Part shown: in pieces, positions 1 to 64,000 of the stretch
How positions within the stretch are numbered: position 1 is the first letter of the stretch
How the letters are laid out: each line of letters begins with the position of its first letter
Source of the DNA: Blepharisma stoltei ATCC 30299
Lineage: Eukaryota; Protista; Ciliophora
Assembly (NCBI GenBank): GCA_965603825.1
Contig: CBFDEM010000033.1
Location: forward strand, 372,001 to 436,000
DNA: 64,000 nt
Direction: 5' to 3'
Made by a program: the position numbers and the translations under genes
Notes under the pieces: generated by a model
The model's database searches: none
What the model was told of the DNA's origin: nothing
The model's input: the letters and a program-made list of their open reading frames with translations, nothing else

Positions 1-1
1 A

Positions 2-3000
2 CATAACATTTTGCCTCATGATTCTTCATCAGTTTTTGTAGCGGATCAACATAAGAAATTCATATGGACTAAAAAATCAGACACATGCGGAACTATGGCA
101 TTTCCATTGTCAGCTGACACTGTTTTTGGTTATGCTTATTCACTGCAAAAAGTTTTGGTGCTTCCAAACTCAGAGCTTCCAGTTTTGCATGATATCAACC
201 TTTATGAAGGCAAAAGCGTCGCGATTTTCCCTATATTGTCTAAAGAGCTGAAAGACCCAAGCATAGGACTTATTGTAATAAGCAGGCAAGAACCTTTTAC
301 AAAGGATGATATACACATGGTAGAAAAGTTTTCAAACTCCTTAAGTACGATTTTCATGAGACTATTCATAGAGCATTTGCCTGAAACAATGCTTGATGAG
401 AGCAAAGTTGAGTCTTCTCCTGATCGAGCTCAAGAAAGTTCTGAGTCAGAGTTTAGAACTGTCAATATTTTTAGAAAAAACTCAGAATTGGCAACACAAT
501 CAAGCTTCTTTTTAAGTCATGAGCTTGCAAGAAGAGAAAAAAGTAAAAAAGAGCCTCCTTTTCTGCTTAAAAGCTTAAATAACATTCTCGGAATTCCAAA
601 AGATACCATTCAAAGTCTGTATGATCTAATCGACGAGCTAGTAAAAAATCCAAATGAGCCTTATATAAAAATTGCTCGAAAACTAACTGAAATCGTCAAA
701 TGTGGTGTCGCGAAGCTCTTTTTATATGATAAGTCTCAAGTAAACTTGATAGAGCAAATTACTATGTCAAGCTACGCTCCAGCTGGACTAGTTAAAAAAT
801 CAATCCAGCAAAAAGAAATAATCAGCATCAAGCATGATGCTGAAAATGACATGAACTTCGAATTCGACTTAGACTCACTCGATTGCGAAGACCAGGTTGA
901 CTCTTATCTCTGCATTCCCATTCTTGATAGCAGGACTGCAGTGATAGGAGTCATTGTATTTGTAAATCTTGATAAGCTTGAAGAAGAGACTTTGCAGGTG
1001 GCTTCATTTTTATCCATCCTTCCAAAAGAGTTCGCAGAGCTCGCTTCTGCTAGAGATGACTCTGCAACTCAATGGAAGAAGATTTTGGAGACAGGAAGGA
1101 AGAATAAAATGCTTCAACACTGGTGTAAACAAGTGTTCCTTGTGTCTAATCAATATCAAAAAAGATGCGCCTATTATAGGGATATCCTTTATAAGATTTC
1201 TTGCTATAACGACTTAGAAAACTTATTGAAGTTCAGCTTGGATTTGGTACAGTCCCATACAAATGCTGATAAAGCTTATATTTATTTATATAAAGACTCA
1301 GAATTCGAAGAATTAACGATTCATGATGGAGAGCCTCATAACCCTCATGAGTGGGAGCTTGATTTTTTTAAGCAGTGCTATGATAAAGGTTCGACTTCTA
1401 CATCATTGAAGCCTAATAAATCGTACCATGTATTAGCTGTTCCTATAATCGAAGATGGGGAGTTCATGGGTCTCCTTTATCTTAAAAACAAAAAAGAGCC
1501 TTCTTTGCTGCAATCTGTAGATTTTACAGCAGAAGATATAGAAATTCTTGAATCCTTAGCCAAAATAATTTCAGTGTCCTTAAAAAAGGGCTCTGATTCA
1601 GATGAAAAAAATGCTAATGAAGAGCTTAAGAATTTTGTAAAAGCAATTGCTTCAGAAAGAGACTCCTATGCCCTTATGACAACAATAAGAAAAGCTGCAG
1701 AACAATTATGTGACTGTGATAGAGCAATTATTTTCACCAAAGAAGAAAATATATTAATAGCGAGACCTCAAGGGCTTGAACAAGACCTTCCTGTGAATTA
1801 TAGCTTTTATATGGGATATGGAATCCCAGGAAGCGTGGCTGCTAAAAAAGCTAAAGAAAACATAAAAGATGCGTATCATGACACTCGATTTACTCCAGAT
1901 GTCGACCGATTGACTGGTTATCGAACGACCAGCATCCTTTGCATGCCTATCTTAGACTCAGAAAAACAAGTACTCGCAGTTATCGAATTAATTAATAAGA
2001 GGCATGCTACTTTTGATGCCAACGATGAAGAAACCATGGATCTTTTCTGTGAAATGGTTTCCGCTGTGCTAGAAAACTGCGACTTATTCACAAATACTAT
2101 TGAAGAGAGAACTAGCTTATTAGGAATACTCAACAGTATCGGAAGCTATGCTTTGGTCCTAAACAGCGAAGGTAAACTAAGCTACGTAAATAAGCCAATT
2201 GAAGGCGTCTTTGGAGTAAATGAATTTATCGTAAAAAAGTTCCATTATACAGGCTGGCTTAAAAATAACCCATCTTTGGTGAGCGATATCCAAAAAGTAT
2301 ATAACGATCCAAGTCTAAAACCTTATAAAACCTCAAAATGCATTTATACCGAGTCCCTCCGAAGCTCTTCATTCCTCTCAATTCTGCCTATAAATGACCA
2401 GATTAAAAACCAAAAGTTTAATTACAGAATTCTAGGCTTAAAAGGCATAAATAAAGGGCAGTTTGAAGGAGTAGTTATCATTTTAGAAGACTGCAGCAGT
2501 CTAGAAGAAATCCACACAAAGTTCAGAGAAGTGAAATCTCAGATAAAAGCTCTCACAACTCCTTTGCAAACTGAAACAGAGCTGCAAAGGTGTATAGAAG
2601 ATCTTGCAGTTATAACAGATAATGAGAATATCAGACCTGAAATCAGAGACAACTTGCAAGATATTATGTCGAGACTTAAAGCTGGAAATTTAAATAGGCC
2701 GAAATATAGATTAGAAGGACCAGTTGATCAAATAGAGCAAGGGATTGAAGCATTAAAGTCGATCTTAGAGCTTGACATGCCAGTTGAAACCCATAGGACC
2801 AGGAGATACTCCTCAATTTCTGAATCTTCTCCTGAGAGTCTTGACTCCTTTTCTCAGCGAGTGTCATTAGACGACATAAGAAACTGGAACTTCAATGCAT
2901 TTGCAGTTGACGATCCTATTGGCTTTGCACATGCCCTTTTGGCTGATTTTGATCTTTTCAAGAGATTCAAAATCCGCCCACACATATTCGTGAATTTCGT

Positions 3001-3814
3001 AGAAGAGTTAAAACACATATGCGACCAGCGTGGGAACCCTTTCCACAACTTTGAGCACAATCTAAGTGTGATGCACAGCACATATATGCTACTTGCCAGC
3101 ACCTCAGCCGGATCATATTTTAAGCCTGCTGATATTTTAGCATTGCTAGTTGGATCAGTTTGCCATGATTTAGACCATACTGGAAGAAATAATCCATTTG
3201 AATGCGCAAAGTCTTCGAGGCTAGCAATAATGTACCATGATAAATCAGTTTTGGAGCAGCATCACGCTGCAACAGCTTTCTTCACTATGCAGAATGAAAA
3301 CTGCAATATTTTTAAGCATTTGAAGCCTACAAAGTATAGGTATATAAGGAAATTAATGATTTCTTCAATTCTGGCAACTGATATGAGTAAGCACTTGGGG
3401 ATGATGTCAAATATGACTAGGAGGTTCAATGATTTAGTCGAAAATCCTCTAGGCACGCTGGAAAAAGACACAGAAAAAGTAGCAGGGTTTGTGCTGCACT
3501 CTTGCGATCTTGCACATGGCACTAAAGCATTTTCTGTATATGAAATCTGGTCCAGGAGAGTCTGTGAGGAATTTTCAGAGCAATATAAGGATGAAGTAGC
3601 ACTAGGACTTACACCAACTGGGTTCATGAAAGACCTTGATAAGCCCAAAGTTTATTATTCAAATGAGATCAACTTTATGAAGTTTGTTGTTAGGCCGCTG
3701 TGGGAGTGCTTAGACTTGTGGCTTAAGCCTAATTTGAGTAACTACTTACAAAATATGAATAAGAATATTGAAGAAATGCAGGCTAGACTAGAAAACGAAG
3801 ATGAAGCAGCATAG
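2..3814 (+). CDS. Multi-GAF (plus PAS-like segment) class I cyclic-nucleotide phosphodiesterase, 5'-truncated by the window
   Basis: Frame open from the window start; GAF motifs (YRTTSILCMPI...VIELINK...FDANDE); PDEase_I motifs HNFEH, CHDLDHTGRNN, SVLEQHH, ILATDM; TAG stop. Confidence 0.93.
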   Translation, partial: HNILPHDSSSVFVADQHKKFIWTKKSDTCGTMAFPLSADTVFGYAYSLQKVLVLPNSELPVLHDINLYEGKSVAIFPILSKELKDPSIGLIVISRQEPFTKDDIHMVEKFSNSLSTIFMRLFIEHLPETMLDESKVESSPDRAQESSESEFRTVNIFRKNSELATQSSFFLSHELARREKSKKEPPFLLKSLNNILGIPKDTIQSLYDLIDELVKNPNEPYIKIARKLTEIVKCGVAKLFLYDKSQVNLIEQITMSSYAPAGLVKKSIQQKEIISIKHDAENDMNFEFDLDSLDCEDQVDSYLCIPILDSRTAVIGVIVFVNLDKLEEETLQVASFLSILPKEFAELASARDDSATQWKKILETGRKNKMLQHWCKQVFLVSNQYQKRCAYYRDILYKISCYNDLENLLKFSLDLVQSHTNADKAYIYLYKDSEFEELTIHDGEPHNPHEWELDFFKQCYDKGSTSTSLKPNKSYHVLAVPIIEDGEFMGLLYLKNKKEPSLLQSVDFTAEDIEILESLAKIISVSLKKGSDSDEKNANEELKNFVKAIASERDSYALMTTIRKAAEQLCDCDRAIIFTKEENILIARPQGLEQDLPVNYSFYMGYGIPGSVAAKKAKENIKDAYHDTRFTPDVDRLTGYRTTSILCMPILDSEKQVLAVIELINKRHATFDANDEETMDLFCEMVSAVLENCDLFTNTIEERTSLLGILNSIGSYALVLNSEGKLSYVNKPIEGVFGVNEFIVKKFHYTGWLKNNPSLVSDIQKVYNDPSLKPYKTSKCIYTESLRSSSFLSILPINDQIKNQKFNYRILGLKGINKGQFEGVVIILEDCSSLEEIHTKFREVKSQIKALTTPLQTETELQRCIEDLAVITDNENIRPEIRDNLQDIMSRLKAGNLNRPKYRLEGPVDQIEQGIEALKSILELDMPVETHRTRRYSSISESSPESLDSFSQRVSLDDIRNWNFNAFAVDDPIGFAHALLADFDLFKRFKIRPHIFVNFVEELKHICDQRGNPFHNFEHNLSVMHSTYMLLASTSAGSYFKPADILALLVGSVCHDLDHTGRNNPFECAKSSRLAIMYHDKSVLEQHHAATAFFTMQNENCNIFKHLKPTKYRYIRKLMISSILATDMSKHLGMMSNMTRRFNDLVENPLGTLEKDTEKVAGFVLHSCDLAHGTKAFSVYEIWSRRVCEEFSEQYKDEVALGLTPTGFMKDLDKPKVYYSNEINFMKFVVRPLWECLDLWLKPNLSNYLQNMNKNIEEMQARLENEDEAA

Positions 3815-4808
3815 AAGCTCGAGCCTTATAATTTTAAATGATCAATATTTTAAGCTTTCATATGTGCTGCTCCATTTTCCTATTTATATAGGTGGGCTTA
3901 TTTAGATAGTTTAAAAGACTAATATGACTTAAAAAGCTTTAGCATTAAATTGTTATATATTGATGTTTAAAATCACTGATAATAAGACAATTATCATCCT
4001 TTGAGTGACGAATATACTGATTTATTTACCTTAATTAGTTAAAATCTAAAATTATTATTCTTTTCTGTTGCAATGGAAACTTTTAGAAAATTAATGATAA
4101 ATAATTTGTCCAAAAAGTTAAATGTTGCAATAAGAAGATAGATTAGAAAAAGTAGGAGAATTTCATAGTAAATAGCTAATACATTTAAATGATATTTTAA
4201 TGCTAAAATAAAAGAATCAATACAATTTGAGAGATAACCTGACACTAAATAATTCATAAAAATGGCAAGCAGGACAATCAAAGTTTAAATTTAGACAAGA
4301 TCAGTATCGATAGATATGCTTCCATAAACAATTTATAAACTTTGAAAAACAATAAAAGTCTGATAAATTTTTGTTTTTTGAAATTTTCATTTATTTCAAT
4401 TTTCCCAAATAGATTTCATAGTAATAGATTTCCAAATTGATCTTAAATCATCATTAGCAATCACTAGCAAAAATTATTAAATTCACCTGATTTTTACCCA
4501 AATCATTAAAATGGCGAAATTATCCAAGGCCAGTATAGTTCGAGTAAGTCTTTCTCTATCTAATTTTTTCGCAATTTATTGAATTATTTTGAATGGATTT
4601 AAATATAAACAAGTCTCAGCTTCTTTTAAAAAAAAGCCTACATCCTGAATCAAAATATTTAAATAAGCTATTATGAATATTTTCACCAATATTTTATTAG
4701 GGGAGATCTTGATTACAGTTTAAGAAATATAAATATTAGCACTTATTTTAAGCATCCTTAATAAGAAACAATAGTGTTGCCATTAGCTGTTGAATAATAA
4801 TAGTGGTG

Positions 4809-7571
4809 ATGGCAAACTACGAAAAGCTGAAAGAAGAGGTAAATGAAGAGCCAAAAGAGAAGGCCAACAAGTTAACGCCAGAGCAGCTGGCAGAAATGAA
4901 TACGCCTGAATCAGGGCTGACAAGCTCAGAAGCAGCGAGAAGATTAGCTAGAGATGGGTAATTAATATTAAGGCCAAATATGCTTCCTGAGAAAAAGACC
5001 AATCCATTTCTCAAGTTCCTAAGCTATTTTTGGGGTCCAATGCCAGGCATGATTTGGGCAGCCATTTTGATTGAGCTGATCCGACTTTCATGGCTTGACT
5101 TTGGAGTTCTGATGATTTTACAATTTGTGAATGGCTTTGTAGGCTGGTATGAAGAAAAAAATGCTGGGAATGCAATAGAAGCACTCAAAAAGAATATGGC
5201 CCCTAAAGCCAAATGCAAGAGAGATGGACAATACGAGACAATAAATGCGAAAGATTTAGTCATAGGTGATAGAATTAACTTAAAGCTTGGAGACATAATT
5301 CCCGCTGATGCAGTCTTAGGGCCAGGGTTTGCTGAAATTGATCAATCAGCTCTAACTGGTGAGTCTTTAGCGGTCATGAAATATGAAGGTGATACAGTCT
5401 ATCAAGGCTCAGTATGCAAAAGAGGAGACCTTGAAGCCATTGTAATGGCTACTGGGGCAAGAACTTTTTTTGGGAGGACTTCAGCCTTGGTTGGTTCTGT
5501 TAACCAGCGCGGGAACTTCCAAAAAGTCTTACTAAAAGTCGCTTTTTCTTTGCTTATTGTTTCTGTTGTTTTGGTTATTGTAATTCTTATAGTGAACTTG
5601 GCAAAAGGGAACAACTTCCTGGAAACCTTGTCCATTTGTGTCGTTTTATTAGTCGCCTCAATCCCTATCGCCATGCAGGTTGTGTGCACAGCAACTATGG
5701 CTGTTGGAGCACATGCTTTAGCAACACGAAAAGCAATTGTGAGTAGGCTGACTGCAATTGAAGAACTAGCAGGAATGAAAATTCTCTGCAGTGATAAAAC
5801 TGGAACACTAACAAAGAACGAGTTGACAATTCAAAATCCAGTGCTGCTTAAAAATTATAAAGCTGAAGATTTATTTTTAGTTGCAGGACTTGCAGCTAAA
5901 AGAGAAGTGGGATCTCAAGACGCCATTGATAAATGTATTACTGAGTATGCTTATGAAAAATGCAGGATCAGCTATGATGGCTACGAAGAAGAAGAATTTG
6001 TTCCATTTGACCCAAAAATCAAGCGAACAGAAGCAACTGTGAGAAACCGTAAGGGAGAAATTTTCAGATGTACAAAAGGAGCTCCACAAGTTGTTTTAGC
6101 TATGGCTGCAGACCCAAGTATCGAAGAAGAAGTATCAGGGCACGTTCTAGATTTAGCTGCAAGAGGATACAGAACTCTTGGAGTCGCCAAGATGGACCCT
6201 GGCGAAACCAAGTGGAAAATGATAGGGCTAATTTCACTTTATGACCCTCCAAGAGATGATACCAAAGAAACAATACAAAAAGCTTTACAAATGGAAGTCA
6301 AGGTCAAAATGATCACTGGTGATCAGCTTGCTATAGCCAAAGAAACTGCCAGATTGCTGAATATGGGGGATAAAATATATAACTCTGATATGCTCCAAGC
6401 TGAAACAAACACTGTCAGTCGAGAAATTTTAGACTCCATGGTAGAAGAAGCTGATGGGTTTGCAGAAGTCTTCCCTGAGCATAAATTTGCAATTGTAAAA
6501 ATGCTTCAAGAGAGAGGCTTCAGGTGTGGAATGACTGGAGATGGTGTCAATGATGCTCCTGCTTTGAAAAAAGCTGATGTAGGAATTGCTGTTGATGGCG
6601 CCACTGACGCTGCAAGAGCTGCTGCTGACATTGTCTTGACAAGTCCAGGGCTTAGTGTAATTATAGAAGCTATCTATAGAGCCAGAAAGACATTCCAAAG
6701 GATGAATAACTATTGCACATATAGAATTGCTTGTACTTTCCAAATCATCATCTTCTTCTTCATCACTATGGTCGCTGTCGACCCTTCAGACGATTTTACA
6801 TGCAAAGGGCATGGCTGTGGAAGTATTCCGAATACTTTTGCTTTGCCTGTTATATGTCTCGTCATTATGGTCATTCTGAATGATGGACTAATCATTTCAA
6901 TCGCTTATGACAAAGTTACTGTGAATAAAAAGCCTGAGGCCTGGAACATGGTCCTTATCTTTTCAAATTCGACCGTTTTAGGCTTCATTGCTTTTATCTC
7001 CTCTCTCATTTTATTACTGCTCTGTTTAGACAATATGAACAGCCATGATAAAAATGTATTTTTGAATGCATTCGGAATTGAAGCTATGAGATATGGAGAA
7101 ATTCTTACAATCATATTCATGAAAGTCTCCATTTCAAACTTCCTGACTGTGTTTTCTGCTAGGACAATGAGCTGGTTCTGGACAAGAATGCCAGGAAAGC
7201 TGCTATTCAGTGCAGATATGTTCGGAATTGTCGTGTGTTTGTTCCTTTCTTGCTATTGGTTCTTAAACATCAGTGTCGGAGAAAGCAGCAACATCCCTGA
7301 TATGAAGCCTATTAGCTGGGGAGTCGCTATGTGGATTTTGGGCTATGACATCGTCTTTTTCATTCTCCAAGACATTGCCAAACTTATCATGATCAGAACT
7401 TTTGACGCTTACTACAAATCGCAAGGAAAAGAAGGAGGATACTCAGGAGCTATGCTTACAGACTCATTCTTGGTTTTCACAGACGTAGTTTCAGACAAGC
7501 GAAATACAAGGAAGTCTATCGTGACCAGAAGATCAATGGTTGCTGCTCAAGACGTCCATGGAGGTCGTTAA
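4809..7571 (+). CDS. PMA: Plasma-membrane P3A-type H+-ATPase (2 exons)
   Basis: ATG 4809 gives GLTSSEAARRLARDG^PNMLPEKK after removing the 4958-4972 intron; TGES, PIAM, DKTGTLT, KGAPQ, TGDGVNDAPALKKA, ILNDG motifs. Confidence 0.95.
4958..4972 (+). other. 15-nt spliceosomal intron GTAATTAATATTAAG
   Basis: In-frame TAA if retained; removal restores the conserved G-P-N motif of the ATPase N-terminus. Confidence 0.9.
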
Positions 7572-7628
7572 GAGGAAATCTAATAATTTAGGTAAATTCC
7601 AAAACTGTGACACTTATTTTATTATTAA

Positions 7629-9032
7629 ATGGAACCACTCTTAGATCCACTGCGCGACCGAGCCGTGCAAGATCTTGTCCCTCCGCCTCACCGAGCGCTG
7701 GATAGAGTAAAGCTTTATCCTAGAGGGATTGCAAACCCTCCTGATTGGATCGTGCTAAGGGACCATCTGCAAGGAGAAGGCAGAATTTCGAAACAGGATT
7801 GCTTACTGTTGATAAGGCAGGCATCTGATGTGTTTAGAAGGGAAAGAAACTTATTAGAACTCAAAGACCCAGTTACGGTGGTTGGGGATATTCATGGCCA
7901 GTATTATGACTTATTGAGGCTGCTTGAACTGGGTGGAGATCCAAATCGAACTAAGTATTTGTTTTTAGGAGACTATGTAGATAGAGGCTCTTTTTCAATT
8001 GAAGTCACACTCTTGTTGTATGCGGTCAAACTTAATTTTCCTCAAACTGTTTATATGCTAAGAGGAAACCATGAATGCAGGCAGATGACATCATTTTTTA
8101 ACTTCAGAGAAGAAACGCTTTACAAATTTGACACTGAAACATATGATGCAATCATGGAAAGTTTTGACTCACTGCCTTTGGCTTGTATAGTTAATAATAA
8201 ATTTTTAGCTGTTCACGGAGGGATCTCTCCAGAACTGATGACTTTGGAAGACATTTCCAGGCTCAGCCGTTTTCAAGAGCCACCAAGACAAGGACTTTAT
8301 TGTGACATCCTTTGAAGCGATCCAGTTGATAGCGACACAGGAAGTTGTCCAGAAAAATATAGAGTCAACACTGTAAGAGGGTGCAGTTTCTATTTTGGCT
8401 TGTCAGCAGCTAATGGATTTCTAAAAAAAAACAGGCTGCTTTCCATCCTCAGAGCACACGAAGCACAGCTAGATGGCTATAAAATGCATAGATGGAGTGG
8501 TACCTCAGAATTCCCCTGCGTCATTACAGTATTTTCAGCTCCAAACTACTGCGACGTTTACAACAATAAAGGTGCGATTCTTAAATTTGACAACAATACA
8601 CTCAATATCCAGCAGTTCAACTATACGGCCCATCCTTACATTCTTCCAAATTTCATGGGCCTGTTTGAGTGGAGTATTCCTTTTGTAATAGAAAAAGTAT
8701 TGGAGATGATTAAAACTGTGATCAAGCCTGACATTGCTGACTCAAAGCGTGGAGTCGAGGTAGGGTCACAAGTGAAGAAGCTTCAAGAAGATGTCAGAGA
8801 AGCCAAAGTCGAAATTTTCAGAAACAAAGTGAAGGCAGTGACGAAGATGATCAAGATGTTTAAGACCTTGAGAGAAGAAAAAGAAATTATTATGCAATTA
8901 AAAGGCTTATGCCCTGACAATAAAGTGCCTAGAGGACTATTGCAGCAGGGAAGAGAAGCAATTTTAGGAGCAGTTGATTCGTTTTCTACAGCAAAGACGT
9001 GGGATATAATAAATGAAAAGAGACCTGATTAG
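7629..9032 (+). CDS. CNA: Calcineurin A (PP2B catalytic subunit)
   Basis: GDIHGQ, GDYVDRG, RGNHE, CDIL(TGA=W, 8313-8315)SDP, FSAPNY, CaM-binding RNKVKAVTKMIKMF and C-terminal autoinhibitory DIINEKRP; two track ORFs join in one frame. Confidence 0.96.
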
Positions 9033-9164
9033 TATAGTTATTGCTAAGTGGTTATTTTAAACGTAGCAAGGAGTATAGCTAAACTAACATTGTCATAGAA
9101 ATTTTAAATAAATTCTTCTGTAGAGAAATTGTTTCGATTTAAATTTAATTTATCTCAAATTATA

Positions 9165-12100
9165 ATGATGCTCTTGAAGTCTCAATCTCCAATGTACCAA
9201 GCCGCAGGCCTAGTGACAACTATAAATAGAATTCGCTATCGATCTCCTTCCCATCGTGCAAAGCTCTCTCCAAAATCTTCATCAAAATCACGAAAAAGAT
9301 GTAGTCCCAAAATCAATCATTCTTTTGCAGCATATGAAGAATCTTCCCCTTCCTCTATAAAACTTCGAAGCACCTCAGTAGATCGAACCCGTCACAACTC
9401 TATAGGAGAAATGAAATCAGTTAGATCAAGACACACGACTCTTAGATCAGTCACAAAAATTTCTGATATTTTAGAAAACCTAGAAGTTCAAATCGAGATA
9501 GGTAGGCAAGCTATCAAGGACGGCAATTTTTCCCAAGCGGTTGAAATTTTTCAAGGTGTTTTGGAAAAAGATAGAGGAAATTTTGATGCTCTCTATGGAA
9601 GGGCTATATCTTATATGCATTTACAAGACCATAAATCAGCTGTTGCTGATTTGTTGATCGTGGCAAAGGAGAACCCTGTTTATGATAGACAGTTATATAC
9701 AGCTTTAAGCATGTGCTTTATCGCTATGAATGATATTTCGACTGCTTTAAGGCTTATATCTAAAGGCTTATCTAAGTTTCCTAGATTTGCAGAAGGGTAC
9801 GTGGTAAGAGGGCAAATATATTTGAAGCAGGAAAAGAATGAGAAAGCTTTATGTGATTTTAAGCAAGCTATCGCATTTAATCCAAAAGATGGATCAGCCT
9901 ATTTAGGAGTAGCTGACTGTTTAAGCTTTGCGGAAAACAAAGAAAGCTGCCTTGAAGCATTAAATAAAGCGATATCTTGCCCAGAGACTTCTATGGCTGC
10001 ACTACTTAAAAGAGCAAAATTTTTTTCTTCATTGGATAAAAATGACCAAGCTCTTGATGATTTGAATAAATATATATCTTATAAATCAGAAGACTCTGAG
10101 GCTTATTTTGATAAGGCTTCGCTATTGCTAAAGACTAATCAGTTCAATGAAGCTGCTTTATGTTTTGAACAAGTAATAAAATATGACCAACAAAGCAATT
10201 ACTCAAATCAAGCTGTTTTTCATTTAGGAGCTCTAAAAATTAGAGAAAGGGATTATTATGGAGCCTTACACACTTTTAAACGAACCAATTGGCAAAAAGA
10301 AATCAAAGACCAAAAGACACTGAGGCACTATGCAGAAGCTGTGATTAATCTTATGAAAAGAAAATACAAAGAAGGGATAGCATATTTCACAAAACTAATA
10401 AAAAGTGGGGATAATGTTATTCAAGAATACTTAGCTAATTGCTATGCATACCGAGCTTATGGCTATTGCGCTCTAAATAAGCATGATAAAGCACTTCAAG
10501 ACTTTAAAAAAGCTTCATTGATATCAACCTTAAATAAGGCTTCATTATATAATCAAAACCTAGCTCATGGGCTATGAGATGCAAAAAAAGGGGATTTTCA
10601 GGCTGCTTTGAAACATTTAAATAAAGCTCATAAGCACTTCCCTAAAAATCCTGACCCATTGATTTACCATGCTGCTATATTGCTGCATTTAGCATATAAA
10701 GCTTCTCCTCATAATGATTTATACATAATTGAGGCTGAAGAGCTATTGGAGAAAGCATTTAAACTGCGAGACCCAGAAAGTGACATTTATTACTACAAAT
10801 CTATAATAAAATATTTGGGAAATAAATTGTCTACTGCTTTAGAAGATGCAAAACTTGCAATTGACAAAGCAGAAGAAAATGTTCCAGAGCATTATGTTCT
10901 TCGGGGATTAATCCAAGCTGCGCTTCATAGTTATGAAGAAGCTTTACAAGATTTTACCATTGCAATCCAACTGAATGAAGAACTGCATTACGCAAACTCT
11001 TATCGAGCCCGTGTTGCTTATTTATCAGATGATACAGAGCTTGCTTATAGTGATTTTCAAAAGCATATTGTTTCGTGTCCAGATGATAGGGAGGCTCATA
11101 TAAATCTTGGAAATCTTCTTATGTCATCAGGATCTTATGATGATGCTATTAATGCTTTTAATAATGCATTAGTCCTAGACAAAAGCCTTGCGGCAGCATA
11201 TCAAAAGACAAAATGCTATATTTTGCTTAATAAAATTGATGAAGCAATTGATGAATTAAATAAAATTTTGCAGCTAGATCCAAATTCTACTGCTGCATTG
11301 AAGGATAAAGAAATTTCAGTATTCCTGCAAAAAATAATTTCAGAGCCAAAGGATTTTAAGGTCTTTTTGAATGCTATTGAAATGTGCAATAATTGGCTAA
11401 ATGAAGAATTTGGAGAAATTTTTGAAAAGAAAAATATTCACTGAATGAAAGGGATTTTTTTAATGTACACGAAAGAATATGGCTTAGCTTTGGATGAATT
11501 TCAAGAAGCTCTGGAAATTATCCATTCCAAAGAAACTTTATCAATGACTTCTGATGAAGCTCTTGCTGCAGAAGAAGAAAACTGCGAAATTCTTTACAAC
11601 ATTGGCTTATGCCATTTATTTGTAATTTCTATTTAGTACAATAAAGAGCAATCTTTAGTCATTTTCCAAGATTTATCTGAAGTCCTCAACAATAAGCACA
11701 AAGGGCAGATGCTTTTTCTATCAGCATTATCAGAGCTTTCATTAGGAAACAACGAGCCTGCTGAAAAATTGCTGCAAGAAGCTTTCAAGTGCGACCCAGA
11801 AACAATCAGTCCATTTCTCAATGATAAGCCAACTCTTTTATTGCCATTGAATACAAACAATTCATTTTCCTCTAATTTTCCTTTAATTACGTTACCTTTT
11901 TCAAATATACCTCAGCTAGAAGCAAGGCCTGCAATTTCTCTGCCAAGAGTCAGGCTTCCTTCATTTGAATTTCAAATTGAAGAAAAAGTAAAAGAATTCT
12001 TTGATTTTACAAAAATTTTGCCAAAGCCAGAAGCTCCTTGATTAAACAGAGTGAGAGGATCGATACAATTTACTGAAAATATTGTGGAATTTGATATAGA

Positions 12101-12344
12101 CCCATCTGATTCTGATGAAGAAAAAGAAAAAATTGAGGATAAAAGCACAAATGAGATCAGTGATAATTCTGAAAGAAAAGTAAAATCGTTAATTCCTATA
12201 AGACATAAAACCCCAAGCCCTAATAGCATTTCTATAGATATGAAGGATATTGATGAATTTAACTCCGGAAGCCAGAATGGAAATAAAGAAATGGCTCCAA
12301 AGCACATTCTTCAAAAAATCAAAGATGTTTGTAAAGCAGAATAA
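9165..12344 (+). CDS. Large tetratricopeptide-repeat (TPR) protein
   Basis: Many TPR helices; single frame through TGA at 10575, 11442 and 12039 and a 15-nt intron at 11622-11636; first ATG at 9165. Confidence 0.85.
11622..11636 (+). other. 15-nt intron GTAATTTCTATTTAG
   Basis: In-frame TAG; frame continues after removal. Confidence 0.85.
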
Positions 12345-12829
12345 TGTAAATTATTTTATTTAAAATAATTTTAATAATTTATCTAATTTTTTAAAGCATT
12401 AAGTTATTAGTTTCTATCTATTCAGTATAATTTTCATTAAATTGCTCTCTATCTAAAAGTATGTATTTAAAATTCAAACATTCCTTTTAGATAATTGCTT
12501 AAAATAAAAATTAATATCGACTGCTATGGCTATTTTTCTATTTTAGGCTCTTTTTGCAGGAAAAATACTTGAATATGCATGAAATGGGCTTTTGCACTAT
12601 TGCTGGCATTATAGCACCCCTAATTTGAAATATTTAATTTTTATGTAGGATTATCATTTAGTGTATTATCACAAAGACAGTTCAAAATGGTTTGGAATCA
12701 AAAATTATTCTTTGGACATTTATTTGAAACGAAATTTCAAACTAAATCTTTACTTATTAATGATACAGTTTCTGAGGAGTTTATTTATTTACCATGACAA
12801 ATAACAGATTTAAAAATTACAATGAATTT

Positions 12830-14434
12830 TTATATATTAATAATTTCACCCCTGCTTAAACCAAGCAAAGCCTTTTCATAAGTATCCGGCCAATGATCTT
12901 TAAAGAATCGCGAGGCCAATTGAATCCTTTTATACGACCCAGGGTTGATAAATCCTCCCAAAAACCTCAAATTTGAAGGTCTGTTATATACATATCTAAT
13001 TGATTCAGCGTGGTGCTTTTGATCATAAAGCTGATAAACTTTTCCAGCAGGCTGGAGCCAATTTTCATCTAATCCTTCATAAACCCTGTTAATAATTTCC
13101 ATTATTTCGATGCTATCACTAATATTAGAAGTGTGAGCAATTTTTGCAATATCTATTCAGCCTAAATCCTCTTCAGTTTTCAATCTCTTGATAACTTCAT
13201 ACAAATTAGAAATGCTGGTCAACGACAGCTCCGCTACAAAATCATATCCATGAATACAAGTCAAAATTCGATCTTTAAGAACTAAATTTAGAGACTCAGA
13301 AACTACACTTGGGCAGCCATAAGCAAAAGTTTTCGTTGGAATATTTTGAAAATTTTCATCACTCATTCATATTAGCGTTAGTAAGCTTGCAACTCCAGCC
13401 CCTAAGCTGTGGCCTGTAATAACCAAATCATAGTCTCTTAATTTTGCAAGTTCTTCCAAAATGACGGTTTTAATTGAGTCTGACAGATATTGCGCAGAAT
13501 TAAGCATCCCAAAATGTACCAGTCCTTTAATTCTCTCTTTTGTAGCATTATTCACATAAGTGTACTCTATGAACTCAGCTGTTAGATCAGTAAAAATGTC
13601 ATTAAGTGAAAAAGTTCCTCTTATAGTTAAAACAAGTGATTTTTTGCTGTGGTCTTTAGAAATAATATAGGCAGGCTCAAACTTTTCAGTGCCGAATCTG
13701 CATAAAATGATATCTTCATCTTCTATTTTACAGTGGTCTCGAAATACTTCACGATCAGGGAGCGATTTAAAAAAATCCCCAACTTGTCGTTTTAGCAATA
13801 TCCGAACAACCGTCTTCCCATATGCCGCAACTGCATATTTGCTGAAATAAACCATTTCTCCAATTGTTGGTTCTTCATGATTTATCCAATTAATAAATAT
13901 CCCATTAACTCTTCTCATTGCACCTTGCAAAGAAATATAAGTCAGCAGGTATTTAACAAAAGAAATCATTGACATTTCAGGGAATTCACGAGTGTTGTAT
14001 TTAATTAGTTTCGAAATTTCATAAATTGTTTGCATTTTTTCTGAAGAAATTATAGAATCTTGATATAGGCTAACTCCGTTTGAGGAGAAATAATTTTCAA
14101 CTTCCTGCTTTTCTTCGGCCAGAAGACTGTCAAAAGAATTGAGTCTTTCAATGAAAAGTTCGTAACTCCAAGAGATATTTGAATGCATGAATTTTTCGAT
14201 TTTGCTGGAAATAGATTTAATTTCGTTGCTAATCTGTATATGAATTACTGGCTTCGTACACTCAAATGTCACAGAATCTATAAGATTTATGGCGGACTGG
14301 ACAAAGGATCCTGCGTAGTAAACTCCTTTAAACATAGAAAAATGCGCTGCCTTCACTAATGGAAAACCGATTTCATCGACAACGAATGAGCCAGCAGATG
14401 CGATCCTGTGTCTGTTTCTCTTAAAGTCTTCCAT
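12830..14434 (-). CDS. Class 3 lipase (diacylglycerol-lipase-like)
   Basis: IRGTFS, VHFGM, GHSLGAG nucleophile, AYGCP, GYDFV; continuous through TGA at 13367-13369 and 13157-13159; possible stop-free intron 14234-14248. Confidence 0.88.
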
Positions 14435-14587
14435 TTATTTAGACTAATTCTATCTTATATAAAATAAATCTAGACAGTAATTTAATTTGAATATTAATTA
14501 TATTTTTATACATAATCGCCGTTATAATTACAAATATGTGAACAGATTTAATGTATCAATTTTAATAATTGTTACTCTAACTTAAAG

Positions 14588-15961
14588 TTACTCAATAGGT
14601 ATGTTCATTAGCTTATTAACTAGTTCCTTTGAAGTTTGAATGCAGTTTGGCACCCCACTTTTATAAATACTTTGCCCAGAGACATGCAGCCAAGATGGAG
14701 ATTTTTCTTCAATTTCTTGAACGATTTTATAATGTCCCACATTATATTGTGGCAATGCATTTTCACAAAAGCTTGAGACTACAGTTCTTGGGGTTTCTTT
14801 AATTCCTGTTTGCTTTTGAAACTCTTTTATAAACGCCTCCTGCAGTTCTGATGAACATTTATCGGCAGGGCCCATAATCGATAAGCATGGTTTTCGCAGA
14901 GGAAATTGTGAAGAATCATAGAGAACCCCTGATATAAGTGATTTTTGCCTTTTTGGAACTAAGTATCCTATCCCGCTCAAGCCAGGATTTTCTTCATAGC
15001 CTACGTTTATTGTTAGTATTGAGTTATGTGGAATTGTTTTACATAAATCTGAAATTCTGCTATATCCTTTTAATATGCTAGGGATTTGAAAAGAAGGAAT
15101 TGTGGTTATGACATGATCTACCTTATAAATTTCCTTTTTTTCATCCACAACTCTACCTCCTGCCATATCATTTTTTTCAATTGAAGCTACACCTAAAGGC
15201 ACATATTTGAAGTTTGGAAACCTTTGCAAATAATCAAGCAAAGCGTTTATAAAACTGCCTAAGCCATCTTTGAAGTTGAAAGCATTTGACCTCACTCCTA
15301 CAGCCCACCCATAAGCTTTTTCTATCTCAGGATCTTCATGGTGTTTTAGCTTCGGTCTTTTTTGTTCTGGAAAATTCATCTTCAAGAATGGCTCTGTAAA
15401 CGGAGAGCAAGACCTTGCTGAAAGCTTAGACATGTCTCCTGAATAAATTCCGGTCTGAAAAGCATCAAGAAATGTTGATATGAAGTACTCTCTATCCTCA
15501 TCATTCCAAAACTTGTACTTTTTCCTGGCAAAAGCTTCAATGCTTTCATCATCAACTTTTTCATATTTAGGTGACCTTTTAAAAAGTCAAGCACATATCG
15601 TACGTCTATAAAGTGGGTTGCCAAATATTGCAGAAATCTTGTATTTGTTTGATGGAAGTAATTCTATCATTTTATCATCTGCATAAATGCAAGCTTGAGT
15701 TCTTGACGTGCGGCTTAGTGCGACCTGGTCTAGCATTCCTACTCTGTGGATTATTTCAAATACGTCTCTTGCTTGTGGAGATACTCTTATAGACCTTGGG
15801 CCTGTCTCAAATATGAAATTATCTTTTGTCATTGTTTGAATCCATCCGCCTGGCTTTGATTTCTCAAATAATGTTACTTGCAACTCAGGATTAAGCAGAG
15901 TTAAGTAATAACATGTAGAAAGTCCTGATATTCCTGCTCCAACTACAGCAACTCTCTTCAT
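14588..15961 (-). CDS. PPOX: Protoporphyrinogen oxidase (HemY/PPOX)
   Basis: VVGAGISGL FAD motif, GGWI, FETGPRS; after TGA (15587-15589) DESIEAFARK...GIYSGDMSKLS; ALPQYNVGH, GVPNCI. Confidence 0.93.
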
Positions 15962-15985
15962 ATTATTTATTTATTTACTGATTAT

Positions 15986-17368
15986 TTAGTCATCTCCTAA
16001 AAATTCATTGCGGTCTAGCTCGTCTTGTGGAGGCGCCACAACCACTTTTTCAACGATTTTCTCTGGCAGTTTGCTCTTAGGCATTGGCTGCCTCCCTACT
16101 TTTCTAATTTTAGGGTTTGCAGACCTTTCCATGTATTTTTGAAGCTTATCTTGAGTTTTTTTCTTTTCTTTGATTAATGTCTCATTTCTTGATTTCTCTC
16201 TGCGGTTTTTTTCTAAATCAATTGCTTTTTTGGTGACATATTCAGGGTCAATTTGATCAAATTCTTTAAAAATCCTTAAATAAGTATCAAGTCTATACTC
16301 AACCTCAGTTAGCAACCCTAAACAATCTTGTTGACCTTCGTCTGCTTCTAATCCAAGGACATCTCTAGTGGTTTGTTCAAGCCTTACCAAAACTGGATGC
16401 CCAGACAATTCGTTTTCCATAGTTTTTTTCAGCCTTCCATCTAATTGTATACATCTTTTATCCTTTTCTTCAATAGCTTTTCCTAGCTCTGATCTTCCCC
16501 CAGTGAGTTCTGACAGCTTATGCCCAGTTAATTTTTCAATATTTTCAAACTCATGTTTTGCCTGTTCCAAGTTCTGTTCAAGCTCTTGTATATTTTGGAT
16601 CAAAATCAAGTTATTTTCTACATACCCATGAAAAATATCGGTTAGCTGCTCTGAGTTTTGGAAATGGTTACCTGAACCTTCTTCATGCGGCTCTACTTTG
16701 TCGAGGAATTCTTTATACTTTGTATATTCTTCAAGGCTTTCTTCATGTTTTTGTATCTGAGTTTGAAGCTGTTGAATTTCTTCATTGAGATGGTTAATAT
16801 CATGAGTAATATCAATTTTTATTTTATTCAGCTTTTTCGCCTCTTTCATTGCATCATGACTTTGCCGCTTGCATTCATCCCAGTATTCATTGAATCTTGT
16901 AGTATCTTCAATAAGCATATCTTCTGAATTTTTTAGCCCATATTCTCTTAGTAATGCAAATTGTTCAAGCTTCTTAATTTCTTCCTTTTTAATATCAATC
17001 ATCATTTGTAGCAAGAACATTTCTCTTTTCTTTTCAATTGTTTTGTGGATGTTCTCTCGAGCTCTTACACGATCTGCAACTAATGCTGCGTGTGCGGCTT
17101 CTGCAACTGTTACTTTTTCTTCAACAGGAGTTGAACTTATTTCAATTTCTTCTATTTTTCGTAATGCTCCTGCGCGGTTGTATTTGGTTCCTTTCTCTCA
17201 GATTTTTTGTCCTCTAGTTTTTACTCGATCCTCTTTTTCTTTTGCTTTGATTTCGCGAATGTTGAGGATTTCTTCGTCTGGAGGAACTTTGAAAGGATTT
17301 TCATGTCCAGTGTCAAACATACTTGATCTAAGAGGAGGCAAAGAATTCTTGGAATCTAAAGTATCCAT
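15986..17368 (-). CDS. CFAP100: Cilia/flagella-associated coiled-coil protein, CFAP100 (CCDC37/38, DUF4200)-like
   Basis: ATG 17368, NPFKVPPDEEI, KI(TGA 17198-17200)EK, KKREMFLLQMMIDIKKEEIKKL, EDTTRFNEY, ENNLILIQNIQELE, RKVGRQPMPKS. Confidence 0.8.
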
Positions 17369-17829
17369 GGTGCTTTTAACAGATTTAAATTACTCTTAAT
17401 AAGTAAAAATTAAATGTGAATATTTTGATATAGATCAAATGCAGACTCTTATTGCATTATTGCATAAGCATATTTTTAACGTGTCTAAATTTCAGTTCAA
17501 TTATCTGAGAATGTAAACTTATTTTTTGATTAGATCACAAAAATTTTAATAAAAAAATTAAATTATATTAAAGCGAAAAATTCTGAAGGTGCTATTTATA
17601 TTCAAATAACTATGCAAAAAAATTTCTTCATTTAATTTTAAATAATTCTTTCTGATCTCTAAAAACTCGCATATCCATTATAATTTTTCAGTCTAATATC
17701 GCTGATCTAGAATTCTCTCACAAAGGGAGCCTTATTTCATATCTAGCTTAATCTCTATAAGCTTCACTAACTATCCGTTAAGAAAATTGCGCATTGAATT
17801 TATTGTTATGATTATTGATAATTTCGATT

Positions 17830-18864
17830 ATGAAGGGAGTTTTCTGTCCAGTCTTTCACCCCACAAAGGAAGAAATGAAAGATTTCCAAGGGTATATAGA
17901 GAAAGTTGAAGGTTTGTCCGAAGGATTCGGGATGGTAAAAGTAGTGCCTCCTGAAGGCTGGAAAGCCCGAAAAAGAGGATACAAAGATATAAATGTCCAA
18001 TTAACAAACCCAATTCGTCAGCATGTTCGAGGTCTCGCCGGTATATACAGCGTTTATCTCATCTCTGAAAAGTCAATGGACCTAGATTCGTACCGAAACT
18101 ATGCAATTTCTAGAGATCCCAAGCAGAATCTCTCAGACGAAGAAATAGAAATGCTTGTAATTTTTATGCAGTTTTGGAAGCAAATCCGGTATGATTCTCC
18201 TATCTATGGTGCTGATAGCAATGCTGAGACCTTATTTGACTCAGATAGTGAGTGGAATTTGTCACAGCTTGATACAACACTATCGTAATTCATATTCAGA
18301 AAAGGGCTGCATCCTTATAAATTAGCTGGAATTAATATGCCATTTATTTATGCAGGTTGCTGGAAAAGTATGTTTTGCTGGCACAAAGAGGATATGGACC
18401 TTTACTCTATTAATTATCTGCATTTTGGGAAGCCGAAGTTCTGGTACTGTATCCCACTAGAGGAATCTGAAAGATTTGAGCGTTTCTGCCAGTTTCATTT
18501 TCATGATGACTATATAGCATGCCCAGAATTTCTCAGACATAAATCTATACAAATATCACCGTCAATACTGAAAAAAGCTGGAATCAATGTCCAAAAAGTG
18601 GTTCAGCGACCTGGAGAATACGTCGTGATTTTCGCTAAAGCGTATCATATGGGCTTCAACTCAGGATTCAACTGTGCTGAAGCAGTCAACTTTGCAACAC
18701 CAAAATGGCTTGATATTGCTTCAAACGTTTCACGATGCCTATGCGATCCGGATACTGTGAAAATTGATATGGATGAGTTTAAGGCTAAACTAGAAGAATA
18801 TGAAAATAGATCAACAAAGAGAAAATCAGAGCCGAGAAAAAGACAAAAAGTTAGAGCGAATTAG
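17830..18864 (+). CDS. KDM4: JmjN-JmjC histone lysine demethylase, KDM4-like (3 exons)
   Basis: JmjN PVFHPTKEEMKDF...GMVKVVPP; JmjC FCWHKEDMDLYSINYLHFGKPKFWY, AYHMGFNSGFNCAEAVNFA; introns 18157-18171 and 18285-18299. Confidence 0.92.
18157..18171 (+). other. 15-nt stop-free intron GTAATTTTTATGCAG
   Basis: Matches the intron consensus; removal gives EIEMLFWKQI...PIYGAD with KDM4 spacing (ELERKYWKNL...PIYGAD). Confidence 0.78.
18285..18299 (+). other. 15-nt intron GTAATTCATATTCAG
   Basis: In-frame TAA; joins the two KDM4 ORFs. Confidence 0.9.
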
Positions 18865-18907
18865 ATGATTTTTATAAATTAAGAAATTTTTAACGAAAGT
18901 GATTTAT

Positions 18908-19801
18908 TTATGATTTTTCTTTTCTGTATTCTCCTCTATCTCCTCCTCGCTTTCCTCCTCTATTTCCTCTTCCGACTTTTTCCTTTTTGGCTTCTTTCTC
19001 GTTGCTCTTGTGAGGTCTTGGTTTTTTCTTTGTGACTTCTACGAATCCATCATTTTCATCGGCAGGCTCATCTTTGGTTTCTTCATCTAATTTGCTCCAA
19101 GTTGACTCTACAACTTTCACGGTCTGCACCTTAGCTTCTTCTTTGGCTGCAGAAGGAGCACTTGGAATTGTTTCTTTGCTTGCTACTTCATTAGGAATAA
19201 TTTTTTCTGCTGGGGCTTCAACTATATCTGCTGGCTTGCTTTGTGCGGAGGACCATTGAAATGCATTATTTGCAAAATCAGACAAACTTCTATAAGTTCT
19301 CAGTGTCCCCGGGGCGACTTTTTCGCTTCTTTTTGCAAAAAGGTCTAAAGAGCGCTTGAAATTTCCATAGATATCTATGAATTTTTCACCAGTTTCGCCT
19401 TGACTGAGTGAATGGAAGCTTAAAAATGGTTCCAAATCACACTCTCCATGGTTAGATTTTTTGAACATTTCCTTGACTTTCGGTGATCTTAAGAATTCTC
19501 CCAAAATCCAAAGCCTAATGATTTCATCAGACCTGTCTTCTTCAACTTTCTGTGTAGGAGGCTTTATATCTTTTTTAGGGGTTTGGTTTGTGGTTTGGTA
19601 AAACTCAATTGATCGCTCAATTTCTGCTAAAAAGTCCTCAGTTTGAGCCTTGGATTCAATCATTTTACGCTCTTCCTCGTTCATCTCCTTGCCAGAAACT
19701 TTGAGTTCTCCTTCTTTTTTTTGAATTCTTTCAAGTTTTTTGATGAGATTTCTTTTTCTTTTCTGGAGAGCTGAGAGGAAGTCGTCCTGATTTGACTCCA
19801 T
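18908..19801 (-). CDS. Coiled-coil protein with C-terminal RGG region (caprin-like N-terminus, tentative)
   Basis: 297-aa ATG-TAA ORF; KRKRNLIKKLERI...GKEMNEEERKMI helix; tail GRGNRGGKRGGDRG. Confidence 0.7.
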   Translation of the reverse strand: MESNQDDFLSALQKRKRNLIKKLERIQKKEGELKVSGKEMNEEERKMIESKAQTEDFLAEIERSIEFYQTTNQTPKKDIKPPTQKVEEDRSDEIIRLWILGEFLRSPKVKEMFKKSNHGECDLEPFLSFHSLSQGETGEKFIDIYGNFKRSLDLFAKRSEKVAPGTLRTYRSLSDFANNAFQWSSAQSKPADIVEAPAEKIIPNEVASKETIPSAPSAAKEEAKVQTVKVVESTWSKLDEETKDEPADENDGFVEVTKKKPRPHKSNEKEAKKEKVGRGNRGGKRGGDRGEYRKEKS

Positions 19802-20012
19802 TACTATTATTATCCATATTGGATTTATTGAGAATTCAGTGTGCTTTGAAGCAATTTTTATTAATTTTATGGATGGGATAGGGAGTTAAGGGCAATATTT
19901 TTATGCAATGTTTAACTATTGAAATTAATAAAAGAAATAAAATAAAAAATTAGACCACATATTAAGATTTTGGTAGAACTAAAATACTAACGCCTTGTAA
20001 TAATTACATTAA

Positions 20013-21557
20013 ATGGCAGATATAAGTTTCACTTCATATCTCAATCGAAATATTGAAGAGCTTAATGTCAAGATTAAAACTGCTTCTGTAACCTTTATGT
20101 AGTTTATAACCTCCTCTCTTGATTTTTCAACATCAAAAATAATACAAAAAATTAGACAACGCAAACTTATAATTGCAGAGCAACAAGATGTGACTAGCAT
20201 CATCAACAAACACTCATCAAAAATTGATAGTCAAGTAGAAAAAATGAACAAAAGCAGACTTGAGCATGCAAAAATCCAAAAAGAGCTTCTGACAAGGCGG
20301 TTAGAAGACTTGGACAGCTCCATTAAAATGTTGGAAACTTCCAACGACTCCAACATTTCACCCAAAAAAACTCAACAAAAATATGAGCTTGATGAAGACT
20401 CAGAAAGGAAAATAAAAGATTTTAAAGCATTAGCTAAAAGACTCCAAAGAGAAAAAGAAATGAGAAGACTGATGAAAGAAAAAGACCAGTCATATTATCA
20501 TTTAAAACTTATTGCAGAAGCCGAAGAAGCTCGAAGAATTGAAATCGAAAATGAAGAAATGTGAAAAATCAATAAGCAAAAGCAAATTGAGGAATTAAAA
20601 GAAAAGGCAAGAATTCGCAAAGAAGAGCTGGAACATCAAAAACAAATTTTCAGAGAAAAATCGCCTGATTTTTCAAAGCCATTCTACATAGTCATGGAAG
20701 AAAAATATAAAAATGAAATTGAAATGCCTGAGCTTGAAAAACGGAAAATAGAATTAGCTAAAAAAAGACAGCAGGTTCAGCCAATTAGCCTAGAAGAGAT
20801 ATTAGACCATGCGAAAAAATATAAAGAAATTACTAAAGAAGCTCAATTAAGAAGAGAAAGAGAAAAGCATAAGTGAGGAATGGATAATTCAATTCAGTCA
20901 TTTACAACTCCATCAAGAACACAGACTTATTACGATAGTGAAAGTAAGGAAGAAGAATTAAAAAGGGATCATGATGAAAGGCTGAAAAAAAGAGAAAAAC
21001 AGAAAAGGTATGGAGAAATCGTAAGGGAACTGTTTTACCCTACTATAGATGAGAAGAAGCGATTTGAAATACAAAAAATAAAGGATCGGCTAAATCTACC
21101 AAAAATTCTAAAGCCTATAAAAGAGTCAACTTATGAAAAATTGAACAGAAGCACTGATGCAATACAAGGGATAGAGAAAAAGCCAAAGAAAGTGAAAAAA
21201 GAAAGAAATATATCAGAGCATGTAAGCAAAACTCCTGACGTAAAATCCAAAACTATTGTTGTTGATTATCTAGCTGAAAGAAGGGCAGAAAAATCGCATC
21301 TTGAGCATGATCTACACAGATTATTTACAAAGCAAGAAGTTCATTGAAATGACGATTTTTCTGACATCCCATTTGCTGAAAAAGCAAAGCTTATTAAGGA
21401 AAAATCAAAATCAATTGAAAAGACAGCAAGAATGCATGAAATCCTTGCAAAATCAACATCTCCAACCCATCCTGAAGCTCTGAAAATTGAAGAGCACATC
21501 AATGAAATGCTCCTTCAAGCTGTTCGAGCTAAATTAAATTTAATCAGCAGTGCATAA
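20013..21557 (+). CDS. Charged coiled-coil hypothetical protein
   Basis: ATG 20013, intron 20088-20102, TGA read-through at 20562, 20874 and 21345, TAA at 21555-21557; one frame. Confidence 0.78.
20088..20102 (+). other. 15-nt intron GTAACCTTTATGTAG
   Basis: In-frame TAG; frame open on both sides. Confidence 0.8.
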
Positions 21558-21582
21558 TAAAGCTATTTCATTAATTTGTAGC

Positions 21583-22215
21583 CTAGCAACAATTTGGTTG
21601 TTTTTTCTCTTCTTTCACAGCTAAGTTCAATTTTGGCCTCGGAATAGGCTGGAAGCCGCTTTCTCTTCGTTTTTTTAATAATTCTCTAGCAATAGTTGTG
21701 AATGCTAAATCAACCTGGTAAGCTGTTTTGGCGCTAGTTTCAACATAATTGATGCCGTATTGCTGGGCTTTTCTTTCTCCTTCACTTGTCTCGACAGCTG
21801 AAGTTTCATCTGATTTATTTCCAATTAATAATTTCACAGAACTTTCATGGGCGTATCTATTGACTTCTTCCATCCACGAGTCCACATTATTGAAGCTGCC
21901 TCTATTGGTTTTATCAAAAACTACAATTAATCCGTCTGAGCCTCTATAATAAGCAGTTGTGATTGTTCTAAATCTTTCTTGGCCTGCAGTGTCCCACTAT
22001 ATTAAAATTACAATTTGAAGTTTGACTGATGTGCCATCAATATCTAAGGTTCGGAATCGAAAGTCAACGCCGATCGTGGTTAAATAACTTTCTGTAAAAG
22101 TATCGTCAGCAAACCGGACAATGATGCAGGATTTCCCAACGCCAGAGTCACCAATTATAACAAGCTTGAAAAGGTAGTCACTATTTAAATCTTACTATTC
22201 TCTTCGAATTGCCAT
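21583..22215 (-). CDS. RAB1: Rab1-family small GTPase (3 exons)
   Basis: MAIRREY^[26 protein letters not shown]^[24 protein letters not shown]-terminal CC. Confidence 0.92.
21997..22011 (-). other. 15-nt intron GTAATTTTAATATAG (Rab intron 2)
   Basis: Removal restores the invariant LQIWDTAGQE. Confidence 0.95.
22181..22195 (-). other. 15-nt intron GTAAGATTTAAATAG (Rab intron 1)
   Basis: Removal restores EYDYLFK. Confidence 0.92.
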
Positions 22216-22329
22216 TATGATTTTATTCTAAAGAAAAAACTAAGACAAATAAGAACTAATATCTCTACATTATTTGTAAATAATTACTTGAGTTATGCTT
22301 TAATAAGACTTATATGAGATTAATATTTA

Positions 22330-23385
22330 ATGGAGTCAAGCAATACTCTAAAGCTGAATTCAGAAGCAACTGAATTTGTACCCGGAGGAAATCCTCCCCC
22401 ATCCACCCAGCCAGTTCCTCCAGTTGAAGCTGTGCCATCCCCAGAAGCTCAAGTATCAGACTCTTTAGCAAATGAGCATTATAAATACGATGACAGGATC
22501 TTCCAAGGCAAATACGGCAACATAAATGTGCTCACAAAAACACAGCTTCTGTGCTTCAATCCAGCTGAAGAGAAATGGTACATCCATTCTACAATTTCTG
22601 AAAGTAAAATTATCAAACCTGAAAAATATTGCAGCATTTGTATGATAGATGGAACAACCTTCGTCATGACAGGTGGACTATGCAAAGGAGTAGCTCAATG
22701 TACAGCAACCAAAGTCCAAATCAGCACAAGTTATGAAGGAGGCAGAATTGAAGAAGTCACTCCATATACAAGGCTTGTAGAAGGTCGATATCTCCATTCT
22801 TCAGTCGTCTATAAAGGCACACTTTATATTTTGGGAGGCCAATCCTCGCCATCTGTGTTTTTAAACACTGTTGAAAGCTATAAAGAAAATATCTGGCAAA
22901 TCATGCCCCCTATGAACAAAGCTAGGTCAACATTTACAGCTTTTGCCTCACATAATGGAATTTACGTAGCAGGAGGCTTTGAAGGAGCCAATCTATTATC
23001 TGGAGGAATTGAGAAATTCACAGATGAATTGAACCGCTGGGATTTAATTAATACAGAAATTCCGATGCTTGCTGGAATGACCCTGACTTCATGTGATAAC
23101 TTTAATACAGGAGTTCTTTTATTCGGAGGAAGTGATGGTAATGAAATATCAAATAGAATAGTCGAATTCAATACAGAAACCAATGCACAAAGGGTAAGAG
23201 AACAAACACTAGTTTTCCCAAGGGCAAGAGCTTTGGCTTATAAGAAATATGACAAAATCTGGATCTTCGGAGGAGGGGTCAATGTTGGTGAAGAATTTGA
23301 TAAAACAGTTGTGAAAGCACTGGAATATGGAATCCCTATCAACACTTATGAGCAGCTCTCAGCACCTTTCTTCATCAAGAATTAG
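22330..23385 (+). CDS. Kelch-repeat beta-propeller protein with N-terminal PAM2-like motif
   Basis: Repeated hydrophobic-GG...Y/F...W Kelch units (LYILGG, IYVAGG, LLFGG, IWIFGG); LNSEATEFVP at residues 9-18. Confidence 0.88.
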   Translation: MESSNTLKLNSEATEFVPGGNPPPSTQPVPPVEAVPSPEAQVSDSLANEHYKYDDRIFQGKYGNINVLTKTQLLCFNPAEEKWYIHSTISESKIIKPEKYCSICMIDGTTFVMTGGLCKGVAQCTATKVQISTSYEGGRIEEVTPYTRLVEGRYLHSSVVYKGTLYILGGQSSPSVFLNTVESYKENIWQIMPPMNKARSTFTAFASHNGIYVAGGFEGANLLSGGIEKFTDELNRWDLINTEIPMLAGMTLTSCDNFNTGVLLFGGSDGNEISNRIVEFNTETNAQRVREQTLVFPRARALAYKKYDKIWIFGGGVNVGEEFDKTVVKALEYGIPINTYEQLSAPFFIKN

Positions 23386-23433
23386 AAAGCTTAGTAAGTA
23401 ATAGTTACAATTCTTATTAAAGTAGAAATAAAA

Positions 23434-23979
23434 ATGTTTTGCTGTATTCCATCTCCAGTGCCTGAAAATCCTTCCCCACAAGCAATCAAGCTTTTCCGCA
23501 TACTAAAAGTGCTCGTGATCATTCAAGTCATGCTTGGGATCTTTAATATGTTTGTAGATATATGATCAGGTTTTCTTTTACTTATAGGAGCAAGCATTTT
23601 GTATATGATTACCTGTTCGAGAAATTGATGCACATGCGTGTTTTATATTGTGCTTTGTATGATGGATATTATGACTTGTATAATGTTAGTCGGGGACTAT
23701 TTTTGCGACCATAGCAAGATTGAAGGAGATCATGGTGTTATGGTATTTTTCTCGATGATTAAATTTCCTTTTTACGCGATTTCTATATTCTATACATTTT
23801 TGAGCTACCGAGAGCTAAAAGGTTAGAAATATTTAGGGCTGTTTATTGAAGTTACAGAAGGAGGAGCGCTGGGAATGTCTCAGCTCAATATGCCAGTTCA
23901 AGCGTGGCAAAATGCAAGAGATCAACCTAGGGCACCAGAGCAGCAACCATTCCAAGGTACTGGATACAGGCTTGGCTAA
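23434..23979 (+). CDS. Small four-TM membrane protein with C-terminal SHP box
   Basis: ATG 23434, TGA=W at 23563 and 23626, intron 23822-23836, ends PFQGTGYRLG-TAA. Confidence 0.78.
23822..23836 (+). other. 15-nt intron GTTAGAAATATTTAG (GTT donor variant)
   Basis: In-frame TAG; A at position 10; removal yields the SHP-box tail. Confidence 0.75.
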
Positions 23980-24160
23980 ATTCACAGTTGTAATAGAATG
24001 ATTAGTAAATTTCTCTAATCAGCGATTCTTAATTAAAAACCAATATGGAGAAGTCTATTTTTAGTCTGAAAATATATAATTATGCATTTATTTAAATGAA
24101 ATTCTAAAATATCTTAAAAATATAAAATATTCTAAAGATCATAAACTTTAGTAATTTAAT

Positions 24161-24769
24161 ATGGAAAGTGGTTGGGTCAGTACTTCAAGCACAGTTCTCA
24201 GTAGAGCACTTGAAGAAGTCAAAGATCTTGCAGGAAGAAGTGACTGGGGTGCAAGAGATCCTGAAGGCGGAGTTGAATATTCTGCTCGCCCTCATGATGA
24301 TTACCCTATTGCAAGAGGTATCGGAGAGATTAATGCTCCTTTAGAAACTTGCGTCCAGTATTTCAGAAATCATAATAACAACAGCCAATGAAGTGAGACT
24401 CTAAAATCAATTACAGTTCTTCAAGACACTGGAAACTTAAAGCTGCTCAAATCAATAATAAAAGCAAGATGGCCTATGAGTGATCGAGAACTTCTTTTCG
24501 CTCAACAAGAATTTCCTGAAAATAGTGGGAATACAGTTTATGTCATTGAAAAAAGCGTAGAACTTGCTGAATACCCTCTTCAGAAAGGATATGTGAGAGC
24601 TCACTTGAATTTTAGCGGGTATATTTTTGAAAGGTTGGATTCGAATAGAACAAGAGTGACTTATATAGTACAATTCAATCCGGAAGGGATGGTACCTGGA
24701 TTTGTAAGAGAGAAGATGCAGCTTCGTCATGCAGCCAGAATTGGTATTGCTAAGAAAACATTTGGCTAA
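24161..24769 (+). CDS. START-domain lipid-transfer protein
   Basis: TGA=W at 24389-24391 joins two ORFs; WPMSDRELL, KGYVRA, GYIFE, TRVTYIVQFNPEGMVP. Confidence 0.88.
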
Positions 24770-25512
24770 TTAATTTACAATTAAAGTTATCAGTTTTAAA
24801 TTTAAAATTAACGTTTATTTGTTTTTTTAAGAATATAGAGCAGCTTTAGTATTATTCATAATAAAGAATTAGTAAAGAGGGCTTAAATTGTTTGATGATC
24901 TTTAACCACTAAAACAGTAATTTATTTTAAAATTTAAAGCAATTACTTATATTTTCATATTAATTATCCTTAAAGCGCAGCTTATTTTAATTAAATGCAT
25001 TAAAATTATTATATTGCCGATAATTATTAATTCTAAAATATTGTTACTAAAATTGTTTCTGATATTTAATATTCAGAGTGATTCTAGTAATATAAAAATA
25101 TCAAATAAGATCAGGAATTGAACTCAATTCTTAGAACAAACAATCTTTTTTGGGTTAATTACTGATGCTAGTATAAATTTAACATTGAAATTATGTATTA
25201 AATTTTTTCAAAAATAAACAATTTATAAATAATTGATAGAAAGTAAAGTTTTATAAGTAATAATGAAGATGCTTGCGATTTCATTATAATAAATATCAAG
25301 GTTTCTTAAATATTTTTTACACACTTATGAGGAGGATGATATCTAAGAAATAGTTTTTATTCTAAAAGCTTTTCATACTCATGAAGAAAAATATAAAATT
25401 TATCAAAGCTAGAATAGCAATATATAATTCACCTTGAAAAGAGATAAATATAATTAATTCAAAATTCATTCAATTTGTAGATTTAAACTTAATCAAAATG
25501 AAGTTTTATAAA

Positions 25513-25800
25513 ATGTCGTTGTTCTTATATGATGAGTCTCGATTTGGACCTGCAGGAATAATAACTGATGGAGGCGGATTTCCAGTCTCTTCACTTGGAA
25601 AAAGCTTTACAAGGCTTAGTAGAATCAGTGGCCAAGCTCCACCAAGAAATACCCTCTGTCTATTATCAGAAAATGTCTCTAATATCTGGCTTCCAGGCTG
25701 GGATTTAATGTGTAGAAGTGTCAGAAATAATATTAACTTGGGAGGAGGTGTTTCTTGCATCAATTTAATGATTGGATTTGATCCTAGTACCTTAAGTTAA
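25513..25800 (+). CDS. Small hypothetical protein (~95 aa; alternative ATG at 25498)
   Basis: GC-richer open frame with AAAATG context and TAA stop inside a long AT-rich spacer; no recognisable domain. Confidence 0.5.
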   Translation: MSLFLYDESRFGPAGIITDGGGFPVSSLGKSFTRLSRISGQAPPRNTLCLLSENVSNIWLPGWDLMCRSVRNNINLGGGVSCINLMIGFDPSTLS

Positions 25801-26862
25801 ACAATCTTTCTATAAATGTTAAATTATATAGCTTTTTATGCGCTTTTTAATTTACACAAAACAGCTCTCGAATAATGATTAACCTTCTGTTTTTGATTAG
25901 AGAAAGGGACTTAACGTGCCGAATAAGTAGGGATAACCAATAAAAATGCACAAAAAAAGAATTTGGCACACAAAATAATTCTAAATGGCTAGAAAACAAA
26001 ACTGTGAAAAATGTTAAATCAAAAAATCTTAATAAGCCCAAAATATTCCCAATAAAATTTAATTTGATATGCCTAAATTTACGTGTCAACAACTTTTGGC
26101 TTTCTACATATTTTTCACGATCTATTAGGAATATAAAATTTTGTCATACCATTCTTTCTTGCAAAATTTTTTCATAAGCCTGAAAGTTTATTTTGTTAGA
26201 GTTCTGCAGGTTTTTGCGTATATCTAGTAAACTATATGTGTTTTCCTGCGTTAAATTGATAATTTAGGCAATTATGGGTGTTGTTTTCAGACTCTGCTAA
26301 TTGTATATTTTTTATAGTTAAAAACAGCTAACTATTAATTTACTTACTTTGCTTAATCATCTATCATTATTTAGTCCTCTGAGTTTTCAATTAGAAATCC
26401 ATTGTTCAACTAAGCCTGTATAAAGGCTAGTCTCACAATTAATTAAATAGTAAATATAGTTCTTATGTACTTGTTTATGAAATATTAGCGCAGCAATGCT
26501 TGAAAACTCTTTTAAAATTTAAGCTTTATACTAACTACTTCATGCATTAAATCCTTACTCTTCTCAAATCTTTGAAGTATTGATTAAGGAAGTGATTGCT
26601 AGTTCCTTTAGCATGAAAACCTTATCAAAGATGAAACTATGCTACTTAATTTTATTTGGAAAGTATTTTGCGTCGCTATTTACATATACTTAATAGCTTA
26701 ATTCTATTTTAGAGTATGAATTAACTGCGATCGTTAATTATTTATTTACGCGGTATATCCATTGAAAAAGATAGACTAATTTTTCTCATCCATTTTATTC
26801 AAATTCCCTTTTAAATCTAATTTATCTCCAGTCACGAAAATTAGATTAAATAGAAACTTCAC

Positions 26863-28398
26863 ATGGTGAATTCGCTTTTAAGCACCCTTTCTGTATTACA
26901 AGTATCAATTTCAAAAAATGACTACAATCATTCTTCCCTTATGTCCCTTATCGAGAATGCTGCAACTGAAGCAATCCCAGAAAACCCTTCAAAAGTTGCA
27001 GTAGACTTGTCATTTCTTGAAGAAATAGCAAACTTAGTCAGCAAGCTGTCCTCTGAAGATTTAATCCTCCATGATTACTTGGCAGTAATTGAAAGTGGCA
27101 TCCATAAATTTGTTCGATATTGGAAAGGTGTATCAGACTTGCAAAACGACTTGGTTTCAATTAAAGAAATTCTTGTCAGAAACTCAAAAACAATCAATTC
27201 TCAGATGAAAAGGGTTGCAAGGATCCTCAAAGACTATAGAGACCGATGCAGGGTTTCCTTTTTGGAATATCTAAAATTCCTTGATTTAGAACTTCGAAGA
27301 ATTCTAAAGCCTTTAGTTCCCACAAGTACTGTAGTAGAGCAGGTCAAATTTCCACTCATAAATGATAATGCAAGTTTAAGAAGTTCTGTCGCTGTGTCTC
27401 AGCCAGAATCTGCAAGGGAATCTATACCCCATCAGAGCCCAAGGGAAGATTTAGAAACTTTGAATACCCAAAATACATCTGAACATACAATAGAGAAGCT
27501 AAATAATCATGTACATATGCTAGTCAGTACATTAGAAAGGGTAGCAAAAGATCTTATACAAGTTGTAGCAGAGTCTGATAGACAATATTATGAGCTTTTA
27601 AATAAAATTGAAGTCTACTCGAGGCCGCCTACTCCATTAGCTGCACCTTTGCCCGAATATTTTTGTTTCGATACAGAGGATTCTAATCAGAACTTAAGGC
27701 CAGAAAAACAAATTTTTCCGAAGAAAACCAAGGCAAAATGAAGGGAAAGGCTAAAATTGCTATATAAAAATAAAGAAATTGATGAAAATGTATATACAAA
27801 GCTGCTTAAAAAAATTAATTTATTTGATGATAATGATGCAAAAGTAGATTTAGAAGAACTATTCAAAGACACTGATCTTTCTATGGATGTCAGAGAAGAT
27901 GCAGCGTTTTGCTTAGTAAATACTTCCAAAATACCTCAGCAAGATGTATCAATTGCTGATCTCATGCTAATAGAAGAAGATGCAAGAAGGTCTATTAGCA
28001 ATGAAAGGATACCAGAAAATTTAAAACCAGAACCACCAAAAGAGCCAAAACCAAAAAATAGACCTGCTCATAAACTAGAAAAGCAAATTACAGAAGTGAA
28101 ACAAAAGCCAACAAATCCAGTGTTTAGTGAACTCTCGCCGCATAGAGCAGAGAAACCATCGCCTGTGTCTAAAGCAAGCCAAATTAGAAGATCTGTGCCT
28201 GCTACTAAGCCTTATTCGAAATTTATTGCTCAAAAGCAGCACGAGAGTTCGTTTAGTAGTGATAGGAAAGATGTGAGAGTGAGATCCATTACACCAGTAG
28301 ATAAGCCTAAGTTTAGGTTTGGAAGAAAAAGAAGAACGAAGACTCCTTCGGGTTCTATCCCATATTCACATTTGAATAGCTTCAGCGCTATACACTAA
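26863..28398 (+). CDS. Hypothetical helical/coiled-coil protein with S/P/K-rich C-terminus
   Basis: Two ORFs joined in frame by TGA at 27739-27741; TAA stop. Confidence 0.75.
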
Positions 28399-28928
28399 TG
28401 TTTTTATACTTTTGCTGAAATTAAACATAAAATAAAATCATAAATAAATAAGATCATATTCTAAACATTAGGTAGTGGACTTTGAGTATTTGTATAGTAT
28501 ATTAGCTATAAAGCATTAAAATTGTGTATTTTCTTAATGAGACTCATCTAAATCAATTACAGGGCCTAAGATATCAAATTAAGCTTAATAATTGAAGCTA
28601 TTTTGCTTTCAATAGAATTTTTTTGCCATTTTTGCTTTCTGCAAATTTTTGCATTAATGAATAAAAATAATCATGCCGGAATCCATAGAATATGAACAAC
28701 CTCATAAGTAAAGCCAACTTTTTCTTAATTTAAAGCAATAGACTTTGATTACTTTCATCGAAACAAAAATGCTAAATTGCTTTTATTGACGTAAGCAATT
28801 GAAAATTAAATCTAAGCCTTGATGCCCTTGCATTGCACAGTCAAAATCAAAAGTAATCAAAGCTTAATTGATTGAAATGATTCATTATATCTGTATCTAT
28901 ATTGACTGAATAATTAAAAATCAAAAAA

Positions 28929-29768
28929 ATGAAACCTGAAGAAATTCTCCCTGAACTCTTACTGAATAACACAACATATAAAATTTCAGCAGGAAGAAGG
29001 GCTAAAGCCGATGCCATTATACGAGCACAATTTACATGCAGGAGAGGCTGTCCAAAAAAGGAATATTTAAGATGCAAGCTAATTAGAGGACACAAAAGAC
29101 TTATGAGACAAATTAAGAAAAATATTAAGCCAGAAAAAACACTGAATAAATTTGATTCAAATAATCAAGTTGGTAGAGAAAACTGAAATCTACTGGTTCA
29201 ATGCAGCATTGAATCTAGAGCCGAAATCGAAGCATGAAGCAAAACTGAAGCGGGACCACTGACTGACGGGAAAAGCAAAAGAAAAGACAATGCTGATGAT
29301 ACCTGCAAGTCTTTTAACATGAAATTCTGTCAGTGATATTTCAGTCCTCTCCCAATCAGAAAATCTTATTATTACTACACAGAATTATTATTCGCAGAGT
29401 TTAGTCCAGAAATTCTAAATGATAAGTTTGAGTTTAATTGCTGCAATGAAGATCAGCACAGTTTGGAATGCTATCAAAAATGAGCACATATGAAAAAGTA
29501 TATTAATACGTTTTTGATTGAAGATCTGGAGCTCGAACCGTGGTTTCCTGACCGCCAGGTTGTGCCAAGGCTTCCAAATATTTTAGAGGGAAATATGTTT
29601 GAATTAATATACAATCAAATTAAATCGCTTTCAAAGCAAGAGAATTCTGATACTGCAATTTCTGATGAAGCTAAAACCATTTTTACACAAGATATATCAA
29701 CTGTTGAAGAAGTCAAGCAAGCTTCTTCTGAGGGATCTGCTTTTAAGCATTATAAAGCGATAATATAG
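28929..29768 (+). CDS. Hypothetical protein with basic helix and CC-x4-H-x3-C motif
   Basis: One frame through TGA at 29184, 29235, 29334 and 29481; KKEYLRCKLIRGHKR, KSFNMKFC, CCNEDQHSLEC; TAG stop. Confidence 0.78.
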
Positions 29769-30828
29769 TTACTATTATAAATTATTGAATAATTTTCAAA
29801 ACTATTCATTTAGGTATTTGCAAAGCTCGTGTTGGTTTTACATGAAATATTTGTTTGATAAATTTTATTATATATAATAAGTGCCCCAAATTCATCAAAA
29901 ATAGTACAAATACAGATGAATTTTTTCAAAAGTATTTTTAATCATTTTATACATTACATAGATAATAATTTGTTGTAACTTTAAAGAATTTATTATAAAA
30001 ATGAATTAAATTTAATCTTTATTTATACAATTAATTGGATTTTATACATTAAGACCTTTTTTTTAATAGAGTGTTGAATTTAGTCTATGATTTAGGATAT
30101 TTTATAATATTAATTATTGATTATATTTGGCATACTTTTAAATTGAATACTTTTCTTAATTCTGTAGGCTGAATTCTTGATTAATTATTACGAGGCAATT
30201 TTGCAACACTTTGGTTTATTGTTTTAGCAGAAATAAAATGATAAATTTTTGACTATCAGCATAAAACAGACATTAAAATAGGCTGAAAAAAATTATACTG
30301 CAAAAATAATCGAATTCCACTTGCTCTACATAAAACAAAAATTAGCGATTCCTCGAGCAAAAGTGGTGCCAGAAAAAATAAAGAATAAAGCCTGCAAAGA
30401 AAAAATTAGGCAAGCAAAGATAGGCCAAACAAAATAGATGAAAAATGTTTTTGTGAAGTAGAAATTGTGTGAATTGAATGTCAATAAGCCTTATAATAAT
30501 TGAAATCGTGCTTGATGTTTTAGTGTGTTTTGATTCCGTTTTCATTTGAAGTCTGCCTAGAGTAATTGCATAATATCCAGTAGTTTTTTATTTAAATTTA
30601 TAAGATTCTATTAATTTTTCATTTAAAACGCATAAAAATGCATTTAAGGTTCTTAAGGAATAGTCAATCTTATAGCTAAATTGATTAATATGATTAAAAT
30701 AAACTAAATAAATCAAACGACACAAATGATCATCGTGCTTCATTTAAAGCGTAAATTAAAAAGAATCATATTATCAGTATGGCACTAATTAGTAATTCGA
30801 TTATATGTTTATTATTGATATTAAGTTA

Positions 30829-33800
30829 TTAATCCATTTTCTCCTTTATGGAGCTTGTTCCTGTCATTGATTTAACTTGCTCTGTAGAGCGAAGAATATC
30901 TATTAACTCATAATAAAGCTCTTCCTCTTTTATTAATTGCCCTCTCATACGGCACACATAAATTCCTGAGCATAAAGTAATTAAAGGCACTGGATTTTTC
31001 ATATCAGTCATATAAATATTTTGTGAACCCCCTGTTACAAAGTATCTTAGGAATCTAGCTATAAGATAAACAATAGAGATATAAAATGCCCATAGCGAGA
31101 AGCCGAAAGTGACTGGACTATAACTATCAGAAATAACATAAAAAACAGGTCCTTTAGGTCTTCGCTGACCTGTTAATATTCCTACTTCCCAATATGATGA
31201 ATTTCTCTCATCTTTGTGAATTTTCATGTATAAATTTGGTGAGAATTTTTCATCAATTACTGTATAAGGAGTTATTGTTGCTCCTGCGCTTGGAAGCTTT
31301 ACGAAACTACCGTAGAAATGGGTTTTAGAGTAAATCATATCATATTTTCCTTCACAGATCATCTGATAGAACGTATTTGTGGAATTGCCCAAAGGAATAA
31401 ATAAAGTCTCAGAAACTCCTGGCTGAGTTGTTGGATAAGTTCTTCAAAATGTATAAACCATTAGCAGCTTCGATTCTTGATAGTTTGCAGTATTATTCAA
31501 TGTATAACATAGTCTATCTCTACTAGGTGGAGTAATTCCCCAATATGTTTCTTGAAATCTCGGCAACGAAATAACCTGCAGGTGTGGCTTATCACTAGAT
31601 TGGATATCTTTGACCTCATTCATGTTTTTAGCATTTCATTCTTCATCTGTGATAAAATGCATTTCATCATGGGATTTTGTGTCATATAAGGAATAGCTTC
31701 TGCTTTGACAAATAATTTTTATTTTCATATCCATTCATTTCACATCATTTTTTTCCATTATAGGATTTAAAGAACTAAAAATAATTAGTGGAATCAGTAT
31801 CACGAAGCATATTAAAAACAGTGTAAAAAATCCCATATAACCTTTTTGCCATGCTGAAATATTTTCTCCTTTTTTATGATAACTGTAAGATAATTGTATG
31901 CATCTTGTCTGATATAGTCTCGCATTTATATCTTCAAATTTAAACCACTGGAACAAATCAAGAGCAGTTGGTGTAAACGTTCAGTCTAAAAGTGTTCTTA
32001 GCTCATATAAAAATGGTAATGCTAAATATGCTTTGAATAGCCTATAAGAAGTCATTGACGTGCTTCTCATAAAAGGAAATGATACTTTTCTAAAGGAAGG
32101 AAGCCCATGTCTGATCTGTAGTGACATAATAACAAAGTATATTGCAAAAAGAATGTAAAACCATTCAATATAAACATTTATTTGGAAGTCATTGCAATCT
32201 CTGTTATCAAATGATGTGCAATAAGGTTTGCCTGAAAGACTGCGATTTCCATCAATTGGGAAATACCAAAACACTAAAGCGTGGATAGCTGCCATAATCA
32301 AGATATTGGAAAGGAGTCTAACTATCATAGCTTTATTCCATCTTTTTTCAGAGCTCTTTTCAAGATGAGGAGCCTCATAATTAAATTCAATTAAGATTTG
32401 ATTTAAAATATTGTAAATAGCATGGTCGCCTTTCCAATCCCCATTGATAAATTCTGGGATAATGCTTTTTTCATAGTTATCAATAATTTTATGATGAATA
32501 TTCTTCTTGCAGATCATTTTTGGGGGGTATTTAGGGTACTGAAATGGGAAAATTATTGTAGCCTCAATTTTTTTGTCTTTTGAATTTTCTATAGCTTCTA
32601 CATTAAATACGACTTTCCATTGAACTATTTCGTGATCTCCTTCAACCCAAGTTACTTTGATATTTTTGCAATTTTCAGCTTCTGTAAATTGCCTGTGAAT
32701 AAGTTCCTTGTCAAACTCAATTTTTTCAGTAGAAGCTGCTGGTAAGAAAGTCATTTTTTTCGTGCTTGCTCTTCTTTGGCCCCTTTTAGCATTTAATAAA
32801 GTGTCTTTTCTTTCCAATGATGCCACTTGGTCATCTTTCAACGCTTGTGATGTTTTTCTTACATACAAATACCTTTCGATTAATATTAAAAAGAACTGAA
32901 GCATCAAAGCAATTACCATTCTTCCTTGAAACTGGTTAGCTTTTATTGACTGAGAAATATCATGTGAATAGCCTTCCATTCTTGTAAAGCAAATAAAAAT
33001 GTAAACCAAAATAATAAGTTGTATCAAAATTAGAGGAAGATATAAATCTTTGCCTGGCTTCTCTTCTTTGTTTTTAGGAATTATCCTAGATATTAATTTA
33101 ACGAATTTGCCAAAGAAAGAGCCAGAATCTATCTGATAGGGGTAATGAGATTTTAATTCCAAACTTTCATCAGCGCTGCTTACTTGTTTGATATATCGAA
33201 CCTTGGCCTGCTCAAAAGACTCAATTTCATACTCCACACGATTGTGCAGTCCTACTCTTCTCAGATAATAAGTATGGAATAAAATTGTAACGATAAGCAA
33301 GGCATCATAGAAAATATACCAGAAGAATGCTCCGCTATATGTGTTTTGGGCTAAATTAAATCCTATTTTTGCTGGATCATGATAATTTATGGGAAACACA
33401 TCATTGGTTAAATATGGCCACAAGTCAAGCTGGAAGCAAAATTTAACAAAAACGACAGTGCTTATATAATATAATAATAGCCAAAAATAGTTAGATGGGG
33501 GTCTTGGGTTCTCGAACATAGCATATCCTACAATAGATATTGGTAAAATAACTGATTCTAAGCTTGCGTATATAAAATTGTTAAGAAAGCACATAAAAAA
33601 CACAATATTTTGTGTGTTGCTGGCTGGAATATAAAGTAAAAGCAGCTTAATATAATCACTTAGCGTCAAATTATATACTTCTACAGCAGAAGATTCATCT
33701 TCTAAATTAAGCTCATTATCTTCTTTTGATTGCTTGTTGCTGACAGAAGCTCTTCTAAAAATTTTTTGGGGCTGAGAACCTAAATCTTCAAGTTCAATAT

Positions 33801-36800
33801 TAATATTCTGAATTTTGGAGTTTCTTTCAATTATAGTTGAAATAAACTTTCTAAACATCGCAGTATCTACCATGCTTATAAGAATTCTATCAAAAATATT
33901 TTTAATTTTCTTCATTTGGCCTTCTTTTTCAATTTCATAAGATTCATTTTCTGATTTTTGGTATGTAAAAGTTATTGGCGCATTTTTTCTAATTAAATTA
34001 AGCTGAGTTTCTAATCTTTCAAGCTTCTCTACAAATATGGCTCTTCTTTGCTCATATTTTATGTTTTTCTCAATTAGCCCATCATTAAATAGCCTAGCCT
34101 TTTCAATTCCTATTCCAATTGATTCACGAAGGATTTCCTTTGTTAGAGAGTCAAAATATACCAGAAATTCTTGGCTGTTGATCATTCGGTATATAACATA
34201 CATTAGTGTAAAAATAAGAATTTTCATATCTATTTCAAGCTGTGAACTTGAATAGTCTTCTGAGTTTTCTTCGTCAGTTCCTGCACTCCACAGTCTTTTC
34301 ACTCCAATTACTTTAAACAGACTACTATCCTTATAGCTATCAAACACTTTAAATGGGATTTGGAAAACAAATTGAATAATAAGATCCAATAAAGTGTATA
34401 TAAGAAGATGTGATAACAACCTTGTGTAGGATCCTAGATTTGATTTTACTAGAGTCGTTTCTTTGATAATCAATAATAAAGAAAAAATGATATAAACCAA
34501 ACTGATAAGTCCAAAACTGTTAGTCAAAAATAGTAGAACAAGAAACAGCAGTAACAGTCTTGAAAATCTTAAAGTATTTTTCTTCAGGGTATCCATAAAG
34601 ATTTTCAATTTTTCGGTTTCTTTTTCTTCATTCTTTGCTTCTGCAAACTCACCTTTTTCTTTTTCTAATTTTTTAAGTTTGTCTCTTTCATTTGAAAGTA
34701 CAATAAAATGGAATAGACATAGCAATAATATTATTTCGTCATATAGCAAGGAATGGAGCTGAGAAATTTCAGTCCCTAAACTTAGAAAATAAGCATCATC
34801 TTTTGTAGGCCAATCAATGCGAGCATACCAAGGATTTTCGAATGGATCTCTAGCAGGCGACTTTTGTGGTGAATTTTTTCCATTAATGTTGCTCAAAATC
34901 AATGAATACTGCAAGATAACCATAATTGCGACGACTATACAAATGATCACCTTTTGATTTCTTTTATTAGCTAAAGGTACAAATAAAGCTGTAAGGAGAT
35001 AGACAAAGCCAATAACAGTGAGTTTTTGGAAAGCTGTAAATAAGAGTATCATAGGTATTATAGCCTCTGAAATAGTCCTTAGCCAAGTTAAAATTCTAAC
35101 CACAATCACATTTACCTTTTTGCTTATTTTTACTTTATCACTTTTCAATAGCCCAGTCAAATATGTGGCATCATAATTCGGCTTTAAATACTCCAAACAG
35201 TGCCTTTCAATTATCAGCATTATGCAAATTACTACATACCCATAATTATCAAAAATACTCCATTTCTTTGATGCGCTAAATCCTGAAAAATAAAATATTC
35301 ATTCAGTGTATTCGTATGATTGTGATTCATATAATGGCTGCATCATGATATCAGTATATGAAAAAATCAGTGCTAATATTGTGATTGTAAATAGGACTTT
35401 TCACATATTAAGTCTATAATTTCACTCCTTTCGGTAGCCTGTTTTATTTTTAGAATTAAGGTATATGGAAATAGCAATGAAATAGATAATGATTACAATC
35501 AAATAGAGAAGCATAGAGAATGATAATTTTCAGTAGCATGATAAATAGAAAATCGTAAATAAAAGAGCAAAATTGAAGCACTCACAAAAAGCTCTGAATT
35601 GATAGGTTTTAATTAACTCAGAAATTGTCATTTTTGAAGATTCTTGTTGTCTGATTATTAAGTGATAGGTGTATTTTGATGAAATAAAGAGACAAGAGTC
35701 AAGCAGAAGTGTGGAATATAAATCTTTTCGGCTGTAAATGCTGAATCCAATTAATGATATATCTAAGGTTGGGAAAGGCAGGTATGGCCAGAATTGGTAA
35801 AAATATTCTCCTATTAAAATTACTGCGCTCAGGCACATGAAGATATAAGTAATTACCCATAATGCTGTGTAGTCATACCACATGAAATTTTCTTTGGTTT
35901 CTTGCCCTTGAAGTGGACTGTTTGTAACGCTAGCATTTGTTATAGTTTTTACTGTAAACTTATTTGTAAGTAAACCCAGCAAAGGATTGTTAATAGATTC
36001 AGGCTGATTTTCTTCTTCTTTATTTTCTTCTTTATCTCCAGCTTCATGATCTTCTTGATCAGCATTTCTATTATCTGGTTTTTTAATTGGTTTTCTCAGT
36101 AATATAAGTAAAACTCCTGCTAAAATGAACCTTCCAAAGTTTATTAAATTTTCTGCTGAAAATAAAATAAAAGTAAAAATAAGAAGGATACTGAGCCATA
36201 TTTCACCTCTCTTAATTCAATGAATAGCTTTATATAAAATCTTTTTTCATGCTTTTATCAGTTTTCTATCTTCTTGTTCTTCCTCGATTTTTAGAGATTC
36301 ACTGTGCAGCTGATGGCTGGCTTTGTTTACTCATAACTGAATTCCAGATAAAATGACAACTGTCCATAATATAACTTCGTTCAGATAAATAACTTTTTCG
36401 TTATCATCTAATGAAATGCCAAGCGAGCCAATTTTATAGTTATCGAGCAGCAAAAACGATGCCAATGAAGGAAATACATTAAAAATTTTAGAGATAAGAA
36501 GAGCTGCCATAGAATATAGCACTAACCATTTCCAGTATTTTTCAATAAGTGGTGGAACAATAAGGAAAATAAAATAAAATATAATAATAATTCCGAGAAT
36601 ATAGTTAATTTCAGAGAGCGCTGCTGACATTATTCCAAATAAAGAAATTCAATGCCAATAGGAAAACAAAGTTCTTAACTTCCTGGTATATTTTTCTTCA
36701 GTTTTTACATAAGGAAGCCTTACTAAAATTAAGAACCATATTGTTGTCACAAATAAATAAGAAATAGCTGCTAAATCTTTGTATGAGTGAGCGTCGTTAT

Positions 36801-37872
36801 AAAGCTTAATGCCATATGAAATTCCAAACCCTACAGATTGAAGTGGTATTACTATAAATCGATAGATGAACAGTGTTTTTCTTTTAGAAGTCGATATTAT
36901 AGTGTAAAATAATGGAATCATAAGAAAAATACTTAAAATATTTCTGAAATAAATGACCCATACGATTAGCATTAATCTTGCCAATGTATGAAATAGCAGC
37001 TCTTTTGGGCTATTATTCAAGAAATATTTCAAGCTTGGCTTATCAAAGCTTTCTTGCAAAGATGGCTCAGTCTCATATTCTTTTGAAATCAAAGGGATTT
37101 GCATATCACTTGTTGTTTCTCCAAAATGCTTTTCCTGTTTATAAGCAATCGAAAAAAACGTAAAAATTAAATGCACTAAAAATGCCATCAAAAACATACC
37201 AAGAATATTTAAGTCGTTTAAGATAAATCCATATATCCAGAATGATTTACTCAAAGACGGATCTTCAAAAATTAATGCCAATATGTAAGATGTAACTATT
37301 TGAACTGTAGCAGCAATTGAAATAAATCTAAAAATTAACAAATTTAATTTCATAGATTTATATCTTAGATTTGCAGCATATACCAAAGATGTCAAAGAAT
37401 AAATAAAATTCGCTCAGGTAACATAACTGGAAGCATAAATTGCTAAAATAAAAAGCCCGATTCACATAATTTCTATCCTAAACTTAAAATATTGCTTGTG
37501 CTTTAGCTTTCGTTTTCCTATCAGTGAAAGAACCAAACAAATTATTGCAATTATATCAAATGCAAAATTTTTAAAATAGAAGACAAATGAATTACCTTCA
37601 TTAAAGAAAAGCCCTTGCATTATTGTAGAATCTGGGCTGAAGCCAAAAATCATTAGAGCAGAATAGTTAAGCATCAGTAAAACAGTGATCTTTGCGGCCA
37701 AACTTATAAGCCCAAAAATTAATGCCGCTCGCAATAGAGATTCGGGGATTTGTTTAGCAAATAAAGTCGCGAATCATATAAGCGTGCCAGAGAATACATA
37801 CACAGCTGAAAAAAAGCTCGGATAAAATGCTCCACAGAGTAGCAATATTGAGCTCGATAATCTTTGAAGCAT
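30829..37872 (-). CDS. PIEZO: Piezo-family mechanosensitive channel (~2350 aa) with inserted UBC/UEV-like domain
   Basis: Seven track ORFs in one frame joined by about 15 TGA; many TM helices; Piezo signatures YASLES...PISIVGYAMFENPRP, PGKDLY, QIRHG, PFLYELRTLLD(TGA)TFTPTALDLFQWFKFEDI, LITLCSGIYVCR, EEELYYELIDILRS. Confidence 0.93.
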
Positions 37873-37952
37873 ATTTATTATCTAAGCAAAATAAATTTTC
37901 ATTTAGAGTCATATTTGATAATTAACTCCGATATTTTTAAGGATTAATTTAA

Positions 37953-38720
37953 CTATAGCCTAGGATTAAGATGTCTGAACTGGCACACTTTGCCTCCTTT
38001 GAGTCCTTGATATGGTTTTACTCCTCCAATCTCAATGCTTTCATAAAGCACCATATGCCCATTTTCGAAATATCTTCTCCCAGACATCACAGATGACTCA
38101 TTGTCGCAAATCCTGAAAATCAGATTAAAGCCTAAATGATAAGCCAGTGCCATTCTAATAGCATTTCCATATCTTCCAATTCCTTTCCCTCTGAAATCTT
38201 CTCTAATAGCATCGCTGTATCCATTGATTACTCTTCCTGATGCTTCAGGAGATGGATCAACACATGCAGCTCTGGTTCCAATTTCTATATGTGGAGCAGC
38301 TTTTTGGAAAAATGCTAATTGGTCTTGACTCATTTGATCTAACGCTGGCAACTGACGAGTATGGTGGTCATTGGTTAAATATGCCCCAACAATCTCATTT
38401 CCAGACTTGAAAACGATTGTGTAAGGGAGATAAGTTGTGCTTGCGAAAAGCCCAAGAATATAGCGGATATATTCTTCTACAGTGATTCCAATTGTGCTCA
38501 TGGGCTCTTGGGTAGCTAAAATGTTTGCAATAAGTTGGAAAACTTTTTCTCTGTCATCTTGGCGCATAAGGGTATATTCCACTCCTGTTGGCTGGTGAAG
38601 ATATGATGCTCCTGAAGCAAATTTTGCTATTTCTGCTCGATTTTCAGGGAGCTGAAGAGCTGCTAGTAATTCTTCCCAGCTTCCTGTATTTACGCACCAA
38701 GTAAGATCGCAGGTCGACAT
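37953..38720 (-). CDS. GNAT-fold N-acetyltransferase (AANAT-like)
   Basis: 255-aa ORF; QEPM helix and AIREDFRGKGIG acetyl-CoA-binding motif A. Confidence 0.75.
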   Translation of the reverse strand: MSTCDLTWCVNTGSWEELLAALQLPENRAEIAKFASGASYLHQPTGVEYTLMRQDDREKVFQLIANILATQEPMSTIGITVEEYIRYILGLFASTTYLPYTIVFKSGNEIVGAYLTNDHHTRQLPALDQMSQDQLAFFQKAAPHIEIGTRAACVDPSPEASGRVINGYSDAIREDFRGKGIGRYGNAIRMALAYHLGFNLIFRICDNESSVMSGRRYFENGHMVLYESIEIGGVKPYQGLKGGKVCQFRHLNPRL

Positions 38721-39270
38721 ATTTATGGAGATTTAAATTAAAAGTAAAAATAGGTTTTAGTTAATTTTAGGTGATTAAATAAAACTGAAGCTGTAAAAAG
38801 GAATTTAATTTTGTTGAATCTGAGAATAGCGAAGTAATGCTTTTTAGAAAAAGAAAATTTAGACTAAAGACAAAAGGCTAAAATTAAGAATTTTTTTATA
38901 TCACTTAATCAATTAAAGCTAATTTCTAAGTGCACTACCGTAAGTATTTTCCTAATTTTAAACATATAGGATCAATTCTTTTCTCTATAATTTTGATAAT
39001 TTAATAAAGTATGTCTATCACATTTTGGGTTAAATGATTAAGGAAGTATCAACATATTTTTGGAGATTAAATTGAATCAAATCTTATTAAAAATTATTTT
39101 TGTATATTCCAAAAGATCAATTTAAGGCTATTTAACATTAAATTTTCGATAAAGATATGCAGGTATAATATAAATCGCAATAATCACATTCTTGAAAGTA
39201 ATTATAAATCTAAGAAGCATAAAATTAAAAAAGTTTAAACGGAAACATCTATTATAATAGGCATAAAGAA

Positions 39271-42200
39271 ATGTCAAGCATAGAAAAAAGACTGTCTGGG
39301 ACTATAAGGAAAAATTTTTCAGACCTTCAAACTGCTTATATAGCATGAAACACTTATCAAGCCAGCCAGCAGCAAAACCTACAGGCTTTTTTCCAAGTAG
39401 CACGAGTGTGTGAGCATGAGCTATGTAATATGGATTTCGATGAGTGCAATTTCCCTAAAAAGTTCATAGAGGAACTTTTATTGTATATCTCTGAGTGTCT
39501 TCGGATCTTTGATAACAACCTCAGATCTGAAACCACTACCCATGAACTTTTACAAGTCCTTGATTATTTTAACCCTTTTCTCAAGATTTTATATTATATT
39601 CTCCCTGTTCCAGGCTTCAAATTAGATGAAGGAATCATTGAGAAAATTATGATAGTTGCCGAAAGCATAAAACAATTCGAAATTGAAAGAATAGAGAATG
39701 AGGGAATCCTTAAATTTTTATTTCTCGTCTGCCAAACTTTATTTTTGGCCACTCTTATGCGAAGAGAAAAATCAGGGAAAAATAAAACACTGAATTTGGT
39801 TTTCCATTTGTTTCAAAGTCTTTTAACAGACTTGATAAATGAGCCAAAATTAAACAAAGTTTCGATAAAACCTTTTGAACTGCCAAGGAGTAAGTTCAAT
39901 CCGGATATATCTCCAGTTGATTTGACGTATTACTTAGTGTATCTTCTTAATCAATTGGCTAAGCTAAATCCATCACTTTCTATGCATTATTTAGTAATCC
40001 ACATACTCCCTAAGTTGATCGATAATTTACTCTTGATACTAAAATTCAAGCAAATACAAAAATCCAAAAAATCATTTCTAGCTGCACACAAAAGTTTTCA
40101 AATTTTTACATTATTGCATACAGTTTCTTGCTTAAATTCTAAAGAAGAATTAAGTGAAAACATATTAGAAGACCATTCAGAGAATATAAAGGAGCTGTTT
40201 TATTGTACAATTTCTACGTATATGAAGCATTACTGGAGTGTGAATAGCTCAAATGACCATGAATGTGAGTTTATTGCGCATTTTTTAAGAATATTTTTTG
40301 ATATTTTCCCACAAAAAGCAACAAAACCATCACTAAATTTTTTGCCGATCGAGATGTTTGCAAAATTATTAACAGCTGTAAAAATTATTTAGGAAACGCA
40401 ACAAGAGCTTATTTCTCACCCTCCACTTGCACAATCATTGATTTTGCAATTCATAGAGACCATTCTCAGCCGACTTTCCAAACAAAAAATAAATCCTCAT
40501 CGATTAAGCGAGACTAAAATTGCTTATATAATGTTTTCTAGACCTTTTTTTGAGATAGAAAATGAAAGAAATGAATATAGTGCAAACTTATCTGAGTCGG
40601 CAAGATTAAGTTGGAGAAAAATATGAAATGATATTATGGGTTCCCCCAATATTGCATGAATTTCAGAATCATTGGTAAAATCATTACGAATTTATGATGG
40701 AAATGTAAATTATTTACTGAAAATTAGCTATTTCGTAAGAGAAGAATTCGAGAGAAAAAATTCTTTGATGAAGCTGTGCTTGCTAAATGGCTTATTGGAT
40801 GCATTGATGCAAAAAACACTTATATTAAAAAGGGCTGGAGAAAATGAAGGATTTTCTGCTTTTTTTTCTATTATAAGCTCGATTTTAGACCTCAATGGTC
40901 CAGATGAAATTAAAAATTCTTCATTTTTACTAGAAACGCTGCTATCAGAAGAATTTCTGCTAGATGAGGCTTGCTGTGATCAAACTTTAGTTTGCTGCTC
41001 AAAGCTTCTAAAATACCAAGATAAATCATGCCATTTAAAAGTCAAACAGATCCTTGACAACACAACTAACCCTAATTTATTGCTTAAATTGTGCGATTCA
41101 ATCCAAGACTCTTTGAAAGACTTAGCAGATAATCATGCTATACAAATAAAGTTTGCTGAAACAGGAATAATAAGAACTTTTCAAAATAAATTATGTAATA
41201 GCATAGCATTTCTTGATGAAATCGTTAGCAAAGTTTGAGAAAAAATTTTTGAATGCATTTGAATGATAATTAATAAAAATTCTGAAGCAAGAAAATACAT
41301 GGCTGATTTTCAAGTTCACAAAATTATATTGACTTTAAGAAATCCGTTATTTTGTGAAAAACAAAAAGAAATATGTAATAAAATTTTTGATATTTTATTG
41401 GGTATTTTATGTGGAAATATGAATTTCGATGAAAGCCAATTTACTGGAATTTATACAGCAGAGGTGATCCCACTTATTATCGAATTCTTGGTAGGATCTC
41501 TAGATACTAAGCCGATTGAGAAATATTCAAAAATAATACTAAGGTTGCTATCTAATCCTATAAATGCAGCTCAATTTGCAATGAGGCAAACTACAGCCAT
41601 TTTGCTTGAAAGTTTGTCTTTTCCTCACAAAGAAGAAACTATTAAATTTTGTGCCAATGTTCTTTCAAGAATTATCCAGCATCATGTAACTCCAAATGAG
41701 TTGAGAAAAATTATAGAAATTGCTATTTTATCCCATAATTCAACAAAAGCAATAATTTGCAAATCCATGGCAAAAGCTGCCACATTCTGCTATCAATCTC
41801 AAATAAATCATGGAGTATCTGATCCTTCCAGATACTTCAATTTTCGCCAAAACTGAGGAGAATTGGCATGTGAACTCCCAAAGCCGACGGTTATTCTGCC
41901 CAAAAAAGAATTCACCATTTTTATGTGAATTTTCTTTGACAACCTCACAGATTCTATTATTTTTGAACTATCAGAAAGCAAAGACACAAGATTTACAATT
42001 TATTTGAATAAAGAAAAATTATCTGTTAAGTACAAAGCTCAAGAAACCTGGTTTAAATTAAAATGCCCTCATGATATTGTTTTAAATCAGTGAAATTTAA
42101 TAGGGGTAGGAATGAGAAAAATATCCAAAGTGTTTGGAAGTAAAGATGAAATTTATGTAAATGTGAATAGACATTGCATGCACTTAAATAAAGAATGCAA

Positions 42201-45200
42201 AGGAAATTTAAGCTTTATTCATGCAAGCTTCAGACAAATTTCTTGTGGTAAAAGCACATGGAGCAGAAAAAAAGAATTCAATGGTAAATGTACAGGATTT
42301 TATATAGCAAATAAATGCTTTTTAGAAAATTTTTATATGCAGCTGTATGAATTATCATGCAATTATAATTTTGATTTCTGCCCAGAGGCTTCTGCGACTT
42401 ATACCAACTTTATTCCAAATAAAATTTTATTATCAGAAATATCAAAAACATTGGTATTAAAATGGACTTCAAAGCAGTCAGTCCCTGAGAGCGATTTTGA
42501 TTTTAAAATCTCAAAGAAAGAATGTGATATTTTCAATGGGATTAGCCTTTTTGAAGCAATTGTAGCAAATGGAGGATTAAAAATATTTTTGCCCCTGTTT
42601 ACAGAGCAAACATTTACAACTTCTCAGCCATTTAATGTGTTTGATTGCATTTTTGTGATGAAATCCTTGGATAATGTTATAGATGAAGATTTTTTCGAAA
42701 CACTTGGCCATGTGCTTGAAAGATCTATTATAAATCCTAATGAAATCCTTTTACAGTCAATAGCAAATATTATTGACAAGCTGGAATTCAACCCTGAGTA
42801 CCAATTCAAATGCATCAAAAGCATACTTTTAAACGATAAAATCTGGAGAACTTTACCGAGAGAATTAACTGAATCATATTTCAAAGCCCTAATAAAATAT
42901 ATTCCTTTGAACTTCCACAATAAAAAAAATGATATAACTCATATATGCTCTTACCTAATTAAATTCACAAACTGGGAATTTTATCAGGAATTAATTTTAG
43001 AAATATTGGAAAAAACATTAATTGCCACAAAAACAAAATGCAGATATAGGAGCATTGCTCAGTTGATCATTTTTATTATAAGCAAGACAAATAATCATGA
43101 TTTTATGAGCACTTTTCTTGACCATCTTTATTACAAGAAAATTGTGACTTCATTTTCAGCAAAAATCTGCTACGCAATGCTTCATTTGTTGGAAAACTTC
43201 AAAGATTCTTCAATTATCCAATCAAAAGCATTAAGATTGATTTTTTCTTTTCCGTTTGTTGCTGGTGCTGTTAATTTCAGTGAAGTATTTGAAATAGTAA
43301 GCAATAAATTTGAAGCAAATATTGATTATGAAACAAGTATGATTTTAATTGATATTTTCGTTAATTCAAATCTAAGGGAATCAGGCTATCTTGCTGATTT
43401 AATAACGAGGAAAATATGTCAAAGCCCAGAAATAGGAAGAATAATATCAGCTCTTACTAATTCTTGCGAAAATTTAAAAGTTCGGCATATTTTGCATGAT
43501 CGGCCAAACTTCCCGGAATGGGTTGTTGAATGTGCTAATAGTGAATCTGCTGAGTCTATTGAGAGCTTAGTTATTACTATTTTTTGTAATAAAACTTATA
43601 TGAAAAATTTCAACAAGCTCAAAGAAGTCACAAAATTACTGTCGAGCACCATTTTATCGTCTAGGCTATTTTATATTTATTTTGTGATACTAGAATACTA
43701 TAATTCTTCTCAAGGATTTATTGAAAAATCAGAACTTTATATAGATTTTATCAGCGTTTTAGAAGACTCTATCCCGTATTTTGACAGCTCTATTTATGAA
43801 GAAATGTACACTCACACACTATCAAAAATTTACCAAATTGCAGTGGATAATAATTTCTTATCATGCACTTATCCGTATTTACCTAAAATAAACTTCAATG
43901 CGCTCTTCTTCCTGTATAAACAGAGGATTGACGAGCAAATAATATCAATATCAAGCTCTTATTTAAAAGAAGGAGGAGTCTTAAGGATAATTCTCAATTT
44001 AGCCCTAATTGGATTAGCTTATGGGGAAAATGAAAAATCATTAGAAATTATTGAAGAATTGTCTTTCAAAGATATTAGAATAAATAAAGAATGAGAAAAG
44101 AAGCTCGCAAGCACTAAGAGATATACTGAAATTTTAAGAGATTTTCCAAAAGAAAATGATGAATTTTCAAGCAGGGTTTTTATCGTTTTTTATATTGTAG
44201 CCGAGATGACGGAAATAATTCGATTTAGAGAGCAAAAGCAATATTCGACATCAATAATGCTTCAATCATTAAGAAGAATCATCAATAAAACGAAAATCGG
44301 AGATATGATACAAGAGGTTGCAAGTATTTATGGCCTTGAAAGCATAGGGTATTTTAATGAGTTGCTTACCCAGTTTTCAGAGTGCTTCTACTCAAGCACT
44401 TTATTTCAGATCCACAGAGGAATATTTCCCTACGGCGAAATCAAAAGAGAAAGAACTGCAAGCACAGCAAGCACGAAAAGTGCAAACAGTACTGAAAACG
44501 CAATCCAGAATAGCTTTACAAAGCCGATCATAGATCAAATTTATACTCTTAACATTAGCTCGACATCTGAAAACACTTTGCTTAGCTTATTATGCAGTGA
44601 GGAGTGGAATAGAAAAGTTCAGTCTTTCCTTCTTTCTTATACATCACTGAAACTGAATCTCATTCAAAATTGCCTATCAAAATACACATTTGCAGATCCT
44701 CCAGCAGCCTTTTTTAATCGTGATGAGGCTGCTACACACGCAGAGCACTATATCATTAAAAAGGAAAAAGTGATAGAAGCCATTCCAGAAAATTTGACAG
44801 AAAAAAGCATCAAAATTGAGCTGAAATACAAAGAATTCTTAAAAAGTCTTAAAGCAAATATGGCAAATACAAAAGAAGAGCAAAACTATGATATGAAAAT
44901 TTACCCAGTGCTTGATAAAATTGGCAGACAATCGTTTTTGAAACCATCGTTTAAAAGATCAAGCCGTTTGGCTGGAAAAAACAACAGTGTGTCCCCAACA
45001 TTTGACGCTTCAATGTTCAAATCTCTAAGTGTAATGGTTGGAGGGTATGCTTCATCAGAGCATAAGTTCAGTCCAAGGCCTGAAGGACTAGAAGGATTTG
45101 AATTAAGTGAAGAATACGCTGAATTGAAAATAAATGAAGAAGAAGATGAAAATGAGCCTACTCCAAGATCAACCGTCACAAATACAATAACTGCAACTTC

Positions 45201-47583
45201 AGAGTGAAATAGCCCCTATACTGAAATTTTCGAGTGTGAAAGAATTAAAGTCGATGGAAGCTATCTTGGCGTCATTGAGATTACATCAGATTTCTTGCTC
45301 TTTGAAAGTGAAGGCAAAGAAAAAGATGATGAAAGCATATATGAAGGAAGCTCGCCAATTTGCAATCAACTGGCAACACAAAAGTCGATTTTATTTGAGT
45401 CTAGAGATATTAAAGAAGTCTATGGGAGAAGATTTATGCACAGATATTCTGCTATTGAATTCTTCCTTAAGTCAGGAAAAAGTTATTATTTTAATTTATT
45501 TACAGAAGAAAATAAAACTCAAGCATTCAGAGTTATGAAAATCTGGGAAAGGCAGGGAGCCAAGCTATATCCTAAGCTGAGCCATGAAAAATTAAAAAAA
45601 TACAAAACCTGGTGATGTGAAGGAAAAATTTCGAATTTCCAATATTTGATGATTTTGAATAAAATGAGCAGCCGTTCTTTTAATGAAATAAGCCAATATC
45701 CAATTTTTCCTTGGGTGTGTAAAGACTTTACTTCTGATAAACTGGATTTAACTGATAAAAATATATATCGAGATTTATCCTATCCTGTTGGAGCCCAAAC
45801 TGATGACTTAAGAAGTCAAGCCCGCTCTCGGTATGAGCAATGAAAGGATGAAGAAATTCAAGCTTTTCATTATGGGTCTTTATATTCTTGTGGAGGAATT
45901 GTTTGCTATTATAATCTCCGTATTGAACCTTTTACTGCAGTAGCTATATGTTTACAAGGAGGATCATTTGATATCCCTGATAGACTGTTTTATTCATTTC
46001 AATCAGCTTGGGATAGCTGCAAAAGCAGCTGCGGAGACTCCAAAGAGTTAATCCCTGAAATGTTCTATTTGCCTGAAGTTTTGATCAACATAAATCATAA
46101 AAAATTTGGAAAAAGACAAGGGAACGGAGGAGAAGTGAGTGATGTCGAGCTGCCTCCTTGGGCATCATCGCCTATTGATTTTATAAGAAAACATCGGCAA
46201 ATATTAGAATCAAATGCGGTCAGCTTGAATCTTCATTTATGAATTGACTTAATTTTTGGATGCAAACAGAAAGGAAAAAATGCAGAAAAAGCACTTAATG
46301 TCTATTTAGGGACTGCTTATGAAGAATCCTTGACTAAGTTTGATAGCTCGAATATGACTAAACATGAGAAGCGGCCTTTATATGAAGGAATTTATCATTT
46401 TGGCCAAGTCCCTGTGCAGCTTTTTACCAAGTCCCATCCAAAACGAGTTTTAAAAGAAAAGCCTCTCAGCGTGTTTGATAAGTATAACGATTTTACACTT
46501 CATCCTTGTATAAACTCACGAGCAGAAATAACTGGAAAGGTCTATGCAATTTTCACTACACAAAAATTTCTATTAGCAGTAAAAGCTATTGAAAACAATA
46601 AAAAATGATTTTTAGTCAAAATCAAATGAAAACAAGACCAAAATGAATTAAGAATCGACTCATCATCCTCAAAAGAGTGTGAATTAAAAGACTTTAGGCC
46701 TTTGAATATCGAAAATTGGGAAGAAAAGTATCAATGGAATCATATTTTATCCACCCTTGACATCAGGATCCTTCTAGACAGAGGACCAAATCAATTTTGT
46801 CTGTGGAATAATGACTTGCTAGTTTCTGGTTTCCATATCGACAATTCTTTTAAAATTCACAATTTCGATGGGATCCTAATTAAATCAATTTACCATCATT
46901 GCGGCCTCATCATTTGCTTAGCATCTTCCAATAGACTTTTATTTACTGGGAGTTTAGACTCGACAATTTGTTTATGGAAGCCTTTCAAATCAATCCAATC
47001 CCGAATAAAACCAAGAAATATTTACTTTGGGCATTCAGATCCAATTAAAATGATTTCAGTGTCTATATCATATCAAGCTTTAGTGTCTTTAAGCATGTGT
47101 GGAGCAGTTTTGCTACATAATATTAGGACTGGTGAATGCATTAAAAGGATATTAAAGAGCTGCGAAAAGCCTCCTAGAGCCATAGCAATCAGCGAAATTG
47201 GGGTTATTGCTGTATCGTTTCCTGAGCAGCATTTAGTAAAAATTTATACAATTAATGGACAACACTATATGGATGATTATAGGCTGAAATGTGAGGAAGT
47301 CTGATGTATGCAATATAACAAAAGCGGGGATTATTTGATTACTGGAAGCGACTACGGCGTGTCATTTTTTGATACGATTGATAAATCTGAGAATAATAAA
47401 AATGTAAGAAAAAGCGGAATAAAAGATGTGTTTACAACAGTGATATCTTTGTGTGTACCAACAAATGAAGAATTTATTATTTTTTCAATAAATCTAGAAA
47501 ATAGCTCAAGAATATCGACATTTGAACTTTTGCCACCAAATCAAAAAAAGACCAGTATGAAGCAAGTGCATGTTCTTGCATAA
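39271..47583 (+). CDS. BEACH-domain protein (ARM/ConA-like region, PH, BEACH, WD40; neurobeachin/LYST-like), ~2765 aa
   Basis: Single frame through many TGA and the 40378-40392 intron; RRFMHRYSAIEFF (PH), ISNFQYLMILNKMSSRSFNEISQYPIFPWV, FDIPDRLF, KELIPEMFY, ELPPWA, L(TGA)IDLIFG, C-terminal WD40. Confidence 0.92.
40378..40392 (+). other. 15-nt intron GTAAAAATTATTTAG
   Basis: Removes the in-frame TAG that interrupts the BEACH gene. Confidence 0.85.
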
Positions 47584-48088
47584 ATTTAACAAAATAACTA
47601 ATGACTAAACTGTAATAATTGATTTATTTGATATTATTTGTAGTCAATTTTTTTTTTTTATTTTAAAACAAAGAGAATTATTTTTTAATATATAATGATT
47701 TTTATTATAGTAAATGCCATAACGGTATAAAAAACTCAATTAATTTCGCTTAGTTCCAATTCTTTACTTTCTAATCCTAAAAATTTCAAAGTTTTCTATT
47801 TTCTGATTAGCATTTTTAAATGATTAAGTAGAATTTCAGATTTGCCTGGATTAATTCATAATAAATTAAGCTATGCATGCTTCAAAGATGCTTTTCAATC
47901 ATCTTTTTTTTATTGCAGCTCTTTTAATTACTGAATTGTTTAAAACTTAACATCGCATCCTGATTACTATAAGTTTCTTCTATGAAATATAATTTGATTA
48001 AAATGATTATGCTCGCTACTTTGGTATCTGTTGCAATAAATATCTTTGCATTTGTAAGTAAATCGGTACTTTTACAAAAATTTCGAAA

Positions 48089-49255
48089 ATGGAAGGCTAC
48101 ATCAGAGTTGGGGGAAAGTACGTCCTCCGCAAAAAAATAGGAGGTGGTTCATTTGGAGAAATATTTCTTGGGTCTAATCTAGAAAGCCAAGAGGACGTTG
48201 CTATAAAAATAGAAAATGCCACTTGTGCAGTTCCACAAGTTATTAACGAAGCAAAGCTTATGAGATCAATTGCAGGAGTAGGAGTTCCCAAAATTTATTG
48301 ATACGGATCCGAAGGGTCATACAATATCATGGTCCAAGAGCTTTTAGGAAGCTCTTTAGAAGACAATTTTGCAGTTCTCGACCACAGGATGTCACTGCGA
48401 TCGGCAACTATGATTTGTTTACAAATGTTCCAAAGAATCGAAAACGTGCATAACCACGACTATATCCATCGAGACATAAAGCCAGAAAACTTTTTATTTG
48501 GGATAGGCAAAAAGCAATCACTTGTATATATAATCGATTTTGGCTTATCCAAAAAATATAGGGACAGTAAAACAAAGCAACATATCCAATATAGAGATAA
48601 CAGAACTCTTACAGGAACTGCAAGATATGCCTCTGTGAATTCTCATATGGGAATCGAACAAAGCAGGAGAGACGATCTTGAAGGAATTATATACGTGTAC
48701 TTATATTTTCTAAAAGGATCCTTGCCATGGCAAGGATTGAAGGGTGCTAATAAGCAAGATAAATATATGAAAATCATGAATATGAAATCAAATACCTCTT
48801 TAGATGTCCTGTTTAGAGGGTGTCCTTCAGAATTAGTTCAAATAATGAGCTATATTAAAGCGTTAAGATTTGAAGAAACTCCAAATTATGAGAGAATTAA
48901 AGATGGACTGCAGTCAATTGGAAGAAAAAATAATTTTGTGCTTGACAATATTTTTGAGTGAAATAAAAGAAAATGTGGGTCTGCTTCCCCTAGAAGACGC
49001 TCAGATGATAACATTCAAGTAAAAAAAACTAAAAGAATTAAAAAAAAGAAAGTGAAGGAGGAGACAAAATCTTTGATTGCAGAAAAGCCAAGACCTTCGA
49101 TCGTGTCTTCTATAGGAGAAATGGCTTCTACAACTGTAGAACATAGATGGCCTGAGTTTTCAAATCGTAAAACGATTATGGAAGGGAGGAATAAAGCAAA
49201 AGATGTAATTGTGGACGAGTTGGTTGATGAAAAGACTCAGTGCTTGGTATTTTAA
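48089..49255 (+). CDS. CK1: Casein kinase 1
   Basis: IGGGSFGEIF, VAIK, PKIY(TGA 48299)YG, HRDIKPEN, DFGLSK, GTARYAS, EQSRRDDLE, LPWQG, IFE(TGA 48959). Confidence 0.95.
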
Positions 49256-49366
49256 TAATATAAATAGATAATGTTTATTTTGTATTCATATTGCAATTTT
49301 GAATAACTTTCGTTGGCATTTAGCACGGCATTTTTATCTTTAATTTAAAAGCAAAATCTTTTATAT

Positions 49367-52300
49367 ATGGAAAATCAAGACTTCCTCACAGATTTATATT
49401 TTCAAAAAAAATCAGTCAGTGTATTTTTAGATGACGGAAAAAGCTTACAAAAAGACCATAACCTCAAAAGCTTGATATATTCTTTTGATATAACATCAAC
49501 TGCGCATGGGAAAACTTTCAATTGGACAATCAACAAATTATATTCAGAATTTCAACAATTAGATCGAGATATAAGGATATTTTATCACCCAAGACCATTA
49601 GGACACCATCTAATGCCAAAACTTTTTACTGTGAAACACGAACAGCAGCAATTAATTACACTTGAAAATTATATTCGAGCAATTTATGATATTCCTAGGA
49701 TCAAAAAATCTCCAATTTTTTGGGAATTTATTGAAGTTAGCGAGATTTCATTTCTTGGAACCTCAATAAAAAGAAAAGAAGGGTATATTTATAAAAGAAC
49801 TGGAGGAAGAATAGGAAATGAGCTGCGATTTTGCAATTGTAAAAAATATTTTCGAAGATACCAAAAGCGCTGATTAATTATTCGTGATAATATGGTCGGC
49901 TATTTGGCCTCAAACACAAAATCTAATTTATTAGAAGTTTTGGTTTTTAAAGGGAAATTTAAGGTATTTTTTGGAAAACCTAGCACAGGCCATAATGATG
50001 GAATTATAATAGAAACATCAAATCGAAAATTAAAATTTAGAGCAGGCAGTGTAATGAGAATGAAAGAATGAGTCCAAGCTATAAATGAAGCTTATGCAAA
50101 CTCTGAATGGACAAGTGAAAACATGAGATTTGAGTCATCTTTTCCTATTAGGCATGGAAATGAAGCAAAGTGATATATTGATGCAGAAGAATATTTTAGC
50201 GATGTATATGATGAGCTAAAAAAAGCTAAACGGGAAGTTTTTATTTCTGATTGGTGGCTAAGTCCTGAGCTCTACTTGAAACGCCCTGCAAAACTTTGGA
50301 CTGATTCACAAGTTTATGAAGTTTTAGGGAGCCTTGCTGACCGTGGGGTCAAGATTTTCATCCATGTATATAAAGAGGTAAGTTTTGCCTTAAATTTGAA
50401 TTCCTTACACACAAAAAATACAATAATTTCAAGAAATCCAAATATTCAAATAGTTAGGCACCCTCATAGGTCTGTGGTTGGTGGAGAGTTTCTATGGACT
50501 CATCACGAAAAATTAGTAGTGATTGACCAAGAAGTTGCCTTTGTGGGTGGCCTTGATATGTGCTTTGGAAGATTTGACAATCAAAGTCACAAATTAACTG
50601 ACTTAAATGAAAATCCGACATGGCCTGGGATTGATTATTCGAACGTAAGAATAAGCGAATATCAGGATGTTGACAATTGAAATAGAGACTTAATTAATAG
50701 GAAAACTACCCCAAGAATGCCATGGCATGATATTGCTTTAAAAGTTTCAGGGAAAGCTGCTTCAGATGTAGCTTTGCATTTTATTGAGCTTTGAAACCAT
50801 GTGATGACCGACATCACAGGAAACTACTGCAAAGACAAAAATCTCTTGGAGCCACCTTCTTGTGAAAAAGTTTTCCTAAAAAATGTCAGCACGATTGTTG
50901 AGTCCCCAAAAATTCAAGTCTCTTCTGTAATAAAAAATCAAGAAGACCAAGAAGAGGCTGTTTTTGATACAAAGAGAAGAAGCAAAACATATGGCCCAGT
51001 ATCGTGTACAACTATGAATGAGATTAATTTAATAAGACATAAAAGTGTGGGAGGTGCCCATAAAAGAAAAATTAATGTTGAAAATTTAATGTTTTCTATG
51101 TCTTTACCAGACAGACATCCAAGTCATGGTAAAGTGATAAATGTGCTAAAAGTCCCAACAACCCCTGAAATTCAAAGACACTTAGAAAAAAAAGACAATG
51201 AAGAAAATTTTTTGCTAAGACCTTCTAGCTCAGCTAATAATATTGATAACCTTTTTTCTAGCAGCTCACACGAGCAATTAGAGCATCAAGATGAGCAAAA
51301 AGAGTATGATTATTATTCAAAAGACAAAAATGAAGCTTGAGACAAAAATATTTTGCAGCCGAAAATAGTAGAGGCTGAGCAGAAAGGAACTTGCGAATGC
51401 CAGCTTACTAGAAGTGCAGGGTTGTGGTCACTTGGGCTAGAAAAATCCGAGCATTCTATACACACAGCATATATTCATTTGATTGATATGGCAGACCATT
51501 TTATTTATATAGAAAATCAATTTTTTATTTCTTCAACAGGGGGATCACTAGTAAAAAATCAAATAGCTCAAGCTCTAGTAGAAAGAATAAAAGTAGCTGC
51601 GGCCAGGCATGAAAAATTTTTAGTCGTGGTTGTACTACCATTATTGCCAGGATTTGAAGGATCAGTTAGTGATAGTGGAGCTGCAGTTTTAAGGGTTCAA
51701 CTGCATTGGGAATATGAGACTATATGCAGATCATCAAGCTCTTTGCTAAAGCAATTGGCTGATGACCCTAATATTAAAGATCCATCTGATTATATTAGGT
51801 TTTATGGCCTGAGAACGCACGATTTACTAGAAAATACTCCAGTAACTGAACTTGTTTATGCTCATAGTAAACTAATGATTATTGATGACGATATTGCACT
51901 TATAGGCTCTGCAAATATTAATGATCGAAGCCTACTTGGGACAAATGACTCAGAGCTTGCAATGATTATTGATGATAATGATAAAGTCTCAATGCCTATA
52001 GGAAGTGAGGAAAGAGAAGTTTCAAGATTTGCCCATAGTTTGAGGGTGTCTTTATATAGCGAGTACTTAGGAGTTGATTATTTTGATGATAGAATTCAAA
52101 ACCCCACATCAGAAGAATGCTTAGAATTATGAAATATAACTGCTAGCCATAATACTAAATTTTACAGAAAAGTTTTTAGGTGCTATCCTGATGATAAAAT
52201 ATTGAAAATAAAAGAAATTGAAACTTTTGCAGGAAAGGCTAATTTGGAGGCTTATGAGAATGAAAGACATAAATCAAAAGGAATACTTGTAATGGTTTAT

Positions 52301-52397
52301 ATAGTGTAATTTTCCTTTGAAATTTTTGGAAAATGAAAAATTGCAGATCACAGTTTTTAACAGAGAGTTTATTATTCCTGAAGAAAGCTTTGTATAA
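49367..52397 (+). CDS. PLD: PX-PH phospholipase D (PLD1/2/zeta type)
   Basis: PX-like N-terminus, PH (KEGYIYKR...KR(TGA)), DWWLSPE, HKD motifs HHEKLVVID and [32 protein letters not shown]; 16-nt intron 52289-52304 restores the C-terminus FPLKFLENE...IPEESFV. Confidence 0.93.
52289..52304 (+). other. 16-nt intron GTAATGGTTTATATAG
   Basis: Frame-shifting removal recovers the conserved PLD tail GIL^CNFPLKFL. Confidence 0.85.
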
Positions 52398-52497
52398 TTT
52401 TAAGCTATTAAATAAAAATTAATATTTTTTAATTTATTTAGGTAAAATAATTTTTAAAAGAAACGAGCATAATTTATTCAATCATTTTTATATAAAT

Positions 52498-53622
52498 TTA
52501 TAGTAGCTTAAGACTTGATTGCTCCCTCAATTCATCTTTAATCAAATCCAAAATGCTGTCTATTATTGGTTCAGGGAACCTATAAATGCAGCAATCAGTT
52601 TCTGCTTCTGCTCGGTCAGCTTCAGTAACTTCCCCAAATATTGATCTATCACCAAAAAATTCAAAAGGTCCTAATCTTTGTACATCCTTATCCTTGTATT
52701 TAATAACAGCAACTCCTTTTTCTATTAAATATAGGTATCTATCTGCATGAGATGCAGAGTAGATAACATACCCAGGCTCATACACCAAATGGTGCGAGTG
52801 CTTGGCCAGCTCATTCATTATAGTTTCTGGTAATGTGTCTAATTATGAATTACTAAAAATCGAGACTCTTGTCAAAAATTCCACAAACTTTGAGCGCTTT
52901 GGAAGCATAAAATTTAAAACAATTTTTTTATATGTCATCCTATCTAGCTTTCAAAGTTTCGAGTCAGTTATAGCAGATATTGTCGCACCTCTTATATTCC
53001 CATACATTAAGGCTACCTCTCCAAAGCTATCTTCCTGGCTAAAAATTACTTTTGCATAATTGCATACATGTCCACGCCCTTCTACATCGCATTTCAAGCT
53101 TCCTTCCTCTACAAAATAGCAAGCATTTCCAGTATCATGCTGCTTTATTACCAATTCACCAGCTGGAATTTCGATCAATTCCAATGCGTCTGCTACAGTT
53201 GCGATATTTTCTTCACTCAAATGGCTAAATAGAATATTTTTAGTCAGCATTTCTTTAAGTCTTGTAAGAGTTCCTAAATCTTTATCAAAAGTTGGTGGTC
53301 TCCATGCAAGCTCTTCTTCAGATATCGACTCTCCACATACAGAGGCTAAATGAAAATTACGTCGACGTGAAGGCACAAAGCCTTCAGGGTACTGAACATT
53401 AGGATTGGAACTTGAATCACCAACTCTAACATTGTAAGGGTGGTTTCGAGCTGCGGCGAATTCTGGAAATTCTTGGTCATTCTGCTCAGCAACTGGAAGA
53501 GATTGGTAGAGGGACTGGGCGAGATATTTTATTGGTTCACTTGGACGAGCGTTTACAAGATCTTCTATTGCGTTTTGAAGAATGCGCTGAAATTCTTCCT
53601 GCTCTTCAGATGGCATAAACAT
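52498..53622 (-). CDS. PKAR: cAMP-dependent protein kinase regulatory subunit-like protein (4 exons)
   Basis: N-terminal D/D-like helix (RPSEPIKYLA), RRPSV site after splicing, CNB-A FGEVALMYGNIRGAT, KL(TGA 52951), degenerate CNB-B; introns 53346-53360, 53035-53049, 52839-52853. Confidence 0.85.
52839..52853 (-). other. 15-nt intron GTAATTCATAATTAG
   Basis: In-frame TAA; joins CNB-A to CNB-B. Confidence 0.88.
53035..53049 (-). other. 15-nt stop-free intron GTAATTTTTAGCCAG
   Basis: Removal gives YAKEDSFGE, the normal CNB spacing. Confidence 0.8.
53346..53360 (-). other. 15-nt stop-free intron GTAATTTTCATTTAG
   Basis: Consensus match; removal converts RRRNFHLASVCGES to RRPSVCGES. Confidence 0.85.
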
Positions 53623-54205
53623 TTTTATTATAAGAAATATAAAGTGATAAAAAGATCAAGGTGAATGCAAATTAAAAAAAGTAAAAGAAATAAAGAGAAA
53701 ATTAAAATTCAGGCTGACTTTTAAATAAATGAATATGGTAAAATTGCAATTATATTGTAAAAAAGATATGACGGTTTTACTAATCATAAAGAAATTTCGA
53801 ACCTTAGCAGGTTCCATAGTGAAAAAGCATAGTTTTAATTTTAATGGAAATAGTTATAAATAGTCAGATTTTTGGGAATCAAGTTTACTCTTTTGCTATT
53901 TAAGTGAAAAAGATATATAATGTAATATAATCCTATGAGTTAAAATAATTATCCTTTCGTGCCTACTACAATCTTGAAGTTCCATGATTTATCAAAAATT
54001 TAATTTCAATGGTTTAATATTTGCAAAATGATCAATTATAGATATAGTATTAAATGCTATTTCAATGTGAAAAGATATTTATAGTAAATCAATGAAGTTT
54101 ATATTATTTTTATGGGGTGTAAAATTATTTGAATAATTTAAATTTCGTGTATCTATCTTAATTCAAATAGATTTTATATAATAATTATACTTATTTATAC
54201 ACATA

Positions 54206-55882
54206 TTAGTATAGTCTTCCTTCTTCTAGGCTTTCTCTCACAATTTTTTCCCTAATTCTTCCTGGCAGTTTCGTTAAAATTGCACTCGGTCTCATCCTTT
54301 TTAATCTTTCAACTAAAGCTTCTGATCTATTATAATTTGCACGATATCTTGCAAGAAAATCAGGAATTTGGTCTCTGCTATTTTTATTTTGATTGTCATT
54401 TTTCATAGCTGATGATAATAGACAAATTTCATCAATAACTATCTTTGCAATATCAAGCCTTATTTCTTTTAAATAACTTATATCATCCAATAAAAATCCA
54501 GTTATTGGTATTAAAAGTTGCTGCCAATAATCAAGCATTGGATGGATGCTTTCAGATTTTATTGTGGAGCCAATCCAATCACTTTTAGTAGAAGTTTCAT
54601 AGTGAATGCTCAATTTATTGATGAGTAAACTTGAGTATCCATGAATCAGTTCTTCAAAATATGCAAAATCATTTGAATTTATTTTTGAATCTTTCGATAA
54701 TTGCACTTGGTTTATTGATAATAAGATAGTTTGAGCCGTATTTTTTCCTCATGTGAATGCTGAAAATGGTACAGTTAATAAATATGTGTGTAATAGTCCC
54801 AATGATTTTAGAGCTACAGAAATTTTTCTGAACGGCCTCATAGATAAGGAATTATAAACTTTTTCGACTTTTCTGGGGTCTTGATGAGCTTTTCGAATCA
54901 ATGTTTCCATTCAGTTAAGAACAGTTTGCTTCTCATTATTTGCTGTGATATTTTTGACCAGTGATTTAGTAGACTTTGAAGTATCTTTAACTGTAAGTAT
55001 TCACTTTACTGCCAATTTTCTCTTTTCCATAACAATTTCTGGTTTTCTGTTGCCGTCTCAATTTCCTTCTAAAATCTCTTTTATGCTCTTAGGGTGAGCT
55101 CTCTGTTCTGGGTTTACTTGAAATAAATTTTCCAAAATTGTTTTCCACGGTTCCTTTAAAGATTCTTGATATAAAAATCTTCCATTGAATTGGCTATTGA
55201 AATCATTTAATTCAAAAGGCGCTCTATAAAACAGCAGCAAATAAATTAAGCAGCCCAGCTCCCACATATCAATAGAAGAAGTTATTGGAATTCCTGAATA
55301 AACATTTAGCAATTCAGGAGGTCTGAATGTTGGATGGGTATGATCTTGGATCCACAAGTGCATAGCTTCCTGGTCAAGCCCATAAAGCTCTTCTTTTATA
55401 GCAGATCCAAAGTCACAAACTTTTACGTTTCCATCGTTTCCAATCAAAATATTTTCAGGCCTAAGGTCCATATGGACGATATCTTTGCTATGGATGACTT
55501 CTAATGCTGAACAAAGGTCAATAACAATTTGACGAATATGAGATTCTTTTAATCGATTCTTTGCCATAATGCAGCTTAAATCTCCTCTGGTGTAATAGTC
55601 AAATAAAAGGTAAGCTGAGTTATTCTCAGATTCAAATTTATAGTCAAGTAAAGACGAAATGTTTTGGTGGGGCCCGATAAGTTGATATGATGGGAGCTCG
55701 TGATAGTAATATGCAAATCCGGAATTTGATGATAAAGAAATATATTTCACAACACGAGAGGCACTTGAAGGGTCAAAAGATAAGTAGCTTTGACAGTTTG
55801 AGGACTCTGATAATTTTGTGGAAATTGTGATTGGTCCTGAGGAAAAATCAATTGTGTTTCCGATGAGATCGTCTGATTTCAT
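54206..55882 (-). CDS. NAK (AAK1/GAK)-like protein kinase fused to an ANTH/ENTH-like domain
   Basis: HMDLRPEN, CDFGSA, THPTFRPPEL, DMWELGCLIY; frame continues through four TGA into VALKSLGLLHTYLL and the 54206-54706 ORF. Confidence 0.8.
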
Positions 55883-55930
55883 TTTGATTTTCTTTATTAA
55901 TATAACACGATTTAAGCTATAATATTTATC

Positions 55931-56626
55931 TTATTGCTCTTTTTTCTCTTTTTTAGACTTCTTTTCGGCACCTGCTGGCTTTTTTTCTTCAACTGCTGTG
56001 GCTTTTTTAAGAACTAAATATTTCATACTGAAAAATGCAAGGCCAACCAACAATAAAACTCCTCCACCAAGTCCTAGATAATACACTGCTGGGGGTAACA
56101 GTCCTTTACTCTGTATATAAGCCTGGGCATCAAATCCTGGTACAGTTGGTGGATCTTGATCAAACCCATCACCAGTCTTTTTGGCTTCCTAAATCTATAT
56201 TACTGCTATGATTTTCTTAATCAAATCTTCTTGTTGTTGGGTCAGTTTAATATCACTTTTAGGATTTATATAAAAATCTTTATCAATGGTTGTGAGTTCT
56301 TTGATTTCAGGCTTTTCCAAATTAATTTCATCGGCTGCTAATAATTCTTCGGCTTGTTTCCACGATAAAAGCTGGTCACATTTATAAAGAATTTCACCTA
56401 TAATTTTTTTTTCAATTAAATCTTTATCGAACTTCGAAGCAGAGTAAATTGAAGAAATTTCACTAGAGTGTTGACTTAATTTTGTGCGAGAAATAAGTAA
56501 ACATGCAATCCATCGGGCACGTGCTTGTGCTTGAGCAACTTCATCGTTTCTTTCTTGGTCATTAATAGGATCGGGCTCTTCCAAAGCAAAAACAAGAGCT
56601 AAAAGAGCGATAAACCAAATTTTCAT
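55931..56626 (-). CDS. Type I membrane protein with signal peptide and KKxx ER-retrieval tail
   Basis: MKIWFIALLALVFA signal peptide; intron 56189-56203; TM VYYLGLGGGVLLLVGLAFFSM; ends KKEKKEQ-TAA. Confidence 0.8.
56189..56203 (-). other. 15-nt intron GTAATATAGATTTAG
   Basis: In-frame TAG; removal joins the lumenal domain to the TM exon. Confidence 0.82.
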
Positions 56627-57188
56627 TATAAAAGCAACCATTTTTCCCACGTGTTTTCTAGATACCTTAGGTGAATTATTTAATTTAGCCAAGTAATAAA
56701 GATTTTAATTCTCAATAAACTTGTTTAAGAAGTTTTCAATGCCTTTTAAACTTTTTATATTTCTTTTATATTTATAAGAACAGAGAGGTGAAAGTTGATT
56801 TTTTGAGCTTTTGCATAATTTGAAAACTGATTTTTAGATTGAATATTCATAATCGGCAATAAAACAAATATCCTTTATTTTTCATATTTTTAGAAATATT
56901 ATTAAGCTCAGAAAAAGTAAATCTTTTTAGTATAAACAAGACTTTTAGTTTCAGCTGCAGTTTTCATAAATAGATATTGAATTTGGAAAATAAAATCATT
57001 TTCAGCTGGCTTTTCAATTTACTAAATTGCTAATTGCTCTATTAAAAATAAACATTTTTAATGTTGTGTAGATTTAAATTGAAAATAATGATTATTATGC
57101 TATAAAAATATTGATCTTTTTAAGCAGTCAGCTCTCACTTTCACAAATTTAAAAGTAAAATTTTATTATCTTCTAGCGAGGCATCAAT

Positions 57189-57861
57189 TTATGCCTTATT
57201 CAATCTTTCTTTTTCGAAATCTTCTATCAGCTTGCAAGCAATTACGTCATTAGAGTAGCAGGCTAAGTTGCTGTCGCACTTCGCCTTCTTCATTAAGCTA
57301 TTCCACCTATTTTTAACGCCATTTTCAGTCCTACCTGGAAGATCTTTTGCAATGATACTTCATTTATTACCAACCTTTTGTTTTAAATTCAAAAGTTTGA
57401 TATCTTCTTCGTAGCTCCATTCACCCTCTGCAATAAATCTTACTGTTTAACTCAGGATTTAAATGATTATGTCATCGTTCTCTACAATGCTTTCCTTTTC
57501 GGATACATTGAGAGTCATAAAGAGCTTCGTTTAGGCTTTTCGAAATAAATGCCCAATTCTTAGTCCCATACTGGGAAATCAAATCTCTAAGAAGTTGATC
57601 TTCATTCTCTTTCCAAGGCTTGGTTTTCAAGCCTCCTCTGCTAATTTTTGCTTTAATGTTAGTCTTTACTGGTCCTGCTGGTTGAGGTAAAGGGTTCAAA
57701 ATAGGAAAAGAATATAGGTTATAAATAGGGATATAACTATTAGTGGTATAGTCAGGTATGCATGGCACCCATACACAGCCTTGAGGAATCTGACCTTCAT
57801 TTGGAATTGGGATATGAAGCTGAGTATCATCCCATGTGGATGCATTCAATTCACTGGCCAT
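57189..57861 (-). CDS. Two-repeat Myb transcription factor
   Basis: PWKENED...NW...KHCRER(TGA 57472)HNHLNPELN^KGEWSYEED...GNKW...LPGRTENGVKNRWN; 16-nt intron 57428-57443. Confidence 0.92.
57428..57443 (-). other. 16-nt intron GTAAGATTTATTGCAG
   Basis: Frame-shifting removal needed to reach the second Myb repeat. Confidence 0.88.
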
Positions 57862-58274
57862 AATTTTATATTGATTGCTGAAGTTAAATGGAAACTTAAA
57901 AATAACTAATTTTTGTTATAACCTTTGGCCACTAATTGGTATTCTTTAGATCTTTATATTCCGAAAATAAATTATATTTCCTTATTTGTTCTTATTATTA
58001 AAGATTTCCACTTAATTAAAATTAAAATGATATTTTATTCTCCAAAACAGAAAATTATTCATTTAGGATAGATTTGCATAAGTAACAATAATTCCATATT
58101 ATAAGACTTTTGAGATATAATTAATTATTTTTTTTACAGTAAATAAAATAATTTTATGACTTGAAAATTCAAATTGGTGATACTATATTTAACTATATAG
58201 AATTTATTTTAATAAAATTCGACGTTGTAAATACGCTTTTTACTAAAATTTGAAATTTACTTAAAACCATCAAA

Positions 58275-59822
58275 ATGGGATGTTGCAATCAAAGACCCGC
58301 TACAAATTCTGAAGCAAGGCCAAAGCCAGAAGTGAAAAAAGAGAATAAAAAATCTTTAAACGCATTAAAGACTCCTAAAAAAGAGCAGCGGCATAAGAAA
58401 AAAATATCGAAAGGATCTCAAGATCATTTATCCACACAAGGATCAATTATTGTGAGTACCAAAGGCAAGCCTTTAGAAAACTATAAAATTATGGGGACAC
58501 TAAAAACAACCCATGGGAAGTCAATATACTTGACAAAGGAAAAAAATTCACAAACTTACAAGATTGTAAAGGAATACAATAAATCTAGTTTGGATGATGC
58601 GAATAAAATTTATGAGCAGTTAAAAGTCCTCAAAGATTTGGACCACCCAAATATAGTCAAGATTTTTGGACTTGTTGATGCTGAAGGAGCATTTTTTATT
58701 ATCCAAGAATATTGCACAGGTGGAGAGTTATTTGATAAAATTATCAAACAAAATGCAATCGGGGAAAATTTAGCGGCAAGATATATGAGGGATATCTTGA
58801 GTGCCATTAATTATTGCCACAGCCAAGGCATTGCTCATCGTAATTTAAACCCTGAGAGCTTGGTTTTAGATAATCCCGATGATAACGCTATCTTGAAAAT
58901 CTCTGATTTTGAATCATTCGAAAAGATTGTGAGAACAACAAGATATCAAAAAAGGAGCATTGGAAATGTAATGTTTACTTAGACTTACTATATGGCCCCA
59001 GAACTATTTAAAGGAGAATATGGAAAAGAAATTGATATTTGGAGCGCTGGAGTCATTTTGTGCACTTTAATTTCAGGAAATCCTCCGTTTCATGGAAAAA
59101 CTCGCGATGAAATATTCAACTCGATCCAAAAAGGTTTGGATTTATCAAGCAGTGATTATGTTCTTGCTTCAGATGAAGCAAAAGATTTAATCTCCAAAAT
59201 GCTTGAAAAAGATCCTAAAATGAGAATAACTGCAGAAGAAGCATTAAATCACCCTTGAATTGAAAACCGTGCTAATAATAAAGTTCCAGACAACGTCATT
59301 GTTTCAGGAACACTAGACCGTTTAGCGAAATTCACTGTAAAATCAAAAGTTGAACAATCAATTTTGAATTTTATTTCTTATCAGATAACAAGCGTAAAAG
59401 AAGAGCACGAACTAAGCGAGTTATTCAGATCAATTGATGAAAATGGAGATGGGAGAATAAGCAAAGCTGAGCTTATGAAAGCTTATAAGAAAAAAAAATT
59501 AGGCTCAAAGGATGAAATTAATTCAATTATGGAAAATTGTGATAAAAATAACAGTGGGTTTATTGAATATCAAGAATTTGTGACAGGAGTTTCACAGTGG
59601 AATAAAAAAATTCAAGCGAGGCAGTTGAGAGAAGTATTTGGACTGTGTGATGGGAATGGTGATGGGCTTTTATCACTTGAAGAACTAAAAGGATGCATTC
59701 CAGGGATTGAAGGAAGTGAATGGGATAAATTTTTTGTTGAAGTTGACTCGAACCAGGACCATTTGATCAGTGTCGATGAGCTGAAAACTTATTTCGAAAC
59801 TAAATTCCAACTAAAAGAATAG
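58275..59822 (+). CDS. CDPK-like protein 1 (degenerate kinase domain + 4 EF-hands)
   Basis: MGCC N-terminus; LDHPNIVK, EYCTGGELF, HRNLNPES, DFE, GN^TYYMAPE, DIWSAG, NHP(TGA); EF loops DENGDGRIS, DKNNSGFIE, DGNGDGLLS, DSNQDHLIS. Confidence 0.9.
58968..58982 (+). other. 15-nt intron GTAATGTTTACTTAG
   Basis: In-frame TAG; restores G-N-T-Y-Y-M-A-P-E. Confidence 0.9.
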
Positions 59823-59965
59823 ATAAAAACTAATTAAATACCAAAAGAACATTTAATTTATTCAATTTACTTAAAATATTCTTACATTTTTTATATTTTA
59901 ATAGCAAATGAGATAGCGAGTTGTTTAATTTAATTACCGTTTTAGTTTTATTTAATTGGCTTAAA

Positions 59966-61489
59966 ATGGGATGCTGTCTTTCAAGGAGTGAACCAAAAAA
60001 AGAAGAGAAAGAAAATAAAAAGTCTTCTAAGAGCAAGCAAAGATCTCAAACGAAAGAGCCATCTTTAAAGCTTTCCGCTCAACCGTCAATTGAAGGGTCA
60101 ATTGCTTTAAATAGCAAAACTGAAAAGAAGCTTATGCAGAACTTCAAAATCCTTAAAACGTATAAAAAGAGACCAAACGGATCAATCTACCTTGCGAAAG
60201 AAAAAACTACAAATAAATTCAAAATTATAAAGGAGTACCACAAGTCTAATTCAGAGGAAAGTAAAAAAGTTTTCGATGAAATTCTGACACTCCAAGAGCT
60301 TGATCATCCAAATATTGTCAAAATTTTTGAAGTGGTTAACACCAAAAATAAAATTTATGTCATAAGAGAATATTGTCCAGGCGGTGAACTGTTTGATAAA
60401 ATAATTCAATCGCAGCAAATAAGTGAAAACCAGGCAGCAAAGTACATGCATGATATTTTAGACGTTGTAAAATACTGTCACAGTAAAGGAGTTATTCATC
60501 GCGATTTGAATCCTGCACATTTACTATTAGATTCCAAAAATGATGATGCTAATCTCAAGGTTGCTAACTTTGGTTTGTCAGGAACATTTACAGAAGATAC
60601 GAAATTAAAAAGAAGTGTTGGAGATGTAACTTATATATAGACTTGCTATATGGCTCCAGAAATATTTGAAGGCGAGTATAGTAAAGAAGTCGATGTCTGA
60701 AGCTGCGGAGTTATTTTATGTACTTTAATACTAGGAAGACCCCCATTTCATGGCAAGACCCGTGAAAAAATCATAAAATCTATAAATGATGGCCTAAATC
60801 TTTCAACGGGTATCTGACTCCAAGTATCTGATGATCTGAAAGACCTTATATCCAAAATGTTAGAAAAAAATCCTAAAAAACGAATTTCAGCAAAAGACGC
60901 ACTTAGCCACTCTTGGATTGAGTCTAGATCATCTAACAGCGTTCCTGACAAAGCGATTTCTGGTGAGGCTTTATCTCGCTTATCCAAGTTTACTGTATTT
61001 TCTATTTAGGTCAGATCAAAAATTGAGCAATCTATCCTGAATTTTATTTCCTACCAAACAACTTCTTCCAGAGAAGAAAAAGAACTTATACAATTATTTA
61101 AATCAATTGATATTAACGGTGATGGTAAATTAAGCTCCGACGAAGTCCAAAAAGCTTTAAAAAAACTCCAAGTAGGTTCAAAAGAAGAAATTTCATCAAT
61201 TATGAAAAGTTGTGATAAAGACGGCAGTGGATTTATAGAATATTCAGAATTTGTGACTGGAGTATCTCGATGGAATAAAAAATTCCAAGAAAACCAGCTG
61301 AGAGATATTTTCAAAATGTACGATACTGATGGAGATGGACTGCTGTCAATTGGAGAACTTGAAGGATGTATACCTGGCATTGAAGGAAGCGAATGGGAAA
61401 ACTTCTTCAGGCAGGCTGATGCAAATCAAGATGGGTTGATTAGCGTTGACGAGCTAAAAGCATATTTCCAAGCTAAATTTAGTAATTAA
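59966..61489 (+). CDS. CDPK-like protein 2, tandem paralog (degenerate kinase domain + 4 EF-hands)
   Basis: MGCC; HRDLNPAH, ANFG, GD^TCYMAPE, DV(TGA)SCG; introns 60626-60640 and 60995-61009; four EF-hands; collinear with 58275-59822. Confidence 0.9.
60626..60640 (+). other. 15-nt intron GTAACTTATATATAG
   Basis: Same position as the paralog intron 58968-58982; in-frame TAG. Confidence 0.9.
60995..61009 (+). other. 15-nt intron GTATTTTCTATTTAG
   Basis: In-frame TAG; removal gives KFT^VRSKIEQSIL, collinear with the intronless paralog KFTVKSKVEQSIL. Confidence 0.9.
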
Positions 61490-61490
61490 T

Positions 61491-62282
61491 ATGGCTTCTA
61501 ATATAACTGAGAAATACAAGAAGTCTTCAAATGATGGACTGAAAAGTAATGAAGTAAAACAAGGCAAGCCAGGCCAATTTCAGTATCACAAATCTGTGAT
61601 TCAGCTATCTGCAGCCAATATGATTAATAGTAACCCTAATAAAAGTATTCAGCCAATTAAAGAAAACTCAAAAAAAAGCATTGATGAGCCTTATATGAGT
61701 ATGGATGATATTGATAACGGTGAATATGAAACTATTTCAGTTGATGAGAATTTAGAAAATAAAATTCCTTATAATGTCAAAAACGTTAGAACTCCAGAAG
61801 TCAGGCCAGAAGAGCTCACAAAAAAGCAAAATATAAAATTAAGCACTGGATATTCCAAAAAATTTCAGGAAAATGAATATACAATTCCAAAATCAAACGA
61901 CTATTATAACCCTAAAAGTGGCAAGTATTATGAACTAGGAGGATTAGGACCTCTAACTGTAGGCACTGAAGAATGAAATAGAAGGAAAGAAATGCAAGAC
62001 AGAAGAAATCTCTATGCGAAGCATGTAAATACAGCAAATGCTAATAGTCTGCCCCCTGCAAAACCAAAAAAAGTTGTAGAAAAAGAGAAAAGTTCTCGAG
62101 AAAAAGCTATTGAATTTGCAAAAAACGTTCCGAAGCCTATTCCCAAACCTAAGGTAGTTGCTAAGGAGGAAACAAAAGAATATTCACCTATAAAGCCATC
62201 AAGCTTGCTGATAGAACAATTGGAAAAACATGAGCTCTACAAAGCGAAAATTCAGGAAATCAAAGCTCAATTCTATATGTAA
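61491..62282 (+). CDS. JHY: JHY (juvenile hydrocephalus, ciliary)-like protein
   Basis: LGGLGP...EE(TGA 61974)...YAKHV...SREKAIEFAKNVPKP resembles the JHY C-terminal motifs; start codon uncertain. Confidence 0.68.
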
Positions 62283-62637
62283 ATGCATATAAGCTGATAG
62301 TAAACCTTATGTAAATTATTCAATAAAATTTATAATTGAAAAGCCTTATTTATTAAGATGGGGCATTCAAATTAAATTAAATCAAACCAAATTTTAATTA
62401 TTCACATAAAAGAAGACTTAAATAGAAAATATGATCCTGCATTTTAGGTAAAAGCTATTTAAAAATATAGATCAATTAATGAAATAACAAAAATATTTCA
62501 CATTTACAATTTTCATAATAATTTTAATGACAGTAAAATGAAGAAAATGAATCACAGCACTGCTAAATTTGTTATATAAACCAATATTTCGTAAATTCAT
62601 TAGCTAATTCGTAAAACAGCTACTTAATTAATAAAAA

Positions 62638-62982
62638 ATGGTTTTTGTCTGTCCATATTCTGAATGCAAAAAGCGCTTGAGTTCAAAGTATAATTTAAAG
62701 CGACATGTAGAGTGTTGCCATAGGAAAATTCGAAGGTTCGAATGCGATATTTGTTACAAAAAGTTTTCTTCATCGCAAAACCTAAAAGAGCATCTATTTT
62801 TGCATGAAAACTCAACTCAAGAGGTGCTAAATCTACCCGAAAATTTCGTGCCTGAGCGAGAAATCAACATTCCAGCGTTAACTAATTTGATTTTATGGTC
62901 TTATGATCCTGACTTAAGACCATTCATCAAGGTTACCCGTGTATATCCTTATCCTCCTTCAGCGACTGATGTAAAAGTTTAA
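62638..62982 (+). CDS. Small C2H2 zinc-finger protein (two fingers)
   Basis: CPYSECKKRLSSKYNLKRHVECCH and CDICYKKFSSSQNLKEHLFLH. Confidence 0.9.
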   Translation: MVFVCPYSECKKRLSSKYNLKRHVECCHRKIRRFECDICYKKFSSSQNLKEHLFLHENSTQEVLNLPENFVPEREINIPALTNLILWSYDPDLRPFIKVTRVYPYPPSATDVKV

Positions 62983-63349
62983 ATGCATAAATAATGAAAG
63001 AATAAGCTAATATTAAGCTTTAAATAAATTGCATCTTACATTCTATTTTAAGCTAGTTAAGTTACTAAAAATCTTTGTTCTAATGCAGGGTTCAATTTGA
63101 AGAAAAAACCAAAGAAATAATAGAAAAAATAATCCCATAGTGAAAATTTAATAAACCCATTTTGAAACTCTTTGCAACAAATTATGACAAAATTGAAATT
63201 ATTTAATTTTATAATAAAGCCTGCTAAGAATTATTTCATATCTTAATTTAATTTCTACTTTATTATATTTTTGCTAAATCCATATTTATATTATGTATAA
63301 ATTATAAAATATAAGCAATATAATTAAAATTTTATTTTTTTAATTAGGC

Positions 63350-64000
63350 TTACCACATATACGAAAAATACAGTTCTTCACCAAGCACATGGCAAAGAAT
63401 AAAATCCGACAGCTGAACCAGATTATCTAAGTCAAACCCAAAATATCCTACAAGTAGCTCACACTGAGGAAAAAGCCCAGACAGTTTTGTCAAAACTGAT
63501 AGTGTAGCTTGTATAACAGCTGCACTTAAGAGTCCAACTGGATAATCTACCAAAATAGTTTCATCCTCATGCAAAAGATCAATAATTAGTAAGGATACAT
63601 ATCTAATCATGTTTTTCACATCTTTTTCTAGTCTTTTAGTGCACAATTCAACCTGCAAGCTCACTCAGTCATGCAGTGTAGGAATTAGAGTTCTGAAATT
63701 AATTAAAGATAAGATATAAAGCTCATATTTCAAAATTTCATTTGTAAATCGAATTGATGGGGAGATTTCCAGCACAGCTTGGGGAGAGATAGGGCTTTGC
63801 TCATGGAATTTGGTTGATAAAAGAATAGAGATTGATAAAGCGATTGCAGGATCAATTGTGGGCTCGATTTGCAAGATTTTTTGGAAGATCATGTAAGATA
63901 GATATCGAGTATTTGTGCCTAATTTTAGCTTGTTGCAGTAGGCGAAAACAATTTCTGCATGATATTTTGAAATATTTGCTGAGTATTGAATTAATGGTAA
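63350..64000 (-). CDS. Cyclin-fold protein, 5'-truncated by the window
   Basis: Frame open to the window end; cyclin-box motifs LLSTKFHE, ILKYELYILSLINFRTLIPTLHD(TGA 63665), YPVGLLSAAVI. Confidence 0.75.

Follow-up and report, generated by a model that had tools for sequence, protein, structure and literature searches.

A Piezo gene of Blepharisma stoltei with an inserted, pseudo-E2-like domain beside its predicted pore module

In this study, we describe a Piezo gene of the ciliate Blepharisma stoltei ATCC 30299 in which 173 extra residues, with a core resembling a ubiquitin-conjugating enzyme (E2) with a dead active site, are inserted into the helical unit that immediately precedes the anchor. 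We consider it probable that in this A-type Piezo the cytoplasmic hairpin between the equivalents of TM34 and TM35 has been expanded by a stalk and a domain of the UBC superfold, which would act as a non-catalytic docking module. The gene lies in a stretch of 64,000 nucleotides of contig CBFDEM010000033.1 (hereafter the window), to which all coordinates refer, and all features given are encoded on its minus strand. A Piezo with an inserted dead-E2 domain has apparently not been described before: in line with what the first-pass annotation of the window had supposed, our literature search found no Piezo with an E2, UEV or RWD domain, and nothing on Blepharisma Piezos.

The insert-bearing gene belongs to the Piezo family. 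Read with UGA as Trp, it is complete and forms a single unbroken ORF of 2347 codons followed by a TAA stop at 30829-37872 (no frame breaks; ORF scan, translation and Pfam), and all peptide strings quoted in the first-pass annotation are found on this strand in one shared frame. Fifteen in-frame TGA codons occur. One of them encodes the conserved Trp of PF(X2)E(X6)W, the anchor motif named in PMC12124754, which spans residues 1953-1964 (31981-32016). The flanks of the insert are recognized by the Pfam profiles THU_Piezo1 (E 1.6e-21) and Piezo_THU9_anchor (E 1.7e-23 and 1.8e-17), while Piezo_cap (E 3e-36, 126 bits) marks the extracellular cap domain at the C-terminus, with the C-terminal part of the cap, the inner helix and the C-terminal domain at 30835-31443. 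The signal for helical units consists of one THU_Piezo1 match in 2347 residues and the hydropathy of the last unit only. Because of the in-frame TGA codons the protein was searched as separate stop-free pieces, and one Piezo search covered proteins up to 1934 residues, longer full-length Piezos being outside its range. The Blepharisma genome encodes six Piezos, including this one. With animal Piezo1 and Piezo2 (mouse Piezo1, PDB 5z10/6b3r) it shares the cap, the THU9-anchor region, the anchor motif, the outer helix and a great length, probably with many helices.

The insert comprises residues 1674-1846, in accordance with the roughly 170 extra residues claimed at first; its start at 32335 stands, whereas the in-frame end is 32853, one nucleotide beyond the 32852 given originally. 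It separates hydrophobic helices 2 and 3 of the final helical unit ahead of the anchor. Helix 1 (TM33 equivalent, residues 1610-1632; 32977-33045) and helix 2 (TM34 equivalent, residues 1651-1672; 32857-32922) are defined by hydropathy and by an alignment to mouse Piezo1 that runs from about mouse residue 1974 to residue 2043, where TM34 ends and ERYLYVRK is paired with the DRALYLRK found in animal Piezo1. Helix 3 (TM35 equivalent, residues 1848-1874; 32251-32331, by hydropathy) immediately follows the domain, and helix 4 (TM36 equivalent, residues 1898-1921; 32110-32181) is supported by hydropathy and by paralog and mouse Piezo1 alignments. In solved animal Piezos, LYLRK and the first residue of the TM36 equivalent are about 40 residues apart, compared to 232 in Blepharisma, 173 of which are the insert; this animal spacing implies a TM34-TM35 turn of only a few residues. 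Exactly two hydrophobic helices lie between insert and anchor and one between anchor and extracellular cap, and the two conserved Cys in the 30-residue loop preceding the TM36 equivalent fit an extracellular position of that loop. Hydropathy and the mouse Piezo1 alignment thus support a cytoplasmic orientation of the insert loop. They agree with its initial assignment to a short cytoplasmic loop in this helical unit and speak against the extracellular placement by which that assignment might have failed.

Within the insert, a stalk (residues 1674-1720; 32713-32853), delimited by paralog alignment, hhalign and AlphaFold (AF2) helices, precedes the UBC-superfold pseudo-E2 core (residues 1721-1840; 32353-32712), which is delimited by Pfam UQ_con, the AF2 model, VIA-align and ESM features. 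The first 6 to 13 stalk residues (TSQALK...) are common to the paralogs. AF2 places a helix at positions 2-24 of the insert model and, in a 403-residue model reaching from TM33 to the anchor, a helix at positions 87-142 with a pLDDT of 68-84 over its positions 101-140. The start of the stalk, approximately the first 30 residues of the insert, is thus predicted to prolong TM34 as a helix, and the remaining stalk, modeled with low confidence, is probably disordered.

The sequence similarity of the insert to E2 enzymes is beyond chance yet weak. Translated with UGA as Trp, the insert alone scores above the curated cut-off of 27 bits of Pfam UQ_con (29.9 bits, E 4.9e-7), as had been anticipated, and the 132-residue core reaches 30.9 bits, with positions 12-105 of the 140-position profile covered. 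RWD (PF05773) is the second-best family, with 18.6 bits for the insert alone and a range of 18.6-19.3 bits, under its cut-off of 22.8, and UEV (PF05743), with E-value limits of 1 to 10, gave no match in the Blepharisma protein. The YPxxPP turn common to E2, UEV and RWD domains is present in the alignments as YPKYPP (residues 1779-1784; 32521-32538). The top phmmer match in the PDB is UBE2L3 (E 0.002), and a profile built from the two orthologs described below matches UBE2L3 (E 2.5e-4) and the UEV-like domain of VPS37A (E 0.0018); in an ESM Atlas feature search, 24 of the 30 nearest clusters carry UQ_con, with a best score of 0.93. The insert was originally said to match UBE2D motif by motif; the E2-like pattern holds, the closeness to UBE2D does not. 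Among 1.84 billion representative proteins no canonical E2 matched the insert at E 0.001. This search yielded five matches, of which only P0002 (73 aa) is genuine: P0001, P0003 and P0004 are tandem-repeat proteins with many weak stretches adding up, and P0005, judged by this pattern alone, shows 13 such stretches in 4546 residues. A word-indexed search with the C-terminal half returned P0002 again and nothing else. The best free-standing E2 of the genome itself, an Ubc12/UBE2M-like gene, matches too weakly (25% identity, E 2.8e-4) for the donor E2 to be named.

The predicted fold points in the same direction. The AF2 model of the insert consists of a helix, four strands, a helix and a long helix, with middling confidence overall (mean pLDDT 62; 72-79 in the core), and stops behind the counterpart of the E2 crossover helix. 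In an exhaustive VIA-align search of 48,161 PDB representatives the best 50 matches are all E2, UEV or RWD folds (Z 10.0-7.0), in agreement with the UBC-like structure expected for the insert. They include VPS37A (Z 9.1), Ubc9 (8.9), Mms2 (8.6), the Tsg101 UEV domain (8.0) and Vps23 (7.6), next to the RWD domains of GCN2 (9.2), RNF25 (9.1), listerin (8.8), Knl1 (8.4) and RWDD1 (8.2) and the SEA complex chain 8adl_C (8.8), which we take to be an RWD domain. Since RWD, UEV and E2 matches score alike, with Z values that differ by no more than about one unit, the fold cannot discriminate among them. Foldseek found nothing in the PDB at E <= 0.001 (best E 5e-3), although its best 50 matches are almost all RWD or E2. 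The 403-residue model, computed from a 14-row alignment, is too poor (mean pLDDT 55.8, pTM 0.33) to be of use beyond the confidently predicted helical extension of TM34, and shows no convincing fold of the domain in its membrane context. Altogether, it has been shown that the domain descends from an E2 or closely converges on one.

The active site, on the other hand, is gone. In the phmmer alignment to UBE2L3 the HPN triad is replaced by HKI (residues 1794-1796; 32485-32493), and the catalytic Cys, in the GQVCLP column opposite EKSIIP, by Ile1804 (ATT; 32461-32463); the ortholog has HNI and likewise Ile. Both substitutions had been noticed at first sight and are borne out by the alignment. The Pfam match breaks off at profile position 105 of 140; the two C-terminal helices of E2s, helices 3 and 4, are absent, and the next transmembrane helix begins about 10 residues past the equivalent of the crossover helix. 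The loss of the catalytic Cys, of HPN and of the two C-terminal helices rules out canonical carriage of a ubiquitin thioester; the replacement of the RING/HECT contact residue Phe63 of UBE2L3 by Lys (Gln in the ortholog) argues against canonical E3 binding. As the domain stops after the crossover helix, it is nearer to UEV and RWD domains than to UBE2D. These features and the matching fold support, at the level of the sequence, a catalytically dead, UEV/RWD-like pseudo-E2, as proposed in the first-pass annotation; the anatomy of the domain is shown to be that of a UEV/RWD pseudo-E2 module.

A syntenic ortholog (L023A) is encoded on the contig of another ciliate with UGA as Trp. It is 49% identical overall and carries an insert of 174 residues at the same site. 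The two cores, 120 positions long, share 32% identity and 56% similarity and align with one gap of a single residue, whereas the flanks are 66-76% identical (66% for residues 1847-1964) and the whole gene requires 112 gap columns. The core thus diverges much faster than its flanks, which indicates that constraint acts mainly on the fold. Besides HNI and the Ile in the Cys column, L023A keeps the fold motifs (YPQNPP for YPKYPP), and the ortholog fragment matches UQ_con (E 3.9e-4) and, under the cut-off of 27, UEV (E 0.0086, 16.4 bits). As read from both genes, the same length and the same losses have been retained since the split from this relative.

In the tree, the A-type gene and L023A form a group (support 100/99) that is sister to the B-type genes on contig C10 and L023B (sister clade 100/100). 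A survey of paralogs, as suggested in the first-pass annotation, showed that the five other Blepharisma Piezos carry no such domain: their corresponding loops, and those of four outside Piezos, measure 10-91 residues without a UBC-like core. The loop of the B-type genes C10 and L023B, with 91 residues, is rich in Ser, Asp and Glu; hhalign detected no similarity to the UBC-like core and a genome search no UQ_con-like match. The B-type loops of C10 and L023B expand the same site, share the TSQALK... start and are partly alignable with each other, with an 8-10-residue gap. When they were compared as possible decayed copies of the domain, hhalign matched only the first 13 residues with the insert, which makes gain in the A-type and loss in the B-type lineage indistinguishable. 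No remnant of a B-type gene was found in the 1-kb spacer downstream of the A-type gene. The 1.84-billion-protein and word-indexed searches have so far revealed two insert-carrying organisms. The paralogs also show a stop-containing interruption of 15 nt, introns in this genome being about 15 nt long.

The canonical E2 UBE2L3/UbcH7 resembles the insert in the stretch that begins with helix 1 and ends with the crossover helix, in the strand-turn FPxxYPxxPPK and in the conserved Trp that precedes the crossover helix, but not in the active site, the E3-contact residue or helices 3 and 4, which the insert lacks. UEVs (Mms2/Uev1a, Tsg101/Vps23, VPS37A) are UBC folds without the catalytic Cys and the two C-terminal helices, just as the insert; known UEVs, however, are soluble, either as whole proteins or as N-terminal domains within complexes, whereas the insert is an ion-channel loop. 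Moreover, the UEV family profile does not match it. RWD domains (GCN2, RNF25, RWDD1, kinetochore proteins, listerin; Z 8.2-9.2) share its helix-four strands-two helices order and YPxxPP-type turn, yet the RWD profile scores it below the cut-off and lower than UQ_con does. Animal Piezos are regulated by auxiliary subunits of the MDFIC family and by SERCA2, which acts on the anchor-OH linker. Here the analogy is one of function only, namely a module against the inner blade or pore that tunes the channel: MDFIC and SERCA2 are separate proteins with unrelated folds, while the Blepharisma module is part of the channel chain.

It is exceedingly improbable that the insert is an artefact, such as a chimeric assembly, a germline element that escaped excision or an unspliced intron. 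Nothing was found in favor of this, the sole weakness being that the four sequencing runs consulted are labelled RNA by guess. Their contigs end at the gene ends and leave 29788-30181 uncovered, i.e., genes are covered and intergenic DNA is skipped, and those of three runs cross 32335-32853 whole, with 0 joints, 0 indels and colinearity with the genome at both junctions. Provided that the runs are RNA, as presumed, these transcript-like contigs show that the insert-bearing Piezo gene is expressed. In addition, the frame is open across both junctions, the GC content of the insert (0.326) is like that of the rest of the gene (0.311), and its 519 nt contrast with introns of about 15 nt. The occurrence of the same arrangement in a related ciliate, in an independent assembly with conserved synteny, further argues that the architecture is real, so that the chimera or absence from mRNA against which the first-pass annotation had cautioned is contradicted by contigs and ortholog. 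A non-canonical active E2 using Cys1788 is very improbable as well. This strand-4 Cys is kept in both orthologs (MICKK, and IICKQ in the ortholog), but it lies 16 residues ahead of the catalytic position within a strand of the sheet, in a domain devoid of HPN and the C-terminal helices, and we know of no E2 that uses the equivalent position.

More weight is due to readings that accept the dead domain but assign it another role. E2-derived sequence in a permissive loop may have lost its activity and persisted as a folded spacer without own function. The variable loop length across ciliate Piezos, the rank of the insert among the fastest-evolving parts of the gene and the two known carriers fit such a passenger; we nevertheless regard it as rather unlikely, as the length is kept (173 vs 174) and the core is nearly free of gaps in a gene rich in them, the fold-defining motifs are present in both species, and the sister B-type loops partly align with each other yet share nothing with the core. 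Among the four runs, 25 of 27 variants are synonymous, including the sole one inside the insert. A possible alternative is an RWD-type scaffold unrelated to ubiquitin that binds a cortical or cytoskeletal partner or itself, e.g., in order that channels be tethered or clustered in the ciliate cortex. Many RWD domains are dimerisation or docking modules outside ubiquitin chemistry, and the top structural matches, the AF2 topology, the second rank of Pfam RWD and the missing E3-contact Phe suit this reading; the sequence, however, is nearer to E2, with UQ_con above and RWD under the cut-off, the ESM features indicate UQ_con, and the Z values are too close to favor RWD. In the docking-module reading that we prefer, the cytoplasmic hairpin of the innermost helical unit would have grown to 173 residues (stalk of about 45, domain of about 120), and each subunit of the trimer would show one module on the cytoplasmic face beside the anchor and pore module, a placement under the pore that is suggested by homology. 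The module would be a docking site without catalytic function that is built into the channel, in effect an auxiliary subunit in cis, recruiting a cytosolic partner for paralog-specific control of turnover, trafficking or gating. The single likeliest class of partner, though still with a low probability, would be the ubiquitin system, be it ubiquitin itself, a UBL, an active E2 or an E3. That the pseudo-E2 is a working ubiquitin-system receptor at the cytoplasmic pore mouth, coupling mechanical gating to ubiquitin-dependent turnover or signalling in a single polypeptide, is doubtful at present; when the 132-residue core was modelled in complex with the ubiquitin of the same genome (L027:1495-1722), the score was 0.01 against a mark of 0.34, which speaks neither for nor against it.

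Piezo channels have been studied almost wholly in animals, where the regulators that make contact with the cytoplasmic side close to the pore are separate molecules. With two known carriers, the Blepharisma insert is a well-supported curiosity that does not yet amount to a mechanism. It nonetheless represents a natural Piezo that has retained a folded, enzyme-derived module since two ciliate lineages diverged, and a further case of the evolution of an E2 into a pseudoenzyme, here within a membrane protein. The TM34-TM35 site evidently tolerates, and may exploit, a globular domain, which offers a handle for engineering tags, sensors or grafts at the corresponding turn of animal Piezos. Finally, the insert offers a hypothesis that ties mechanosensation to the ubiquitin system; if the module were indeed a ubiquitin receptor, it would provide Piezo with a natural auxiliary subunit in cis.

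Read with TGA as Trp, the Piezo gene of the window is a single open frame of 2347 codons on the minus strand (37872 to 30829), ending in TAA TAA. It contains 15 in-frame TGA codons, among them the codon for the invariant Trp in the PF(X2)E(X6)W anchor motif of Piezo channels (PMC12124754; residues 1953-1964), which supports this reading. Stop-free pieces of the gene match the Pfam families THU_Piezo1 (E 1.6e-21), Piezo_THU9_anchor (E 1.7e-23 and 1.8e-17) and Piezo_cap (E 3e-36), and by every sequence feature tested the gene is a Piezo. All peptide strings quoted in the first-pass annotation were found in the minus-strand translation with UGA as Trp. The extra segment it described is also present, with its end shifted from 32335-32852 to an in-frame extent of 32335-32853 (residues 1674-1846, 173 residues).

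The insert is genuine, and an artefact can be set aside. The region is covered by four public runs of one study, whose RNA label is a guess; their contigs stop at the ends of two convergent genes and leave 29788-30181 uncovered in all four runs, as expected of transcript assemblies, and from this coverage pattern we infer that the runs are RNA. One contig each from three runs (X1, 30986-33876; X2, 30896-33816; X3, 31822-33138) crosses the whole insert and both junctions colinearly, with no joint or indel. Among the runs, 25 of the 27 variants within the gene are synonymous, as is the only one inside the insert, and the insert does not differ in GC content from the rest of the gene. In the spacer of about 1 kb between the convergent genes (29766-30828), neither an ORF nor a remnant of any Piezo gene was detected; short low-depth contigs at about 30263-30580 in three of the four runs, together with a loose end of X4 at 30515, may represent a small unannotated transcript.

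Hydropathy places helices at residues 1610-1632 and 1651-1672 before the insert and at 1848-1874 and 1898-1921 behind it, followed in order by the anchor, the outer helix (2013-2040) and the cap, as located by hydropathy and Pfam. The upstream flank aligns with residues 1974-2043 of mouse Piezo1, ending in an LYLRK-type motif. In a solved animal Piezo the next-but-one helix starts just 40 residues after this motif, which leaves a turn of a few residues, in agreement with the short loop previously claimed for this site, whereas the gene of the window (an A-type Piezo, like its ortholog described below) carries 173 residues there. Counting back from the cap outside, the outer helix is followed by the anchor inside, the TM36 equivalent, an outer loop of 30 residues that holds two conserved Cys, the TM35 equivalent and the insert inside. 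This helix parity and the homology both argue for the cytoplasmic loop proposed earlier.

The similarity of the insert to E2 enzymes is real but weak at the sequence level. The whole insert scores 29.9 bits (E 4.9e-7) against the Pfam E2 family UQ_con, above the curated cut-off of 27, and its 132-residue core scores 30.9 bits over profile positions 12-105 of 140. RWD is the second-best family for both (18.6-19.3 bits, below its cut-off). The best PDB match by phmmer is UBE2L3 (E 0.002, or 2.5e-4 when a profile of both species is the query), and the UEV-like domain of VPS37A is matched at E 0.0018. In a protein-language-model search UQ_con accounts for 24 of the 30 nearest clusters (best score 0.93), and no canonical E2 was found at E 0.001 or better among 1.84 billion proteins.

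Alignments to PDB E2s confirm the loss of catalytic residues suggested by the first-pass annotation: the catalytic Cys column holds Ile1804, the HPN column reads HKI (residues 1794-1796), and Lys replaces the Phe by which E2s contact RING/HECT ligases. In addition, only about ten residues lie between the counterpart of the E2 crossover helix and TM35, which leaves the domain without E2 helices 3-4. It thus lacks the catalytic Cys, the HPN triad and the C-terminal helices, all three of which define an active E2. An AlphaFold2 model, based on an alignment of the two orthologs only, is of middling confidence (mean pLDDT 62; 72-79 for the larger part of the core and 59-65 at the active-site-equivalent segment) and predicts a helix (49-60, model numbering), four strands (65-70, 76-84, 95-103, 112-115) and two helices (122-136, 145-167). 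Foldseek against the PDB gave no match at E <= 0.001, with a list almost purely of RWD and E2 entries. In an exhaustive structural alignment against 48,161 PDB representatives, the top 50 are all UBC-superfold chains (Z 10.0-7.0, 87-129 residues aligned), including RWD domains of GCN2, RNF25 and RWDD1, UEV domains of VPS37A, Mms2, Tsg101 and Vps23, and many E2s. Although the predicted fold resembles both UEV and RWD domains, the domain reaches neither Pfam threshold, and we therefore class it as a UBC-superfold pseudo-E2 of UEV/RWD anatomy, member of neither family and nearest to true E2s by sequence.

Across the genome assembly (64 contigs, 41.46 Mb) no second copy of the insert was found, other matches being free-standing E2 genes (E at least 2.8e-4). 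The loop at the insert site measures about 23-33 residues in four of the five further Piezo paralogs; in the closest, the B-type gene on contig C10 (flanks 60-64% identical), it is a Ser/Asp/Glu-rich loop of 91 residues. The other four paralogs (L019-L022, on contigs C20, C20, C1 and C5) share a 15-nt in-frame, stop-containing interruption in the TM33-TM34 loop, translated with an X, where A and B types show a five-residue alignment gap; this is most simply an intron in one paralog clade that is missing from the other.

The only true match in large protein libraries is P0002, a 73-residue fragment (E 7.8e-11) flanked by two Piezo_THU9_anchor fragments on L023, an 86-kb contig from another sequencing project. 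Whole-protein E-values of this search call for caution, since for tandem-repeat proteins they sum many weak stretches and fall as low as 2e-30 against the 173-residue query; on this ground P0001 (a tandem repeat with the unit 'PPSYPRELFPPP'), P0003 and P0004 (HAMP-repeat chemoreceptors) and P0005 (4546 residues, 13 stretches, grouped with the tandem-repeat matches by its hit pattern) were rejected. As full-length Piezos of >1934 residues lay outside the length range of one Piezo survey, Stentor and other ciliates were covered solely by this insert-based search; in four Piezos taken from other sources the loop is about 10-85 residues long and the core is absent.

Read with TGA as Trp, L023 carries two tandem Piezo genes, L023A (4718-11740) and L023B (11771-18412). 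L023A is 49% identical overall to the gene of the window, shares three upstream neighbours with it and carries, where the window gene has its insert, 174 residues in which the Cys column is Ile and the HPN column reads HNI; its stop-free piece alone matches UQ_con (3.9e-4) and UEV (0.0086). The two cores share 32% identity and 56% similarity, and their alignment has just one gap, of one residue; the flanking helices are 66-76% identical. L023B has a C10-like loop of 91 residues. A maximum-likelihood tree of 864 columns outside the loop pairs the window gene with L023A (100/99) and C10 with L023B (100/99) within a joint clade (100/100). This topology dates the A/B duplication before the split of the two organisms, and by then the A lineage already carried the pseudo-E2 in its dead form. 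Judged by terminal branches (0.47 and 0.33 versus 0.24 and 0.18) and ortholog identity (49% versus 61%), A-type Piezos are faster-evolving than B-type ones. In profile comparison A-type inserts and B-type loops have only their first 13 residues in common, and the domain was either gained in A or lost from B. Stalk residues 1700-1703 (32764-32775) read RRAS, a basic-Ser motif of the PKA consensus type that, speculatively, might be phosphorylated; in both B-type loops the equivalent position reads KSRS, and L023A has no such motif. Three plus-strand genes downstream of the A-type Piezo (24155-24766, 26854-28395, 28914-29765) have paralogs of 54-73% identity in the same order and strand downstream of the B-type Piezo (C10, 484609-488570), so the two loci lie in a duplicated block, unlike the tandem neighbours in L023; one possible history among others starts from a tandem A/B pair and continues with duplication of the block and reciprocal loss.

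The domain is an E2-derived folded module without anything required for thioester chemistry. The first part of its stalk probably extends TM34 as a helix, according to the model, and the domain is joined almost directly to TM35; a trimer would present three modules next to the anchor, on the cytoplasmic side of the innermost blade unit. The pseudo-E2 modules known so far, UEV and RWD, are docking domains, which makes a built-in, non-catalytic binding site the most economical reading. A passenger domain without its own function would fit the fast evolution of the core (32% identity between flanks of 66-76%) but is disfavoured, as insert length is strictly conserved (173 versus 174 residues). 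For the predicted docking site, a partner from the ubiquitin system is the likeliest single class given the proximity to E2s, while the loss of the Phe that contacts E3s speaks against canonical E3 binding; a partner of the RWD style, with no connection to ubiquitin, comes close to it in likelihood.

Full-text literature searches returned nothing on Blepharisma Piezos and no report of a Piezo with an E2/UEV/RWD-like domain, consistent with the novelty first proposed. The A-type gene adds a new domain architecture to a known channel family, found in two ciliates so far, and a putative binding site within the channel chain would allow the turnover, trafficking or gating of this paralog to be regulated separately.
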